From an uncultured Staphylococcaceae bacterium (GTDB lineage: Bacteria > Bacillota_I > Bacilli_A > RFN20 > CAG-826), in NCBI GenBank assembly GCA_964507285.1, contig CAZDPH010000001.1:1-61334 (forward strand): a stretch of 61,334 bases of DNA, written 5' to 3'. Made by a program: the position numbers and the translations under genes. The notes beneath the pieces were generated by a model that searched no databases, was not told where the DNA came from, and worked only from the letters and a program-made list of their open reading frames with translations. Shown piece after piece: positions 1-61,334 of the stretch (position 1 is its first letter; each line of letters begins with the position of its first letter).

Positions 1-234
1 AATTATTATTTGTTTGTTATCTTTATCAACACGATAAATTAATCGATGTTGAATATTTATTCTTCTTGAGTAATAGCCTTCTAAGTCTCCTATTAATCTT
101 TCATATGAAGGTGGATTTTGAAACGGATTATTAGATATCACTACTAGTAATTGCTTTGCTTTTTTATCTAAACCAGATTGTTTTAAGCATTTTTTATCTT
201 TTTCAGCGTTTTTTGTAAAAAGAATTTCCCACAT
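1..234 (-). CDS. yoeB: Type II toxin, YoeB/Txe family (partial; last C-terminal residues lie beyond the window start)
   Basis: My translation of the minus strand from ATG 234-232 gives MWEILFTKNAEKDKKCLKQSGLDKKAKQLLVVISNNPFQNPPSYERLIGDLEGYYSRRINIQHRLIYRVDKDNKQIII. The G.L.GYYSRRI..QHRLIY core is the YoeB/Txe signature. The start abuts the antitoxin stop (TAA 237-235). It is absent from the ORF track because it runs off the window. Confidence 0.8.
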   Translation of the reverse strand, partial: MWEILFTKNAEKDKKCLKQSGLDKKAKQLLVVISNNPFQNPPSYERLIGDLEGYYSRRINIQHRLIYRVDKDNKQIII

Positions 235-486
235 TTACCATTCCTCATCAAGATTAAATTTAGACATCTTTTTTACATCTTCTTTTTCGCCTTCTTTAAT
301 TTTCTTAACAAGACCAGGATTAGACATAATATAAACTGTTTCAATTAAAGAATTATAATCATCTTCACTTATAAGAACAGCATTACCTTTTTTTGATGTT
401 ATTTGTATTGGTTCATTATATTCAATAACCGAATCAACTGCATTATAAAGATTTTTTCTTAATTCTGTAATATTTGTAATTGGCAT
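235..486 (-). CDS. yefM: Type II antitoxin, Phd/YefM family
   Basis: The track ORF 235..537 begins at a TTG. ATG at 486 is preceded by AAGGAG (aaaaggagaataaaaatATG). MPITNITELRKNLYNAVDSVIEYNEPIQITSKKGNAVLISEDDYNSLIETVYIMSNPG matches the Phd/YefM N-terminal fold pattern. It lies immediately upstream of the YoeB gene. Confidence 0.8.
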   Translation of the reverse strand: MPITNITELRKNLYNAVDSVIEYNEPIQITSKKGNAVLISEDDYNSLIETVYIMSNPGLVKKIKEGEKEDVKKMSKFNLDEEW

Positions 487-524
487 ATTTTTATTCTCCT
501 TTTTAATTATTATAATATAATTAA

Positions 525-542
525 CGTACTTAAACAAGTACG
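525..542. promoter_or_regulatory. Perfect palindrome CGTACTT-AAAC-AAGTACG upstream of yefM; candidate autoregulatory operator overlapping the promoter
   Basis: The inverted repeat is read directly from the sequence. It lies about 40 nt upstream of the antitoxin start, next to TATAAT-like hexamers on the minus strand. YefM-YoeB operators in E. coli are GTAC-core palindromes. Confidence 0.35.
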
Positions 543-550
543 CTATAATT

Positions 551-578
551 AAAAAAATCTTACTTTTTAAGTAAGATT
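551..578 (-). terminator. Rho-independent terminator downstream of the 578..1354 gene
   Basis: Minus strand reads aaatcttacttaaaaagtaagattttttt: a 7-8 bp stem (atcttac/gtaagat) followed by a T-run. Confidence 0.6.
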
Positions 579-1354
579 TATTTTATACTCGCAGAGAATT
601 CAGGTAAATTAAAACTAATTGAAAATACCGTATTAGATTCTACTTCTTTAATTAATGAGATTCCTAAATAAATTAAAGTAGAACCTTGGCTTTTAAATTC
701 TAAACTACCAGTTGATACACCTGTATCTCCTTCTTTGATTAAAGATCCAGAAAAATTAATATCTTTAGATGTTGTTGCAACACATTTTAAATATGTAGAA
801 GTAACATCTTCAGTGGTACTAGCATCTTTTAATCCAGTTAATGTAATATCAACACTATAATTAGGTACAGAATTTTTTAAAACACCATTCCAATACATTG
901 AATATTCATTAACATTATAAATATAAAATGGAATAACTACATAGTCATTTACTTTAGCAAAATTTAATTCAGAAATACTAATTTCTTTATAAACATATGG
1001 AGGATTTAAATGTGAACTATCTCCACTTAAATTAGTAGCAGTTCTACTTGCAGTTACATATTTAACTGTACAAGCTTTTCCAGTATCTTGATTAGTTCCA
1101 TCATAAACCTTAATAGCAGTTTCATTTTGATCATCATCACTTGTAAGATCATCAACGTGATAACTTGCTCCAATTGCATATGTTGATGAATAATCATGTG
1201 TAGTAGAGCTTGAAGTATCTTCATTAACAATTGGAGAAACATATTTAGATAAATTACCACTTGCAGTAAAATAAACGCTTGATGTAGTAACTGCAAATGC
1301 AGCACTTACTCCTAACATTGATATACCTAATAAACCTAAAATTTTAGTATTCAT
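578..1354 (-). CDS. Secreted protein of unknown function (N-terminal signal peptide)
   Basis: The track ORF starts at a TTG (1372). ATG at 1354 is preceded by GAGGT. MNTKILGLLGISMLGVSAAFAVTTSSVYFTAS looks like a signal peptide and weakly resembles SipW/TasA-type signal regions. The rest is Ser/Thr-rich and probably beta-rich. I recognise no catalytic motif. Confidence 0.6.
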   Translation of the reverse strand: MNTKILGLLGISMLGVSAAFAVTTSSVYFTASGNLSKYVSPIVNEDTSSSTTHDYSSTYAIGASYHVDDLTSDDDQNETAIKVYDGTNQDTGKACTVKYVTASRTATNLSGDSSHLNPPYVYKEISISELNFAKVNDYVVIPFYIYNVNEYSMYWNGVLKNSVPNYSVDITLTGLKDASTTEDVTSTYLKCVATTSKDINFSGSLIKEGDTGVSTGSLEFKSQGSTLIYLGISLIKEVESNTVFSISFNLPEFSASIK

Positions 1355-1495
1355 AACTATTACCTCTATCAATTATATTTTAGTATTATTTAAAAAATAT
1401 TTAAATTAAATTTTATTATTTTTTTGTTATTATAAATAAGACTTAAGTTTATGTAATTAAAATAATCAAATTCTTGATCATAAATTTAATCCATA

Positions 1496-2109
1496 TTATT
1501 TATTATAATGATAAATATCATTAAATTTAAATTTCTTATTAAATTCTTTTTCTTTAAGATCTTTTTCACATTTATTAAGTTTAGAATTAATTTCACTACC
1601 CTCTATTTGAGATAAACAATCACTTATTGATATTGAACATCTACCTGAAGTAGATGGCGATAAAAATAAATTATATTTTTTAAAATCATCTAATTTATAA
1701 TCTTTATAAAATAAATATAAAGATTTCTTTCCAAGAAAATAAATTGTATCAATTTTAGTATTTTTAAATGATTCTATAAAAGATTTTAAATCATTTTTTA
1801 TAGTTTTATTGTTAGAAGAATCAATTTTCTTATCTTCAAAACTATTTGTAATATCATACAAATCAAAAATAATATATTTTTTATTGGATTGAATTGTTTT
1901 AAGTTTTTCTTCATCATTATTTGAAATTTCTGGAAAAAATGTTTGATAAAATTTATTTCCATTATTACGATATGGAGTCAAAATTTTTCCTTTTTTCCAA
2001 TCATTATTTATTTCCTTAAAACTTTTTTGCCTAATCCAGTTCCTAAAAGGATAATATGTTTATTAAATGATTTCTCATTATTTAGTTTTTTATAATATTC
2101 ATTATTCAT
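1496..2109 (-). pseudogene. Frameshifted gene with uracil-DNA-glycosylase-superfamily-like motif order (family 6/HDG- or Mug-like); tentative
   Basis: ATG at 2109 opens MNNEYYKKLNNEKSFNKHIILLGTGLGKKVLRK*. The -1 frame continues ...SFKEINNDWKKGKILTPYRNNGNKFYQTFF... into track ORF 1496..1981, which begins at a TTG. The switch point is a T6 run (A6 on the coding strand) at 2023-2028. Motif order: ILLGtglg, then YRNNGNKFY, then IIFDLYD, then IYFLGKKSLYLF, then SPSTSGR. This resembles the UDG-superfamily order ILGS.PS / YY..P.N.FW / WD / FNG.KA / LPSTSPA, but with degenerate catalytic positions. Confidence 0.4.
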
Positions 2110-2160
2110 GTTATTCACCCTTGTAATAATATCAAAGTAAATGATCAAATCCATTTCTAC

Positions 2161-2319
2161 TTATATGATTGCCAGCATTTGAAATGATTGAGTCGAATCA
2201 TTTCTTATCATCACTTCTACTTTTGCCACATTATCAACCATCAAATCAAGTAGATTGTTAGTTTTAGTTAAATTATACTTTTTCAATTCTTTTAATTCAT
2301 TATCAATAAAGTTACTCAT
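2161..2319 (-). CDS. Small hypothetical protein (52 aa)
   Basis: The track ORF starts at a TTG (2352). ATG at 2319 is preceded by GAAAGAGGAAAA. MSNFIDNELKELKKYNLTKTNNLLDLMVDNVAK... has no recognisable motif. Confidence 0.35.
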   Translation of the reverse strand: MSNFIDNELKELKKYNLTKTNNLLDLMVDNVAKVEVMIRNDSTQSFQMLAII

Positions 2320-2464
2320 ACATTTTCCTCTTTCAATTTTATTTAATTCCAAAAATCAAAACATTTTAGATGAGATTATAACTTTATAATAACAATTTAT
2401 ATCAAAAAAGCAACCTCAATATAAACGAAAAATAATTTTTTATAGGCTTTATATACAAATAAAC

Positions 2465-2494
2465 AAAAAACGACATTTCTTTAATAAAATGTCG
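2465..2494 (-). terminator. Rho-independent terminator after tRNA-Leu
   Basis: Minus strand reads gcgacattttattaaagaaatgtcgttttttgttt: stem cgacat/atgtcg followed by a T-run. Confidence 0.6.
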
Positions 2495-2506
2495 CAATTT
2501 TTATTA

Positions 2507-2591
2507 TGGTGCGGGCGACAGGACTCGAACCTGCACGACTCTCATCAATAGATTCTAAGTCTATCGTGGCTACCAATTACACCACGCCCGC
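2507..2591 (-). tRNA. tRNA-Leu, anticodon UAG, CCA encoded
   Basis: Reverse complement is GCGGGCGTGGTGTAATTGGTAGCCACGATAGACTTAGAATCTATTGATGAGAGTCGTGCAGGTTCGAGTCCTGTCGCCCGCACCA. The acceptor stem GCGGGCG/CGCCCGC closes. The anticodon arm is ATAGA-CTTAGAA-TCTAT. There is a long variable arm, a GTTCGAGTC T-loop and a terminal CCA. Confidence 0.9.
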
Positions 2592-2654
2592 ATCATCAAT
2601 ATTATACATAATTAAATTTAAAATTCTTAGTTATTTTTTAAAAAATTAGAATAT
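2516..2654. repeat. Direct repeat, left copy (tRNA-Leu 5' three-quarters plus about 60 nt of its upstream/promoter region)
   Basis: Aligns by eye with 6152..6291. The tRNA part and the aattaaatttaaaattcttagttatttttt...attagaatat part are near-identical. The roughly 24 nt next to the tRNA 5' end has diverged, and there is one 1-nt indel. Confidence 0.8.
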
Positions 2655-2744
2655 GTTAAATGACAAACTAAAGGCAACAAGGAAATCAATAAGATAATAT
2701 TGTAAAATATAATTGTCTTCTTTGCTTTACAAAGGGAGATTATT

Positions 2745-2888
2745 ATGAAGAAAGAAATTAAAAGACTACAAGTTGGGGATAGATTAAAATTCAAACTAAA
2801 GCTAGCGATGAAAATGCTACAATTACCGATATTGCTATCTATATTGGAGTTAATAAATCAAAAATTGTTCGTGTCAATATATAAGTAA
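2745..2888 (+). pseudogene. Fragment of an XRE-like HTH regulator gene (frameshifted and truncated)
   Basis: ATG 2745 follows AAGGGAG. MKKEIKRLQVGDRLK then slips to another frame, giving IQTKASDENATITDIAIYIGVNKSKIVRVNI*. TITDIAIYIGVNKSKI resembles a helix-turn-helix. The fragment ends where the istB remnant begins. Confidence 0.3.
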
Positions 2889-3593
2889 ACAATTTGGACG
2901 CAAAATTTTTAACCAATATTGATTTCTTGCTTATTATCCTTAAATCTGTAATATAATCTCTTGTTCTATAAGATTTGCCAATAATATTTATGACATTATC
3001 ATGATGTAACAATCTATCTAATTTAGCATTAGCTAATATAGGATCACCAAATATTTCAGCCCATTTTGATAAAGGCTTATTAGTCGTAATAATAGTCGAA
3101 GTTTTTTCATACCTTTTAGCGATCAATTAAAAAATAAATTGCTAGATTCTACATCAAGTGGAAGGAATCCTACCTCATCAATAATAAGTAGTTTATATTT
3201 ACAAAAAATTGATTCTTTGTTCTAATCGATTTTCAATACGAGCTCTTTTAAGTTGTAAAACTAAATCATTACAAGAAATAAACTATGTGCAAGTTCTTTG
3301 TTTAGCAGCTTCAATACCAATAGAAGTAGCTAGATTAATTTTTCCAACTCCAGGAGAGCCTATAAAGATTATATTTTCCTTCTTTTCAATAAATTTAAAT
3401 ATTTAAAATTAGTTATTAGATCTTTATTAATAGATAGCTGAAAATAGAAATCAAAATCATCTAAAGTCTTGAGAAATGGGAAATTAGCGACCTTAATGCA
3501 AGCATTCATAGTTGTTTCTAATTTCATATCTATTTCGAGTTCTGTAAGCTCATAAAGTGCATCTACGAGAGTTTTATCATCATTATTAACCAT
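2839..3593 (-). pseudogene. istB: IS21-family IstB (AAA+ helper ATPase) pseudogene; no istA partner
   Basis: Three pieces lie in different frames. Piece 1 is MVNNDDKTLVDALYELTELEIDMKLE...FPFLKTLDDFDF. Piece 2 is ENIIFIGSPGVGKINLATSIGIEAAKQRTCT, then an in-frame TAG, then FISCNDLVLQLKRARIENRLEQRINFL. Piece 3 is LLIIDEVGFLPLD..., then IAKRYEKTSTIITTNKPLSKWAEIFGDPILANAKLDRLLHH. Walker A, Walker B and the IstB C-terminal motif are present in order but are broken by at least two frameshifts and a stop. Confidence 0.75.
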
Positions 3594-3994
3594 TGACAGA
3601 TAAGAGTCTATATTGGTGGAAATTCTAAATAATGTAAAATCCTTTAGATTTTTCTCTACCGCTTTTTATTTACTCCCATCCTCTTTGCATTTATAAAAAT
3701 AAAGTGTCAAACCCGCAAACGCCTCTACCAAGATTCGCACGCAACTATAGACCGCCATCATCTACATAACACTTCGCTCGTTGACATATTTTCTGGTAGT
3801 AGAACCACAATATAGAAGGTATAGTTACTGCCAGTTGTTCTTTTTTCTATCGCAAGTTTACCATTTTCTTTTCGTTTGAATAATCTATAAATCCTCCTGA
3901 TTTTGTGTACAAAAAAAGCACTCACCAATTGGTAAATGCTTTCTCTCATTATTTTGTTATTTCTCGTAATTTTGAATTGTTTTTACGGGAATGT

Positions 3995-5044
3995 TTATTT
4001 TTGTAGTATATAATATGTGTTTTTGCCCTGTCCGTATTTTTTAACTTTTCCGTCTTTCATCAAAGTTGCAATTGCTTTTTCAACCGCACTGACGGAAATC
4101 GTCGGACACAATTCTGCAATTTCGGATTTTGTAAGCTTGCCTATTTTGGTTTTAAACGCATTTTCGACAAGTTCCGTTGCCGTTTGCTTTTTACCGACGA
4201 GGCTTAGCCTTTCTTCAAAATCGTTATATGCGGATAATATTGTCATAAGCAAATATTTTATAAAAGGTGTCGGATTGTCTTTTCCCTCATGCCATCCGAT
4301 TTGACTATCATATAAAGCATCATAATATAAATCTTTATATTTGGCGATTTTGCTTTCAAGCGATATATACTTTCCGACAAAATAACCCGAACGGTAAAGG
4401 AGCAAAGTTGTCAACAATCTACTCATTCTGCCGTTGCCGTCACGAAAAGGATGAATGCAAAGAAAATCATGTATAAAGATCGGAATCAAAAGGAGTGCAT
4501 CCACAGTTCCGTCTTCAATTGCTTCATTGAACGTTTTACAAAGATTTTCTATCGCTATTGGTGTTTCTAACGGATCAAGTGGTATAAACAAAATGTTTTT
4601 GTTTCCGTTTGCATCTATAGCGGAAATCTCATTTTGTGAGTTCTTGAAACACCCTCCGAAGTTCATCTCGGTATTGTGAGAATAAAGTATCTTGTGCAAT
4701 TGTAAGATATAGTTCGCAGTGATCGGAATATACTCGAAGCTTTCATGAATTGTGGCAAGAGCGTCACGATAGCCTGCAATCTCTTTTTCGTTTCTATTTC
4801 TCGGAGTCGTTTTTTGCATAATCAATTGCTTTAATCGTGTTTCGGTTGTTTCAATACCTTCAATTGCATTACTTGCTTCCGTGCTTTGAACTTTTGCAAT
4901 TTCAACGAGTCTGTCAAGTTCTAACTGCTTTTGAGAAAGATACAATTCTTGTTTGCCTTTCATCTCGTGAATTTTGGCAAGGTACTCAACAATTGTGTTA
5001 TCCCATTTGCAGTTTGCAAGTTTTTTATAATTGAATTCTCTCAT
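3995..5044 (-). CDS. fic: Fic-family protein (AMPylase class) with N-terminal inhibitory helix and C-terminal winged-HTH
   Basis: Fic active-site motif HPFRDGNGRMSRLL (residues 198-211). Intramolecular inhibitory motif [ST]xxxE[GN] = SNAIEG (residues 58-63). The C-terminal LTKSEIAELCPTISVSAVEKAIATLMKDGKVKKYGQGKNTYY looks like a wHTH. Confidence 0.85.
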   Translation of the reverse strand: MREFNYKKLANCKWDNTIVEYLAKIHEMKGKQELYLSQKQLELDRLVEIAKVQSTEASNAIEGIETTETRLKQLIMQKTTPRNRNEKEIAGYRDALATIHESFEYIPITANYILQLHKILYSHNTEMNFGGCFKNSQNEISAIDANGNKNILFIPLDPLETPIAIENLCKTFNEAIEDGTVDALLLIPIFIHDFLCIHPFRDGNGRMSRLLTTLLLYRSGYFVGKYISLESKIAKYKDLYYDALYDSQIGWHEGKDNPTPFIKYLLMTILSAYNDFEERLSLVGKKQTATELVENAFKTKIGKLTKSEIAELCPTISVSAVEKAIATLMKDGKVKKYGQGKNTYYILQK

Positions 5045-5153
5045 ATTTAACTTCTTTCTCGTAAATTATACCACTTTTTACGAGAATAATCAATAAGTTA
5101 CGAGAATAAAATTGATAAGTTCTGCCTAAAAACTATATAAATAAAAAACCTCG

Positions 5154-6060
5154 TTAATCGTACTCTTGATTTCGTATTGCTCTATCTAATGTCATAACAG
5201 TTGCAATCACTCCGTCTATTTTTTTCGATAGATTTGGATTTGCCCATTTTGATGTTTCCTGCCGAATCTGTTCGGACGCAGAGATATTGTCCATCAGCGT
5301 GTTCTTTTCGACAACAGCAAGTTTATAAGTTCCTTTGTTGACGGACTCATATCTTTGAATCCTTGTCTAAATGGAACGACCGTAAATCCTATACCGTCAA
5401 AGTCTTGCGTCATCTGCACTGCTCTCCAACGATCAAAGTTAATTTCCTTGATGTTATATTTCCTTCCAAGTTCCTCTATAAAACTATCAATAAAAAACGT
5501 AATGAATGAAGTTTCCCTCGGTTGTTTATATAAAGCCTTGTTTCCCAATAGGTTATGCGGAACATGGTCTTTGTCAACTCGTCTTTGCACATTTTCTTCC
5601 GATATCCAAAAGTATGATAAAAAGTAATAGTTGTCATCTTCTTCGGTAGGATTTTATTTTGTACTATCGAAAGCGACCTTGACTTTATTTATTCCGACCT
5701 TAATGCTGAGCGAAGGATTTGCTTTCTTCCACACCTTCAGATCTATCCAATTGTTATTCTCGTCCGCTCCGTAGATAACCAAGTAGAAAGTACCGCCTAC
5801 CTTTCACCCCTTCAAAATATTTTTTGTTTTTTAGTGCGTTTCGTAGTAATTCAATTTTGTGTCCGTTCCTGCCGTAGTAATTAATAAATACAACATTTGC
5901 ATTTGGTATAGTAAAGGCATTCGATAAACGTCACCGCATAATCTGCTAACGTTTTATTGTAGGCGGAGTCTTTGGTTTTGAACTTGGTCGATTTCTATTT
6001 CTTTAACTTTCTCAAATCACTCCATCTTCTTTTGAAATGAAATAAGCCGACCGTGAGATT
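5154..6060 (-). pseudogene. Phage terminase large subunit pseudogene (N-terminus missing, several frameshifts and stops)
   Basis: Minus-strand fragments in different frames: ...YLLITTAGTDTKLNYYETH*; ...DLKVWKKANPSLSIKVGINK...; track ORF 5294..5590 (...EINFDRWRAVQMTQDFDGIGFTVVPFRQGFKDMSPSTKEL...); and the C-terminal ...NPNLSKKIDGVIATVMTLDRAIRNQEYD*. The order ITTAG / W.KANP.LG / FD.W / VPF.QG.K.MSP.TKE / KIDG..A is the Terminase_1 pattern. Confidence 0.7.
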
Positions 6061-6151
6061 TTCCTCATTTAGCTAACTTTCAACGCTTTTTATTTTGTTA
6101 TTTTATTTTTAACTCACCCGTAAATATGAAATGTACATACTCCTTTTTAGA

Positions 6152-6228
6152 CGATGGGACTCGAACCTGCACGACACTCATCAATAGATTCTAAGTCCAT
6201 CGTGTCTACCAATTACACCACGCCCAAA
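6152..6228 (-). pseudogene. 3'-truncated, non-functional copy of tRNA-Leu(UAG)
   Basis: The reverse complement retains the D arm, the anticodon arm (CTTAGAA loop) and the variable arm. The 3' half of the T stem is changed (cccat instead of cctgt). The 3' acceptor strand and CCA are replaced by unrelated sequence, and the first two 5' acceptor nucleotides also differ. Confidence 0.75.
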
Positions 6229-6291
6229 TTGTTAATTTTATATATAATTAAATTTAAAATTCTTAGTTATTTTTTAAAGAAATTAGAATAT
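6152..6291. repeat. Direct repeat, right copy (partner of 2516..2654)
   Basis: See the left copy. Aligned by eye. Confidence 0.8.
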
Positions 6292-6292
6292 T

Positions 6293-6301
6293 TGATATAA
6301 T
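6293..6301 (+). promoter_or_regulatory. Extended -10 element (TGaTATAAT) positioned for a leaderless transcript of the Y-family polymerase gene
   Basis: tttGaTATAATattttaATG: the hexamer ends 6 nt before ATG 6308, and no Shine-Dalgarno fits in between. Confidence 0.35.
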
Positions 6302-6307
6302 ATTTTA

Positions 6308-7561
6308 ATGAATGAAAAAGTAATAGCAGTTATAGATATGAAAGCATTCTATGCTTCTATAGAATGTGTAGAAAGAGGATTAGATCCATTTTCTACTCCT
6401 TTAGCAGTTACTGATATTACTCGTAAAGAAGCTACAATTGTATTAAGTGTATCTCCTTATTTAAAAGAATTGGGAGTACCATCTAGATGTAGAAGGAAAG
6501 ATTTACCTTCTAACATAGAAGGATTAATTTATGCACCTCCTCAAATGGAAAAATATGTAAAAATAAGTGCAGAAATTGTATCTATCTTTTTAGATTTTGT
6601 AGGTCTAGATGATATACATATTTATTCAATAGATGAATCTTTTTTAGATTTAACACCATATTTAAAATTATATAAATGTTCTCCTTATGAACTTGCAAAA
6701 AAAATATTAAATAGAGTTTATGAAAAAACTAAATTACCTGCTACATGTGGACTTGGATCTAATATGTTTCTTGCTAAAGTAGCAGATGATATATATGCTA
6801 AAAAAAGTAAAGATTTTATAGGTACTTTATATTCTAATGAAATAAAAGAAAAGTTATATCCTATAACTCCTTTAAATAAAATATGGGGAATATCAAATGG
6901 TTATCTAACAAGGCTTAATAAACTAGGTATTTACAAAGTAGAAGATTTAGCAAAGTTTGATTTAGAATTACTTAAAAAAGAATTTGGAATATTAGGAGAA
7001 GAATTATACAATCACGCTAATGGATTAGATGATACAAATATTAGAGATAAATATATTCCAATTAATAAAGCTTTATCTAATGGACAAGTATTACTTAAAG
7101 ATTATAACTATAAAAATGCTAAATTAATTTTAAAAGAAATGAATGATGAATTAGCATTTAGATTAAGAGAAATTAATCGAAAAACAAATTGTGTTCATCT
7201 TTATATAGGTTATTCATTATGTTCTAATGAAGTAGGATTTGCTAAAAATATGACACTATCAAAGTCTACTAATAATACTAAAGATTTATTTGATGCTTTA
7301 AATTATTTATATGATTCATATATTGAAGATAAACCTATTCGAAGAATAGGAATATCTTATTCTAATTTAGTTATTTCTCATTCCGATCAATTATCATTAT
7401 TTAAAGATTTAAAAGAAGAAGAAATAGAATCAAACATGTTTAATGCTTTTGATGAAATTCAAAATAAATACGGAAAAGATAAATTATTAAGATTAACTAG
7501 TAAAGATAAAGATTCTACAATTAAAGAAAGACATAATCAAATTGGTGGTCATAGAAGATAA
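6308..7561 (+). CDS. Y-family (DinB/UmuC-type) translesion DNA polymerase
   Basis: VIAVIDMKAFYASIECVERGLDP..., then YSIDESFLDLT (catalytic D/E motifs), then ATCGLGSNMFLAKVA, then an HhH-like LNKIWGIS. The 417-aa length is typical. Confidence 0.85.
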   Translation: MNEKVIAVIDMKAFYASIECVERGLDPFSTPLAVTDITRKEATIVLSVSPYLKELGVPSRCRRKDLPSNIEGLIYAPPQMEKYVKISAEIVSIFLDFVGLDDIHIYSIDESFLDLTPYLKLYKCSPYELAKKILNRVYEKTKLPATCGLGSNMFLAKVADDIYAKKSKDFIGTLYSNEIKEKLYPITPLNKIWGISNGYLTRLNKLGIYKVEDLAKFDLELLKKEFGILGEELYNHANGLDDTNIRDKYIPINKALSNGQVLLKDYNYKNAKLILKEMNDELAFRLREINRKTNCVHLYIGYSLCSNEVGFAKNMTLSKSTNNTKDLFDALNYLYDSYIEDKPIRRIGISYSNLVISHSDQLSLFKDLKEEEIESNMFNAFDEIQNKYGKDKLLRLTSKDKDSTIKERHNQIGGHRR

Positions 7562-7585
7562 TTTAATAACTATTATTTATAAAAA

Positions 7586-7609
7586 AAGACATGAATTTAA
7601 TCATGTCTT
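7586..7609. terminator. Bidirectional terminator between convergent genes
   Basis: aaaaaaAGACATGAatttaaTCATGTCTtttaat: 8-9 bp stem flanked by an A-run and a T-run. Confidence 0.6.
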
Positions 7610-7619
7610 TTAATTTGAA

Positions 7620-8804
7620 TTATTCTGTAACTAATTTAACATCTTCGATTGAAATTTCTTTTGTGCCATTATAATCTGCTCTAACACAAGTAAATTTAAT
7701 CTTATCACCTTTCTTTAATCCTGAAGTAACTTCATTTGTTAAGAAATCTTTTGGATTATTAAATTTATATTTTGAGCCTGTCCATGTAAGTGCACCAGTT
7801 CCTGCAGTAGCACCATAAACATACATTGTATTAGTACCATCAGTAAGATAGAAATTACCATATTGAGTAGCATCACTAGCAGATTCTGATAAGCTTGATT
7901 CAGTTTTTCCAAATCCTAAAATAGTAGCTTCAGTTTCAAATAATTTATTCCCTGCAGTTAAGTTGCTATCATTAATAACTTCTTCTAAAGTAGCACTTGT
8001 TCCATTAACTCTACTTGATCCTGCAATAACCCATCCATTACCTTCAACGGTTCCTTTATAATCACAACGTGTTAACATCATTGTAACTTCATCGCCAATC
8101 TTTAATGAACTTGTAAATGAATCTTCTAACCAATCATATTTTTTAGTGAATGACCATTTACCATCTGCATATGATAATGATTTATTACTTGCTGTAGCAC
8201 CATAAATTAAAACTTCAGCACCTGTATCATCTGTTAAATAGAAATTACCATATTTTGTACCATCAGTATTAGTATCTTTCCATTTAGAAATTTTACCTTT
8301 AACTCTATAAATTTCTTTATTTACTAAATTTCCATTACTATCAGTAGGAATTGTTGCTTCGATAAATTCTTTAACTGTTGCATCAATTGCAGCTTTTTCA
8401 GTATCACTTTCTTTAACAGTAACAACAACAGAATCTGTTAAAACACTACCACCATCAGCTTCAGTATTTGTGTAACTTGCAGTAACAGTTGCAGATCCTG
8501 CTCCAATTGTTGAAACATAAGATCCATTAACAGCAACAACATTACTATCAGATGAAGTAATTTTTAATAATCCTTTTGAAATAGCGTTTGCAGGATTTAC
8601 TGTTGCGCCTGAAAAAGTGAATTGTAATTGTCTATCAGAATCACCAACTTTCCATTCAGCTTCTAAATCTGATTTGTTAGAAATAGTCATTCCTGTAACT
8701 TCTGTTGATACTTTAGGTTCACTTCCATTACAAGCTACTAAAGCACCAAAACCTAAAATAGCAACTCCACTTAATGTTAATACGCTAATAAATTTTCTTT
8801 TCAT
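7620..8804 (-). CDS. Surface lipoprotein: BIG2-like Ig domain plus two tandem OB-fold-like repeats (probable nucleic-acid binding)
   Basis: ATG 8804 follows GGAGGAG; the track start at 8816 is a TTG inside the RBS. Lipobox ALVAC. SSDSNVVAVNG..VSTIGAGSATVTASY resembles BIG2. An internal duplication reads KYGNFYLTDDTGAEVLIYGATA...IGDEVTMMLTRCDYKG and QYGNFYLTDGTNTMYVYGATA...KGDKIKFTCVRADYNG. Confidence 0.7.
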   Translation of the reverse strand: MKRKFISVLTLSGVAILGFGALVACNGSEPKVSTEVTGMTISNKSDLEAEWKVGDSDRQLQFTFSGATVNPANAISKGLLKITSSDSNVVAVNGSYVSTIGAGSATVTASYTNTEADGGSVLTDSVVVTVKESDTEKAAIDATVKEFIEATIPTDSNGNLVNKEIYRVKGKISKWKDTNTDGTKYGNFYLTDDTGAEVLIYGATASNKSLSYADGKWSFTKKYDWLEDSFTSSLKIGDEVTMMLTRCDYKGTVEGNGWVIAGSSRVNGTSATLEEVINDSNLTAGNKLFETEATILGFGKTESSLSESASDATQYGNFYLTDGTNTMYVYGATAGTGALTWTGSKYKFNNPKDFLTNEVTSGLKKGDKIKFTCVRADYNGTKEISIEDVKLVTE

Positions 8805-8854
8805 AATCTCCTCCAAAAAATTTATATTTAAGACGATACGTCCTTAAACCAAAG

Positions 8855-9334
8855 TTATTGAACAAAAGTATCATTTTGAATATCTTTTAAGACATTCTGA
8901 TACTTGTGGCTACGTTTAACACCTATTGTGATATTAATAGCAGCATAAACTAATAAAATTACTCCAAATGTAAGTAATCCAACGAAAACAAAGAATTCAC
9001 TACCATAAACAATTTTATAATTATTTGTAGCTTTAAATGCCATTGAATAAAATAAGAAAGAAGTAGCAGTTAAAATAATACCAATCATTAAAGCAACCAT
9101 TCCAGCAGAGAATTTATTTTTTGCTCTATGAATTTCAGCATGACTTGCTTGAGATAGTTCTTTTAAATCTTGTGCACCTAAATGTGATTTAACAACATGA
9201 TTGCATCTAGGACAAACATATGCTTTTTCAATATTAGGATTTAATATTAAAGCTTTATCTTTTTCATTATTTGCAATTTTTGATAATTTCTTTTCATCTA
9301 TTTTAAATTCTTTTCCACAATGTTGACAATACAT
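8855..9334 (-). CDS. Zinc-ribbon membrane protein (CxxC...CxxC N-terminus, two TM helices)
   Basis: MYCQHCGKEF...VCPRCNH followed by hydrophobic stretches MVALMIGIILTATSFLFY and FVFVGLLTFGVILLVYAAI. Confidence 0.55.
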   Translation of the reverse strand: MYCQHCGKEFKIDEKKLSKIANNEKDKALILNPNIEKAYVCPRCNHVVKSHLGAQDLKELSQASHAEIHRAKNKFSAGMVALMIGIILTATSFLFYSMAFKATNNYKIVYGSEFFVFVGLLTFGVILLVYAAINITIGVKRSHKYQNVLKDIQNDTFVQ

Positions 9335-9345
9335 AGTTTCTCCTT

Positions 9346-10476
9346 TTAATAATTATAATTTGGATCTTTTTCTCCCCAAATTTTAATTCCTTTTGAACTT
9401 GCTAAATCATTAGCGTAATTAAAATAATAAGTATATGGAATATTTTTATACTTCATCTCATCAAGAGTAGCATTCATATATTTTCCATAACCTTCTTTTA
9501 CTAATTCATAATTTAATAAATTATAATCAGAATAAGATGGATTTTCTTCATTTGTATACCATACAAAACCTAATATTCTTTTGTATGTATCTCTTATACT
9601 TCCTCCAAGTGCACTTTGAATTAAAATATGTTTTGCATTTTTTAATTTTTCATAAGTATATTTTTTAGCAGCTTCTCCCCAAGGTTGTTCAGTAATAGAA
9701 CTTCCTTCACTAGTATGATCAATTTCAGGAGTATTTACTAAATAGTATCTAACTTTTTCTGAAGATTCAATATTGCTAAATCCTTTAAAAGTAAAATATG
9801 TAGTATCCCCATCAACATATTTACTAACGCTTGTTTCATATACTCCACCTTTAGGTGTTTCGTTTTCTAGAAAGCTAGCATTCATATATCTTTCATCTAA
9901 TTTAGGTCCTTCTAGAAATTCTTCATAATCAATAGGAGTACTAACCCCAAATCTACCATCAAATTCATTTCCTACTACTTTATACCATTCAAATGAATTA
10001 AATGTTTCGCTACCTTTTAATGAATTTTCATTTTTAATTAAAGTACCATTTTCAATATATGGATTAGAATAACCTAAAGTGCCAACACTATCTAAAACAT
10101 AATCTTTATATTTTATTTCAATGTAATTAAATCCATAAATTACATCTTTTTCTAAATATGAATAATTTAAACATCCTAAATCACTTTTATAACTAGGATT
10201 TGCAAAGATAAAAGAAGTATTAGAAATTGAAGAAAAATAATCTTTTAAATTTAATGATAATAAAATATCTTTTCCTTTATAAAAATTTAAATAAATATCA
10301 TCTTTTATTTCATTTTTATTAGTAACTTCTATATAGGATTCAAAAACATTACTTGATACTCCTATTTCACTGATAAAAGGAGCATTATCTTTGATATTGC
10401 TCAAATTATCTTGGCTACAACTTGTTGTAGCACTAGTTAATAATAAAGGTAAAATTAAGAGATATTTCTTTTTCAT
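9346..10476 (-). CDS. Lipoprotein-like nuclease: N-terminal LTD-like region plus C-terminal staphylococcal (thermo)nuclease domain
   Basis: Signal peptide MKKKYLLILPLLLTSATTSC. SNase motifs are VDGDTTYFTF, VRYYLVNTPEIDH, QPWGEAAKKYTYEKL, RILGFVWY and YELVKEGYG. Confidence 0.8.
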   Translation of the reverse strand: MKKKYLLILPLLLTSATTSCSQDNLSNIKDNAPFISEIGVSSNVFESYIEVTNKNEIKDDIYLNFYKGKDILLSLNLKDYFSSISNTSFIFANPSYKSDLGCLNYSYLEKDVIYGFNYIEIKYKDYVLDSVGTLGYSNPYIENGTLIKNENSLKGSETFNSFEWYKVVGNEFDGRFGVSTPIDYEEFLEGPKLDERYMNASFLENETPKGGVYETSVSKYVDGDTTYFTFKGFSNIESSEKVRYYLVNTPEIDHTSEGSSITEQPWGEAAKKYTYEKLKNAKHILIQSALGGSIRDTYKRILGFVWYTNEENPSYSDYNLLNYELVKEGYGKYMNATLDEMKYKNIPYTYYFNYANDLASSKGIKIWGEKDPNYNY

Positions 10477-10478
10477 AA

Positions 10479-11894
10479 TTAATCAACTAAAACTAAATCA
10501 CTTCCGCTACGAATAACAATTTGTGTAACGTATTTGCCACTTGTTTGTTTATGTAAAGCGACAACTCCTGCGATTTTAAATGTATGTCCAACAAAAGATT
10601 CATGTGAAATCCATTGATTTGATGGATTTGATGCATCTGGTTTATAAATAAATGGGATAAATGCACTAACATTAATTTTTTCACCATCTTCAGTTTCTAA
10701 ATATAATGTTATAGAATCGCTACTAGAAGTATAGCCTCCAGTAACTCTAACAATTTCTTCAAATTTAACAGGAGAATTAACACATTCATAATCTTCATTA
10801 GTGAATGCTTTAATGCTTCTTTCAAATTCATACATTTTAAATTCATCAGTATTATTTTCAGGAGAAATTAATACTTGAGCGTCATTTTCTCCAGGAAGAT
10901 AAGCTTTCCAACTACATCCAGAAATTTGAAATCCAAAATTTTCACTATTAGAAACTGTTCCACAAACTTGTAAATATGTATTTACTTTATAGAATTTTGA
11001 AGAAATACTGCTCATACCTGTATAGATATTAATTCCAGCATATTCTCCATATTCATATCTTCCACCATTTTCTTTAGAATAATAATTTTGTAAATAAATA
11101 GTGTTATTTGCAAAGCCTACAACTGTGCCAACAACTTTAACATTCATGTTATTAAATTTATTTTCGTAAGTTTCACCATTTTTACTAGCAGCAATTTCTT
11201 TTTCTAATTCAATTTTCATATCAAGTAAAGAAACTACTTCATAATCACCATAATTGAATAATGGATCATCTTCTCCAGAGAATAAATTTAATTTATATTC
11301 TTGAGCTTGTCTCCAAGCAGCTCTAAATGTATCTTCAAGACGAGGCATTTCGTTAGCGTTTTTAACTTCACTATAGCCATTTTGGACTAATAATAAATTT
11401 AATAAAATTAAATCTTTATAATCAGCATTTTTTGTAGTTTCATTAATCCAAATAAGTGCTAAATATCTAGTACCAGTTGAATCATGACTTGGAACACAAT
11501 ATTCATCTCCAGGAACAGAAATAACAATAGTACCATTTTCATTAGCGTTAGTTAATTTTTCTTTTGTAAAGTTACTTGCAGCTTTTCCATAAGGTTGAAT
11601 TTTACCTGTTGATTCTGGAGTATCAATTCCATAAAATCTACATTTAATTAATTCATCATTTCCTTCTTCTTTAAAGTGAGCAGTATCTCCATCAATAGCA
11701 GTTTGTAAAGTAACTTGAGCAATACCATCACTTAAAAAATCATGTCCTTTATAATCTAAATTTAATCTAGCTTCATCTTTAATTGTGTAATCAATAAATT
11801 GAGTTGAAGTATCAGTATTAGAACCACAACTTGATATTGTGAATACAGAAATAGAAGCTAAGAATGTAAAAAATAATCTTTTAACAATATTCAT
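10479..11894 (-). CDS. Lipoprotein nuclease: N-terminal staphylococcal nuclease domain plus C-terminal OB-fold-like domains
   Basis: Lipobox ISSC. SNase motifs are IDGDTAHFK, CRFYGIDTPESTGKIQPYGKAASNFTKEKL, RYLALIWI and LLLVQNGYSEV. The C-terminal VKVVGTVVGFANNTIYLQ and VRVTGGYTSSSDSITLYLE look like OB-fold strands. Confidence 0.8.
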   Translation of the reverse strand: MNIVKRLFFTFLASISVFTISSCGSNTDTSTQFIDYTIKDEARLNLDYKGHDFLSDGIAQVTLQTAIDGDTAHFKEEGNDELIKCRFYGIDTPESTGKIQPYGKAASNFTKEKLTNANENGTIVISVPGDEYCVPSHDSTGTRYLALIWINETTKNADYKDLILLNLLLVQNGYSEVKNANEMPRLEDTFRAAWRQAQEYKLNLFSGEDDPLFNYGDYEVVSLLDMKIELEKEIAASKNGETYENKFNNMNVKVVGTVVGFANNTIYLQNYYSKENGGRYEYGEYAGINIYTGMSSISSKFYKVNTYLQVCGTVSNSENFGFQISGCSWKAYLPGENDAQVLISPENNTDEFKMYEFERSIKAFTNEDYECVNSPVKFEEIVRVTGGYTSSSDSITLYLETEDGEKINVSAFIPFIYKPDASNPSNQWISHESFVGHTFKIAGVVALHKQTSGKYVTQIVIRSGSDLVLVD

Positions 11895-11895
11895 A

Positions 11896-13341
11896 TTACA
11901 TCTCCAATAAAGTCATTTGATAAGCATAATCAAATGCTTCATCAATACTCTTTTTATTTAAAAATACATTTGTAAGAATACTTCCTACATTATCTCTTGC
12001 AGCACTACTTCCTTTAAAAGTAGGAGTAGTAATATATTTACCATTAATGTCATTAACAACAACATTGCTAGTTTCTGCTAAGAAAGTATCATTTTCACTT
12101 AAATATTCTTTATAGAAATCAACTTGATAAGAAGATTCTCTTACTGGAACATATCCCTCACTTCCTAAATAACAAATTTCAGGATTATTTGTAGTATTTG
12201 TAATATATTTTAAGAATTTCCATCCATATTCTTTTCTAAATTCATTAACTTCATCGCTTACACCAACTGATCTAAGTAAAGTTAAAGTAGGTCCTTGAGT
12301 AACATAAAGTGGATTATTATTACTATAAGGAACTTTACATACTCCAACACTAAATGATGCACTTCCTGGATCATTATATCCTGCACCTCCAGAAGAACCA
12401 ATTGTAAATAAACATTTTCCTACTGTGAAAGAGTTAGAACCATATTCATTATTATTGCTTCCTTTTGTTTTTAAAAGTCCATCATCATAATTTGATTTTA
12501 ATTCTTTTACTATTGCTTTAGCTTCATCATTATTAAAATCAATAGATCCTTTCCCATCTTTAACAGAAATAAAATCAACATTATTTTGATAAAGTTTAGA
12601 AATAATCAAATTAGAATCACTATCATAAATTAAAGGTGTTTCTAAAGCAGTTCCATATGTATTTTTACCACTATCCATGTCTTCTTTAACAAATCTTAAT
12701 AAATCAATAAATTTATCCCAAGTTAAATTTTTCATAAATTCACTTGGATCAGAAATAGTAGAATCATAATTAGGAATTAAAACATTTTCTACAATGTCCT
12801 TGTTATACATTAAAACTTCACTACTTTTCATAAAAGGAAGAGAATAAGTACCTTCTTTTAAATATGATGTAGATTCATTATAGAATGCTTTAACAAAGTC
12901 GCTACTATCTTTATCGTCACCTAAATATGAATTTTTCCCATATCCATAGGTAGAATCATTCATTAATGTTTCTAAATTATAAACATACTCCTCGTCAAAA
13001 TCTTCATGAGAGAGATAATTTGCAACGTGATCTGGATATGCAACAGCAATGGTAGGAGAATTGCCAACAGCAAACCCACGTTCAATTTGAGTCATAATTT
13101 CATCATAACTACCAATATAAGAAAGTTCGATATTAACATCAACACCTTCTTCATCTTTGATAATTTTTTTAAACTCATTTATCTTACTTTTAATTTCATC
13201 TTGAAGATTTTGACCAAAAGTATGCCAAAAATAGATAGTATTGCTTGATTCTTCATTCTTTTGATTACAGGAGAAAAGGCTCACTAAAAATAATGGCATT
13301 GATAAAAATAATTTCATTTTGTTCCGGTTTTTAGTAAGCAT
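11896..13341 (-). CDS. ABC transporter solute-binding lipoprotein (family 1 type)
   Basis: ATG 13341 follows AAGGAG. Signal plus Cys (LVSLFSC). About 480 aa with a family-1 SBP-like layout. It is a paralogue of the next gene (shared ...GS.GGAGYN / GSTGG... and ...KGSSA.R / KGSSTCR blocks). Confidence 0.7.
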   Translation of the reverse strand: MLTKNRNKMKLFLSMPLFLVSLFSCNQKNEESSNTIYFWHTFGQNLQDEIKSKINEFKKIIKDEEGVDVNIELSYIGSYDEIMTQIERGFAVGNSPTIAVAYPDHVANYLSHEDFDEEYVYNLETLMNDSTYGYGKNSYLGDDKDSSDFVKAFYNESTSYLKEGTYSLPFMKSSEVLMYNKDIVENVLIPNYDSTISDPSEFMKNLTWDKFIDLLRFVKEDMDSGKNTYGTALETPLIYDSDSNLIISKLYQNNVDFISVKDGKGSIDFNNDEAKAIVKELKSNYDDGLLKTKGSNNNEYGSNSFTVGKCLFTIGSSGGAGYNDPGSASFSVGVCKVPYSNNNPLYVTQGPTLTLLRSVGVSDEVNEFRKEYGWKFLKYITNTTNNPEICYLGSEGYVPVRESSYQVDFYKEYLSENDTFLAETSNVVVNDINGKYITTPTFKGSSAARDNVGSILTNVFLNKKSIDEAFDYAYQMTLLEM

Positions 13342-13378
13342 AATCTTTTCTCCTTAAATTTTTATAATTTCGCTTTTA

Positions 13379-14875
13379 TTATAAAGCTAATTTAGCTTGA
13401 GCTTCAGCATCAGCAAACCATTGATCAATTTCATCAATATTGTTAGATGTAGTTAATGCTTTTGTCATTAATCCACTAACTTGGTTTCTACATGTTGAAG
13501 AACCTTTGAATGCTGGTGAAACATATAATGTACCAACATCATTAATTTTAGCTTTTGAGTAAGCCATAACTCTATCTAATGTCTTTTCATCGCATGATTC
13601 ATAATCACTTGCTGCTTTATAAATAGCACTGTTTAAGACACTATATCTGATTGGTGAATAACCTGTACTGATTGACCAATCTAATGAATTTTCTTCATTT
13701 GAAATGAATTTATAGAATAACCATGAAGCTAATTGTCTATTCTTATCACCATTATGATCTAACATACAGATTGAAGGACCTTGGTTGATTGAATAAGCAT
13801 GTTCTGCATTAGCTTGAGGAATTCTAGCAACACCAACGTTCATTGGATTTGATTCTGAGAATTGGTATTTAACACCACCTGTTGAACCAACTGAGAATAA
13901 TGTATTTTGTAATGTGAAGTAGTTATTTGTATAGTTACCACCTGCACTACCTTTTGAAATAATATATCCTTTTTCAGCTGCTTCATGGAATGTTCTTAAA
14001 ACATTTTTCATACCATCATTATTGAAATCAATACTAGCAGTACCAGTTGCTTTATCAACTGATGTATATCCATATCCATATTGTTTTGCTAAAGTAATGA
14101 ATAAGTTATCATCACTATCATAAGCAAAGATTGAATGATATGCTTGATCAGTTTTAACATATTTTTCTGATTCTGAAACTGAATCATCATGGGCTTGAAT
14201 AGCTGGACATAATTTATTAAATAATTCATCCCATGTTAAATTATCTAAATATTCAGCACTTAAAGGTTTACCACCATTGATTGTGCTATCATATTTTGAT
14301 AAATCCATACCAATTAAAACATCAGCATTATAGAACATTTGTTCTGTTGATTTACACCATGGGGCACTATATGTTCCTTCAACTAAATATTCTTTACCTT
14401 CTTCTAAATAATCTGTAATGAGATCTTCGTATTCTTCTTTTGTCCATCCGACTGTTGCGTCATTCATGAATTGTTCTAATTCAACTGCTTTATTGTAGTT
14501 GATATATTCTGCAACGTGGTCTGCATAACATTGAACAAGATCTGGATAAGCATTAGCTGTAAAACCTTTAACAGTAGCTTCTTTTAAATCATTATAAGAA
14601 CCACTAATGATTGTGCTAGTAACTGTAATGTTTGGTTGAGCTTTTTTAAATGCTTCGATATAACTATTTAAATTTGGTTGATTGTTTGTACCAATAATTG
14701 ACCATAATGTAATTTCAGTTTTTTGTTTTAAAACTCCATTTTCATCAACTAAGTCACTCCATTCACCTTCAGTAACAATTCTATCGTCACTATTTCCACC
14801 ACCATTACAAGCAGTAGCGCCACAAGCAACTGAGAGTAATGCTAATGCACATTTTAATGTTTTAAACTTTTTCAT
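13379..14875 (-). CDS. ABC transporter solute-binding lipoprotein (family 1 type)
   Basis: Signal plus Cys (LLSVACGATAC). It is a paralogue of 11896..13341 and sits directly downstream of the two permease genes. Confidence 0.7.
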   Translation of the reverse strand: MKKFKTLKCALALLSVACGATACNGGGNSDDRIVTEGEWSDLVDENGVLKQKTEITLWSIIGTNNQPNLNSYIEAFKKAQPNITVTSTIISGSYNDLKEATVKGFTANAYPDLVQCYADHVAEYINYNKAVELEQFMNDATVGWTKEEYEDLITDYLEEGKEYLVEGTYSAPWCKSTEQMFYNADVLIGMDLSKYDSTINGGKPLSAEYLDNLTWDELFNKLCPAIQAHDDSVSESEKYVKTDQAYHSIFAYDSDDNLFITLAKQYGYGYTSVDKATGTASIDFNNDGMKNVLRTFHEAAEKGYIISKGSAGGNYTNNYFTLQNTLFSVGSTGGVKYQFSESNPMNVGVARIPQANAEHAYSINQGPSICMLDHNGDKNRQLASWLFYKFISNEENSLDWSISTGYSPIRYSVLNSAIYKAASDYESCDEKTLDRVMAYSKAKINDVGTLYVSPAFKGSSTCRNQVSGLMTKALTTSNNIDEIDQWFADAEAQAKLAL

Positions 14876-14936
14876 AAATCCTCCATGTTTAAAATGTTTT
14901 ATTTATTTTTTACACTTTTAATAAAAGTGAGAAAAC

Positions 14937-15917
14937 CTAACCTTTAATACCTGCTCTTCCAACACCTTTCATAATGTATTTACGGAAGAAAACAAATAAT
15001 AAGAATAATGGCACAGTAACTAAAACAGTAGCAGCCATTTGATAACCATATTCAGTACGTCCGCTTTCAGCATCAACGAAACTTGATCCTCTTAAACCAT
15101 TTGAAATTAATCTATATGATTCGTTATTAGCAGTAACTAAATTTGGCCAAACATATGAGTTCCATGTTCCCATGAATTTTAAAATAGTAATAGAAATTAA
15201 TGTAGGAGCAGCAAGTGGAACCATTACTTTCCATAAATAATTCCAATCACTCTTTCCATCAACTTTACTAGCTAAATATAATTCATTAGGAATTTGCTTG
15301 AAATTTTGTCTTAATAAGTAAATGTGGAAAACACTTACCCAGAAAGGAACGATCATTGCAGCATATGCATCCATTAATGAAGCATTTTCTCCAACCCATC
15401 CAAATGATGCAACTGTAATATAGTTAGAAATAACCATCATTTCACCAGGAATCATCATAGTCATTAAAAATACCATGAATAATGCTTCTCTTCCTTTAAA
15501 TTCAAGACGAGAGAATGCAAATGCAGCAAATATTGTTGTTAGAAGTGTACCTATTGTAGAGAATATTGCAACAACAATTGTATTCCACATGTATGTTGAA
15601 AAATCAAATGCACTAAAAACATAAACATAATTACTCCACATAACAATAGTAGGGAAGAATGTTTGATTTGATTGAATAATTTCATCATTAATTTTTAATG
15701 ATGTAATTAACATCCAATAGAATGGGAAAACAACAATTAATGCTAAGAAAATAATTAAAGCATATGTAATAAGTGTTGAAATAAATCTACCTATTTTTTC
15801 AGTTTTTTGAAGGGTTTTAACAGTTTGGTTTCCTTCTTTAATACATAAAACAATTTTATTATTATCAATATCAACTTTTTTAAAGTCTATATATTCTTTT
15901 GAAATACTATTTTCCAT
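14937..15917 (-). CDS. ABC transporter permease (MalG/UgpE-type binding-protein-dependent inner membrane component)
   Basis: Six hydrophobic segments. The EAA-loop-like ELYLASKVDGKSDWNYLWKVMVPLAAP is typical of carbohydrate-type importer permeases. Confidence 0.8.
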   Translation of the reverse strand: MENSISKEYIDFKKVDIDNNKIVLCIKEGNQTVKTLQKTEKIGRFISTLITYALIIFLALIVVFPFYWMLITSLKINDEIIQSNQTFFPTIVMWSNYVYVFSAFDFSTYMWNTIVVAIFSTIGTLLTTIFAAFAFSRLEFKGREALFMVFLMTMMIPGEMMVISNYITVASFGWVGENASLMDAYAAMIVPFWVSVFHIYLLRQNFKQIPNELYLASKVDGKSDWNYLWKVMVPLAAPTLISITILKFMGTWNSYVWPNLVTANNESYRLISNGLRGSSFVDAESGRTEYGYQMAATVLVTVPLFLLFVFFRKYIMKGVGRAGIKG

Positions 15918-15933
15918 ATAAACCTCCTTGATA

Positions 15934-16986
15934 TTAATAATAAACTCTCTTCTTTGATACTCCCATTTGAATAAATGTAAATATCAAAATAACAATAAAG
16001 AGTAATACAGCAGCAGCAGCTGCAAATGAAGTATGAGTATTTAAGTTATCATAAATATAATAAACTATTGTATATAACTCATAAGTACCTGTTGTTGTAC
16101 CAGGTCCATTGAATAAACCAACAATTGATGAATATTCTTTAAATGCACTAATAAATGAAGTGACCATGATATAAAGAATTTGTGGACCAAGAAGAGGAAT
16201 AGTAACACGAGTTAATACTTTCCATCTTGGAGCAGCATCAATTTTAGCAGCTTGATAATATTGCTTATCAATACCTTGTAAGCCTGATAAGAAAACAAGA
16301 ATTTTAAATGGTAATGATGACCAGATAATGTAAATACAAAGTGGTAACATTGCATCCCATCTACTAGCACCATAAATCCATTGTTTACCAGTGATTCCAA
16401 AAATAAAGTTTATAACACCATTTGAATCAAATAAAACAGAGAAAACCATACCAACCGCAATAGTATTTGTAACATATGGAAGGAAGAATATAGTTTGTAA
16501 TACTTTTTGGAACCATTTAATTGAATTTAAAGCAACGGATATCAATAAAGCAATTAAAATAGAAGGAATAACAGTAGCAAATACTAAGAAGAATGTATTA
16601 GGAATAGCGTATTCAAGAATACGAGATTCATAAGCTCCTCCATTAATTTCAGTTAAACCTAATATTGCACCATAGTTATCTAATGTAAAACCATTATATG
16701 TACCTTTAATATAATCATAATCTTTCATGAATGAAATAAAGATTGTATTAATTAAAGGGTAAATAAGGAATACTGCCATTAAGATAAGAACAGGAGCTAA
16801 ATATAACCATGCTCTCCAGTTATTTGTACTTTCAGCATTTTTAACACCAGTAACTTTATATTCTTTTTTTGATTTTTTAGAAGAAAGAAAGCGCACTAAT
16901 ACTTTTTTATCTTCATTATATCCATCATTAATTTCGCCTAAACGATTATCAATGAATGTTTCGTGAGTGACACTAGCACTTTCCAT
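15934..16986 (-). CDS. ABC transporter permease (MalF/UgpA-type)
   Basis: Multiple TM segments. EAA-loop-like QYYQAAKIDAAPRWKVLTRVTIPLLGP. Confidence 0.8.
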   Translation of the reverse strand: MESASVTHETFIDNRLGEINDGYNEDKKVLVRFLSSKKSKKEYKVTGVKNAESTNNWRAWLYLAPVLILMAVFLIYPLINTIFISFMKDYDYIKGTYNGFTLDNYGAILGLTEINGGAYESRILEYAIPNTFFLVFATVIPSILIALLISVALNSIKWFQKVLQTIFFLPYVTNTIAVGMVFSVLFDSNGVINFIFGITGKQWIYGASRWDAMLPLCIYIIWSSLPFKILVFLSGLQGIDKQYYQAAKIDAAPRWKVLTRVTIPLLGPQILYIMVTSFISAFKEYSSIVGLFNGPGTTTGTYELYTIVYYIYDNLNTHTSFAAAAAVLLFIVILIFTFIQMGVSKKRVYY

Positions 16987-18890
16987 TATTTAACCTCAAT
17001 ACGTTTTTCATCTTCTCCAAAGATAAAGAACTTGCCTGGTTTTAATCCTAATTTGATATCCCCAATATGTTCTTTTTGTTCATCTTGAATGATAACTTTG
17101 AAATTTTCCTTAGTGCAATTATCATTTAAACAAATTAGAGATAAGTCTCTTCCTAAAACTTGAATTGAATCGCATTTTGCTTTTAAAGAACATTCAGCAT
17201 CATTTTCTAATACTTCAAATCCTTCTGGTCTAATAGCAACAAATACTTTTTGATTTTCTAATTGATTTGATGCTTTATATACTAAATCGTTTCCAATATA
17301 AATTCCATTATCTTTAATTTCACCATTAAAAACATTAATTGGAGGAGTTCCTAAGAATTGAGCAACGAATAAGTTTGTAGGATTATTATAAACTTCTTGA
17401 GGGGAATCCATTTGTTGGAATTCACCAAGTTTCATAACAACAATTTGATCACTAATTGACATAGCTTCTTCTTGGTCATGAGTAACGAAAACAGTAGTAA
17501 TTCCTGTATCGCGTTGAATTCTTCTAATTTCTTCTCTAGTTTTTAATCTTAAACGAGCATCTAAGTTACTTAAAGGTTCGTCAAGTAATAAAACTTTTGG
17601 ACGTTTAACTAAAGCTCTTGCAATAGCAACTCTTTGTTGTTGACCACCACTCATTTGAGATGGTTTTCTATCTAAATATTCATCAACTTGAACAAGTTTT
17701 GCAGTTTCTAAAACAATTTTTCTTCTTTCTTCTTTAGTTAATAATCTATAAGCTAAAGCAGGAATCTTTTTAATTTCAACTTGATCAGTATTTAATAATG
17801 ATTTTAAACAATTTTCAACTTCAGAGATTTTAGAGTCTGTAATCTTTTTAACTTTAAAGAATAATTTAATTCCATCTTCAGAATTAAAGACTTTTAAGTC
17901 TTTATGTTTTACACTAATTTTCTTTAACTCATTCTTAATTAATTTATCAATATAATCAACTTTAAATTCTGATACTTTTAATTGTTCATTTTTTAAAGGA
18001 TATTTACTATTTAAACTTATTTTTAATGAATTAATATCACTTGCTTTTGAATAGTCAAATTGGGAGAACATTACATAGTTTCCGTTAACTTCACTAATAA
18101 CAAATGAAGTTAATTTAACACCATTACCTTTAAACATTGATTGAATTTCATGAGAATAATCATTTAATTCATTTTCATTAAGTTTACCATTAAATTCATA
18201 TGATAAACTTCCTTTATAAATTTGTTTAGATTCTTCAATTTCAAATTTACTTCTAAAAGAAACATCAAATAAAGCTTCTTGAGTTTGAATAACTTCAGGA
18301 GCACCAACTTCAAATGCAACAACTTTAGTAATATTTTCTAAAAATAATTTAGCATTTCCTTCACTTACATTTTTAAGTTCACAATCAATAGATAAAAGTT
18401 TATCAGAAACACTTTCTTTTAATAAAATATTTTTTAAACCTAATTTACTTCCTAATGAATGTAAAGATTTAACAATTCCACTTGGAATATCGCTTTCATC
18501 TAATTGATATTCTAATTTAAATTTATAATCATAGAAATTTTCTAATGGTACTTCAACTTTTAAATTAGTTAATGGAAATTCGATATTTTTATATACTGTC
18601 ATATGAGGATATAAAGCGTAGTTTTGGAAAACTAAGCCAATGCCTCTTTTTTCAGCAGCTAAATTAGTAACTTCTTCATCTCCAAACCAAATTTCTCCGC
18701 TTGTTGGATTTTCAAGTCCTGAAAGCATATATAAAGTAGTAGATTTACCACATCCAGAAGGACCAAGTAAACCAATTAATTTTCCATCAGGAATTGTAAT
18801 ATCAAGATTGTTAACAGCAACAGTATCTTTTCTATGTTTTTTTGGATCTCCAGGGAAGACTTTTGTTAAATTTTTAATTCTAATTTCCAT
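16986..18890 (-). CDS. ABC importer ATP-binding protein (MalK/UgpC-like) with an insertion of about 270 aa in the helical subdomain
   Basis: Walker A GPSGCGKST. Q-loop region LVFQNYALYPHMTVYKNIEFPL. About 270 extra residues follow (112-383). Then LDRKPSQMSGGQQQRVAIARALV (signature), LLLDEPLSNLD (Walker B), the H-loop TVFVTHD and a C-terminal TOBE-like tail. The stop overlaps the start of the next gene. Confidence 0.85.
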   Translation of the reverse strand: MEIRIKNLTKVFPGDPKKHRKDTVAVNNLDITIPDGKLIGLLGPSGCGKSTTLYMLSGLENPTSGEIWFGDEEVTNLAAEKRGIGLVFQNYALYPHMTVYKNIEFPLTNLKVEVPLENFYDYKFKLEYQLDESDIPSGIVKSLHSLGSKLGLKNILLKESVSDKLLSIDCELKNVSEGNAKLFLENITKVVAFEVGAPEVIQTQEALFDVSFRSKFEIEESKQIYKGSLSYEFNGKLNENELNDYSHEIQSMFKGNGVKLTSFVISEVNGNYVMFSQFDYSKASDINSLKISLNSKYPLKNEQLKVSEFKVDYIDKLIKNELKKISVKHKDLKVFNSEDGIKLFFKVKKITDSKISEVENCLKSLLNTDQVEIKKIPALAYRLLTKEERRKIVLETAKLVQVDEYLDRKPSQMSGGQQQRVAIARALVKRPKVLLLDEPLSNLDARLRLKTREEIRRIQRDTGITTVFVTHDQEEAMSISDQIVVMKLGEFQQMDSPQEVYNNPTNLFVAQFLGTPPINVFNGEIKDNGIYIGNDLVYKASNQLENQKVFVAIRPEGFEVLENDAECSLKAKCDSIQVLGRDLSLICLNDNCTKENFKVIIQDEQKEHIGDIKLGLKPGKFFIFGEDEKRIEVK

Positions 18891-18911
18891 AAATTATCTC
18901 CATTTTATTTA

Positions 18912-20453
18912 TTAATTTGTACCATCATCGCTAGTTTCAGCATTTAAATGTAATCTTTCACGAGCTTTCTTTTCTTTATAGCTCTTGTATGAGTTATAGT
19001 AGTATTTAATAAAATAACCACCTAGGCAAATACAAATAACACTAGCAACAAATATAATTGAATCAAGAGGATTAAATACAGTTAAAGAATTATTAAACCC
19101 TGTTGAACGAGCAAAGATATATAATATATCAACAAGTAAAGCTTCTAAGAAAATAACTCCTAAAGTATTAACTTTAATAAACTGTTTCTTATTTAAAACT
19201 TTAAATTCGCTCTTTTTATCTTTGTTTTTTAAATGTAAATAATAAATATATGCAACTACAACATAAATAACTAAAAGTGCAATAGTGAAAATAACAAATA
19301 TTTTATTATAATTAGTAACTTTTGAAGTACTTACTTTATTTACAACAATGTTACCACTATTATCTAAAACATCTTGCATTTTGAAATCGAAAATAGCAAA
19401 TCTAGTAGTAACTGTACTACGAGCAACAATTTTACTTGTTGTAGTATTAAATAATTCTACTGATACTGATGCAGCATGAATTCTAAATGATTTAATATCT
19501 TTAGCTTTAAATTGTTCAAGAATAAAAACAGATTCATTTTCATCATTAAAATATTTTAAATCACCAGTAGTAGTTTTAATTACAACTTCTTCGTTATTAC
19601 TATTAACTACTTTTAAATAACTATCTCCACCTAATGAAATTCTTGTTCTAATTTTAACTGTTCCATTTTCGATATTATCTTTATTTTTAGTATATAAACT
19701 TAAAGCAACATCACCTAAAGCACCATTTGAATAAAGCTCTTTTCCATAATTTGTAGTTTTTACAGTGATTGCTAAGTAATCTTCATATTCAGCAAAAGAT
19801 TTAAATTCTAAATCTAAGAAATCACTTAAATCTCTTGATACAAATGATTTTGCTTCACTAGTTTCAAAGCAAACTGGTTTATCTAAAATAGGAGCTCTGC
19901 TAATGAGTAACCCACTATCATCAAATTTTAAATCTGCTTTATAACAATCAATTAATTTAACACTTGAAGTATCAATTTTATAAGTTCCTGAGAGTTCAAT
20001 ATCACAATAACCAATAAAACTTGTAGATCCTAAATAACTTCCAATACCATGATTAGATTTTTGAACAATAGAAGTTGAATAAGTACCTAAAAAAGCATTT
20101 TTTTCATTATAAACATCATATTCTAATTTAGCAGTATAATTATTTCCATCCTCATAGTAACCAATATAGTAATTAGCGTCACTATTTCCTAAAGCAACTC
20201 TAAATTGAATTGAATGAGATACTGTTGTTCTTGTATAACTTGTTAAAGTAACAGTTAAATCATCGCTTAATGTAGATTCACTATTAACTTCATAATTATT
20301 AACGCTCAAAGAAGAAGCATTAGTATTTGAAGAAGAACCTACACTATTAGTTGGCTTAGAAAAACTGCATAGAGTTGTAAATGCAATCAAACTAGAAATA
20401 GCCTTAAAAATTAACCCACTTTTCATACTATAAATATTATAAATTGTTTTCAA
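18912..20453 (-). CDS. Membrane protein of unknown function (large extracytoplasmic N-domain, three C-terminal TM helices)
   Basis: First gene of the tightly spaced minus-strand cluster. The track start at 20453 is a TTG; an alternative ATG lies at 20426. I recognise no motifs. Confidence 0.55.
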   Translation of the reverse strand: MKTIYNIYSMKSGLIFKAISSLIAFTTLCSFSKPTNSVGSSSNTNASSLSVNNYEVNSESTLSDDLTVTLTSYTRTTVSHSIQFRVALGNSDANYYIGYYEDGNNYTAKLEYDVYNEKNAFLGTYSTSIVQKSNHGIGSYLGSTSFIGYCDIELSGTYKIDTSSVKLIDCYKADLKFDDSGLLISRAPILDKPVCFETSEAKSFVSRDLSDFLDLEFKSFAEYEDYLAITVKTTNYGKELYSNGALGDVALSLYTKNKDNIENGTVKIRTRISLGGDSYLKVVNSNNEEVVIKTTTGDLKYFNDENESVFILEQFKAKDIKSFRIHAASVSVELFNTTTSKIVARSTVTTRFAIFDFKMQDVLDNSGNIVVNKVSTSKVTNYNKIFVIFTIALLVIYVVVAYIYYLHLKNKDKKSEFKVLNKKQFIKVNTLGVIFLEALLVDILYIFARSTGFNNSLTVFNPLDSIIFVASVICICLGGYFIKYYYNSYKSYKEKKARERLHLNAETSDDGTN

Positions 20454-20619
20454 ATGATATTCAATAAATTAAAATTCATTGAAAATTAATTATCTTATTT
20501 AACAAAATTTAATTATTAAAAATGATAGATTTTCTATCAATTTTAATTAAATTTCTTTATTTTTTTCTTATATATAATTTAAAATCTTAATATTATTTTA
20601 ATATTTTAAAATCATAAAT

Positions 20620-20648
20620 AAAAAAAGCCTTTATTAAAAAATAAAGAC
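20620..20648 (-). terminator. Rho-independent terminator after the collagen-repeat genes
   Basis: Minus strand reads gtctttattttttaataaaggcttttttt: a 9-bp stem with one G-U pair, followed by a T-run. Confidence 0.55.
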
Positions 20649-20661
20649 TTTCATTTAAAAA

Positions 20662-23408
<2,747 letters not shown>

Positions 23409-23562
23409 TAATTATAAAGTCGCGAAGAAAAATATATCATAAAAGTTATTTATTAAGCAAATAATTTAAAACTATTTTTGTAAGATTTATAAAATAAATT
23501 TTTACTTAAAAACATTTAATAATAATTAGGATTTTTATTTAATATCTAATAAAATATTTACT

Positions 23563-24642
23563 ATGAGCGAAAATAAAACTTTAGATATATTTCCAACAGG
23601 TAAATTTAAAAGAATATTAACATTTCTAGGTGATTTATTATTATTTTATATTTTAACAGTCTCTATGTTTCAACTTGTAGTTTTTAATATTGCAAGTGCA
23701 TGTACTAATTATTCTTCTAGATTAGAAAATAATCTTCAAACAATTAATTCAAGAATGAATATTCTTTATAATAATGAATTATTATTTTATGATGAATCAA
23801 ATAAATATAGTTTTGATTCTTCATTAGATACTACATTTGATTATTTTTTAAGAAGTTATGTAATTAAAGACACTAAAGATCCTATTATGCATTATTTTAA
23901 TGATTTAGATAACAATAAAAATTTAAATGAAGTATTTAATAAATATAATGAACTTGGAAATGAATATTTTAATATTAATAATAATGAAATAACTTTAAAA
24001 GATGAATATTTAGATTATTTTAAACCATATTTTGATACTACTGATTCATTAAGTTCTCTAGGAAGAAAATATCTTTCTACATTTAGAAGTAAAACATTTG
24101 TATCTTTATATAATTATATGTTAGAAGATATTTTAAAAGATGATTTATCTTTTAATAATTTAAGTTATATTAATTTATCTAATAAAATTAATGAAAATAG
24201 TAATTATAATTTATTATTTAATTCAATAAATATTACTATTTCTTTTATTATTTCTTTTTTAATTTATTATGTATTAATTCCTTTATTATTTAAAGATAGA
24301 TCTACTTTAGTAGAACATGTTTTAAAAGAAAAAAGAATTGATCTTAATTCATTTGAATTTTTAAAAAGAAGAAATTACATAGTAATTATTGCAAATAATT
24401 TATTAATGTCTTTATCTACTATATTCTTTATAGGAATTATTTATATGGGTTTTTATTCATTATTTAATTATATGCATTTTTTAATTATTTCAATATTATC
24501 TATAGTATTTATATTAATAAATTTATTTATTTTATTATTTAATCCATTTAATAAAACATTAAAAGAATTAAGTACTAAAACAATTTTAATCTCTCAAGAA
24601 TCATTAGAAGAAATTTATAGGAGTAAGGGATATGGAGAATAA
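23563..24642 (+). CDS. Polytopic membrane protein, tentatively RDD-family-like
   Basis: N-terminal KRILTFLGDLLLFYILTV TM segment, a hydrophilic Asn/Tyr-rich central domain, and C-terminal TM helices. Confidence 0.5.
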   Translation: MSENKTLDIFPTGKFKRILTFLGDLLLFYILTVSMFQLVVFNIASACTNYSSRLENNLQTINSRMNILYNNELLFYDESNKYSFDSSLDTTFDYFLRSYVIKDTKDPIMHYFNDLDNNKNLNEVFNKYNELGNEYFNINNNEITLKDEYLDYFKPYFDTTDSLSSLGRKYLSTFRSKTFVSLYNYMLEDILKDDLSFNNLSYINLSNKINENSNYNLLFNSINITISFIISFLIYYVLIPLLFKDRSTLVEHVLKEKRIDLNSFEFLKRRNYIVIIANNLLMSLSTIFFIGIIYMGFYSLFNYMHFLIISILSIVFILINLFILLFNPFNKTLKELSTKTILISQESLEEIYRSKGYGE

Positions 24643-25621
24643 TGAAATTATTGAAATTGCGTATACTAGACCTAAATTAACAAGAAGATTATTTTCTAGA
24701 ATTGTAGATGGTTTTTTATTATTTTTACTATCTTTAATTTGCTTTGTATCTATTAATTCTATTTATTCTACAATTCCTTCATACCAAAATACTAAAACTA
24801 ATTTAGATGAAATTAGACTTAATTCTTCTTTATATGTTAAAAAAACTAATGATACTATCGTTAATGTTTCTACATTTATTTATCAAGATTCAAAAATGTC
24901 TTCATCTCAAAAAGAAGAATATTTATTAACACATTTATCTAATTTCTTTGATTATTTAAAAAATTATAATGAATCTAGTTATTTAAAAGCTAAAAACTCT
25001 TATGATGAATTTAGATTAAAAGATTCTTTAAAATATAATGATTATCCTTTATTTATTAAAGATAATAATTCAAATATTATTAAAAATACATCCTATTCAA
25101 TTCCTATCTCTACTTATATTGATTCTTGTTACACAGTATTTATTGATACATATTGTAATGGATATCTTTCAAGTGAAATAAAAGAATATTATGAAGGAAT
25201 TAAATATATTCAAGCATTAACATTCTTTGTTAATATTCCTATTTCAGTTTTTATTTCTTCATTAATTGTATTTTTTATTCCTCCATTTATTTTTAAAAAA
25301 GGAAGAAAAACAATTGGAATGTTAATATATCATATAGGTTTTGTTAATTCATCTTTATTTAATTTAAGTATTAAACAATATTTAATTAAGTTTCTTACTT
25401 TTTATTTTTTAGAATTTTTACTTTCTATATTTACATTTGGAATTCCGTTATTTATTTCATTAACAATGATGTTAGTAACTAAGAAAAAACAAAACTTTAA
25501 TGAATATATTTTAAATATTCAAGAAGTATCTACTAGTGATTCTACTATTTATAATGATAAAACAGAAATTATTGTAGAAAGTAATGATTCAAGTAATAAT
25601 GTTGATTTCCATTTACGTTAA
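24632..25621 (+). CDS. Polytopic membrane protein, tentatively RDD-family-like (same architecture as the upstream gene)
   Basis: Overlaps the upstream gene by 11 nt. RRLFSRIVDGFLLFLLSL is an RDD-like N-terminal segment. The layout matches 23563..24642. Confidence 0.5.
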   Translation: MENNEIIEIAYTRPKLTRRLFSRIVDGFLLFLLSLICFVSINSIYSTIPSYQNTKTNLDEIRLNSSLYVKKTNDTIVNVSTFIYQDSKMSSSQKEEYLLTHLSNFFDYLKNYNESSYLKAKNSYDEFRLKDSLKYNDYPLFIKDNNSNIIKNTSYSIPISTYIDSCYTVFIDTYCNGYLSSEIKEYYEGIKYIQALTFFVNIPISVFISSLIVFFIPPFIFKKGRKTIGMLIYHIGFVNSSLFNLSIKQYLIKFLTFYFLEFLLSIFTFGIPLFISLTMMLVTKKKQNFNEYILNIQEVSTSDSTIYNDKTEIIVESNDSSNNVDFHLR

Positions 25622-25632
25622 TTAATATAAAA

Positions 25633-25653
25633 ATCGTCAATTTAATTGACGAT
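25633..25653. terminator. Bidirectional terminator between convergent genes
   Basis: aaaATCGTCAAtttaaTTGACGATtttatttt: 8-bp stem flanked by an A-run and a T-run. Confidence 0.6.
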
Positions 25654-25662
25654 TTTATTTTA

Positions 25663-26973
25663 TTAAATATTACTTAACCATTTATTAATTTCACTATAAT
25701 CATCTACCCAGATAGTAATTAAATCATAAGTAAAGAAATAATTAGTAACATCTTTTAAAGTTGAATCTTTATATCCTTTTTCTTTTTTCATAAATATAAA
25801 ATTAAATTTTAAATAATTAGATGCTACTTCTAGTAATCTTTTCATATTAGGATCTGTTAAAGAAATACCTACAAATACACAACACTTAAAAGTAAAATCA
25901 TGTAATTGTTTAGATATATTCCATGAATATGGATTATTATATAAATAATAATAATCAGATTCATTAAATATTAAAGAATTAACAAATCTAGATTCATTAT
26001 ATTTATTATATGGTAATAATCCATGAACATGATAAATATTAATAGATGAATTATCTTTACTTGTAAATGCAAATTCATCATAGATAGTATTATAAATAAT
26101 TTCTTTTTTTCTTAATAAATATTCTAAATTAGTATCATAATTATAAGTAATTACTTCAGTGTCTTTATGTGATTCTAAATATTCTACTAAAGCATATAAA
26201 CTAGTTTCAGTAGTAGAAAAACTCTTTTTATTTTCATCATTAAAATTAACTAAATATATTTCATTATTTAATTCTTTATAAGTATCAAATCCACTTGTTT
26301 TTAATACTTTTCCATTAACAAATAATTCACTACCTACATAATGTTTTATTTCATTAATTCTTTCTACATCATTATTATAAAAAGTAGAATTTAAAGCGTC
26401 TACTAAACGTTTCCAATCTTTAACTCCATAATCTACATTAATTCCAGCACCTATAACTAAATCAACATTTAATCTATAAGTATATAATTTTAATAAAAAC
26501 ATTATAAATGATTCATTATTATTCTTTTTATTTCTATTTAAATAATATAATAAATCATCACCTAAAAATGATTCTGATTCTTTAGATTTTAAAGTGTATT
26601 CTATTTTTTTACCTTCTATAAATCCTAATGCTAAGAAATTAGAATCATCTAAATAAATATTTAAACTAGCTTCTGGATTATAATAATCATCATTTTTTAA
26701 TGATTTAACTTTAATAAAGTTAACATTTCCCATTATATCTAAACTTTCTAAGTTAACTTTAGATAATGATGAATAAATATGTACGATGTATTTATGTACA
26801 TGATCTTTTTTTGAATTTACAATCACTTTAAAATCACATTTAGGATCAAAATGAAATCCAAATGATCTAAAATTAATATCTTTATAATCAATTCCATTAA
26901 TGTAATAAAGATATAAAAGTACTAATAAGCATTTTTTATTAAATAAATATTTTTCTCTATCTTTTATTTCCAT
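25663..26973 (-). CDS. SIR2_2-type (SIR2-like, DHS-like NAD-binding fold) protein with an N-terminal domain of about 165 aa and unknown type
   Basis: The C-terminal part carries, in order: DLVIGAGINVDYGVKDW (residues 171-187), VITYNYDTNLE (274-284), NIYHVHG (312-318), LIFNESDY (334-341) and CVFVGISLTDPNMKRLL (365-381). This is the SIR2_2 motif order. There is no SD before the ATG. The gene is monocistronic, with its own terminator and a 221-bp upstream gap. Confidence 0.7.
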   Translation of the reverse strand: MEIKDREKYLFNKKCLLVLLYLYYINGIDYKDINFRSFGFHFDPKCDFKVIVNSKKDHVHKYIVHIYSSLSKVNLESLDIMGNVNFIKVKSLKNDDYYNPEASLNIYLDDSNFLALGFIEGKKIEYTLKSKESESFLGDDLLYYLNRNKKNNNESFIMFLLKLYTYRLNVDLVIGAGINVDYGVKDWKRLVDALNSTFYNNDVERINEIKHYVGSELFVNGKVLKTSGFDTYKELNNEIYLVNFNDENKKSFSTTETSLYALVEYLESHKDTEVITYNYDTNLEYLLRKKEIIYNTIYDEFAFTSKDNSSINIYHVHGLLPYNKYNESRFVNSLIFNESDYYYLYNNPYSWNISKQLHDFTFKCCVFVGISLTDPNMKRLLEVASNYLKFNFIFMKKEKGYKDSTLKDVTNYFFTYDLITIWVDDYSEINKWLSNI

Positions 26974-27194
26974 TCTATTATTTTAAAAAATTATTAATTT
27001 AATTTAAAGAATTTTAATAATTAATATTTAAAATTTATACATCATATTTTACTCGGATTAAATTTAGTCAATTTTTTCCGAGTAAACTTATTCACTAAAA
27101 TAGTAAATTGAAATTATATCTAAGACAGGTTTTAATATTACTAAAAAAGAAAATAAAAATTAAATTTTTATAACATTAGATGACATGTATAAAA

Positions 27195-28109
27195 TTAATG
27201 TTTAATTAAAACATTTTTAATATCATCTGATCCATAAATTACATTAGATAATTTATTATTCTTAACATAATATAAAGAAGGAACATATTTAAATGGAGTG
27301 TTTTTAACTTCATTTACATTATTTGATAAAGCATTTTCTAATTCATTTTTAAAATCATCTAAATTTCCATTACTAATATAATTAAATTTAGATCTATTAT
27401 TTTTACCTTCATCAGTTGCAAAAGATTTCATATCAAATACATAAATATCTAAAGAATGATCATTTAATAAATAATCATATAAATATGTTCTAATTGAAAA
27501 ACAAAAAGGACATTCTTTAAAATAAAGATAAATTGCGTATTCTTTATTGTTTAAAGAATAAAATTTATCTAAATCATCTATATAATAATCCTTAATAATA
27601 TCATAACTTCTAGAATCAAAAGTATTATTAAATAAGTATTTAGGACCTTCATATCCTTCTAAATATTCATATAAAGTGTTAAATTTAATTACAAATAATG
27701 AAGGTACTGATTCTACTAAAGTATCTTTAACAGTTGAAATTGTATTAGATGAATAATATTCACTAGTAGAAGAATAATTAGATGGTAATTCTTTTAAATA
27801 ATCTATATTTTCATCTTTTAATCTATAAGAGTTATATAAATAAACTTTTAATCTTCTAGTTTCATTTTTATAATCTCCTAAATAACCTAAAATTGTATTT
27901 TTTAAATTATTACAAATATCACAATCGGTATTATAAACATATACTGCGTATATATCTTCTTCTTGAGAATATAAATTATTAAAATTATCTAACTTATATT
28001 CATTATAAGTAGAATAATCAATTGAAGGATCTAAATCATATTTAGGAAATATACTAGTACAAGAAGTTAATAGTATTCCTAAAATTAAAAATAAATATCT
28101 TTTTTCCAT
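27195..28109 (-). CDS. Lipoprotein with two tandem thioredoxin-like domains
   Basis: Lipobox LTSC. Internal duplication: YAVYVYNTDCDICNNLKNTILGYL...VPSLFVIKFN and YAIYLYFKECPFCFSIRTYLYDYL...VPSLYYVKNN. Each copy has a CxxC plus the cis-Pro-like VPS. Confidence 0.65.
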   Translation of the reverse strand: MEKRYLFLILGILLTSCTSIFPKYDLDPSIDYSTYNEYKLDNFNNLYSQEEDIYAVYVYNTDCDICNNLKNTILGYLGDYKNETRRLKVYLYNSYRLKDENIDYLKELPSNYSSTSEYYSSNTISTVKDTLVESVPSLFVIKFNTLYEYLEGYEGPKYLFNNTFDSRSYDIIKDYYIDDLDKFYSLNNKEYAIYLYFKECPFCFSIRTYLYDYLLNDHSLDIYVFDMKSFATDEGKNNRSKFNYISNGNLDDFKNELENALSNNVNEVKNTPFKYVPSLYYVKNNKLSNVIYGSDDIKNVLIKH

Positions 28110-28146
28110 ATAAAAGTTATTATAAAGAAATATTTAAATAAATCAA

Positions 28147-28617
28147 TTAATTAGATTTATTCTTAATTAAAGAAGTATAAAAATTGATTTCATCATTATT
28201 AAATACATTCTTTATTTTTTCAATATATCTTTTAAAACCTTTTAAATTAAAAATAATTTCTTCTGAATCATTATCTAATTTATTAAATATAGGGCATAAA
28301 TAAATATTATTATCCAGAGAATATTCATTTAATATTTCTAATATTTTTTCTTTTATTAAATTAAGCTTAATTAAAGGATTTTTAATAGATGTATTTTCAT
28401 CAATTATCCATAATTCATCATTTAATTGATATTTATCTAATGAATAACTATTCGTAATTATCTCAAAAATAAAAATTCCTTTTTTAGTTACAATAATTGC
28501 ATCACATTCTAAATCATCAAATTTAATTTTAGTAATTAAATTTTCCTTTTCATAAAAAGAATTATAAATTTTATTTATTATTTTTTCTTTTTTATCTTTT
28601 GTAAATATTAATCCCAT
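28147..28617 (-). CDS. NERD (nuclease-related domain) protein
   Basis: ECDAIIVTKKGIFIFEIITNSYS...ELWIIDENTSIKNPLIKLNLIKEKILEIL matches the NERD pattern D.i.i...GifviE.K, then W, then NP..Q. The start shares one base with the nudF stop (TAATG). Confidence 0.6.
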   Translation of the reverse strand: MGLIFTKDKKEKIINKIYNSFYEKENLITKIKFDDLECDAIIVTKKGIFIFEIITNSYSLDKYQLNDELWIIDENTSIKNPLIKLNLIKEKILEILNEYSLDNNIYLCPIFNKLDNDSEEIIFNLKGFKRYIEKIKNVFNNDEINFYTSLIKNKSN

Positions 28618-29153
28618 TATAAGTTATCCTTATTTAATAGGTAAAGGGCAAATATTTGTACAGTTTTAGCGTCACTTATTTCACCTTTTTTAATTTTTTC
28701 AATTATTTCTTCTTCAGTTAAATAAAAAACTTCTACAAATTCATTTTCATCTAAGTGAGTATGAGTTTTAATTAAATCAGTAGCATAATATAAATTAATA
28801 ACTTCATTAGTATATGCTACACTTGGGAAGCATTTTCCTAAAAATTTAATATTATTAGCTTTAAAACCAGTTTCTTCTTCGAGTTCTCTTAAGGCAGTAT
28901 TTTTAGGATCTTCATTCTCATCACATTTACCTGCTGGAACTTCAATTAAGATATTATGATATGGATAGCGATATTGTTTTTCAAAAATAAATTTATTATC
29001 TATTTTTGCAAGTACTGCACTAGCAGGTATTTTATCAATATATTCTCTATATGCTTTATTCCCATTAGGACAAATAATTTCATCTTTATGAACTTCTAAA
29101 AGATGACCTTTAAATACAATTTCACCTTTAATTTTCTTTTCTTCTAAATCCAT
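28617..29153 (-). CDS. nudF: NUDIX hydrolase, ADP-ribose pyrophosphatase type
   Basis: Perfect Nudix box GKCDENEDPKNTALRELEEETGF (GX5EX7REUXEEXGU). The flanking F.G.LLEV..D......G..A.RE and DAKT motifs are typical of NudF/YqkG. Confidence 0.8.
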   Translation of the reverse strand: MDLEEKKIKGEIVFKGHLLEVHKDEIICPNGNKAYREYIDKIPASAVLAKIDNKFIFEKQYRYPYHNILIEVPAGKCDENEDPKNTALRELEEETGFKANNIKFLGKCFPSVAYTNEVINLYYATDLIKTHTHLDENEFVEVFYLTEEEIIEKIKKGEISDAKTVQIFALYLLNKDNL

Positions 29154-29186
29154 TTTCGTACCTCTTTCTTATAAGAAAAATTATAA

Positions 29187-29381
29187 TTAATCTTCTAAGA
29201 AATAGTATATATCTTTTTTTAAAAATTCACTTAACTTTTTTAAACTAAAAATATCAGGAAGAGATTTATTTAACTCCCATTTAGAAATAGTTTGATATGT
29301 TACTCCTATTGCTTTTGCAAGTTGACTTTGAGATAAGTTTTCATTTATCCTTGCAAGTTTAATTTTTTCACCTACTGTCAT
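29187..29381 (-). CDS. XRE-family helix-turn-helix transcriptional regulator (64 aa)
   Basis: IKLARINENLSQSQLAKAIGVTYQTISKWELNKSLP is a classic Cro/C1 HTH. Confidence 0.8.
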   Translation of the reverse strand: MTVGEKIKLARINENLSQSQLAKAIGVTYQTISKWELNKSLPDIFSLKKLSEFLKKDIYYFLED

Positions 29382-29524
29382 AAATTTATATTTTTAATAT
29401 AAATTAAAATAATAAAAAATAAAGAGATCTAATTTAATTCCCCTTAAATTTAGGGGTAAATAAGCATAATATTTTTTAATAAATTAATATTTTGATAGAA
29501 TATTTAAGAATTTAAGGAGATTAT

Positions 29525-30424
29525 ATGAATAAAGTTGATATTTTAATTATAGGAGCAGGTCCAAGTGGAGTAACTGCAGCAATATACGCTAAAAGAGCTA
29601 ATTTAGATGTATTATTATTAGAAAAAAGTGCTATTGGAGGAAAAGTAATAGATATCTATGAATTAGAAAATTATCCTGGGGTTTCAAATATTTCAGGAAG
29701 TGAATTAGCGTTAACTTTTAGAAAACAAATAAAAGACTTAAAAATTCCATTTTCTAGAGAAGAAGTATTATCTATTAATAAAAATGATAATAATTTTATA
29801 GTTACTACAAATAAAAATGAATATTTAGTAAATAAAATTATTCTTGCTATAGGCACTAAAGAAAATAATTTATCATTAGATAATGAAAATAGATTTTTAG
29901 GAAAAGGAATATCTTATTGTGCTACTTGTGATGGTTCATTTTATAAAGATAAAAAAGTAGTAGTATATGGAGGAGGTAATAGTGCAATCTCTGAAGCATT
30001 ATATTTATCTAATCTAGTAAAAGAATTAATTATTATATCAAGACATGATTTAAAAGGAGATGCATCTTCTATTAATAGATTAAAAGAATTAACTAATGTA
30101 AAACATATTAAAAATTCTACAATTATTAAATTAAATGGAAATGATTCATTAAAATCTATTAATATTAAAGATGAAAATAATAATATTACTAATATAAAAT
30201 TAGATGGATTATTTGTCTATATAGGCAGTAAACCTTCTTTAAATTTTATTAATAATTTATCTTTAGATAATATAAATGGATATTTAAAAGTAAATGAACA
30301 TTTTGAAACATCAATTAAAAATATATTTGCAGTAGGAGATGTAATAAATAAAGATTTGCGTCAAATTGTAACTGCTACAAGCGATGGAGCAAATGTTATT
30401 AGTTATTTAATGAAAAATAAATAA
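29525..30424 (+). CDS. trxB: Thioredoxin-disulfide reductase
   Basis: FAD motif ILIIGAGPSGVTAAIYA, redox CATCDG, NADPH motif VVVYGGGNSA and C-terminal GDV. The 299-aa length fits. RBS is AAGGAG. Confidence 0.9.
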   Translation: MNKVDILIIGAGPSGVTAAIYAKRANLDVLLLEKSAIGGKVIDIYELENYPGVSNISGSELALTFRKQIKDLKIPFSREEVLSINKNDNNFIVTTNKNEYLVNKIILAIGTKENNLSLDNENRFLGKGISYCATCDGSFYKDKKVVVYGGGNSAISEALYLSNLVKELIIISRHDLKGDASSINRLKELTNVKHIKNSTIIKLNGNDSLKSINIKDENNNITNIKLDGLFVYIGSKPSLNFINNLSLDNINGYLKVNEHFETSIKNIFAVGDVINKDLRQIVTATSDGANVISYLMKNK

Positions 30425-30425
30425 A

Positions 30426-30444
30426 ATGCAGGGATACCCTGCAT
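30426..30444. terminator. Bidirectional terminator
   Basis: aaaATGCAGGGataCCCTGCATtttt. Confidence 0.65.
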
Positions 30445-30455
30445 TTTTAATTAAC

Positions 30456-31226
30456 TTATTCTTTATAATTTTTAGCATTTTTAATAATAGATTTAATAGA
30501 ACCATAAATCATATAATAAACTGGTATTGAAATTAATATTACCCAATAAGGATGCCATAAATTTAAAAACATACCAATAGTAAAATAAATACTTAAACTT
30601 AAAAATAATATTGGAAAACTTTTACCTTTTTTGAATGCAATTGAATGAAATAATTCTCCTGGAATAAAAGAATAAATAAATAGTACCCAATAATTTCTCC
30701 ATCCATCTTTTAATAAAAATCCTAATACAATATACGCTACTAAAGCTATAATAAAACATATTAAATTAATCGAACCTTCTATTGATTTATAAAAGAATTT
30801 CTTTTTAGAATTTGTCTTTTCTTTTTTAGATTTATCATCAATAATTTCACCATCCACAATTTCAGATTCTACACAATCTTTAATTTTAGCACCAAATTCT
30901 TTATCCCATTCAATATTTATAGATCCATCTTCATTATTTATATTTAAGCCATCTTTATTAATATTTATTGTATCTTTATTTTTATTATATTTGAATTCTT
31001 TTTTATAGCAATCTTCAATAGGCTTTGATGTATTTAATAAATCATCAATTGATATTTCATAAAGTTCTGCTAATTTCTTAACAAATTCAATTGAAGGAAT
31101 AGAAGTTCCATTTTCCCAATTTGAAATTGATTGTCTTGACACATCTAATTTAGATGCTAATTCATCTTGATTCCGGCCTTTTCTGTTTCTAAATAATACT
31201 AATCTTTCTGCAAATTTATCATCCAT
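30456..31226 (-). CDS. Membrane-anchored XRE-family HTH protein
   Basis: N-terminal NQDELASKLDVSRQSISNWENGTSIPS is an HTH. The C-terminal half has four hydrophobic helices. Confidence 0.7.
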   Translation of the reverse strand: MDDKFAERLVLFRNRKGRNQDELASKLDVSRQSISNWENGTSIPSIEFVKKLAELYEISIDDLLNTSKPIEDCYKKEFKYNKNKDTININKDGLNINNEDGSINIEWDKEFGAKIKDCVESEIVDGEIIDDKSKKEKTNSKKKFFYKSIEGSINLICFIIALVAYIVLGFLLKDGWRNYWVLFIYSFIPGELFHSIAFKKGKSFPILFLSLSIYFTIGMFLNLWHPYWVILISIPVYYMIYGSIKSIIKNAKNYKE

Positions 31227-31292
31227 AGTCTAACTTCCTTATTATTAATTAAATTATAACGATGGATTAAAAATTATAAAGAAAAATATAAT

Positions 31293-31318
31293 TTACATAT
31301 AAAAATTAAAATATGTAA
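31293..31318. promoter_or_regulatory. Inverted repeat TTACATAT-N10-ATATGTAA upstream of the membrane XRE gene; possible operator
   Basis: 8-bp perfect arms read from the sequence, about 70 nt upstream of ATG 31226. Function is inferred only. Confidence 0.25.
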
Positions 31319-31371
31319 AAGAAAATTTACGAATTGTAAAAAGTTTTTACTTATTAAACATTAATTAAAAA

Positions 31372-31393
31372 AAGACACATTATTATGTGTCTT
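31372..31393 (-). terminator. Rho-independent terminator after lysS
   Basis: Minus strand reads aaagacacataataatgtgtcttttttt. Confidence 0.65.
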
Positions 31394-31402
31394 TATTGAA
31401 AT

Positions 31403-32887
31403 TTATTTTTGATCTTTCATTGTTGGGAATAAAATAACTTCTCTAATTGATGGTTGATCTGTTAATAACATACATAATCTATCAATACCAATACCAATTC
31501 CACCTGTAGGAGCCATTCCATAGTCCATTGCTTCTAAGAAATCATAATCCATTTCATTAGCTTCATCATCACCTAATTCTTTAGCAGCTAATTGAGCTTT
31601 AAATCTTTCTTTTTGATCAATAGGATCATTTAATTCACTATAAGCATTAGCAATTTCCCATCCATTCATGTATAACTCAAATCTTTCTGTAAAACGAGGA
31701 TCTTCACTCTTTTTAGTTAATGGAGAAATTTCAATTGGGTGATGGCAAACAAATGTAGGTTGAATTAAATCAGCTTCGCAACATTCTTCAAATAATGCAT
31801 TTAAGAAATAGCCTTGACTTGTCCAATGTGGTTCGACTTTAATTTTTCTATCTAAACATGCTTTTTTAGCATCTTCTAAAGAAATATTTCCTTTAAAATC
31901 TAAACCTGTTTTTTCTTTAACTAAATCAGCCATATCAACCCATCTAAATTCAGAATCAATATCTAATTCTTTTCCTTGATAAACAAGTTTATCTTTCTTT
32001 AAAACATCTTTTACTAAATGTCTAATTAAGCCTTCGCTTAATTCTCTCATGGAACTTAAATCTCCATAAGCTTCATAAAGTTCAATAGTAGTAAATTCAG
32101 GATTATGTCTTGTATCCATTCCTTCATTTCTAAATAATCTACCAATTTCATAGACTTTTTCAAGTCCACCAACGATTAATTTTTTAAGTGATAATTCAGT
32201 AGCAATTCTTAAATAAAAATCTTTATCTAATGTATTATGATGAGTAACAAATGGTCTAGCATTTGCGCCACCTAAAATTGGTTGAAGTACTGAAGTTTCA
32301 ACTTCAACGAATCCTTTATCATCTAAATAATGTTGAATTCCTCTAATAATTTGAGGTCTTTGTAATGCTGTTCTTTTTGAATCTTCATTCATAATTAAAT
32401 CAACATATCTATGTCTATATCTTTCTTCAACATCACTTAAACCATGGAATTTTTCAGGTAATGGACGTAAAGATTTTGTTAAGAATGTAAATTTATCAAC
32501 TCTTAAAGTTAATGTTCCTGAATCAGTTAACATTAAATTACCTTCAAGACCTACAATATCTCCTGTATCACATAATTTAAAAATTGAATAAGATTCTTCT
32601 CCAACTGTACCAATTGAAATAAAAGCTTGGCATTTTCCAAATTTATCTTGAATATTTAAAAATGAAGATTTTCCCATTTTTCTTAAAAGCATAATTCTTC
32701 CTGCTAAAATAACATGAATTGGATTAGCTTCTAATTCTTCTTTAGTTTTTCCTTTAGCTTTTTCAATAATTGATTGAGTAGTATCAGTTCTAGTAAACTT
32801 TTCTCCCCAAGGATTAACTCCAGCTTCAATTAATTTATTTAATTTATCACGTCTTGCTCTTTCTTGATCAGTTAATTTTTCTTCCAT
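31403..32887 (-). CDS. lysS: Lysine--tRNA ligase (class II)
   Basis: OB anticodon-binding N-domain. Class II motifs are FRNEG..TRHNPEFT and GGIGIGIDRLCMLL. The 494-aa length fits. Confidence 0.95.
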   Translation of the reverse strand: MEEKLTDQERARRDKLNKLIEAGVNPWGEKFTRTDTTQSIIEKAKGKTKEELEANPIHVILAGRIMLLRKMGKSSFLNIQDKFGKCQAFISIGTVGEESYSIFKLCDTGDIVGLEGNLMLTDSGTLTLRVDKFTFLTKSLRPLPEKFHGLSDVEERYRHRYVDLIMNEDSKRTALQRPQIIRGIQHYLDDKGFVEVETSVLQPILGGANARPFVTHHNTLDKDFYLRIATELSLKKLIVGGLEKVYEIGRLFRNEGMDTRHNPEFTTIELYEAYGDLSSMRELSEGLIRHLVKDVLKKDKLVYQGKELDIDSEFRWVDMADLVKEKTGLDFKGNISLEDAKKACLDRKIKVEPHWTSQGYFLNALFEECCEADLIQPTFVCHHPIEISPLTKKSEDPRFTERFELYMNGWEIANAYSELNDPIDQKERFKAQLAAKELGDDEANEMDYDFLEAMDYGMAPTGGIGIGIDRLCMLLTDQPSIREVILFPTMKDQK

Positions 32888-32944
32888 ATAAAAACTTCCT
32901 TTAATTTCGATATTATTATATATAAATTTTAATTATTTTTCTAC

Positions 32945-33919
32945 TTAATTACTTGTTTCAAGTAAATACCTATCTAAAATTGTAAATAAATCATCTACAC
33001 ATTTAATAGTTAAAGTTATTTCACTTCGATATGATTTTGAATCATTAAAATTAATTAAAAATTTAGGAGCAATACCTTTTAAAACACTTGTTGCTCTAGA
33101 ATCTCCAATTTCTTCTTTTAAATAAGTTGCGTATTCTTTTAAATATTTTACTTGATCAATTTTATTTTCTTCGAAAAATTCCTTTTTTCCTTCAAAATAA
33201 TTATTAATATTTTTAATTAATAAAGGGTGGCCTTCTCCTCCACGAGCAACTGCAATAGCGTCACACCCTGTAATTTCATAAGCTTTTATTGCGTCTTCTA
33301 AAGTGAATATATTTCCACTTACTGCAAAAGGAATTGAAATTACATTTTTTAAATCTTTTATTGCTTCATAATGAGGAATTCCAGAATATAACTCTTTTTT
33401 TGTTCTACAATGAATACATAAAAAAGAAACTCCAGATTCTTCTAATGCCTTAGCAATTTCATATACATTTATTTCATTAAACCCGAGTCTTATTTTACAA
33501 GAAACTGGTTTTTTGCTCTTTTTAACTATAGCACTAACCATATCTTTTAATGAATCAATATCTTTTAACCGGCTACTCCCTCCATTAGATTTAATTACTT
33601 TAGGAACAGGACATGCTAAATTTAAATCTAAAATATCATAATCAAATTTAGATTCAATTTCATCAATAGCTTTTAATAAAGTTTCTTTGTTTCCACCAAA
33701 TAATTGAAGTGCTAAAGGATGATCCTTACCATCTTGATAGCACATATCAAAAGTTCTTTCATTATGATAATTTAAACCACAATCTGAAATCATTTCAGTA
33801 TAAGTAAGTCCATTAAAGAATTTTCTCATGAACTTTCTATAAGAAAAAGAAGTTACTCCAGCCATTGGAGCTAGAATAACTTTTCCTTCTATATTGATAT
33901 CTTTAATTTTAAAACTCAT
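32945..33919 (-). CDS. dusB: tRNA-dihydrouridine synthase
   Basis: LAPMAGVT..., LNLACP, CIHCRT (FMN/TIM-barrel Dus motifs). It is positioned between ftsH and lysS, as in other Firmicutes. Confidence 0.85.
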   Translation of the reverse strand: MSFKIKDINIEGKVILAPMAGVTSFSYRKFMRKFFNGLTYTEMISDCGLNYHNERTFDMCYQDGKDHPLALQLFGGNKETLLKAIDEIESKFDYDILDLNLACPVPKVIKSNGGSSRLKDIDSLKDMVSAIVKKSKKPVSCKIRLGFNEINVYEIAKALEESGVSFLCIHCRTKKELYSGIPHYEAIKDLKNVISIPFAVSGNIFTLEDAIKAYEITGCDAIAVARGGEGHPLLIKNINNYFEGKKEFFEENKIDQVKYLKEYATYLKEEIGDSRATSVLKGIAPKFLINFNDSKSYRSEITLTIKCVDDLFTILDRYLLETSN

Positions 33920-35973
33920 TATTTATTATCTTCATTTGAAGAAGCATTTCCTTCAATAGATGAATCCTTATTTTCATTATTTTGAATAGAACTTTCTTCT
34001 TTACTAGAAGCATCTTTAATTTCTTCTTTTTCTTTAACTAAAGTTCTATGTTCTAATAAGTAAGAAATTTCTTCTTCAGTAATTGTTTCTTTATCAAGTA
34101 ATGTTTTTGCAATTAATTCAACATCTTCTCTATGTTCAGTAATAATTTTAACTGCTAAATTATGTGCATCTTCAACAATTTTTCTTACTTCTTTATCAAT
34201 TTGATCTGCAACTGAAACAGAGAAATTCTTAGTTGTATTATTATAATCTCTTCCTAAGAAAACATTTCCTGAAGCTTTTTCATATTGAATTGGACCTAAA
34301 TCACTCATACCATATTCAACAACCATTGAACGAGCAATTTGAGTAGCTCTTTCAATGTCATTACTTGCACCAGTAGAAACATCATCAAAGAAAATTTCTT
34401 CAGATACTCTTCCACCAAGTAATCCACAAATTTCAGCTTCTAACTCTTTCTTAGTTAATAAGAATCTATCTTCTTCAGGACCCATTAAGACATGTCCGCC
34501 AGTATTTCCACGAGGAATAATAGTAATTTTTCTAACAACATCAGCATTTGGTAAAACAATACCAATAATAGCGTGTCCAGATTCATGATAAGCAACACGT
34601 GTTCTTTCTTTTTCTGTCATACCTTTAGAAGATTTTGCAGGACCTGCAATTCTTCTATCAATTGCTTCATCAATATCAGCAATAGTAATTGCCTCTCTTT
34701 TATTTCTAATAGCTAAAATAGCAGCTTCATTTAAGATATTTGCAATATCTGCACCTGAAAATCCAACAGTTCTTTTTGCAATCATTGAAAAATCAATACT
34801 TGGATCGAGTTTTTTATTTTTTGCATGTACTTTAAATATTGCTTCTCTTCCTTTTTTATCAGGTAATGAAACAGTAATTTTTCTATCAAAACGTCCAGCT
34901 CTTAAAAGTGCAGGATCTAAAACATCATCTCTATTTGTAGCAGCCATAACGATGATTCCACTATTTTCTTCAAAACCATCTAATTCAACTAATAATTGGT
35001 TTAAAGTTTGTTCTCTTTCGTCATTTCCACCACCAAGTCCAGCGCCTCTTTGTCTTCCGACAGCATCAATTTCATCAATAAAAATTAAACATGGAGCATT
35101 TTGCTTTGCAGTTTTAAATAAATCTCTAACTCTTCCAGCACCAACACCAACAAACATTTCGACGAAATCAGAACCCGAAATAGAATAAAATGGAACTCCA
35201 GCTTCACCAGCTACAGCTTTTGCAAGTAAAGTTTTACCAGTGCCAGGATGGCCAACAAGTAAAATACCTTTTGGTAATTTAGCACCATATTTTGTAAATT
35301 TTCTTGGATCTTTTAAATAATCAACAACTTCAACAAGTTCAGCTTTTTCTTCATCACATCCAGCAACATCATCAAATTTAACTTTTGAATCATCAACTCT
35401 TCTTGCAGTAGATTTATTAAAATCAAATGCTTTAGAATTTCCTCCAGCAGTAGACATTAAAAGTTTAAAGAATAAAATAGCAATTCCAACAGTTACTACA
35501 GTAGAAATAATAGTAGGCAACCATGTAATTAACCAATTTTCTTCGTATACTGAAGAAACAACTAAATATCCTCTATTAACAGGAGAATCAGTTTTTCCTT
35601 CATAATAGCCTTTTGATTCATTTTCTTTAAAATCTAATTGAATTTCTTCTTGTAAAGTATAGCCATTACCGTCTTCAATTGTATAGAAACTATCATTTGT
35701 AGTAGTAAAAGCTATCTTAACTTGATTATCTTTATTATCTTTTTCATTTAATGTTAAATATACTTGTAAATTATCACCATTTTTAACAGTAGATGCATCG
35801 TAAACTAAATAATTATCACTTTTATTACAAATATAATTATATCCTACACTTGTAGAAACACTACGATAGCCACTTGAATTAAAACCAACAAGGTAATAAA
35901 TCATAAAGCCAATAAAACAAGCAAGGACTAAATAAATTAAAATACTAAATATATTTACTTTCTTTTTTTGCAT
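33919..35973 (-). CDS. ftsH: ATP-dependent zinc metalloprotease FtsH
   Basis: Two TM segments, Walker [19 protein letters not shown], Walker [32 protein letters not shown] and zinc site HESGHA. Confidence 0.95.
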
Positions 35974-36038
35974 TTCTTTTCTCCTAATTGACTAATTTAT
36001 ATTATATCATTTTTATTTATTTTCAAAATAAATAATCT

Positions 36039-37271
36039 TTATTTTTTAATTTCTTCAATATCAAAAATTAAAAATGAAGAAGTACCTTTTTTAAAATCTT
36101 TTTTAAAACGTGGAATATATAATAATTTATTATCTAAAGAATAAATTCCTGGATAAATATTTCGATATGATTGAGGTAATTTCATATCAATAAATATTTT
36201 AGAAACACTTTTTAATTCATTATTATATAAATATTTATCATTTCTTGATAAAGGATGAATAATTATTTTAGAATTTGAATTAAAAATTTCATTAAATAAT
36301 TTTGAATCTTTATTGAATTTAAAATATTTATTCCCAGATTCATCTAAAATGTAATTATATTCATTAAAATAAATCTTATCTATTTTTAAATATCCATATT
36401 CAATAAAAATAAAATAATTATTTTTTAAATCAATTTTAATGTTTTTATTTAATTTTATTTTATTAAATAAATCAATTATTTCATTTCTACTTATTTTTTT
36501 AATAAATTCAAATTTAGATAAATAAACATAAAATAAAGTAATAAATTCATTTAAATTTAATGATTTTATTTCATCTAAATAAATTAAATTATCTTTAATG
36601 TATTTAGAATATTTTTTATATTCTTTCTTTTTTAAAAAGTTTAAATAATCTATTTTTAATTTAATTAAATTCATTTTAAAAGTAGACATAATAGATACTT
36701 TATCTAATCTAATCTTATTTCTTTCAAATCTAGGTTCTAAATCTGTAGTATCTTGAAAATATTCATAATTATGTTTAATGTTAAATTCTTTCAATGTTTT
36801 CTTTCTAACATGTAATAATGGTCTAATAAATTTAACATTATTTTTATAAGATATATTTTTAAGTCCATAATAAGAATAATATCCTTTTCTTTGAATTTGA
36901 AGATAATAAGTTTCTATTAAATCATCTTTATTATGTGCAATTAAACAAGCATCAATGGAAGGATCATCTTTAATTATTTTAATAAAGAAATTATATCTTT
37001 CAATTCTTGCCCATGCTTCTTCATTACCTTTTTTAAAATATACTTCATGAAGATGTAACTTTTTATTATATTTTTTACATAATTCTTTAATTTTAATTTC
37101 TTCCATATCTCCTGTATAAGGAAGATGGTAATTAGTATATGCAACTTCAAAATTATATCCTTTATTTAATAAAAGATAAAAAAGCGCTAAAGAATCACTT
37201 CCATAAGAAAGTGCTAAAAGATATTTTTTACTCTTCTTTAGATTCAATAATCTCATCAAGTATAACCTCAT
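36039..37271 (-). CDS. tilS: tRNA(Ile)-lysidine synthase
   Basis: N-terminal PP-loop region LLALSYGSDSLALFYLL, then AHNKDDLIET. Position between the S4 gene and ftsH is conserved. The start could instead be ATG 37256. Confidence 0.75.
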   Translation of the reverse strand: MRLYLMRLLNLKKSKKYLLALSYGSDSLALFYLLLNKGYNFEVAYTNYHLPYTGDMEEIKIKELCKKYNKKLHLHEVYFKKGNEEAWARIERYNFFIKIIKDDPSIDACLIAHNKDDLIETYYLQIQRKGYYSYYGLKNISYKNNVKFIRPLLHVRKKTLKEFNIKHNYEYFQDTTDLEPRFERNKIRLDKVSIMSTFKMNLIKLKIDYLNFLKKKEYKKYSKYIKDNLIYLDEIKSLNLNEFITLFYVYLSKFEFIKKISRNEIIDLFNKIKLNKNIKIDLKNNYFIFIEYGYLKIDKIYFNEYNYILDESGNKYFKFNKDSKLFNEIFNSNSKIIIHPLSRNDKYLYNNELKSVSKIFIDMKLPQSYRNIYPGIYSLDNKLLYIPRFKKDFKKGTSSFLIFDIEEIKK

Positions 37272-37494
37272 ATAAAGAAGTAGAAGATTCTTTTAAACAA
37301 TGATCTTTAATCTCTAAAACTTTAACTATTAAATGATGTCTTCCTAAAAATAATTCAATATTATCATCAACATTAATTTCTTTTGATGGTTTTGCAAGTT
37401 TTCCATTTACATAAAATTTATCTAAATTTGCTAAATCTTTAGCAACACTTCTTCTTTTAACAAGTCTAGTTAATTTTAAATATTTATCCAATCT
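37228..37494 (-). CDS. S4-domain RNA-binding protein (YabO/Hsp15-like)
   Basis: MRLDKYLKLTRLVKRRSVAKDL... is an S4 motif. ATG 37494 follows AGGAAAG, whereas the upstream ATG 37515 has no RBS. Confidence 0.8.
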   Translation of the reverse strand, partial: RLDKYLKLTRLVKRRSVAKDLANLDKFYVNGKLAKPSKEINVDDNIELFLGRHHLIVKVLEIKDHCLKESSTSLYEVILDEIIESKEE

Positions 37495-40400
37495 CATAAT
37501 TTTTACTTTCCTCATGAATTATTTTTAATATATTAAATAATCTTTCTTCATAATTACCATCTTTTGATATTGATATAGTTAATTGATGAGAATAATAAGT
37601 AACTTTAATATATCTAAAATAATTAATTAATTTTTCAAATAATTTATTACCAATCCCTTCTATTTTAGTAAATTCTTTAGATAATATTAATTCCATTCTA
37701 TTTGGATAATCTTTTAATGAATCAAATTCAATAAAATTAATATAAACATCTATTCTTCTTTGATTTAATAAATTTAATAAATTGGAAGGTACACTTCCAT
37801 ATAAATCTTTTAAATAATTATATAAATTATCAATTTTTTCAAAAGTGTCTGCTTCTTTAATTCTTTGATAAATTTCCATAATTCCAGATTCATTTTCATA
37901 AGTTTTAGGAACATAAGCATTTTTAATTACACTTTGAACTTCTTTAGGTTCACTTTCTTTAATTAAATCTCCACTTTCTTTTTCTTTAATTGCTTCATTT
38001 AAAAGTTTTATATATAAATCAATCCCAACTTCTTCAATAAATCCAGCTTGTTGAGGCCCTAAAATATCTCCTGCACCTCTAATTAAAAGATCTCTTTGAG
38101 CAATTTTAAAACCACTTCCAAGTTCTGTAAAGTCTTGAATAGCTTTTAATCTTTTTTTACTTTCTTCATTTAATCTTCTTTCTTTATTAATTAAAAGATA
38201 GCAAAAAGCCATTTTATCACTTCTTCCTACTCTACCTTTAATTTGATAAAGTTGAGATAATCCAAACTTATTAGCGTCATCTACTAAAATTAAATTAGCA
38301 TTTCTAACATCAATTCCATTTTCAATGATTGTAGTAGCAAGTAATAAATCTATGTTTCCTTCATAGAATTCTTTCATTACTTCATTAATTTCTTCTTTAT
38401 CCATTTTTCCATGAATTATACCTATTTTTAAAGAAGGAATTAATTTCAATAATTTATCTCCTAGTTCATAAATAGTAAATATATCATTATGAATATAATA
38501 AATTTGACCTGATCTTGCTAATTCTTTTAAAATAATCTCTTTAATAACTTTATAATCTTTTTCAATTACATAAGTTTGAATTGGTAATCTTTCTTTTGGA
38601 GGGGTAGAAATAGTAGAAACACTTTTTAGACCAATTAAGGATGATTGTAAAGTTCTAGGGATAGGAGTAGCACTTAAAGTTAAAATATCAATAGATGGTT
38701 TTTCTATATGTATTTTTTCTTTTTGTTCTACTCCAAATCTTTGTTCTTCATCAATAATTAATAAACCTAAATCTTTAAATTTATTATTTTTATTTAAGAT
38801 TTTATGAGTTCCTATAACCATATGGACTAATCCAGTTTCTAATCCTCTTTGAATAGTTTTAACTTCTAAAGGAGTTTGATTTCTAGTTAATAATTTAATA
38901 TTAATATCGAATCCTTTAAATCTAGAAAGCGCTAATTCATAATGTTGTTTTGCAAGTAAAGTAGTAGGTGCTAAAAAAGCAACTTGTTTTCCATTGCTTA
39001 TTGCTTTAAAAGCTGCTCTAAAAGCAACTTCAGTTTTACCATATCCCACATCTCCACATAAAAGTCTATCCATTGGATGAGGCTTTTCCATATCTTCTTT
39101 AATTTCTTTAATAGATTCTTTTTGATCAATAGTTAATTCATGAGGGAAAGAAGATTCAAATTCTTCCATTAATTCATCATCTTTTGAACATGCAAAACCC
39201 GGAATTAAAGATTTTTCTTGATATAACTTTAGTAATTTATCTGCTAATAAATTAACTTTTTCTTTAATTCTTTTTTTAGTATTATTCCATTTCTCACTAT
39301 GTAAAGAAGAAAGTTCAGGAGTCTTTCCTTCTCTTCCTGAATATTTTCTAATTAAAGTAAAGTTATATAAAGGGATAAATAATTTATCGTTATTTTTATA
39401 TTCAATCGATAAATAATCATCAGTTTTATCACCTACTGTAACTTCTTCAATTCCTAAAAACTTACCTATTCCATATTTTTCATGAACAACATAATCACCC
39501 TTTTCTAATTCAGAATAACTTGATAATACTCTTCCTTGTTTATATTTAGAATAATAGATACTTGATTTATGTTTTCTTTTAAATAAAATAGATGAATCAA
39601 TAACTGCTAAAGAATTAACTTTATCTTCAAAAGAAAAAGAATAATCACTTAATAAAATATTTACACTTGATTTTAAATCATCATTTATTGAATTAATTAA
39701 AGAATAATCACATTTAAAATAATTTAAATTAGATTTAATTTCTTCTAATTCTTCATTAGTTTTAACAATAAATAATACATTATTAAATTCTTCAATATAA
39801 AGTTTAATAGCGTTATTTAAATCTATTTGACTATCTTTTCTAATAAATGGATAAGAAAGAGGAATGATATTAGGATTATTTTCTAAAGATAAAGAATCAA
39901 TATAATTAACTTCTTTAGAAAATAATGTTAAAGATGATTCTTTAAACATTTTTAAATCTTTTAAACCTCTTCCTGAATCAAATAAATCATTAATAAATTC
40001 ATTACTTTCTAAAAATAAATTATTTTTTATTTCTAAAAATTCATCTCTATTTAAAATAATTTCATTAAAAGAAGATAAATAAGATAATAAATTAACATTA
40101 CTTCTTTTTAATAATCCATAATATTTATAAAGTTTAATGTTATAGATATTATTTTCTAAATCATAAATACATGAAGATATTTCTCCTTTTAAATAATCTT
40201 TTAAATCATCTCTTAAAGATAATAAATCTTCATTTAATTTATTATTTAAAATAGAAGAAATATCATTCTTTTCTTCTTTAGAAAATATTAAAGTAGTAGC
40301 AGGCATTATCTTAACACAATTAATAGAAGATATACTTCTTTGAGTTGCTATATCAAAAAATCTTATTGATTCAATTTCATCATCAAAAAATTCTATTCTT

Positions 40401-40948
40401 ATAGGGTTACTATAATTAATAGAATAAATATCAATAATATCACCTCTAGTAGCAAATTCTAAAGATTGATCTATCTTATTAACTTTAGAATATCCAAGTT
40501 CAATAAGTTTATTTATTAAATCTTTATAAGAATATTCTTTATTAATTTCTAAAGTAAAAGAAGAAGAAATAAATTCTTCTTTAGTAGGATAATATTTATA
40601 AAAACTACTTGGAGTAAGAATAAATATCTTATGTTTAGAATTAATCATTTCATTTAATGCATAGATTCTATTAGCAAGAATTTCTTTACTAGAAGAAATA
40701 TATTCTACTCTTATCATTTCATTTTCTAAAAATAATATAATATCTTCTTCTTTAATAACATTTCTTAAAGCATCATATAATTTATTAGCGTTATAATTAT
40801 TACTTACTAAAATTACTAAATTATCATCACTTTCTAGATAATATTTATAACCTAAAAAGAAACCTCCAAGTATTTCATCTAATTTATAATAATTAGTTTT
40901 AGAGGTTTTAATATTAAAATGTTTTAATTCTTCTTCTAAGATTTTAAT
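37484..40948 (-). CDS. mfd: Transcription-repair coupling factor Mfd, extended 77 codons upstream of the track ORF to a probable ATT start
   Basis: Helicase motifs DRLLCGDVGYGKTEVA, DEEQRFG, TATPIPRT and a TRG-like region. The frame stays open from 40717 up to TAA at 40966-40964. The extra residues are ...NLVILVSNNYNANKLYDALRNVIKEEDIILFLENEM. They match the Mfd N-terminal UvrB-homology module (compare the B. subtilis FLITHNLYQAQKVTDDL...LLYPVNE). Confidence 0.85.
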   Translation of the reverse strand: MKILEEELKHFNIKTSKTNYYKLDEILGGFFLGYKYYLESDDNLVILVSNNYNANKLYDALRNVIKEEDIILFLENEMIRVEYISSSKEILANRIYALNEMINSKHKIFILTPSSFYKYYPTKEEFISSSFTLEINKEYSYKDLINKLIELGYSKVNKIDQSLEFATRGDIIDIYSINYSNPIRIEFFDDEIESIRFFDIATQRSISSINCVKIMPATTLIFSKEEKNDISSILNNKLNEDLLSLRDDLKDYLKGEISSCIYDLENNIYNIKLYKYYGLLKRSNVNLLSYLSSFNEIILNRDEFLEIKNNLFLESNEFINDLFDSGRGLKDLKMFKESSLTLFSKEVNYIDSLSLENNPNIIPLSYPFIRKDSQIDLNNAIKLYIEEFNNVLFIVKTNEELEEIKSNLNYFKCDYSLINSINDDLKSSVNILLSDYSFSFEDKVNSLAVIDSSILFKRKHKSSIYYSKYKQGRVLSSYSELEKGDYVVHEKYGIGKFLGIEEVTVGDKTDDYLSIEYKNNDKLFIPLYNFTLIRKYSGREGKTPELSSLHSEKWNNTKKRIKEKVNLLADKLLKLYQEKSLIPGFACSKDDELMEEFESSFPHELTIDQKESIKEIKEDMEKPHPMDRLLCGDVGYGKTEVAFRAAFKAISNGKQVAFLAPTTLLAKQHYELALSRFKGFDINIKLLTRNQTPLEVKTIQRGLETGLVHMVIGTHKILNKNNKFKDLGLLIIDEEQRFGVEQKEKIHIEKPSIDILTLSATPIPRTLQSSLIGLKSVSTISTPPKERLPIQTYVIEKDYKVIKEIILKELARSGQIYYIHNDIFTIYELGDKLLKLIPSLKIGIIHGKMDKEEINEVMKEFYEGNIDLLLATTIIENGIDVRNANLILVDDANKFGLSQLYQIKGRVGRSDKMAFCYLLINKERRLNEESKKRLKAIQDFTELGSGFKIAQRDLLIRGAGDILGPQQAGFIEEVGIDLYIKLLNEAIKEKESGDLIKESEPKEVQSVIKNAYVPKTYENESGIMEIYQRIKEADTFEKIDNLYNYLKDLYGSVPSNLLNLLNQRRIDVYINFIEFDSLKDYPNRMELILSKEFTKIEGIGNKLFEKLINYFRYIKVTYYSHQLTISISKDGNYEERLFNILKIIHEESKNYEIG

Positions 40949-40959
40949 AAGTATTCCTC

Positions 40960-41514
40960 CTATTTATTATAAATACTCATTGCTTTATTTAAAGAATCTT
41001 TAACTAATACTTTAATTGATTCACTAGCATTCTTAATAGATTCTTCTATTAATTCTTTTTCTTCACCTTTATATTTACCTAAAACAAAATCAACAACATT
41101 ATATTCAGGTTTACCTATTCCTATTTTAATATGAATAAATTTATCGTCATTAAGATGTTCAATAATAGATTTAATACCATTATGACCTGCACTTCTTCCT
41201 CCTACTTTAAATTTTAAATGTCCAGGAAGAATATCCATTTCATCATGAATTACAATAATATCATTAATATCAATTTTAAAATAATCTTTAATTTCTTTAA
41301 CAGCAATACCAGAATTATTCATATAAGTTTGAGGTTTTAATAAAATTAAATCTTCATCCATATATTTAATTTTTTTATAAAGTGAATGAAATCCACTTTT
41401 ATCAATATTTTCTCCTAAAGAATCTGCTAAAAGATCTACTGTATCAAAACCTACATTGTGACGAGTATGATCATATTCTTTTCCAAAATTTCCAAGTCCT
41501 ACAATTAATTTCAT
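40960..41514 (-). CDS. pth: Peptidyl-tRNA hydrolase
   Basis: MKLIVGLGNFGKEYDHTRHNVGF..., HDEMD, GHNGIKS. Confidence 0.95.
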   Translation of the reverse strand: MKLIVGLGNFGKEYDHTRHNVGFDTVDLLADSLGENIDKSGFHSLYKKIKYMDEDLILLKPQTYMNNSGIAVKEIKDYFKIDINDIIVIHDEMDILPGHLKFKVGGRSAGHNGIKSIIEHLNDDKFIHIKIGIGKPEYNVVDFVLGKYKGEEKELIEESIKNASESIKVLVKDSLNKAMSIYNK

Positions 41515-41600
41515 ATTTAATATTTTACCCCCTCTATATAATAAAAAGTAAGCAAAAAAAATTATTTACGAAATTTTTCTTAATTTTTATATATTTTTAA

Positions 41601-41631
41601 TATTGACTAAATTGTCAATATGTAATAATAT
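41601..41631 (+). promoter_or_regulatory. Promoter (-35 TTGACT, 17-nt spacer, -10 TAATAT) overlapped by inverted repeat TATTGAC-N6-GTCAATA; candidate TetR operator
   Basis: Read directly from taTATTGACtaaattGTCAATAtgtaaTAATATtagc, 26 nt upstream of the TetR gene RBS (AGGAGG). Confidence 0.45.
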
Positions 41632-41656
41632 TAGCAGTAATTTTTAGGAGGAAACC

Positions 41657-42256
41657 ATGCCAAGAACAAAAGAAGCAAATGAATTTATTAAGCAGCAAAG
41701 AAAAGCATATATTTTAGATGTAGCTTTAAAATTATTTTGTTTAGAAGGATACGATAATGTAACAATGGATAACATTGCAAAAACTGCAAAAGTTAGTCAT
41801 GGATTAATTTATCACTATTTTAAAGATAAAACTCAAATCTTAGAAGAATTAATCGAATTAGGTAAAAATAAAATAGATGAAGCTTTTATTAATAAGCCAA
41901 TTGAAAAAAAAGAAGGTAAAGGTTTCTATGAAGACTTTACAGAATTTACTTTAGAATGCCTCAAAAAGGGTGAAAAATACGCTTATTATTTATATTTATT
42001 TTTAAATTTTAAAATTAATGTAATAGATTATCAAAAATATTCTTATTTACAATTTTATCAAAAATTTGAAGAAGAATTTAAAAAAGCTCAATTAAATAAT
42101 GACTTTGAAGAAGGAGAAGTTAAAGATTATCTTACTTGTTATTTTTCTTTAATTACAAGTTTAGTACATTCTCGCTTAGTTCATAAAAATGAATTTATTC
42201 TTCCTAAAAAAGAGATTATTATGAATTTATTTTATAAAAAGGAGGTTAAAAATTAA
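41657..42256 (+). CDS. TetR/AcrR-family transcriptional regulator
   Basis: N-terminal HTH VTMDNIAKTAKVSHGLIYHYFKDK. The 199-aa length fits. Confidence 0.85.
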   Translation: MPRTKEANEFIKQQRKAYILDVALKLFCLEGYDNVTMDNIAKTAKVSHGLIYHYFKDKTQILEELIELGKNKIDEAFINKPIEKKEGKGFYEDFTEFTLECLKKGEKYAYYLYLFLNFKINVIDYQKYSYLQFYQKFEEEFKKAQLNNDFEEGEVKDYLTCYFSLITSLVHSRLVHKNEFILPKKEIIMNLFYKKEVKN

Positions 42257-44421
42257 TGAAATTACTTTTATCTACCATTAATAAAAAATGGTATTTCTTA
42301 TTAGGTGCTTTAATTTCAATTGTATTACAAGTTTATTTTCAATTACAATTAACTACTTTTATGGGTAATATTCAAACTATTATTACTTATAAAGATGTTG
42401 CACCTGCAACTATAATTGAAGTTATTAATCCTATTACTAAAGGAGTATTTATAATTAAAGATGCTTTAGGAAATGATTTAATGGTAAGTGCTATTTTAAA
42501 TCAAGGAGGATGGATGATTCTTACTTGTTGTATTATTTTAGCATGTGCATTTATTCAATTTTTTAGTGCATCATCTCTTGGAGCTTTTGTAGGTAAAGAA
42601 TTAAGAGAAAAAATGTATTCAAAAGTTAATGAACTATCATTATCAGAATATAATTCCTTCGGAACTGCTACATTAATAACAAGAACTACAAATGATATAG
42701 AACAAATTAAAAACGTTACTGTATTTGGAGTAAGAATTATTATTATGTCTCCAGCATATATAATAATTGCATTGATATATGCTTTAAGATTAACTGATCC
42801 AGCACCTAAATTAACTTTAGTTTTATTAATTATTCTTCCTTTAATTATTTTAATTTTAGGTATTTTATTCTTTTTTGCATCTCCAATGTTTAAAAAGATT
42901 CAAACTCAAACAGATGATATTACAGTAGTATTTAGAGAAAATTTAACAGGTATTAGAGTTATTAGAGCATATAATCAACAAGAAGAAGAAAATAAAAAAT
43001 TTGATAAAGAAAATCTTGGAATGCGTGAAATTAATATTAAAGTTGGAAGATTAATGTCAATTGCAAATCCAATTATCTCTGTTTTATTTAATTTATGTTA
43101 TATTGCAATATATGGATTTGGTTTTTATTTATTAACTGAAATTAAATCTACACCTACTACATTTAGTGTTGCAATTATGTCTCAAATTACTAATATTTCA
43201 ATGGTAGCTCAATATTCAATGCAAATTATGCAATCATTTTTAATGCTAGGAATGATTTTAATTATGCTTCCTCAAGCTAGTGTATCTTTAAAACGTATTA
43301 AAGAAGTTTTATCAATTGATACTTCCAAAGATTATAAAAAGAGTAAAGAAAATGCTATTAACGCTCTTGAAATAACAAAAAAGAATGAATTACATAAATA
43401 TAAAGAAAATTATTCTTTAAATCATAATGGAGAAAAATTATCTATTTCTTTATTAACTTCTAAATATCAAAATTTAACTGAAGAGGAAATTAAAAAAGAT
43501 AATTTATATCCATTTTATAAAGAATATAAAGATATTGAATCTAATTATAATTTAATTATTGAAGAATTAAATAAATCAGAAGGAAAAGAATATGAAGATA
43601 TCATAGGAAAGGTATTTAATAATATTAAAGAAAAAGGTGTTATTGAATTTAAAAACGTTTCTTTCCAATATCCTGATAGTAATGTTCCTACTATTAAAAA
43701 TATATCATTTAAAACAAAACCAGGTACTACAACTGCAATTATTGGATCTACTGGAAGTGGTAAATCTTCTTTAATTAATTTAATTCCTCGATTCTATGAT
43801 CCAAGCGAAGGAGAAATTCTTCTTGATGGAGTAGATATTACAAAATTACCTGAAAAAGTAATAAGAGATCATATAGGTTTTGTACCTCAAAGTGCACTTT
43901 TATTTACAGGTACTATTGAAGAAAATATTAAATTTGGTAAAGAAGACGCTACTAATGAAGAAGTTTTAGAAGCATTAAAAGTTGCTCAAGCAGAACATTT
44001 TGTTTCTAAATTAGAAAATGGAATTCATTCTTTATGTGCTCAAGGAGGAAAAAACTTCTCAGGAGGTCAAAAACAAAGACTTTCTATTGCAAGATGTTTA
44101 ATTAAAAAACCAGAAATTTATGTATTTGATGACTCTTTTAGTGCTTTAGATTTTAAAACAGACGCTAAATTAAGAGCAGACTTAAAAAAATATACAACAG
44201 GTTCATCAATTATTATTGTTGCTCAAAGAGTTTCCTCAATTTTAGATGCAGATAATATTATTGTTTTAGATGAAGGAAAATGTGTTGGGCAAGGAACACA
44301 TAAAGAATTATTAAAATCTTGTGAAATATATCAAAATATTGTTAAATCACAACTTGATCCAGATGAAGTAGAAAAAACTATTAAAATGGCTCAAGAAAGT
44401 GCTTTAGAAGGAGGTAATTAG
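42256..44421 (+). CDS. ABC exporter fused permease/ATPase subunit (type I exporter half-transporter) with extra loop and linker insertions
   Basis: Six-TM domain. Walker A GSTGSGKSS, signature FSGGQKQRLSIARC, Walker B IYVFDDSFSALD. An extra linker of about 100 aa (residues 355-458) separates the TM domain from the NBD. Confidence 0.85.
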   Translation: MKLLLSTINKKWYFLLGALISIVLQVYFQLQLTTFMGNIQTIITYKDVAPATIIEVINPITKGVFIIKDALGNDLMVSAILNQGGWMILTCCIILACAFIQFFSASSLGAFVGKELREKMYSKVNELSLSEYNSFGTATLITRTTNDIEQIKNVTVFGVRIIIMSPAYIIIALIYALRLTDPAPKLTLVLLIILPLIILILGILFFFASPMFKKIQTQTDDITVVFRENLTGIRVIRAYNQQEEENKKFDKENLGMREINIKVGRLMSIANPIISVLFNLCYIAIYGFGFYLLTEIKSTPTTFSVAIMSQITNISMVAQYSMQIMQSFLMLGMILIMLPQASVSLKRIKEVLSIDTSKDYKKSKENAINALEITKKNELHKYKENYSLNHNGEKLSISLLTSKYQNLTEEEIKKDNLYPFYKEYKDIESNYNLIIEELNKSEGKEYEDIIGKVFNNIKEKGVIEFKNVSFQYPDSNVPTIKNISFKTKPGTTTAIIGSTGSGKSSLINLIPRFYDPSEGEILLDGVDITKLPEKVIRDHIGFVPQSALLFTGTIEENIKFGKEDATNEEVLEALKVAQAEHFVSKLENGIHSLCAQGGKNFSGGQKQRLSIARCLIKKPEIYVFDDSFSALDFKTDAKLRADLKKYTTGSSIIIVAQRVSSILDADNIIVLDEGKCVGQGTHKELLKSCEIYQNIVKSQLDPDEVEKTIKMAQESALEGGN

Positions 44422-44423
44422 TT

Positions 44424-46268
44424 ATGCCACCAATGCCAAGAGGAAAACATTCTAAACCTAAAAACTTTAAAGCTACTTCTAAAAGAATGATTAAAGATTT
44501 TAAAAATCAATTACCTTTAATTATTATTGTTATTCTTTTAGCAATAGGAAGTGCTGTTTTATCTGTATATACTCCATATATTTTTAATGATTTAATTTCT
44601 ACTAGTACAATTCAATCAATGTTTTCAATTGATGGATTAGATTCAAATGGAAATATTATTTTATTAATTAATTGGAAATTATTCTTTGAAAAATTCGGTC
44701 TTGTTTTAGCTTTATATGTAGTTAGTGCTCTCTTATCATGGTTTAGTGAATTTGTAGCAGTCTCAATAAGTGCTAAATATGCTTATAATATGAGAAATAA
44801 AGTATTAGAAAAGATTGATAGATTACCATTATCATACTTTGATAGAGTACCTTATGGAGATACTTTATCAATAGGTACTAATGATGTTGATAATATTTCA
44901 AGAAATTTACAATCTGTTATTACTCAAGTATTCTCATCAATTACATTATTCTTTGGATCTTTAATTATGATGTTAATTTTAGATTATAGAATTGCTTTAG
45001 TAGCACTTGCGTCATTACCATTATCATTTATTTTTATTATATTAATATCTAAATTCTCTGGAAAAGAATTCATTACTTATCGTAAAAATTTAGGTATTTT
45101 AAATGGAGAAATTGAAGAAACTTATTCAGGTTATAAAATTGTTAAATTATTTAATAAAGAAGAAAAATTTATTAATGAATTTAAAGAAATAAATGAGAAA
45201 ATGAGAAAAAGTGATCAAAAATCTCAATTCTTATCTGGATTAATTTTCCCATTAACATTCTTTGTTAATAATTTATGTTATGTAGGAATTGCAGTTGTAG
45301 GAGGAATTGTATCTACTGCAAATGTTATGATTACATTCTTCACTTATTTAAATTTATTTACTAGACCTCTTCAACAAATTGGTCAAATATTCTCTATTAT
45401 TCAATCTATTATTGCAAGTGGAGAAAGAATCTATGAATTATTAGATGAAAAAGAAGAAATTAAAGATGAAATTAATTCAATTGAAGATGAATCTAATATT
45501 AAAGGTCAATTTGATTTTGAACATGTTGATTTTAAATATTTAGAAGATAAACCATTAATTGAAGATATGAATTTACATGTTAATTCAGGAGATATGATTG
45601 CAATTGTAGGCCCTACAGGAGCAGGTAAAACTACTTTAGTTAATTTAATTATGAGATTCTATGAAATTAATAATGGAGAATTAAAATTAGATGGAATATC
45701 TACTAAAAACTATAAACGTTCTACTTTAAGAGGTAGTATAGGTATGGTTTTACAAGATACATGGTTATTTAAGGGTACAATAAAAGAAAATCTTCTTTAT
45801 GGAGATAGTAATGCTACAGATGAAGAAATTCAAAAAGCATGTAAAGAAGCTCATTGTGATCACTTTATTGAAACTCTACCTGGAGGATATAATTTCATGT
45901 TAAATGAAGATGGAAATAATATTTCTCAAGGTCAAAGACAACTTTTAACTATTGCAAGAGCTATTATTTCAAAACCTAAAATTTTAATCTTAGATGAAGC
46001 TACTTCTTCAGTAGATACTAGAACTGAAAAAGCAATTCAAGATGCTTTAGATTCAATTATGAAAAATAAAACATCATTTGTAATTGCACATAGATTATCT
46101 ACTATTAAAAATGCTAAAACTATTATTGTTATGAAAAAAGGACATATAATAGAAACTGGAAATCATGAAGAATTATTAGCTAAAAAAGGATTCTATTATG
46201 ATTTATATAATTCTCAATTCTCTGGAATTAATCCAATGAGTAAACAAGAAGATGTATTAGAAAGTTAA
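44424..46268 (+). CDS. ABC exporter fused permease/ATPase subunit (partner half-transporter)
   Basis: Walker A GPTGAGKTT, signature ISQGQRQLLTIARA, Walker B ILILDEATSSVD, H-loop AHRLST. Confidence 0.9.
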   Translation: MPPMPRGKHSKPKNFKATSKRMIKDFKNQLPLIIIVILLAIGSAVLSVYTPYIFNDLISTSTIQSMFSIDGLDSNGNIILLINWKLFFEKFGLVLALYVVSALLSWFSEFVAVSISAKYAYNMRNKVLEKIDRLPLSYFDRVPYGDTLSIGTNDVDNISRNLQSVITQVFSSITLFFGSLIMMLILDYRIALVALASLPLSFIFIILISKFSGKEFITYRKNLGILNGEIEETYSGYKIVKLFNKEEKFINEFKEINEKMRKSDQKSQFLSGLIFPLTFFVNNLCYVGIAVVGGIVSTANVMITFFTYLNLFTRPLQQIGQIFSIIQSIIASGERIYELLDEKEEIKDEINSIEDESNIKGQFDFEHVDFKYLEDKPLIEDMNLHVNSGDMIAIVGPTGAGKTTLVNLIMRFYEINNGELKLDGISTKNYKRSTLRGSIGMVLQDTWLFKGTIKENLLYGDSNATDEEIQKACKEAHCDHFIETLPGGYNFMLNEDGNNISQGQRQLLTIARAIISKPKILILDEATSSVDTRTEKAIQDALDSIMKNKTSFVIAHRLSTIKNAKTIIVMKKGHIIETGNHEELLAKKGFYYDLYNSQFSGINPMSKQEDVLES

Positions 46269-46275
46269 TTAAAAA

Positions 46276-46297
46276 AGTTACGATAATAATCGTAACT
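46276..46297. terminator. Bidirectional terminator
   Basis: aaaaaAGTTACGATaataATCGTAACTttttg. Confidence 0.65.
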
Positions 46298-46304
46298 TTT
46301 TGTT

Positions 46305-47921
46305 TTATAATTTTAATTTATAACTTGGAGTATAGGTATCATTAGACTTACTTCCTCTATATAAATGAGAAAGTAAATCTGAAGAAGATGAACCATCTCT
46401 ATGAAGAATACTCCATCTAACATCTCCTAAAAGTTCTTCATTATTTGCATTCATAAATGTAACAAAATATTTATTAATATTATCATCATAATTTGTTACA
46501 TCATCATAATTATTCCAAAATGTTTGTCCTACTCTACAATAATCTCTAGATTCTAAATTTCCTTTCCAAGAATAATATCTATAGTAAGCATAATAATCTA
46601 CTCCTCTAAAGATTCCTCTTCCTACTCTTTTAGCATCTGGAATATCTTTATAAATTCCAATTGCTTCATCAAATATATTTTTATCATTACCTGGAATTCT
46701 AAAGCCAATATCTTTTAAATAATATTTTAAATTATAATCTTCACTTACTTTAAATGATTTAATATATGTTTCATAATCATTATATAAAGTAGTAAGGAAA
46801 TTATTATCACTATTAAAAACTTTATAACAATGACTTGTAGCGTTATCATAATAATCATCTACTATATTTGAATATGATACTGTATCTAAATTAACAGTTG
46901 CTAAATACGCACTAATTGTATAATCAGTAGTAATATGAACATATCCATTTGAATCAAAACTACGTTTATAATGAGACATTGTAGGTTTTAAATAATCATC
47001 ATGTCTATCTTTAATTTCTTTTAGTTTTATTAATTCATTTTGAAACATTCCATTTACAGTATTAACTACATTACACATTGTTTCAAATTCAGTTTTAATA
47101 CCTATAATATTACTATCACCTTCAGCATATTTAGAAATTTCATAAGAACATTCAATTTTTGCTAAAAGTGCTAAAGAATTAAGTAAGAATGCACATTCTT
47201 TAATAAAATTAGTTCTAGGTTCAATACTTTGATAATCCCAAACATCGTTAGCACCTAATGTATTATTATATAAATCCATTAGAGTTTGTGATGTTTTAAC
47301 ATTATTTGGATGATAGAATTCTCTTGCTAATCTTTCAGCAGAAGCAACAACTCTATTACTTAATCCATAAAAATTTAATTTAGAAGAGAAATTATTAATA
47401 AATGTATCTCTTTCTTTAATTAATTTTTCTTGATCATATCCACTTTGTTCTTTAATTGCTAAATCTTCTAATATAGACATTTGAGCAAGAATTGGAGTTC
47501 TAATTTCATTAAGTCTATCTAAGATATTATTCATATAATTTTCATCTTGAACTTGTTGAACTTTATTAGTTAAAGCATTAAATCCTTCACTAATTTGATT
47601 TTTAATAGCGTCTAATTTTTCAATAATTAAATCTAATTTTTTAGTTGTTGTATCTCTAACATCAATTCCCATTTCAGAACATGCAGTTTTTAATCCATAA
47701 ACTGCAAGAGATGTTAATCCTGTTTTTAAAAATGAAGAACCACCCTCTAATATTTTTTCTTCTAACCAATTTAATCCATCTTCATCATCTTGAAGTGATG
47801 GATCATTTTCACTCATATCAACTTTAATTACTTGATCTAAAGAGGAATTATTATCAAAAGTTCTTTGAGCACATCCTACAAGTAAAGGAATTAAACTTAA
47901 ACTTAATATTGCTTTTTTCAT
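46305..47921 (-). CDS. Lipoprotein of unknown function (helical N-half, aromatic-rich C-half)
   Basis: Lipobox LLVGC. Residues about 90-330 are heptad-like and helical. The C-terminal part is rich in Tyr/Trp/Asp. I recognise no motif. Confidence 0.6.
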   Translation of the reverse strand: MKKAILSLSLIPLLVGCAQRTFDNNSSLDQVIKVDMSENDPSLQDDEDGLNWLEEKILEGGSSFLKTGLTSLAVYGLKTACSEMGIDVRDTTTKKLDLIIEKLDAIKNQISEGFNALTNKVQQVQDENYMNNILDRLNEIRTPILAQMSILEDLAIKEQSGYDQEKLIKERDTFINNFSSKLNFYGLSNRVVASAERLAREFYHPNNVKTSQTLMDLYNNTLGANDVWDYQSIEPRTNFIKECAFLLNSLALLAKIECSYEISKYAEGDSNIIGIKTEFETMCNVVNTVNGMFQNELIKLKEIKDRHDDYLKPTMSHYKRSFDSNGYVHITTDYTISAYLATVNLDTVSYSNIVDDYYDNATSHCYKVFNSDNNFLTTLYNDYETYIKSFKVSEDYNLKYYLKDIGFRIPGNDKNIFDEAIGIYKDIPDAKRVGRGIFRGVDYYAYYRYYSWKGNLESRDYCRVGQTFWNNYDDVTNYDDNINKYFVTFMNANNEELLGDVRWSILHRDGSSSSDLLSHLYRGSKSNDTYTPSYKLKL

Positions 47922-48013
47922 ATGACCTCCATATTCTAGATTTATATCTAGATTAAATATTAATTACATTATAATTAAAAAATATAATTTTGTCAATAAG
48001 TTAGAAACAAATA

Positions 48014-49579
48014 TTATATTTTTGTATCTTTATTATTACTTTCTAAGTAATAACTTAACTCTTTATATACTCCATTAAGTTTTGGATAAATCTTTTTATA
48101 AACATTCTTATATAAATATTCATATCTTTTAACATTTTCTTTATTAGGGTGATAAATACTTTGATATTCTACGCATTCTTTTTTAGCATCTACAACATCT
48201 TTATAAATTCCTAAAGAAATAAGTTGAGAAATACCACATCCTATAATACTTACTTCATAATTAGAAGGCTTATAAACATCTAAATTAAAAATATCTGCTA
48301 AAATTTGACAAATAGCATTAGATTTAGATCCACCTCCTCCGATTGTAATAAATTTAGGTTTTTGATGAGAATTTTTGGATATAGTTTCTAATCCTTCTTT
48401 TAAACAATATCCTAATCCTTCAATAATTGATCGATAAATATGATATTTTGTATGTACATCATAGAAACCAATTATAGAACCTTTAGCAAGAGGTCTTTCA
48501 AGCTGAGGTCCCCAAAAAGGTTGAAGAACAAGTCCATTACTACCTGGTTCTATATCTAAAATCTTTTTATTTAATAAATGTTCAGGTACTATTTTTTCAA
48601 GTTCAGCTTCTTGAATATCTTCTTTTGCAAATTCTTTTTTAAACCGACTTAACATCCAACAACCTCTATATACTTGCATTTCTCCTGAATAATATCCTTT
48701 ATATGCAGTAATATAAGAAGGTAAGAATCTATAAGGTTCAAAATATTTTTTACTTGTCATTGCAATAGAACATGCAGTACCCATTGAAATATGAACGCTT
48801 CCATTTTCAACTCCTCCACTTCCTAAAGCTTCACAAGATTTATCATTTCCAGTAGTAATATATTTTAATCCTAATGGTAATCCTGTTTCTTCACTTCCTT
48901 TTAAAGTTACTTCTCCTAAAATATCTCCAACTTTAACTACTTTAGGCATCCATGATGGATCAACATCAAAAATACATCCTTTTAATGCTTTTTTCCCATA
49001 TATTTTCCCAGTTTTAAAGTTTAAAGGAAAATGTCCAATCATATTAGATGGAGAATCTCCTAAAACTCCTAGCATTCTATAATTAAAATAACTATTTAAA
49101 GGAGCATACCATCTTATTTTATTATAATTATCTCTTTCATTTTCCATTAACCATATAGCAGGAGTTCTTTTTCTATTAAGTGCAATAGTATCACTCATTC
49201 CTACAATAGAAAATGCTAAAGAATATAATAAAGGTAATTTATGATCTAATCTTGCTTTTCTTTGATCTAACCAAATAATAGATGGTCTAATCACTTTATA
49301 ATCTTTATCTAAATACGCTGCAGTATCTCTAAAACACGTAGATGAAAAAGATCTAACTGTTTTCATTAATTCTTGATTATTTTTTACTAATCTTTTAGAT
49401 GCCTTACACATTAAATCATAATAATAATCTGGATATTGTTCTGCATATCCAGGTTTAATACTAAAATAAGGTATATCATATTTTTCTTGTTCAAGTGCTA
49501 AAATTTTACCTTTTTCATTTATTATTGCGACTCTAACAGATTGAGTTCCATAATCTATTGCTATTACATTATTTTCCAT
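48014..49579 (-). CDS. FGGY-family carbohydrate kinase
   Basis: N-terminal VIAIDYGTQSVRVAII (actin-fold phosphate-1) and C-terminal ITIGGGGSKSN (FGGY signature 2). Substrate is unknown. Confidence 0.75.
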   Translation of the reverse strand: MENNVIAIDYGTQSVRVAIINEKGKILALEQEKYDIPYFSIKPGYAEQYPDYYYDLMCKASKRLVKNNQELMKTVRSFSSTCFRDTAAYLDKDYKVIRPSIIWLDQRKARLDHKLPLLYSLAFSIVGMSDTIALNRKRTPAIWLMENERDNYNKIRWYAPLNSYFNYRMLGVLGDSPSNMIGHFPLNFKTGKIYGKKALKGCIFDVDPSWMPKVVKVGDILGEVTLKGSEETGLPLGLKYITTGNDKSCEALGSGGVENGSVHISMGTACSIAMTSKKYFEPYRFLPSYITAYKGYYSGEMQVYRGCWMLSRFKKEFAKEDIQEAELEKIVPEHLLNKKILDIEPGSNGLVLQPFWGPQLERPLAKGSIIGFYDVHTKYHIYRSIIEGLGYCLKEGLETISKNSHQKPKFITIGGGGSKSNAICQILADIFNLDVYKPSNYEVSIIGCGISQLISLGIYKDVVDAKKECVEYQSIYHPNKENVKRYEYLYKNVYKKIYPKLNGVYKELSYYLESNNKDTKI

Positions 49580-49741
49580 ATAATAATTATATAATAAAAT
49601 AAGTAATTTCTAATTATTTTTTTAATTTTTAAATGTCTTTAGGTCTGTTGTATACATCTTATTTTTATTTAATAAACTTCTTTTAAATGTTATAATAAAT
49701 ATTGCTATGGTAGTAATAACTACCTTTAGGAGGAAAAATAA

Positions 49742-52396
49742 ATGTCAAAACAATACGTTTACCTTTTTAAAGAAGCTCATGGATTAGGAAAAGAGCTCTT
49801 AGGTGGAAAAGGTGCAGGTCTTGCTGAAATGACTTCAATTGGAGTCCCAATCCCACAAGGATTTACTGTTACAACAGAAGCATGTACTCTTTATTATGAA
49901 AGTGGTAAAAAGATGCCAGAATATCTTATTGCTCAAGTTGATAAAGGTATTCAAGAAGTTGAAAAAGAAACAGGAAAATCTTTTGGTGGTTTAGATTCTT
50001 CAAAAGTACCTTTACTTGTATCAGTTCGTAGTGGTGCTAGAGTATCAATGCCTGGTATGATGGATACTATTTTAAACTTAGGTTTAAACGATCAATCAGT
50101 AGAATTATTAGCTAAAGTTAGTGGCAATGAAAGATTTGCTTACGATTCATATCGTAGATTTATCTTAATGTTTACAAACATTGCTAAAGGTCATCCACGT
50201 ACAGACATGGATAGAATGTTAGATAAAATTAAAGAAGATAATGGTTATAAACTTGATACTGAAGTTACTGCAGAACAATTAAAAGAATTAGTTAAAGCTT
50301 ATAAAGAATATTATAAGAAAACATTTAACGAAGACTTCCCATCAGATCCATATATTCAATTACATGAAGCAGTTGAAGCTGTCTTTAGATCATGGGATAA
50401 CCCAAGAGCTAACGTTTATAGAAAAATGAATGGTATTCCATATGAATGGGGTACAGCAGTTAACGTTCAATCAATGGTATTTGGTAATTTAAATGATAAT
50501 TCCGGTACTGGTGTTGCATTCTCAAGAGATCCATCAACTGGTAAAAAAGAAATTTATGCTGAATATTTACCATGTGCACAAGGTGAAGACGTTGTTGCAG
50601 GTATTAGAACTCCATTACACATTTCTGAATTAAAAAACAGAATGCCAGAAGTTTACGAACAATTTACAAAAACAATCAAAGAAATGGAAAAACATTATAG
50701 AGATATGCAAGATATGGAATATACTGTTGAAAACGGTAAATTATATTTCTTACAAACTCGTAATGGTAAAAGAACAGCTCAAGCTTCATTACAAATTGCA
50801 TTTGATTTATTAGATGAAGGTTTAATTACTGAAGAAGAAGCTGTTTTAAGAGTTGAACCAAAATTATTAGATTCTTTATTACACCCAACATTTGATTCAA
50901 AAGCATTAAAAGAATTAACACCAATTGCAACAGGTAACCCTGCTTCTCCAGGTGCTGGTGTTGGACATATCTCATTTGAAGCAAAAGATGCTCAAACAAG
51001 ACACGCTAATGGAGAAAAAGTTGTTTTAGTTAGAGCTGAAACTTCTCCAGAAGATATTGAAGGTATGGTTGCAGCTGAAGGTATTTTAACTATGAGAGGT
51101 GGTATGACTTCTCACGCTGCAGTTGTTGCTCGTGGTATGGGTAAATGCTGTATTACAGGTTGTAGTGCTGCTATTGTTGATGAAGAAGCAAAAACAGTTA
51201 CAATTAATGGAAAAGTTTATTCTGAAGGAGATACTTTATCATTAAATGGTTCTACTGGTGATGTTTATGAAGGAAGCGTTGCAATGGTAGAAGCAGATAC
51301 TTCAAGTGGTAATTTTGGAAGATTAATGGCTGCTGCAGATAAATATAGAAGATTATCTATAAGAACAAATGCTGATACACCTCGTGATGCAATTCAAGCT
51401 GCTAAATTCGGTGCTGAAGGTATTGGATTATGTAGAACAGAACATATGTTCTTTGATAAAGATAGAATTTTCCATATGAGAAAAATGATTCTTTCTGATA
51501 CTGTTGAAGAAAGAGAAGCAGCATTAGCTGAACTCTTACCATATCAAAGAGATGACTTCTATGGTTTATATTGTGCAATGAAGGATTTAAAAGAAATCAA
51601 CGTTAATGTTCGTTTATTAGATCCACCTCTACATGAATTTTTACCTCAAGAAGAAGATAAGATTAAAGAATTAGCAGATGCATTACATAAATCTGTTCAA
51701 GAAATTAAAGATAGAATTTCATATTTACATGAATTTAACCCAATGATGGGACATAGAGGATGTAGATTAGATGTTTCTTATCCAGAAATTGGAAGAATGC
51801 AAGCAAGAGCTATTATTGAAGCTGCTATTAAAGCTAGTAAAGATTTAAATAGAGAAATTGAACCTGAAATCATGATTCCATTAACATTAGATATTAAAGA
51901 ATTTAAATTTGTCAAAAATATCATTGTTGAAGAAGTAGAAAAAGTATTAAAAGAAAATAATGCTCATTTAAAATATCATGTTGGTACAATGATTGAAATC
52001 CCTCGTGCTGCTTTACTTTCAAGTGAAATTGCAAAAGAAGCTGAATTCTATTCATTTGGTACAAATGACTTAACTCAAATGACATTTGGTTTCTCAAGAG
52101 ATGACGCAAGTAAATTCTTACCAGACTATTACGGAAATAAGATTTTCGAAGAAGATCCATTCCAAACAGTTGATCAAAAAGGTGTTGGTAAATTAATTAA
52201 AATGGCTGTTAAAGATGGAAGAGAAACTCGACCAGAATTATTAGTTGGTGTTTGTGGTGAACATGGCGGAGATCCTAAATCAATTGAATTCTTCAATAGA
52301 GTAGGATTAGATTATGTATCATGTTCTCCATTCAGAGTCCCAATTGCAAGACTTGCAGCAGCTCAAGCTGAAATCTTATTAAAAAGAGAAAAATAA
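49742..52396 (+). CDS. ppdK: Pyruvate, phosphate dikinase
   Basis: 884 aa. GGKGAGLAEM ATP-grasp N-terminus, phosphohistidine motif GGMTSHAAVVARG and PEP-utiliser TIM barrel (GLCRTEHMF, FSFGTNDLTQ). RBS is AGGAGG. Confidence 0.95.
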   Translation: MSKQYVYLFKEAHGLGKELLGGKGAGLAEMTSIGVPIPQGFTVTTEACTLYYESGKKMPEYLIAQVDKGIQEVEKETGKSFGGLDSSKVPLLVSVRSGARVSMPGMMDTILNLGLNDQSVELLAKVSGNERFAYDSYRRFILMFTNIAKGHPRTDMDRMLDKIKEDNGYKLDTEVTAEQLKELVKAYKEYYKKTFNEDFPSDPYIQLHEAVEAVFRSWDNPRANVYRKMNGIPYEWGTAVNVQSMVFGNLNDNSGTGVAFSRDPSTGKKEIYAEYLPCAQGEDVVAGIRTPLHISELKNRMPEVYEQFTKTIKEMEKHYRDMQDMEYTVENGKLYFLQTRNGKRTAQASLQIAFDLLDEGLITEEEAVLRVEPKLLDSLLHPTFDSKALKELTPIATGNPASPGAGVGHISFEAKDAQTRHANGEKVVLVRAETSPEDIEGMVAAEGILTMRGGMTSHAAVVARGMGKCCITGCSAAIVDEEAKTVTINGKVYSEGDTLSLNGSTGDVYEGSVAMVEADTSSGNFGRLMAAADKYRRLSIRTNADTPRDAIQAAKFGAEGIGLCRTEHMFFDKDRIFHMRKMILSDTVEEREAALAELLPYQRDDFYGLYCAMKDLKEINVNVRLLDPPLHEFLPQEEDKIKELADALHKSVQEIKDRISYLHEFNPMMGHRGCRLDVSYPEIGRMQARAIIEAAIKASKDLNREIEPEIMIPLTLDIKEFKFVKNIIVEEVEKVLKENNAHLKYHVGTMIEIPRAALLSSEIAKEAEFYSFGTNDLTQMTFGFSRDDASKFLPDYYGNKIFEEDPFQTVDQKGVGKLIKMAVKDGRETRPELLVGVCGEHGGDPKSIEFFNRVGLDYVSCSPFRVPIARLAAAQAEILLKREK

Positions 52397-52405
52397 ATAT
52401 TTTAA

Positions 52406-52430
52406 AAAGATGTGATTAATTCACATCTTT
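52406..52430 (+). terminator. Terminator after ppdK
   Basis: AAAGATGTGAttaatTCACATCTTTtttatt. Confidence 0.65.
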
Positions 52431-52453
52431 TTTATTACTCTTTTATAAAATAA

Positions 52454-52476
52454 AAATGCCTTATATTAAGGCATTT
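52454..52476 (-). terminator. Terminator after serS
   Basis: Stem aaatgcctta/taaggcattt. On the minus strand it is followed by a T-run. Confidence 0.6.
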
Positions 52477-52490
52477 TTAATAATATCTAA

Positions 52491-53771
52491 TTATTTTTTA
52501 ATAGGTTTTAATACTTCAAGTCCACCCATAAATGGTCTTAAAACTTCAGGAATAGTAACACTTCCATCAGCATTTTGATATTGCTCAATAATTGCAGGGA
52601 ATACTCTACTTGTTGCAAGTCCACTACCATTTAAAGTATGCATATAGTGAATTTTACCTTCACTATCTTTATATCTCATCATACCTCTTCTTGCTTGATA
52701 ACTTCTAGCATTAGAAACAGAAGAAACTTCTTTATAAATATTTAATGAAGGAATATAAACTTCAATATCATAAGTTCTTGCCATTGAATGAGAGCAATCT
52801 CCAGCAGCAAGCTTTGAAACTCTATAATGTAAACCAAGTTTAGTCATTAAAGATTTTGCTTTTTCACATAATTCTTCAAATGCTCTATCACTATCATCTT
52901 CTTTAGTGTATTCAACCATTTCAACCTTATTGAATTGATATCCTCTAATCATACCTCTTTCTTCTGCTCTATTTGTTCCAGCTTCTTTTCTATAGCAAGG
53001 AGTATACGCAAAGAATTTCTTTGGTAATTCATTTTCAGATAAAATTTCATTACGATAATAATTTACTAAAGCGGTTTCTGCAGTAGGTAATAAGAATCTA
53101 AATTGATCTGGAATGTCTAATTTAAATACATCTTCTTCAAATTTTGGGAATTGTCCTGCTGTAAATCCTGATTCATAATTTAATAAATGAGGAGGTAACA
53201 TCATTTGGAAACCATCTTTTAAATGTTCAGAAATAAAGAAGTTTAATAATGCCCATTCAAGTTGTGCACCAAGTCCAGTATAGAACCATGTTCCAGCACC
53301 AGCAACCTTAACTCCTCTTTCATAATCAATTAAACCAAGTGATTCGCAAAGTTCAACGTGTGATTTTACTTCAAAATCAAATTTTGGTTGTTCTTTATTA
53401 TAGAAAATAGGTTTATTATTTTCTTTTTCTCCAGGTAAAAGATCTTTATCTGGTAAATTTGGTAAAGCAATTAAAACAGCGTTAGTTTTTTCATCTAATT
53501 CTTTTAATTTTGCTTCATTTTCAGCATTTTTTGCAGCTAATTCCTTAACTTTAGCAAAAATTTCTTTAACATCTCCACCAGCTTTTTTAACTTCTGGAAC
53601 AGATTTTGATAATTTATTTTGCTCAGCTTTATTTAATTCAGTTTCTCTTTGTAATCTTCTTTTTTCTAAAAGATCATCAACTAAAGTATCAATATCTGCT
53701 TCAAATCCTTTTCTAGAAATTAATTCTTTAACTTCCTCTTTATTATTAATAATGTAATTAATATCTAACAT
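52491..53771 (-). CDS. serS: Serine--tRNA ligase
   Basis: N-terminal coiled-coil arm. Class II motifs are CYRKEAG, FNKVEMV and TLNGSGLATSRV. Confidence 0.95.
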   Translation of the reverse strand: MLDINYIINNKEEVKELISRKGFEADIDTLVDDLLEKRRLQRETELNKAEQNKLSKSVPEVKKAGGDVKEIFAKVKELAAKNAENEAKLKELDEKTNAVLIALPNLPDKDLLPGEKENNKPIFYNKEQPKFDFEVKSHVELCESLGLIDYERGVKVAGAGTWFYTGLGAQLEWALLNFFISEHLKDGFQMMLPPHLLNYESGFTAGQFPKFEEDVFKLDIPDQFRFLLPTAETALVNYYRNEILSENELPKKFFAYTPCYRKEAGTNRAEERGMIRGYQFNKVEMVEYTKEDDSDRAFEELCEKAKSLMTKLGLHYRVSKLAAGDCSHSMARTYDIEVYIPSLNIYKEVSSVSNARSYQARRGMMRYKDSEGKIHYMHTLNGSGLATSRVFPAIIEQYQNADGSVTIPEVLRPFMGGLEVLKPIKK

Positions 53772-53773
53772 AA

Positions 53774-54796
53774 TTAATCCTCCGTTATATTTAAATAATC
53801 ATTTATTAATTCTTTTCCTAATGTTTTAGAATCTCTTTTTGAAATTTCTTCATATGCATTAGCACAAGTAGAATCAATCAAATTATAATAATATTGATCT
53901 ATTCCAATGCGTAATGAATCTATATTATTATATAAATAGCAATTCTTTTTATCAATTAAGATATCTTTAAAAATTGAAGATTCTAATGCAAAAATTTGTG
54001 TTTTTGATGCCATTGCTTCATAAATCTCTAAAATATTACCAGGTAATGAATTTAAATTTAAATATATTTTTGCATTATACATTAATGAAAAATATAAATC
54101 ATACGTTAATGGTTTTGTAAAAATTACATTTTTAGGTTTATATTTTAAAAGATTTTTAAATTTTAAAGGTAAAAAACTTTCAGAACTAAATTGAGATATA
54201 ACAATGAATGTAATTTGATCAAATTTATTAGCTAAATAAATTAATTTTTCTAATGCTATATCATCTTTATTTTTAATAGTAGTAACTGTTAAAAATTTAT
54301 CTTCGCTTAATCTTAAATAAGAATAAATTGCTTTTTCTAAAATATTATTTTTTAAATTAAATTTTTTAAAATCAATTGGTAGTTCCATTACTTTTATTTT
54401 AGTTTCAATTCCTAAATTAATTAAAAAATTTTTAGCATCATTTGAAGGAACATATATTAAATCAACTTTATTTAAAATTTTTTTATCAATTAAAGATACC
54501 TCATATTTTAAATTTATTAATTTATTCTCTCCACTTGCTTCTTTTAGAAAATTTCCTTTAAAGTCTTCTTCTGAAAAGAATAAGGAAACAACTTTTTTAA
54601 CTTTTTTAAAATAATTAGAATAAAAAGAAACATCATCTAAATTAAAAAATTGTGCTACATCAAAATCATTTGAAATAGGTGCATTAGAATATATTTGGTT
54701 ATTATCTATAAGTGCATCTTCAATTGTTTTTTTAACTTCAACTAGTTCAAAATCATTATATTTTGAACTAGTTTTTAAATAAATCAATGGTTTCAT
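53774..54796 (-). CDS. Glycosyltransferase (GT4/GT1-fold, tentative)
   Basis: The C-terminal NSLPGNILEIYEAMASKTQIFALES...NCYLY resembles the GT-B E..EAMA motif. The track start at 54820 is a TTG that overlaps gyrA. ATG 54796 lies 1 nt after the gyrA stop. Confidence 0.5.
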   Translation of the reverse strand: MKPLIYLKTSSKYNDFELVEVKKTIEDALIDNNQIYSNAPISNDFDVAQFFNLDDVSFYSNYFKKVKKVVSLFFSEEDFKGNFLKEASGENKLINLKYEVSLIDKKILNKVDLIYVPSNDAKNFLINLGIETKIKVMELPIDFKKFNLKNNILEKAIYSYLRLSEDKFLTVTTIKNKDDIALEKLIYLANKFDQITFIVISQFSSESFLPLKFKNLLKYKPKNVIFTKPLTYDLYFSLMYNAKIYLNLNSLPGNILEIYEAMASKTQIFALESSIFKDILIDKKNCYLYNNIDSLRIGIDQYYYNLIDSTCANAYEEISKRDSKTLGKELINDYLNITED

Positions 54797-54797
54797 T

Positions 54798-57314
54798 TTA
54801 TTCTTTATTTGTATCTTCAATATTTTCTTCTAAATCTTCTGCATGAGGTAAAATTGTAACACTTTGAACAAATTCATCATCAGTTTTAAAAGAAATTAAT
54901 TTAACACCTTGAGAATTTCTTCCACAATCTCTAACTTGAGAAGTAGGACATCTAACAATAATGCCTTTATTTGTTGTAATTAAATAATCTTCATCTCTTT
55001 TAATTACTTTCATTGCAACTAATTCACCTGTTTTAGGAGAAATCTTAATAGTTTTTACACCTTTTGTGCCTCTATTTGTTTCTCTATAATCATCAATTGG
55101 AGAAGATTTACCTAAACCTTTTTCACTTACAACAAATACATTATCACCATCTAATGAAGTTGCAACTGAAATAAGTTCACTTCCATCAAGATTAATGCCT
55201 TTAACACCACTAGCAGTTCTACCCATTGATCTAACTAATGTTTCTTTAAATTTAACAAGTTGACCTTTTTTACTAGCTAGTAAAATAGTAGCATTACCAT
55301 CTGTAACTTTTACATCAAGTAAAGAATCATTTTCTTTAAATGTGATTGCGTATTTACCATTTTGATTAATACGTTTAAATTCTTCTAATGGAGTACGTTT
55401 TGTAATACCTTGTTTTGTTGCAAAGAATAAATATTTATTAGCATATTCATTTTTATCTTCAACTTTTGGAAGAGAGATAATTGAAACAATATTTTCATTA
55501 TCATCTAAAGATAGTAAATTCTTAATATGAATTCCTTTTCCTAATCTTCCAGCTTCTGGAATTTGATGTCCTCTTTTTCTATATACTCTTCCTAGTGAAG
55601 AGAATAATAATACATCAGTATGAGTAGAAGAATATATTATTTTTTCAATTTCATCATCATTATAAGTAGTTAAACCTTTAATTCCTTTTCCACCTCTATT
55701 TTGACTCTTAAATTCATTAATAGGCATTCTTTTAATATATCCTTTACTTGTTAAAGTAAATACTACATCTTCTTCAGGAATTAAATCTTCATCATCAATA
55801 GAAGAAATAGAATTAGAAATTTCACTACGTCTATCATCACCAAACTTAGATGAAATTTCATTTAACTCTTTTTCAATAACTTCTAAAATATGATCTCTAG
55901 ATTCTAAAATATAATTATAATTTTTAATATTTTCTTCTAATTTATTTCTTTCATCGATTAATTTATTTGTTTCAAGCTTTGTTAATCTTCCTAAAGTTAA
56001 AGAAGCAATTGCACGAGCTTGAGCTTCACTAAATAAGAATCTAGATTTCATTAAATTATGAACAAAATCTTCTGGAGATTCACTGTTTTTACTCATTTCA
56101 ACAATTTCATCAATATTATCATGACATAATAAGAAGCCATTTATAATATGAATTCTAGCTTCATCTTTCTTTAATAAACATTTAGTTCTTTTTCTAATGA
56201 TTTCAACTTGATAATCTACATAATTACTAATTAATTCTTTTAAACCTAAAATTTTAGGTACACCATTAACAATTGAAAGATTAATAATTCCATAACTTAC
56301 TTCAAGTTTAGTATTCTTAAATAATTGATTTAAAACAACACTTGCAATAACATCACTTCTTGTTTCAATTTCAATTCTAACATCAATTTTAGAAAAATCT
56401 TTAATAGAAGTGATTCCATCAATTTTTTTATCTCTTACTAATTCACCAATTTTTCTTACTAAATCTGCTTTATTTACTTGATAAGGAATTTCAGTAATTA
56501 TAATTTTACTTTTTCCATTTGGTAATTCTTCAATTTCTGTTTTACTTCTTAATTTAAAACTTCCTCTACCAGTAGTATATGCTTCTTTAATTCCACTTAA
56601 TCCATAAATAATTCCACCTGTAGGAAAATCTGGACCTTTAATATATGTCATTAATTCATCAACAGTAATGTTTGGATTATGAATATAATTAATAATGCCA
56701 TTTATAACTTCTTTTAAATTATGTGGAGGCATCTTTGTAGCCATACCAACAGCAATACCTTCACTTCCATTAACTAAAAGATTAGGGAATCTAGAAGGTA
56801 AAGTACAAGGTTCTTCTAAATTACCATCATAGTTAGGAGTAAAACTTACTGTATCTAAATTAATATCTCTAACTAATTCAAGAGCTAATTTATCTAATCT
56901 AGCTTCAGTATATCTGTAAGCTGCAGGATCATCTCCATCCATTGTACCAAAGTTTCCATGTCCCTCGATTAAAGGATATCTTAAAGAAAAGTTTTGAGCC
57001 ATGTAAACTAAAGCCATATAAATTGATGAGTCACCATGTGGGTGATATTTGCCCATAACATCACCAACGATTTTAGCACACTTAACAAATGGTTTATTTG
57101 GAGTATATCCAGCTTCATTCATTCCATAAATAATTCTTCTTTGAACAGGCTTTAATCCATCTTTGCTTTCAGGTAAAGCACGAGCAACAATAACGCTCAT
57201 TGCGTAATCAATAAAAGAACTTTTAACTAAATCAGAAATTTCAGTATCTGTTAAAGAAGGAACAATGCCACTTTCAATTTCTTCTTGGCTATTTTTAATT
57301 TCATTATCTTTCAT
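54798..57314 (-). CDS. gyrA: DNA gyrase subunit A
   Basis: [33 protein letters not shown] (QRDR), active-site [10 protein letters not shown] and C-terminal beta-pinwheel repeats. Confidence 0.97.
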
Positions 57315-57333
57315 TTTTAATTCCTCCTTTTAA

Positions 57334-59400
57334 CTAAATATCTAAATTCTTAACAAATTGAGCATTCTTTGTAATGTAATCATAACGAGGCTCAACTTCT
57401 TCACCCATAAGTTCGCTAATTAATTGTTCTGCTAAATTAACATCTTCAATTGTTATTTTTAACATTTTTCTAATTTTTGGATCCATTGTAGTTTCTTCAA
57501 GTTGTTCAGGATCCATTTCACCTAAACCTTTATAACGTTGGAATGGGAATCCATTAGGTAATTTTAATTGTTTTCTAATTGCATCTAATTGATCGTCATT
57601 ATATGCATAATATGCTTTACCTTTATATTCAACTTTATATAAAGGTGGTTGAGCAACATAAATATAACCTCCATCAATTAAAGGTCTCATAAATCTATTA
57701 AAGAATGTTAAAAGTAATAATCTAATATGACTTCCATCAACATCAGCATCAGTCATGATAACAATTTTATGATATCTAATTTTACTTACATCAAAATTAT
57801 CTCCATATCCTCCACCAATAGCTTTAATCATATTTCCAATTTCAGCATTAGCCATAATTTGTTCATCACTAGCTTTTAAAACATTTAAAATTTTACCTCT
57901 TAAAGGTAATATAGCTTGAATTCTAGGATCTCTACCTTGCTTTGCACTACCTCCAGCAGAATTACCCTCAACTATAAATAATTCACATTCTTCTGGATTA
58001 GCACTAGAACAATCTGCTAATTTTCCAGGTAAAGTAGCAATTTCAATACCATTTTTCTTTCTTTCATTAGCTAAAAATAAAGCAGCTTTAATACGAGTTT
58101 GATAAGCTCTAACAACTTTATTCATTATTAATTCAGCTTTGTCTTTATTTTCATTCAAGTATCTTTCTAAAATTGAGCCTACAATATTGTTAGTAATTTG
58201 TTTAACTTCAATATTTCCTAATTTATCTTTAACTTGTCCTTCATATTGAGGAGAACCATGTTTAATTGAAATAACAGCAACAAGTCCACTTCTTACATCT
58301 TCAGCTTTAATTCTTTCGGTATCTTTTTCTTTTAAAAATTTATAGTCACGAGCATATTTATTCATAACTCTTACTAAAGCATTAGAAAAACCTTCTAAAT
58401 GTGTTCCTCCTCCAGGAGTAGAAACGTTGTTACAATATGTATAAATTTGAGAATCGAAGCCTTCGTTATATTGAAGAGCAAATTCTACAACTATATCTTG
58501 AGTTTCTCCATCCATTTTTTGAAATGATTGAGAACCTTCAAAATATAAAATATCTTCAGTTAAAGTTTGCTTTCCTCTATTTAAATAACGAATGTAATCT
58601 TTTAAACCCTCTTTAAAACAAAATGTAGTTTTTAAAGGCTCATTTAATCTATTATCTACTAAATTAATAGTAACGCCTTTAATTAAAAAGGCAGTTTGTC
58701 TTAATCTTGATTCGATTGTATCAAAAGAAAATCCTTTAAATGATTGGAAAATTGTAACATCTGGTTTAAATGTAACTGTTGTGCCTCTTCTTGAACTATC
58801 TCCAACTCTTTTTAAAGATGAAACAATTTCACCTTTTTCACAACGCATTTCAAATTTACCACCATCTCTTTCAACAGTAATATTAGTAAATTCACTTAAA
58901 GCAGTAACTGCTTTAGCACCAACTCCATGAAGACCACCAGATACTTTATAAACGTTTCCTCCACCAAATTTTCCACCAGCATTAACGACTGTAAAAACAG
59001 TTTCAACACCAGTTAAATCACTATCAGGCATTTTAGTAACAGGAACTCCTCTTCCATTATCTTCAACAGTTATTGATTCATCTTTATTGATTGTAACGTT
59101 AATAGTAGTACAAAATCCCGCAATAGCTTCATCAATTGCGTTATCAACAATTTCCCAAACTAAATGATGATACCCTTTAAAAGCAGTATCTCCAATATAC
59201 ATACCTGGTCTAAGACGAATATGTTCTAAGCCTTTCATGACTTTTAAATCATTACTTGTATATTCATTATTTCCTTGTAATTCTTTTAAATCATTAATTT
59301 CTTTAAAAGTTTCACCAATATGAGAATTAACTTCTTCATCAACAATTAATTCATCGCCTTCATTAGTATTAGATGTTTCAACTTTTTCTTTTTCTTCCAT
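57334..59400 (-). CDS. gyrB: DNA gyrase subunit B
   Basis: GHKL ATPase (VDNAIDE, GGLHGVG), Toprim (LFIVEGNSAGGSA, PLRGKILNV) and IMTDADVDGSHI. Confidence 0.97.
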   Translation of the reverse strand: MEEKEKVETSNTNEGDELIVDEEVNSHIGETFKEINDLKELQGNNEYTSNDLKVMKGLEHIRLRPGMYIGDTAFKGYHHLVWEIVDNAIDEAIAGFCTTINVTINKDESITVEDNGRGVPVTKMPDSDLTGVETVFTVVNAGGKFGGGNVYKVSGGLHGVGAKAVTALSEFTNITVERDGGKFEMRCEKGEIVSSLKRVGDSSRRGTTVTFKPDVTIFQSFKGFSFDTIESRLRQTAFLIKGVTINLVDNRLNEPLKTTFCFKEGLKDYIRYLNRGKQTLTEDILYFEGSQSFQKMDGETQDIVVEFALQYNEGFDSQIYTYCNNVSTPGGGTHLEGFSNALVRVMNKYARDYKFLKEKDTERIKAEDVRSGLVAVISIKHGSPQYEGQVKDKLGNIEVKQITNNIVGSILERYLNENKDKAELIMNKVVRAYQTRIKAALFLANERKKNGIEIATLPGKLADCSSANPEECELFIVEGNSAGGSAKQGRDPRIQAILPLRGKILNVLKASDEQIMANAEIGNMIKAIGGGYGDNFDVSKIRYHKIVIMTDADVDGSHIRLLLLTFFNRFMRPLIDGGYIYVAQPPLYKVEYKGKAYYAYNDDQLDAIRKQLKLPNGFPFQRYKGLGEMDPEQLEETTMDPKIRKMLKITIEDVNLAEQLISELMGEEVEPRYDYITKNAQFVKNLDI

Positions 59401-59414
59401 ATTCTCTCCTTAAT

Positions 59415-60470
59415 TTATTTAGATATATCATCAATTGAGAAATTTAAATAATTCTCATTTTCAATTTTATTTGTATTAGTTATAAACACTTGCTCAAATT
59501 CTTCTAATAATTGTAAGAAATTTTTCTTTTTATCGTCATCTAATTCACTTAGTACGTCATCTAAAATTACAATAGGTTTTTCATCACTTTTCATAAAAAA
59601 TGGAGCAAGCTTAATTGATAATACAGCAATTCTATTTTCACCTTGTGATCCATATTTAGAAATATTTTTATTATTCATTAACATAGTAAAATCTTCTAAA
59701 TGAATGCCTTTTGAAGTTGTTTTCTTTTTAATATCTTCTTCTTTAGAATCTTTAAATATTTCTTTAAATTTAAATTCATAATTGTTTAAATCATTAATAA
59801 ATGAATTATATTCTAATTTCAATAAATCATCTCTTAAAGTAATTCTTTTATAGATATAATTAATATATGGATTAATTTCTTCTAAATATTTTTTACGATA
59901 AGAATAAATATATTTAGAAATTTCACACATTTTTTCACTATAAACATCAAGTAAAATATTATCAGGATATTCTTTCTTTAATTCTTTATTACGTTCTTTT
60001 AAATAATAATTATATTTAATTAATAAATCTAAATATTTAGAATCATATTGAGAAATAGATTGATTTAAAAAATCTCTTCTAGTTTTTGGAGATTCTTTAA
60101 ACAAAAGAACATCTTTAGGATAAAAATAAATAATTTTTATTAGTTTAGATAAAGTAGATATTTTATCTATTTTTTTATCATTTAATAAAATTCTTTTATA
60201 ATCATCACTAACTTCAATATCAATTTTTTTAATAGAATTATTAATTAGAAATTTAGAATTAATTACAAACAAATTCGAATTATAATTAATTAAAGTTTTA
60301 TCATCTTTAATCCTAAAACTACGTGCAATACTTGAATAATAAATAGATTCAATTAAATTCGTTTTACCTTTTCCATTATTTCCGTAAATAATATTAATTT
60401 TATTATCAAAATTAATTTTTAAATTAGAAAAGTTTCTAAAATTAGTTAGCTTAATTTCTTTAATTATCAT
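59415..60470 (-). CDS. recF: DNA replication/repair protein RecF
   Basis: LTNFRNF...IIYGNNGKGKTNLIESI (Walker A), SQGE signature region and ILDDVLSELD (Walker B). Confidence 0.9.
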   Translation of the reverse strand: MIIKEIKLTNFRNFSNLKINFDNKINIIYGNNGKGKTNLIESIYYSSIARSFRIKDDKTLINYNSNLFVINSKFLINNSIKKIDIEVSDDYKRILLNDKKIDKISTLSKLIKIIYFYPKDVLLFKESPKTRRDFLNQSISQYDSKYLDLLIKYNYYLKERNKELKKEYPDNILLDVYSEKMCEISKYIYSYRKKYLEEINPYINYIYKRITLRDDLLKLEYNSFINDLNNYEFKFKEIFKDSKEEDIKKKTTSKGIHLEDFTMLMNNKNISKYGSQGENRIAVLSIKLAPFFMKSDEKPIVILDDVLSELDDDKKKNFLQLLEEFEQVFITNTNKIENENYLNFSIDDISK

Positions 60471-60694
60471 TTTGAAATTTCATAAAAAGAAGTTGAATCA
60501 ATAATTACTTTATCTCCATTACGAAGCTTTTTTCCTCTTTGATAAGTAATTTCATCATTAACTTTGCATTCATGAGACATAATAAAATCTTTTGCTAAAT
60601 TACCTTGATCAATAATTCCTTCAAATTTTAAAAATTGTCCTAATGTTATAAATTCTGATGTAATAACAACTTGTTTAAATTTATTTGTAGCCAT
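60467..60694 (-). CDS. yaaA: S4-domain protein YaaA
   Basis: Small S4-like ORF between dnaN and recF. ATG 60694 follows GGAG; the upstream ATG 60706 lies in the RBS. It overlaps the recF start by 4 nt. Confidence 0.75.
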   Translation of the reverse strand: MATNKFKQVVITSEFITLGQFLKFEGIIDQGNLAKDFIMSHECKVNDEITYQRGKKLRNGDKVIIDSTSFYEISK

Positions 60695-60877
60695 AAATAA
60701 CTCCATTAATATTATATATTAATGGGGCTTAAAAATCTATAAAAATAACGCTTTAAAAGGCTTAAATTTTAAAATTTTATTAAGATTGATTATTTATACA
60801 AGAATAATTATTTTTTTAAAATTAAGGCTTTATTTTAATTAATATTTAAATATACATTATTTTATATTGTTAAAAAT

Positions 60878-60922
60878 AAAAAAAGTTGATGATATTTAAA
60901 ATATCTTTTAGATATCATCAAC
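60878..60922 (-). terminator. Rho-independent terminator after dnaN
   Basis: 11-bp stem gttgatgatat/atatcatcaac (60885-60895 and 60912-60922). It is followed by a T-run on the minus strand. Confidence 0.7.
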
Positions 60923-60941
60923 ATTTAATTAATAATTATTT

Positions 60942-61334
60942 TTAATAAGTTCTGACAGGTGTAATAAGTTGTAAAACTGAATCATCTTCTTTAGATACAA
61001 TCAAGAAAGGTTTCATTTCACCTACAAATTTAATTAAAACTTCATCTTTATTGATTGCATTTATAGCTTCTTTAACAAATGTAACATTAAAAGAAATTTC
61101 AAGTCTTTCACCAGTAAAATTAAATAATTTAAGAGTTTCACTAGCGTCACCTGTTTGTTGAGATTTACTAGAAATCAAACATTCATTGTTTGATAAAGTT
61201 AATTTTACAATATTTTCTTTTTCTGCACTAAATAAAGCAACTCTTTCACATGCTTTAATAAATTCTTCTCCATTAACTTCTAAATTATAAAAATATTCTC
61301 TTGGGAAAATAGAATTATATGCAGGATAATTGCC
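60942..61334 (-). CDS. dnaN: DNA polymerase III beta sliding clamp (C-terminal 131 codons; N-terminus beyond window end)
   Basis: The frame is open to the window edge: GNYPAYNSIFPREYFYNLEVNGEEFIKACERVALFS...LEISFNVTFVKEAINAINKDEVLIKFVGEMKPFLIV...LITPVRTY. These are typical domain III features of DnaN. The track shows only the part after an internal TTG. Confidence 0.9.
   Translation of the reverse strand, partial: GNYPAYNSIFPREYFYNLEVNGEEFIKACERVALFSAEKENIVKLTLSNNECLISSKSQQTGDASETLKLFNFTGERLEISFNVTFVKEAINAINKDEVLIKFVGEMKPFLIVSKEDDSVLQLITPVRTY

Follow-up and report, generated by a model that had tools for sequence, protein, structure and literature searches.

The window, that is, the whole 61,334-nucleotide stretch of DNA that was analysed, carries on its minus strand (25663–26973) a gene for a 436-residue protein in which an orphan N-terminal domain is joined to a SIR2_2 domain. 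The open reading frame starts with ATG, ends with a stop codon at 25663–25665, and encodes a product identical to a protein contained in public assemblies (P0001). Its homologues form 221 clusters, and all 120 of the 120 listed are full length, with 415–448 residues. An earlier sequence-only reading of this DNA had assigned ordered SIR2 hallmarks to the frame, and the five motifs that it quoted are all in place: VIGAGINVDYGVKDW (residues 173–187), ITYNYDTNLE (275–284), IYHVHG (313–318), LIFNESDY (334–341) and VFVGISLTDPNMKRLL (366–381), with N278, D280 and H317 correctly numbered. The protein has no transmembrane segment (maximum KD19 1.33), in agreement with the same reading. A membrane helix at residues 3–25 was considered and discarded on the same value and on the length of the hydrophobic run, which is about 11 residues. 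No CxxC zinc motif occurs in the protein.

The C-terminal domain (codons 141–436; 25666–26553, minus strand) belongs to the SIR2_2 ('sirim') NADase type and shares about 300 aligned columns with ThsA, KomC and DSR2. The match to Pfam SIR2_2 (PF13289), obtained with 51.8 bits against a cut-off of 24.5 (E=1.2e-13, residues 273–398), is the sole Pfam match of the protein at E≤1 and agrees with the domain type first proposed from the letters. Among the PADLOC profiles ThsA1 scores best (2.7e-9), over the SIR2 part only (profile positions 108–274 of 478), and SIR2 follows with 8.4e-7; NCBIfam gives no match. A Foldseek search with the full-length AF2 model (pTM 0.82) identified ThsA (8btp, 2.2e-11), KomC (9xvc, 5.6e-11) and DSR2 (8k9a, 1.3e-10), and the best 50 of the 117 PDB matches with E≤0.001 all correspond to ThsA, KomC/HAM-SIR2 or DSR2. 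Searches against PDB sequences returned weak matches for the single sequence (KomC, E=0.036; ThsA, 0.14) and nothing at E≤0.01 for the whole-family profile, and the SIR2_2 assignment is accordingly based on Pfam and Foldseek.

The residues presumed to be catalytic are conserved. The Gly-rich NAD-binding loop, G175-A176-G177 (26443–26451, minus strand), aligns to the GAGVS segment of KomC, with A176 at least 90% conserved. N278-Y279-D280 of the TYNYDTNLE motif (26134–26142, minus strand), which would provide the catalytic Asn and Asp, is invariant in 45 sequences and appears in EcThsA within TTNYDTLIE. The predicted catalytic His of the HVHG motif, H317, is encoded at 26023–26025 (minus strand); G175, G177, N278, D280 and H317 are invariant throughout the alignment of 45 homologues. 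Neither a Pfam match to the classical sirtuins (PF02146) nor a four-Cys zinc module was found, and the lack of a zinc-ribbon CxxC places the domain in the immune-type 'sirim' class, into which all known antiphage SIR2s fall (bioRxiv 10.1101/2024.09.18.613514). Sequence and model together confirm a SIR2_2/ThsA-like domain of the NADase type with intact catalytic residues, and we infer that it cleaves NAD+.

The orphan N-terminal domain (codons 1–130; 26584–26973, minus strand) is predicted by AF2 to consist of a helix (residues 3–25) packed on a seven-stranded sheet, which extends to residue 128; modelled alone, the domain reaches a pLDDT of 84.4. A linker (codons 131–140; 26554–26583, minus strand) that varies in length among homologues and has a pLDDT below 50 at residues 131–137 connects it to the SIR2_2 domain. 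Residues 1–165 had been described as beta-rich and unrecognised; both properties hold, but the boundary lies nearer to residues 130–140 than to 165. Invariant residues are Y9, K13, K14, F38, G39, F40, D43, S54, H60, Y62, D79, G82, N85, P100, N105, Y107, G117, E120 and G121, many of which are polar. The dN/dS values are low and alike in both domains, at 0.04–0.10; for the N-domain they come to 0.03–0.10 or, in a wider range, to 0.03–0.27, in each case about the same as for the SIR2 domain. A rate equal to that of the catalytic domain, together with the invariant polar residues, fits the binding of a conserved ligand or partner.

No match to the N-domain was found in Pfam or PHROGs, and the best Foldseek matches reach E=0.045 against the PDB and E=5e-3, with a TM score of 0.17, against BFVD. 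The N-domain profile recovers its own family only from 1.84 billion (1.84e9) representative proteins. Four weak matches in the same search (E 1e-6 to 2e-4), to repetitive proteins of more than 1000 residues, were taken as compositional. The weak fold matches included several nuclease-like folds (YaeQ, AvaII, tRNA endonuclease, Schlafen, poxin), a lead that was dropped because TM scores were at most 0.45, probabilities mostly lay below 0.5 and the invariant residues could not be reconciled with a PD-(D/E)XK motif. SLOG was likewise not matched in Pfam, profile and fold searches. Structure prediction and Foldseek, which the sequence-only reading had proposed for this region, revealed neither a known metabolic domain nor any other relative, and the sequence and model comparisons confirm that the N-domain has no detectable relatives by sequence or by fold.

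The gene is followed by a bidirectional intrinsic-terminator hairpin (25630–25656) with a 12-bp stem and T-runs on both strands, common to the SIR2 gene and a convergent RDD gene; the hairpin scan found 2 against 0.0 expected by chance. Both this terminator and the 221-bp length of the upstream gap had been noted correctly from the letters. The gap contains a stable hairpin (27047–27087, minus strand; fold z-score −2.75) that probably terminates the upstream operon, and no riboswitch or other RNA was found in it with Rfam. AT-rich promoter-like hexamers between this hairpin and the start codon (27017–26980) constitute weak evidence. The gene lacks a Shine-Dalgarno sequence, as had been observed, but the supposed contrast with nearly all neighbours is overstated. 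A crude scan finds a clear Shine-Dalgarno in 19 of 41 large ORFs of the window and in 24 of 76 SIR2 orthologues, counts that rule out its absence as a distinctive trait.

The convergent gene, named B (24632–25621, plus strand), encodes a 329-residue RDD-family membrane protein (Pfam PF06271, 36.7 bits against a cut-off of 24.1), and a homologue of B lies directly downstream of the SIR2 gene in most relatives. Next to it, A (23563–24642, plus strand) encodes a 359-residue paralogue of B with four transmembrane segments, identified by profile matches and cross-matches with the B profile; it has no Pfam match and is likewise a conserved neighbour of the SIR2 gene. A further neighbouring cluster (9346–20453, minus strand), conserved in synteny, comprises a four-transmembrane protein, a split ABC ATPase and two each of CUT1 permeases, binding proteins and SNase nucleases, and is parted from A and B in the window by two inserted collagen-like genes. 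A NUDIX gene resembling NudE/ADP-ribose pyrophosphatase lies three genes upstream of the SIR2 gene in the window.

Comparison with relatives shows that the SIR2 gene adjoins the two RDD-type membrane genes and the CUT1 ABC importer/nuclease cluster in 56 of 72 informative genomes. It is usually the first gene before A and B, with a spacing of 0–3 bp (1–3 bp in called genes), and often follows tuf. Layouts of the type SIR2>A>B>ABC>binding proteins>SNase occur in co-directional, convergent and divergent forms, and the upstream neighbour changes across relatives while the downstream neighbour is kept. Another sublineage has the order HAD>SIR2>psuG>psuK, with gaps of 56, 10 and 4 bp; co-operonic gaps with transport or nucleoside-catabolic genes are 0–14 bp. 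The remaining 16 of the 72 genomes show unrelated neighbours (GH77, MiaB-like, NfeD/Band_7). The convergent monocistronic layout is restricted to the sublineage of the window (the window, L009 and L011) and is a derived local inversion. The terms 'stand-alone' and 'monocistronic' therefore do not describe the family, in which the gene mostly opens an operon before two RDD-type genes or else lies inside HAD-SIR2-psuG-psuK, nor is it wedged between unrelated membrane-protein genes, as the sequence-only reading had it, because A and B are conserved neighbours in most relatives.

No defence genes or mobile elements were found beside the SIR2 gene in about 85 inspected neighbourhoods, and the neighbours in the window have no PADLOC match beyond generic HTH and NUDIX profiles. 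No TIR/ThsB gene occurs among the called neighbours within ±10 kb in the species of the window and four sampled relatives, the operon partners (RDD proteins, ABC genes, psuG/psuK) showed no Pfam domain of HerA, Piwi or HAM1, and the vicinity of the gene contains no TIR, cyclase or HAM1 that could make a signalling ligand.

The family is a single tight cluster with at least 53% identity. Its carriers are uncultured gut Bacilli (GTDB RFN20/CAG-288-like), in which at least 116 species-representative genomes contain it; Candidatus Enterosoma (UBA7642) has been placed in order RFN20, family CAG-288 (Gilroy et al. 2021). The SIR2 and EF-Tu trees are congruent, and their identity matrices correlate with r=0.82 (Mantel 0/2000). 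All 79 of 79 complete copies are intact, and the gene is kept in seven of seven same-species contigs, a sample of low power. The SIR2 protein has a median identity of 56.6%, compared with 53–55% for the ABC permeases. Full-length relatives were not found on phages, plasmids or IMG/VR contigs.

Related lineages possess EF-Tu>A>B loci that have neither the SIR2 gene nor remnants of it, and the A>B>ABC cluster occurs there at about 25 loci without SIR2 versus 7 with it. EF-Tu of one SIR2-positive locus (L065) is 83–84% identical to that of SIR2-negative loci and at most 81% to that of other positives. Since EF-Tu>A>B exists without it, the SIR2 gene is dispensable, as expected for an accessory or immune gene. 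At the same time, it lies on the chromosome and is inherited stably within one group of gut bacteria with small genomes, and it is not a free-standing mobile defence gene; the patchy distribution, transfer and clustering with defence or mobile elements typical of antiphage genes are not seen, only presence and absence at deep nodes. Universal conservation in a fixed housekeeping context had been named by the sequence-only reading as grounds against its proposal. Such a context is largely what these data show: the gene is present in at least 116 species, its tree agrees with that of EF-Tu, both domains are under strong purifying selection, and its neighbours are ribosomal and metabolic, with neither defence genes nor mobile elements among them. 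The exception is that the corresponding site is without the gene in related lineages.

The explanation that we tentatively prefer, with rather less than even confidence, is that of a gated NADase fixed in the lineage, acting as a chromosomal, trigger-dependent NAD+-depletion switch of a growth-arrest or abortive-infection-like kind. The SIR2_2 domain would be the catalytic NAD+ glycohydrolase of a cytoplasmic enzyme of the ThsA/KomC/DSR2 type, restrained by the orphan domain (residues 1–130) until the binding of a conserved intracellular ligand or partner switches it on. As this ligand, a small molecule or host protein is more probable than a variable phage protein. The gene may have been gained or invented once, through insertion between tuf and the RDD-RDD-ABC importer cluster, in an ancestor of those gut Bacilli (RFN20/CAG-288-like) that form a clade with small and very AT-rich genomes; it would since have been passed down vertically, kept by strong purifying selection and lost from time to time. 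We infer that the N-domain gates the enzyme and that the role of the enzyme lies in immunity or stress. A compact sensor-plus-SIR2 effector protein of abortive infection had been proposed from the letters; the SIR2 domain and the orphan domain stand, but the defence role is suggested by homology alone. Antiphage genes do not typically show conservation by vertical descent at the level of an order, nor a 'sensor' that evolves slowly; both features count against an immune switch, as do the lack of adjoining defence or mobile genes and of phage, plasmid or IMG/VR relatives, and the operons with transport or nucleoside-catabolic genes that have no ligand producer nearby.

Those operons argue for a physiological role, which we regard as possible but unlikely, in which NAD+-cleaving (or related N-glycosidic) activity is tied to the scavenging of nucleotides and nucleosides. 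The enzyme would be expressed together with the RDD-RDD/CUT1 ABC importer/SNase nuclease cluster or with psuG/psuK. It might convert NAD(-like) nucleotides to nicotinamide and ADP-ribose and then to ribose-5-phosphate, or it might adjust NAD+ levels or signals when the N-domain senses a metabolite. The two tight operon contexts, which are independent of each other, RDD/ABC/SNase (56 of 72) and HAD>SIR2>psuG>psuK, are both concerned with the salvage of nucleic acids or nucleosides; the retention of the downstream neighbour while the upstream one varies, a conservation like that of the ABC permeases, vertical descent under strong purifying selection with no defence context, and the NudE-like NUDIX gene of the window all agree with such a role. 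Against it, the cluster often occurs without SIR2 and does not need it, the neighbours are unrelated in 16 of 72 genomes, synteny may last without functional coupling in slowly rearranging small genomes, and a cytosolic NADase without regulation would be toxic. A metabolic role is not known for any bacterial SIR2_2 protein. The protein might then be the first bacterial 'sirim' domesticated to a core non-defence role, as an NAD+-cleaving enzyme that is gated by a metabolite, has a new sensor fold and forms part of nucleotide-scavenging operons (RDD-RDD/ABC importer/nuclease or psuG/psuK), a proposal that we consider doubtful. In a variant of this proposal, the fast-evolving RDD proteins at the cell surface would make up a three-part system with the NADase and pass their signal to it via the orphan domain.

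Two further explanations are improbable. The proposal of the sequence-only reading, taken as a compact, self-contained and horizontally mobile single-gene abortive-infection system whose N-domain directly recognises a phage component, draws on the SIR2_2 effector joined to a domain without relatives, on the monocistronic layout with its own terminator in the window, and on an analogous Klebsiella plasmid protein, in which an unrelated N-terminal domain of about 175 residues precedes SIR2 amid anti-restriction and WYL genes; it is contradicted by the single tight vertical cluster confined to one lineage and absent from collections of mobile elements, the lack of a defence island, the unaccelerated evolution of the N-domain and the derived origin of the monocistronic layout. 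An NAD+-dependent enzyme modifying proteins or nucleic acids (an ADP-ribosyltransferase or deacylase), with the N-domain recruiting a conserved cellular target such as the RDD proteins at their cytoplasmic face or a translation factor encoded upstream, would suit the intact catalytic Asn and His, the high conservation of the N-domain as expected with a conserved host partner, the frequent position after tuf and before A and B, and vertebrate FAM118 sirtuins of the same class, which are reported to act on NAD other than as simple depleters (PMC12700824), but it is hardly compatible with the lack of a zinc module and of a classical-sirtuin match, nearest folds that are pure NADases, and the retention of the protein in genomes without adjacent tuf or A/B.

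The gene combines an effector of the antiphage type with a domain of unknown fold and behaves like a core gene in more than 100 abundant uncultured gut species. Current understanding assigns bacterial SIR2_2 NADases to mobile antiphage systems, as their effectors. Should the role be immune, the protein would be a rare abortive-infection effector that is fixed and slowly evolving lineage-wide, with a new trigger-sensing domain. Should it be physiological, the recruitment of immune-type SIR2 proteins to metabolism or signalling, which is proposed for the FAM118 proteins of vertebrates, would extend to bacteria. Either way, the N-domain is predicted to be a compact new ligand- or partner-binding module, with many invariant polar residues, open to biochemical deorphanisation.

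A comparison with known systems places the protein outside those described. The sequence-only reading had called it an undescribed type, and it fits none of the systems tested; in the literature searched on RF39 with SIR2 and on stand-alone SIR2 systems, no account of the family appeared. ThsA consists of an N-terminal SIR2 and a C-terminal SLOG (or Macro/TM) sensor. The type I Thoeris protein (SIR2-SLOG) shares with the present one the SIR2_2 fold, the motifs (GAG loop, TxNYD, HG, FxGxSxTDPN) and the two-domain logic of ligand sensor plus NADase, whereas the domain order here is reversed, SIR2 being C-terminal, the sensor position is taken by a domain other than SLOG, no ThsB/TIR gene lies nearby, and the gene is vertically fixed rather than patchy. 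The minimal SIR2 of Kongming, KomC/HAM-SIR2, resembles the present SIR2 domain most in size and shape (0.70–0.72 for TM normalised to target). KomC is activated by a nucleotide signal via a partner; it is a stand-alone SIR2 of about 265 residues that needs KomA and KomB (HAM1), whose genes are absent here, and it lacks the fused orphan domain. DSR1 and DSR2 are also single-polypeptide sensor-plus-SIR2 NADases, with a SIR2 fold match of 1e-10. Their large helical sensor binds the phage tail-tube protein. They have about 1000–1300 residues with SIR2 at the N-terminus, unlike the present protein of 436 residues (415–448 in all 120 listed homologues), its C-terminal SIR2 and its small beta-rich domain. 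SIR2-HerA (Nezha), SPARSA and Kongming each depend on an obligate partner (HerA; a short pAgo with an APAZ fusion; KomA and KomB/HAM1) that does not accompany this gene. The earlier observation that ThsB, HerA and pAgo partners are missing and that the protein is shorter than DSR is thereby upheld across the neighbourhoods and extends to KomAB.

The plasmid-encoded Klebsiella protein WP_032434307.1 (504 residues) has a comparable layout of a roughly 175-residue N-terminal domain followed by SIR2_2 (28% identity in the SIR2 domain, E=2e-23), but its N-terminal domain is unrelated and it lies among anti-restriction and WYL genes, in contrast to the chromosomal, syntenic gene described here. Vertebrate FAM118A/B and other eukaryotic 'sirims' differ in being eukaryotic and in their accessory regions; compared here at the SIR2 domain, they are likewise of the SIR2_2 class, vertically inherited and lineage-fixed rather than mobile (PMC12700824; bioRxiv 10.1101/2024.09.18.613514), and the former source presents the vertebrate FAM118 sirtuins as processing NAD without being simple depleters.

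The SIR2 gene occupies positions 25663–26973 on the minus strand and encodes a protein of 436 residues, the C-terminal two thirds of which form a SIR2_2 domain. The motifs that the sequence-only reading had assigned to this region are all present at the residue numbers proposed, and membership of the SIR2 family is supported by a match to Pfam PF13289 of 51.8 bits (cut-off 24.5; E = 1.2e-13). PADLOC profiles for ThsA1 (2.7e-9) and SIR2 (8.4e-7) also match, and NCBIfam returned no match. The AlphaFold2 model, built with 45 homologues, has a pLDDT of 78 and a pTM of 0.82. A search of the PDB with this model retrieved Thoeris ThsA (2.2e-11), Kongming KomC (5.6e-11) and DSR2 (1.3e-10), each over about 300 columns that correspond to the SIR2 domain only. 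Residues G175, G177, N278, D280 and H317 are invariant in the family. The protein thus consists of an immune-type, NADase-type SIR2 domain with intact catalytic residues and a conserved orphan domain. Its sequence contains no transmembrane segment, as had been noted for the N-terminal region.

The N-terminal domain (N-domain) is formed in the model by a long helix (residues 3–25) packed against a seven-stranded sheet. Because the sheet stops near residue 128 and is followed by a linker of low confidence (residues 131–137), the domain boundary lies at about 130–140 and not at 165, where it had been placed. Modelled alone, the domain reaches a pLDDT of 84. Its lack of resemblance to recognised domains was borne out: structure searches gave no significant neighbour, the best PDB match having E = 0.045 and the best BFVD match E = 5e-3 with TM 0.17, and Pfam and PHROGs gave no match. 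A HMMER profile of 31 N-domains, searched against 1.84 billion representative proteins, retrieved one full-length 50%-identity cluster, namely the family itself, as well as fragments and four further weak matches, all to long repetitive proteins. The N-domain is an orphan restricted to this family. Its conservation is nevertheless high: 21 columns are invariant, and many of these are polar (K13, K14, D43, S54, H60, Y62, D79, N85, N105, Y107 and E120).

A word-indexed search of 5.8 billion proteins gave 221 clusters of relatives; the 120 listed are all full length (415–448 residues), with identities of 55–100%. With each GTDB species represented by a single genome, a scan detected relatives in at least 116 species, all uncultured gut 'Bacilli/Mollicutes' bins, including Ca. 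Enterosoma (GTDB genus UBA7642, order RFN20, family CAG-288; PMC8035907), Ca. Onthovivens and Clostridium sp. CAG:288. Searches of phage records (50,697), plasmids (72,556) and IMG/VR contigs found no full-length relative; the matches there cover the SIR2 domain only, at 22–46% identity. In fifteen of the species-representative bins with this AT-rich Bacilli locus, the record title names Bacteroides, Phocaeicola, Parabacteroides, Slackia, Roseburia, Alistipes or similar (loci L010, L011, L031, L036, L038, L039, L042, L047, L051, L054, L056, L061, L069, L078 and L084), and these bins seem to be mislabelled or contaminated.

Each of the 79 complete gene copies in the genome loci retrieved is intact. 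Pairwise identities of the SIR2 protein correlate with those of EF-Tu from the same fragments (r = 0.82, a value reached in 0 of 2000 Mantel permutations), and neighbour-joining trees of the two proteins show the same groupings. The dN/dS ratio of the closest pairs (Nei-Gojobori) is 0.04–0.10, with the N-domain equal to the SIR2 domain. Median identity to the window protein is 56.6%, compared with 53–55% for the adjoining ABC permeases, and far above that of the RDD proteins (29–30%) and binding proteins (25%). In metagenomes retrieved through the ABC permease, and thus independently of SIR2, about 25 loci with the upstream side covered contain the RDD-type membrane-protein pair A and B followed by the ABC cluster with no SIR2 gene, and 7 loci carry it. 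Among the loci without SIR2, clean EF-Tu–A–B junctions occur in L097, L101, L129 and L130, and tblastn found no SIR2 remnant in the negative loci. The gene is therefore not universal but dispensable, and the A/B–ABC cluster does not require it. L065, a SIR2-positive CAG:288 genome, forms the deepest SIR2 branch, and its EF-Tu is 83–84% identical to three negatives versus at most 81% to the other positives. The simplest reading is a single old acquisition followed by vertical descent with some losses. In the window's own species, the gene is kept in 7 of 7 available contigs.

Genes A (23563–24642, plus strand) and B (24632–25621, plus strand; Pfam RDD, 36.7 bits) are paralogues and conserved neighbours of the SIR2 gene, and not the unrelated membrane-protein genes they had been taken for. 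Among 72 informative genome loci, 46 have SIR2, A and B in this order on one strand, with a SIR2–A gap of 1–3 bp in public-assembly gene calls. The convergent layout of the window, an ABC ATPase between SIR2 and A/B, and SIR2 leading directly into the ABC operon are found in two loci each; SIR2 is divergent from that operon in three, the arrangement is partial in one, and 16 have other neighbours. The window layout, which also occurs in L009 and L011, the closest relatives, is a local derivative in which the A/B pair is inverted. Here the gene is indeed monocistronic, since it lies between the terminator hairpin described earlier, confirmed at 25630–25656, and a second stable hairpin (27047–27087, minus strand; 10-bp stem and inner stem, fold z-score −2.75) in the 221-bp upstream gap. 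This second hairpin has no Rfam match and probably terminates the upstream operon. The absent Shine-Dalgarno sequence, regarded as a special trait, is not distinctive. The window has a very high AT content, with only 17–28% GC across 18–34 kb. A/B pairs (window 23563–25621, plus strand; L005, L012, L013, L022, L023, L074–L083) belong to a multicopy, fast-evolving paralogue family, with identities of about 29% against 57% for SIR2, often two or three pairs in 10 kb and two A subtypes in the same genome.

Downstream in the conserved cluster lies a CUT1-type ABC importer operon (9346–20453, minus strand), which the lineage retains whether or not SIR2 is present. It encodes a 634-residue ATPase divided by an insert of about 250 residues, two permeases, two SBP_bac_8/Lipoprotein_X binding proteins, two SNase-family nucleases and a lineage-specific, 513-residue protein with four transmembrane segments and no Pfam match. 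The operon resembles the nuclease-linked ABC cluster of mycoplasmas and, as a cluster of that type, appears to serve the scavenging of nucleic acids. Between it and the RDD pair, the window species carries two paralogous collagen-like genes (20662–22005 and 22025–23383, minus strand), absent from L009 and L011, that encode predicted surface proteins with collagen-like repeats and DUF6273; in another sample of the species (L003 versus L001), one of the proteins has 424 versus 450 residues and no Collagen (PF01391) match. The gene upstream of SIR2 is variable, with EF-Tu, at the end of S12–S7–EF-G–EF-Tu, in 14 loci. In the Ca. Onthovivens-type sublineage (L038, L039, L042, L044, L057, L059 and L170, with SIR2 at 10001–11314 in the last), SIR2 lies between a HAD phosphatase gene and psuG–psuK of pseudouridine catabolism, with gaps of 56, 10 and 4 bp, next to ribosomal-protein and RNA-polymerase (rpoA) operons. 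The remaining contexts involve GH77/MiaB-like or NfeD/Band_7 genes. None of the contexts inspected contained a defence gene, and the window neighbours give only generic HTH and NUDIX profile matches in PADLOC. A 156-residue NERD-like protein and a NudE/ADP-ribose-pyrophosphatase-like NUDIX hydrolase (28147–29153, minus strand) are encoded two to three genes upstream on the SIR2 strand, an arrangement that only the closest relatives keep (L009, L171); any tie to ADP-ribose disposal is speculative. A TnpB-like gene (Cas12f1-like TNB domain; L014, 12317–13525), three genes downstream of SIR2, is the sole mobile-element-like gene in the neighbourhoods inspected.

The SIR2 gene is thus lineage-fixed and strongly constrained, and it usually shares an operon with membrane, transport or nucleoside-catabolic genes. 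Its product is predicted to cleave NAD+, and the N-domain may gate this activity. Since the N-domain evolves slowly, the putative trigger is more likely to be a conserved small molecule or host protein than a phage protein. A lineage-fixed, trigger-gated NAD+-depletion switch is our tentative reading, held at somewhat less than an even chance. The 'sirim' clade includes every bacterial SIR2 of known antiphage role, and its members occur next to defence systems with 12-fold enrichment (bioRxiv 10.1101/2024.09.18.613514); this, together with dispensability in sister lineages, favours an immune or stress role, which is opposed by the family's genomic behaviour as a whole and by its operon partners. 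The same behaviour and partners fit equally well a physiological role linked to nucleotide scavenging, an explanation we consider possible but on the unlikely side. The mobile, stand-alone abortive-infection gene of the sequence-only reading appears improbable.

A protein-modifying enzyme is also a poor prospect; compared with classical sirtuins, the protein lacks the zinc module (no CxxC module was found in its sequence) and a PF02146 match. The claim that its architecture is unlike described systems holds, as none of those compared has its defining features matched here. ThsA likewise combines a ligand-sensing domain and a SIR2 NADase in one chain, the gating being a prediction for the present protein, which differs from Thoeris in having neither SLOG nor ThsB. 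DSR proteins differ in size and domain order, and the partner genes of SIR2-HerA, SPARSA and Kongming are missing. No description of the family was found in the searchable literature. A Klebsiella plasmid protein of 504 residues (L089, 4467–5981; NZ_CP129856.1), with an N-terminal domain of about 175 residues, matches the ThsA1 and LmuA profiles of PADLOC, is encoded among antirestriction, DUF932 and WYL genes, and seems to be a further uncharacterised example of an N-terminal domain joined to SIR2. Because it has the same domain order and an unrelated N-domain, a variable N-terminal domain followed by SIR2 is a recurring design. The present family is of interest because its domain is new and because an immune-type effector here shows an unusual evolution resembling that of a core gene.
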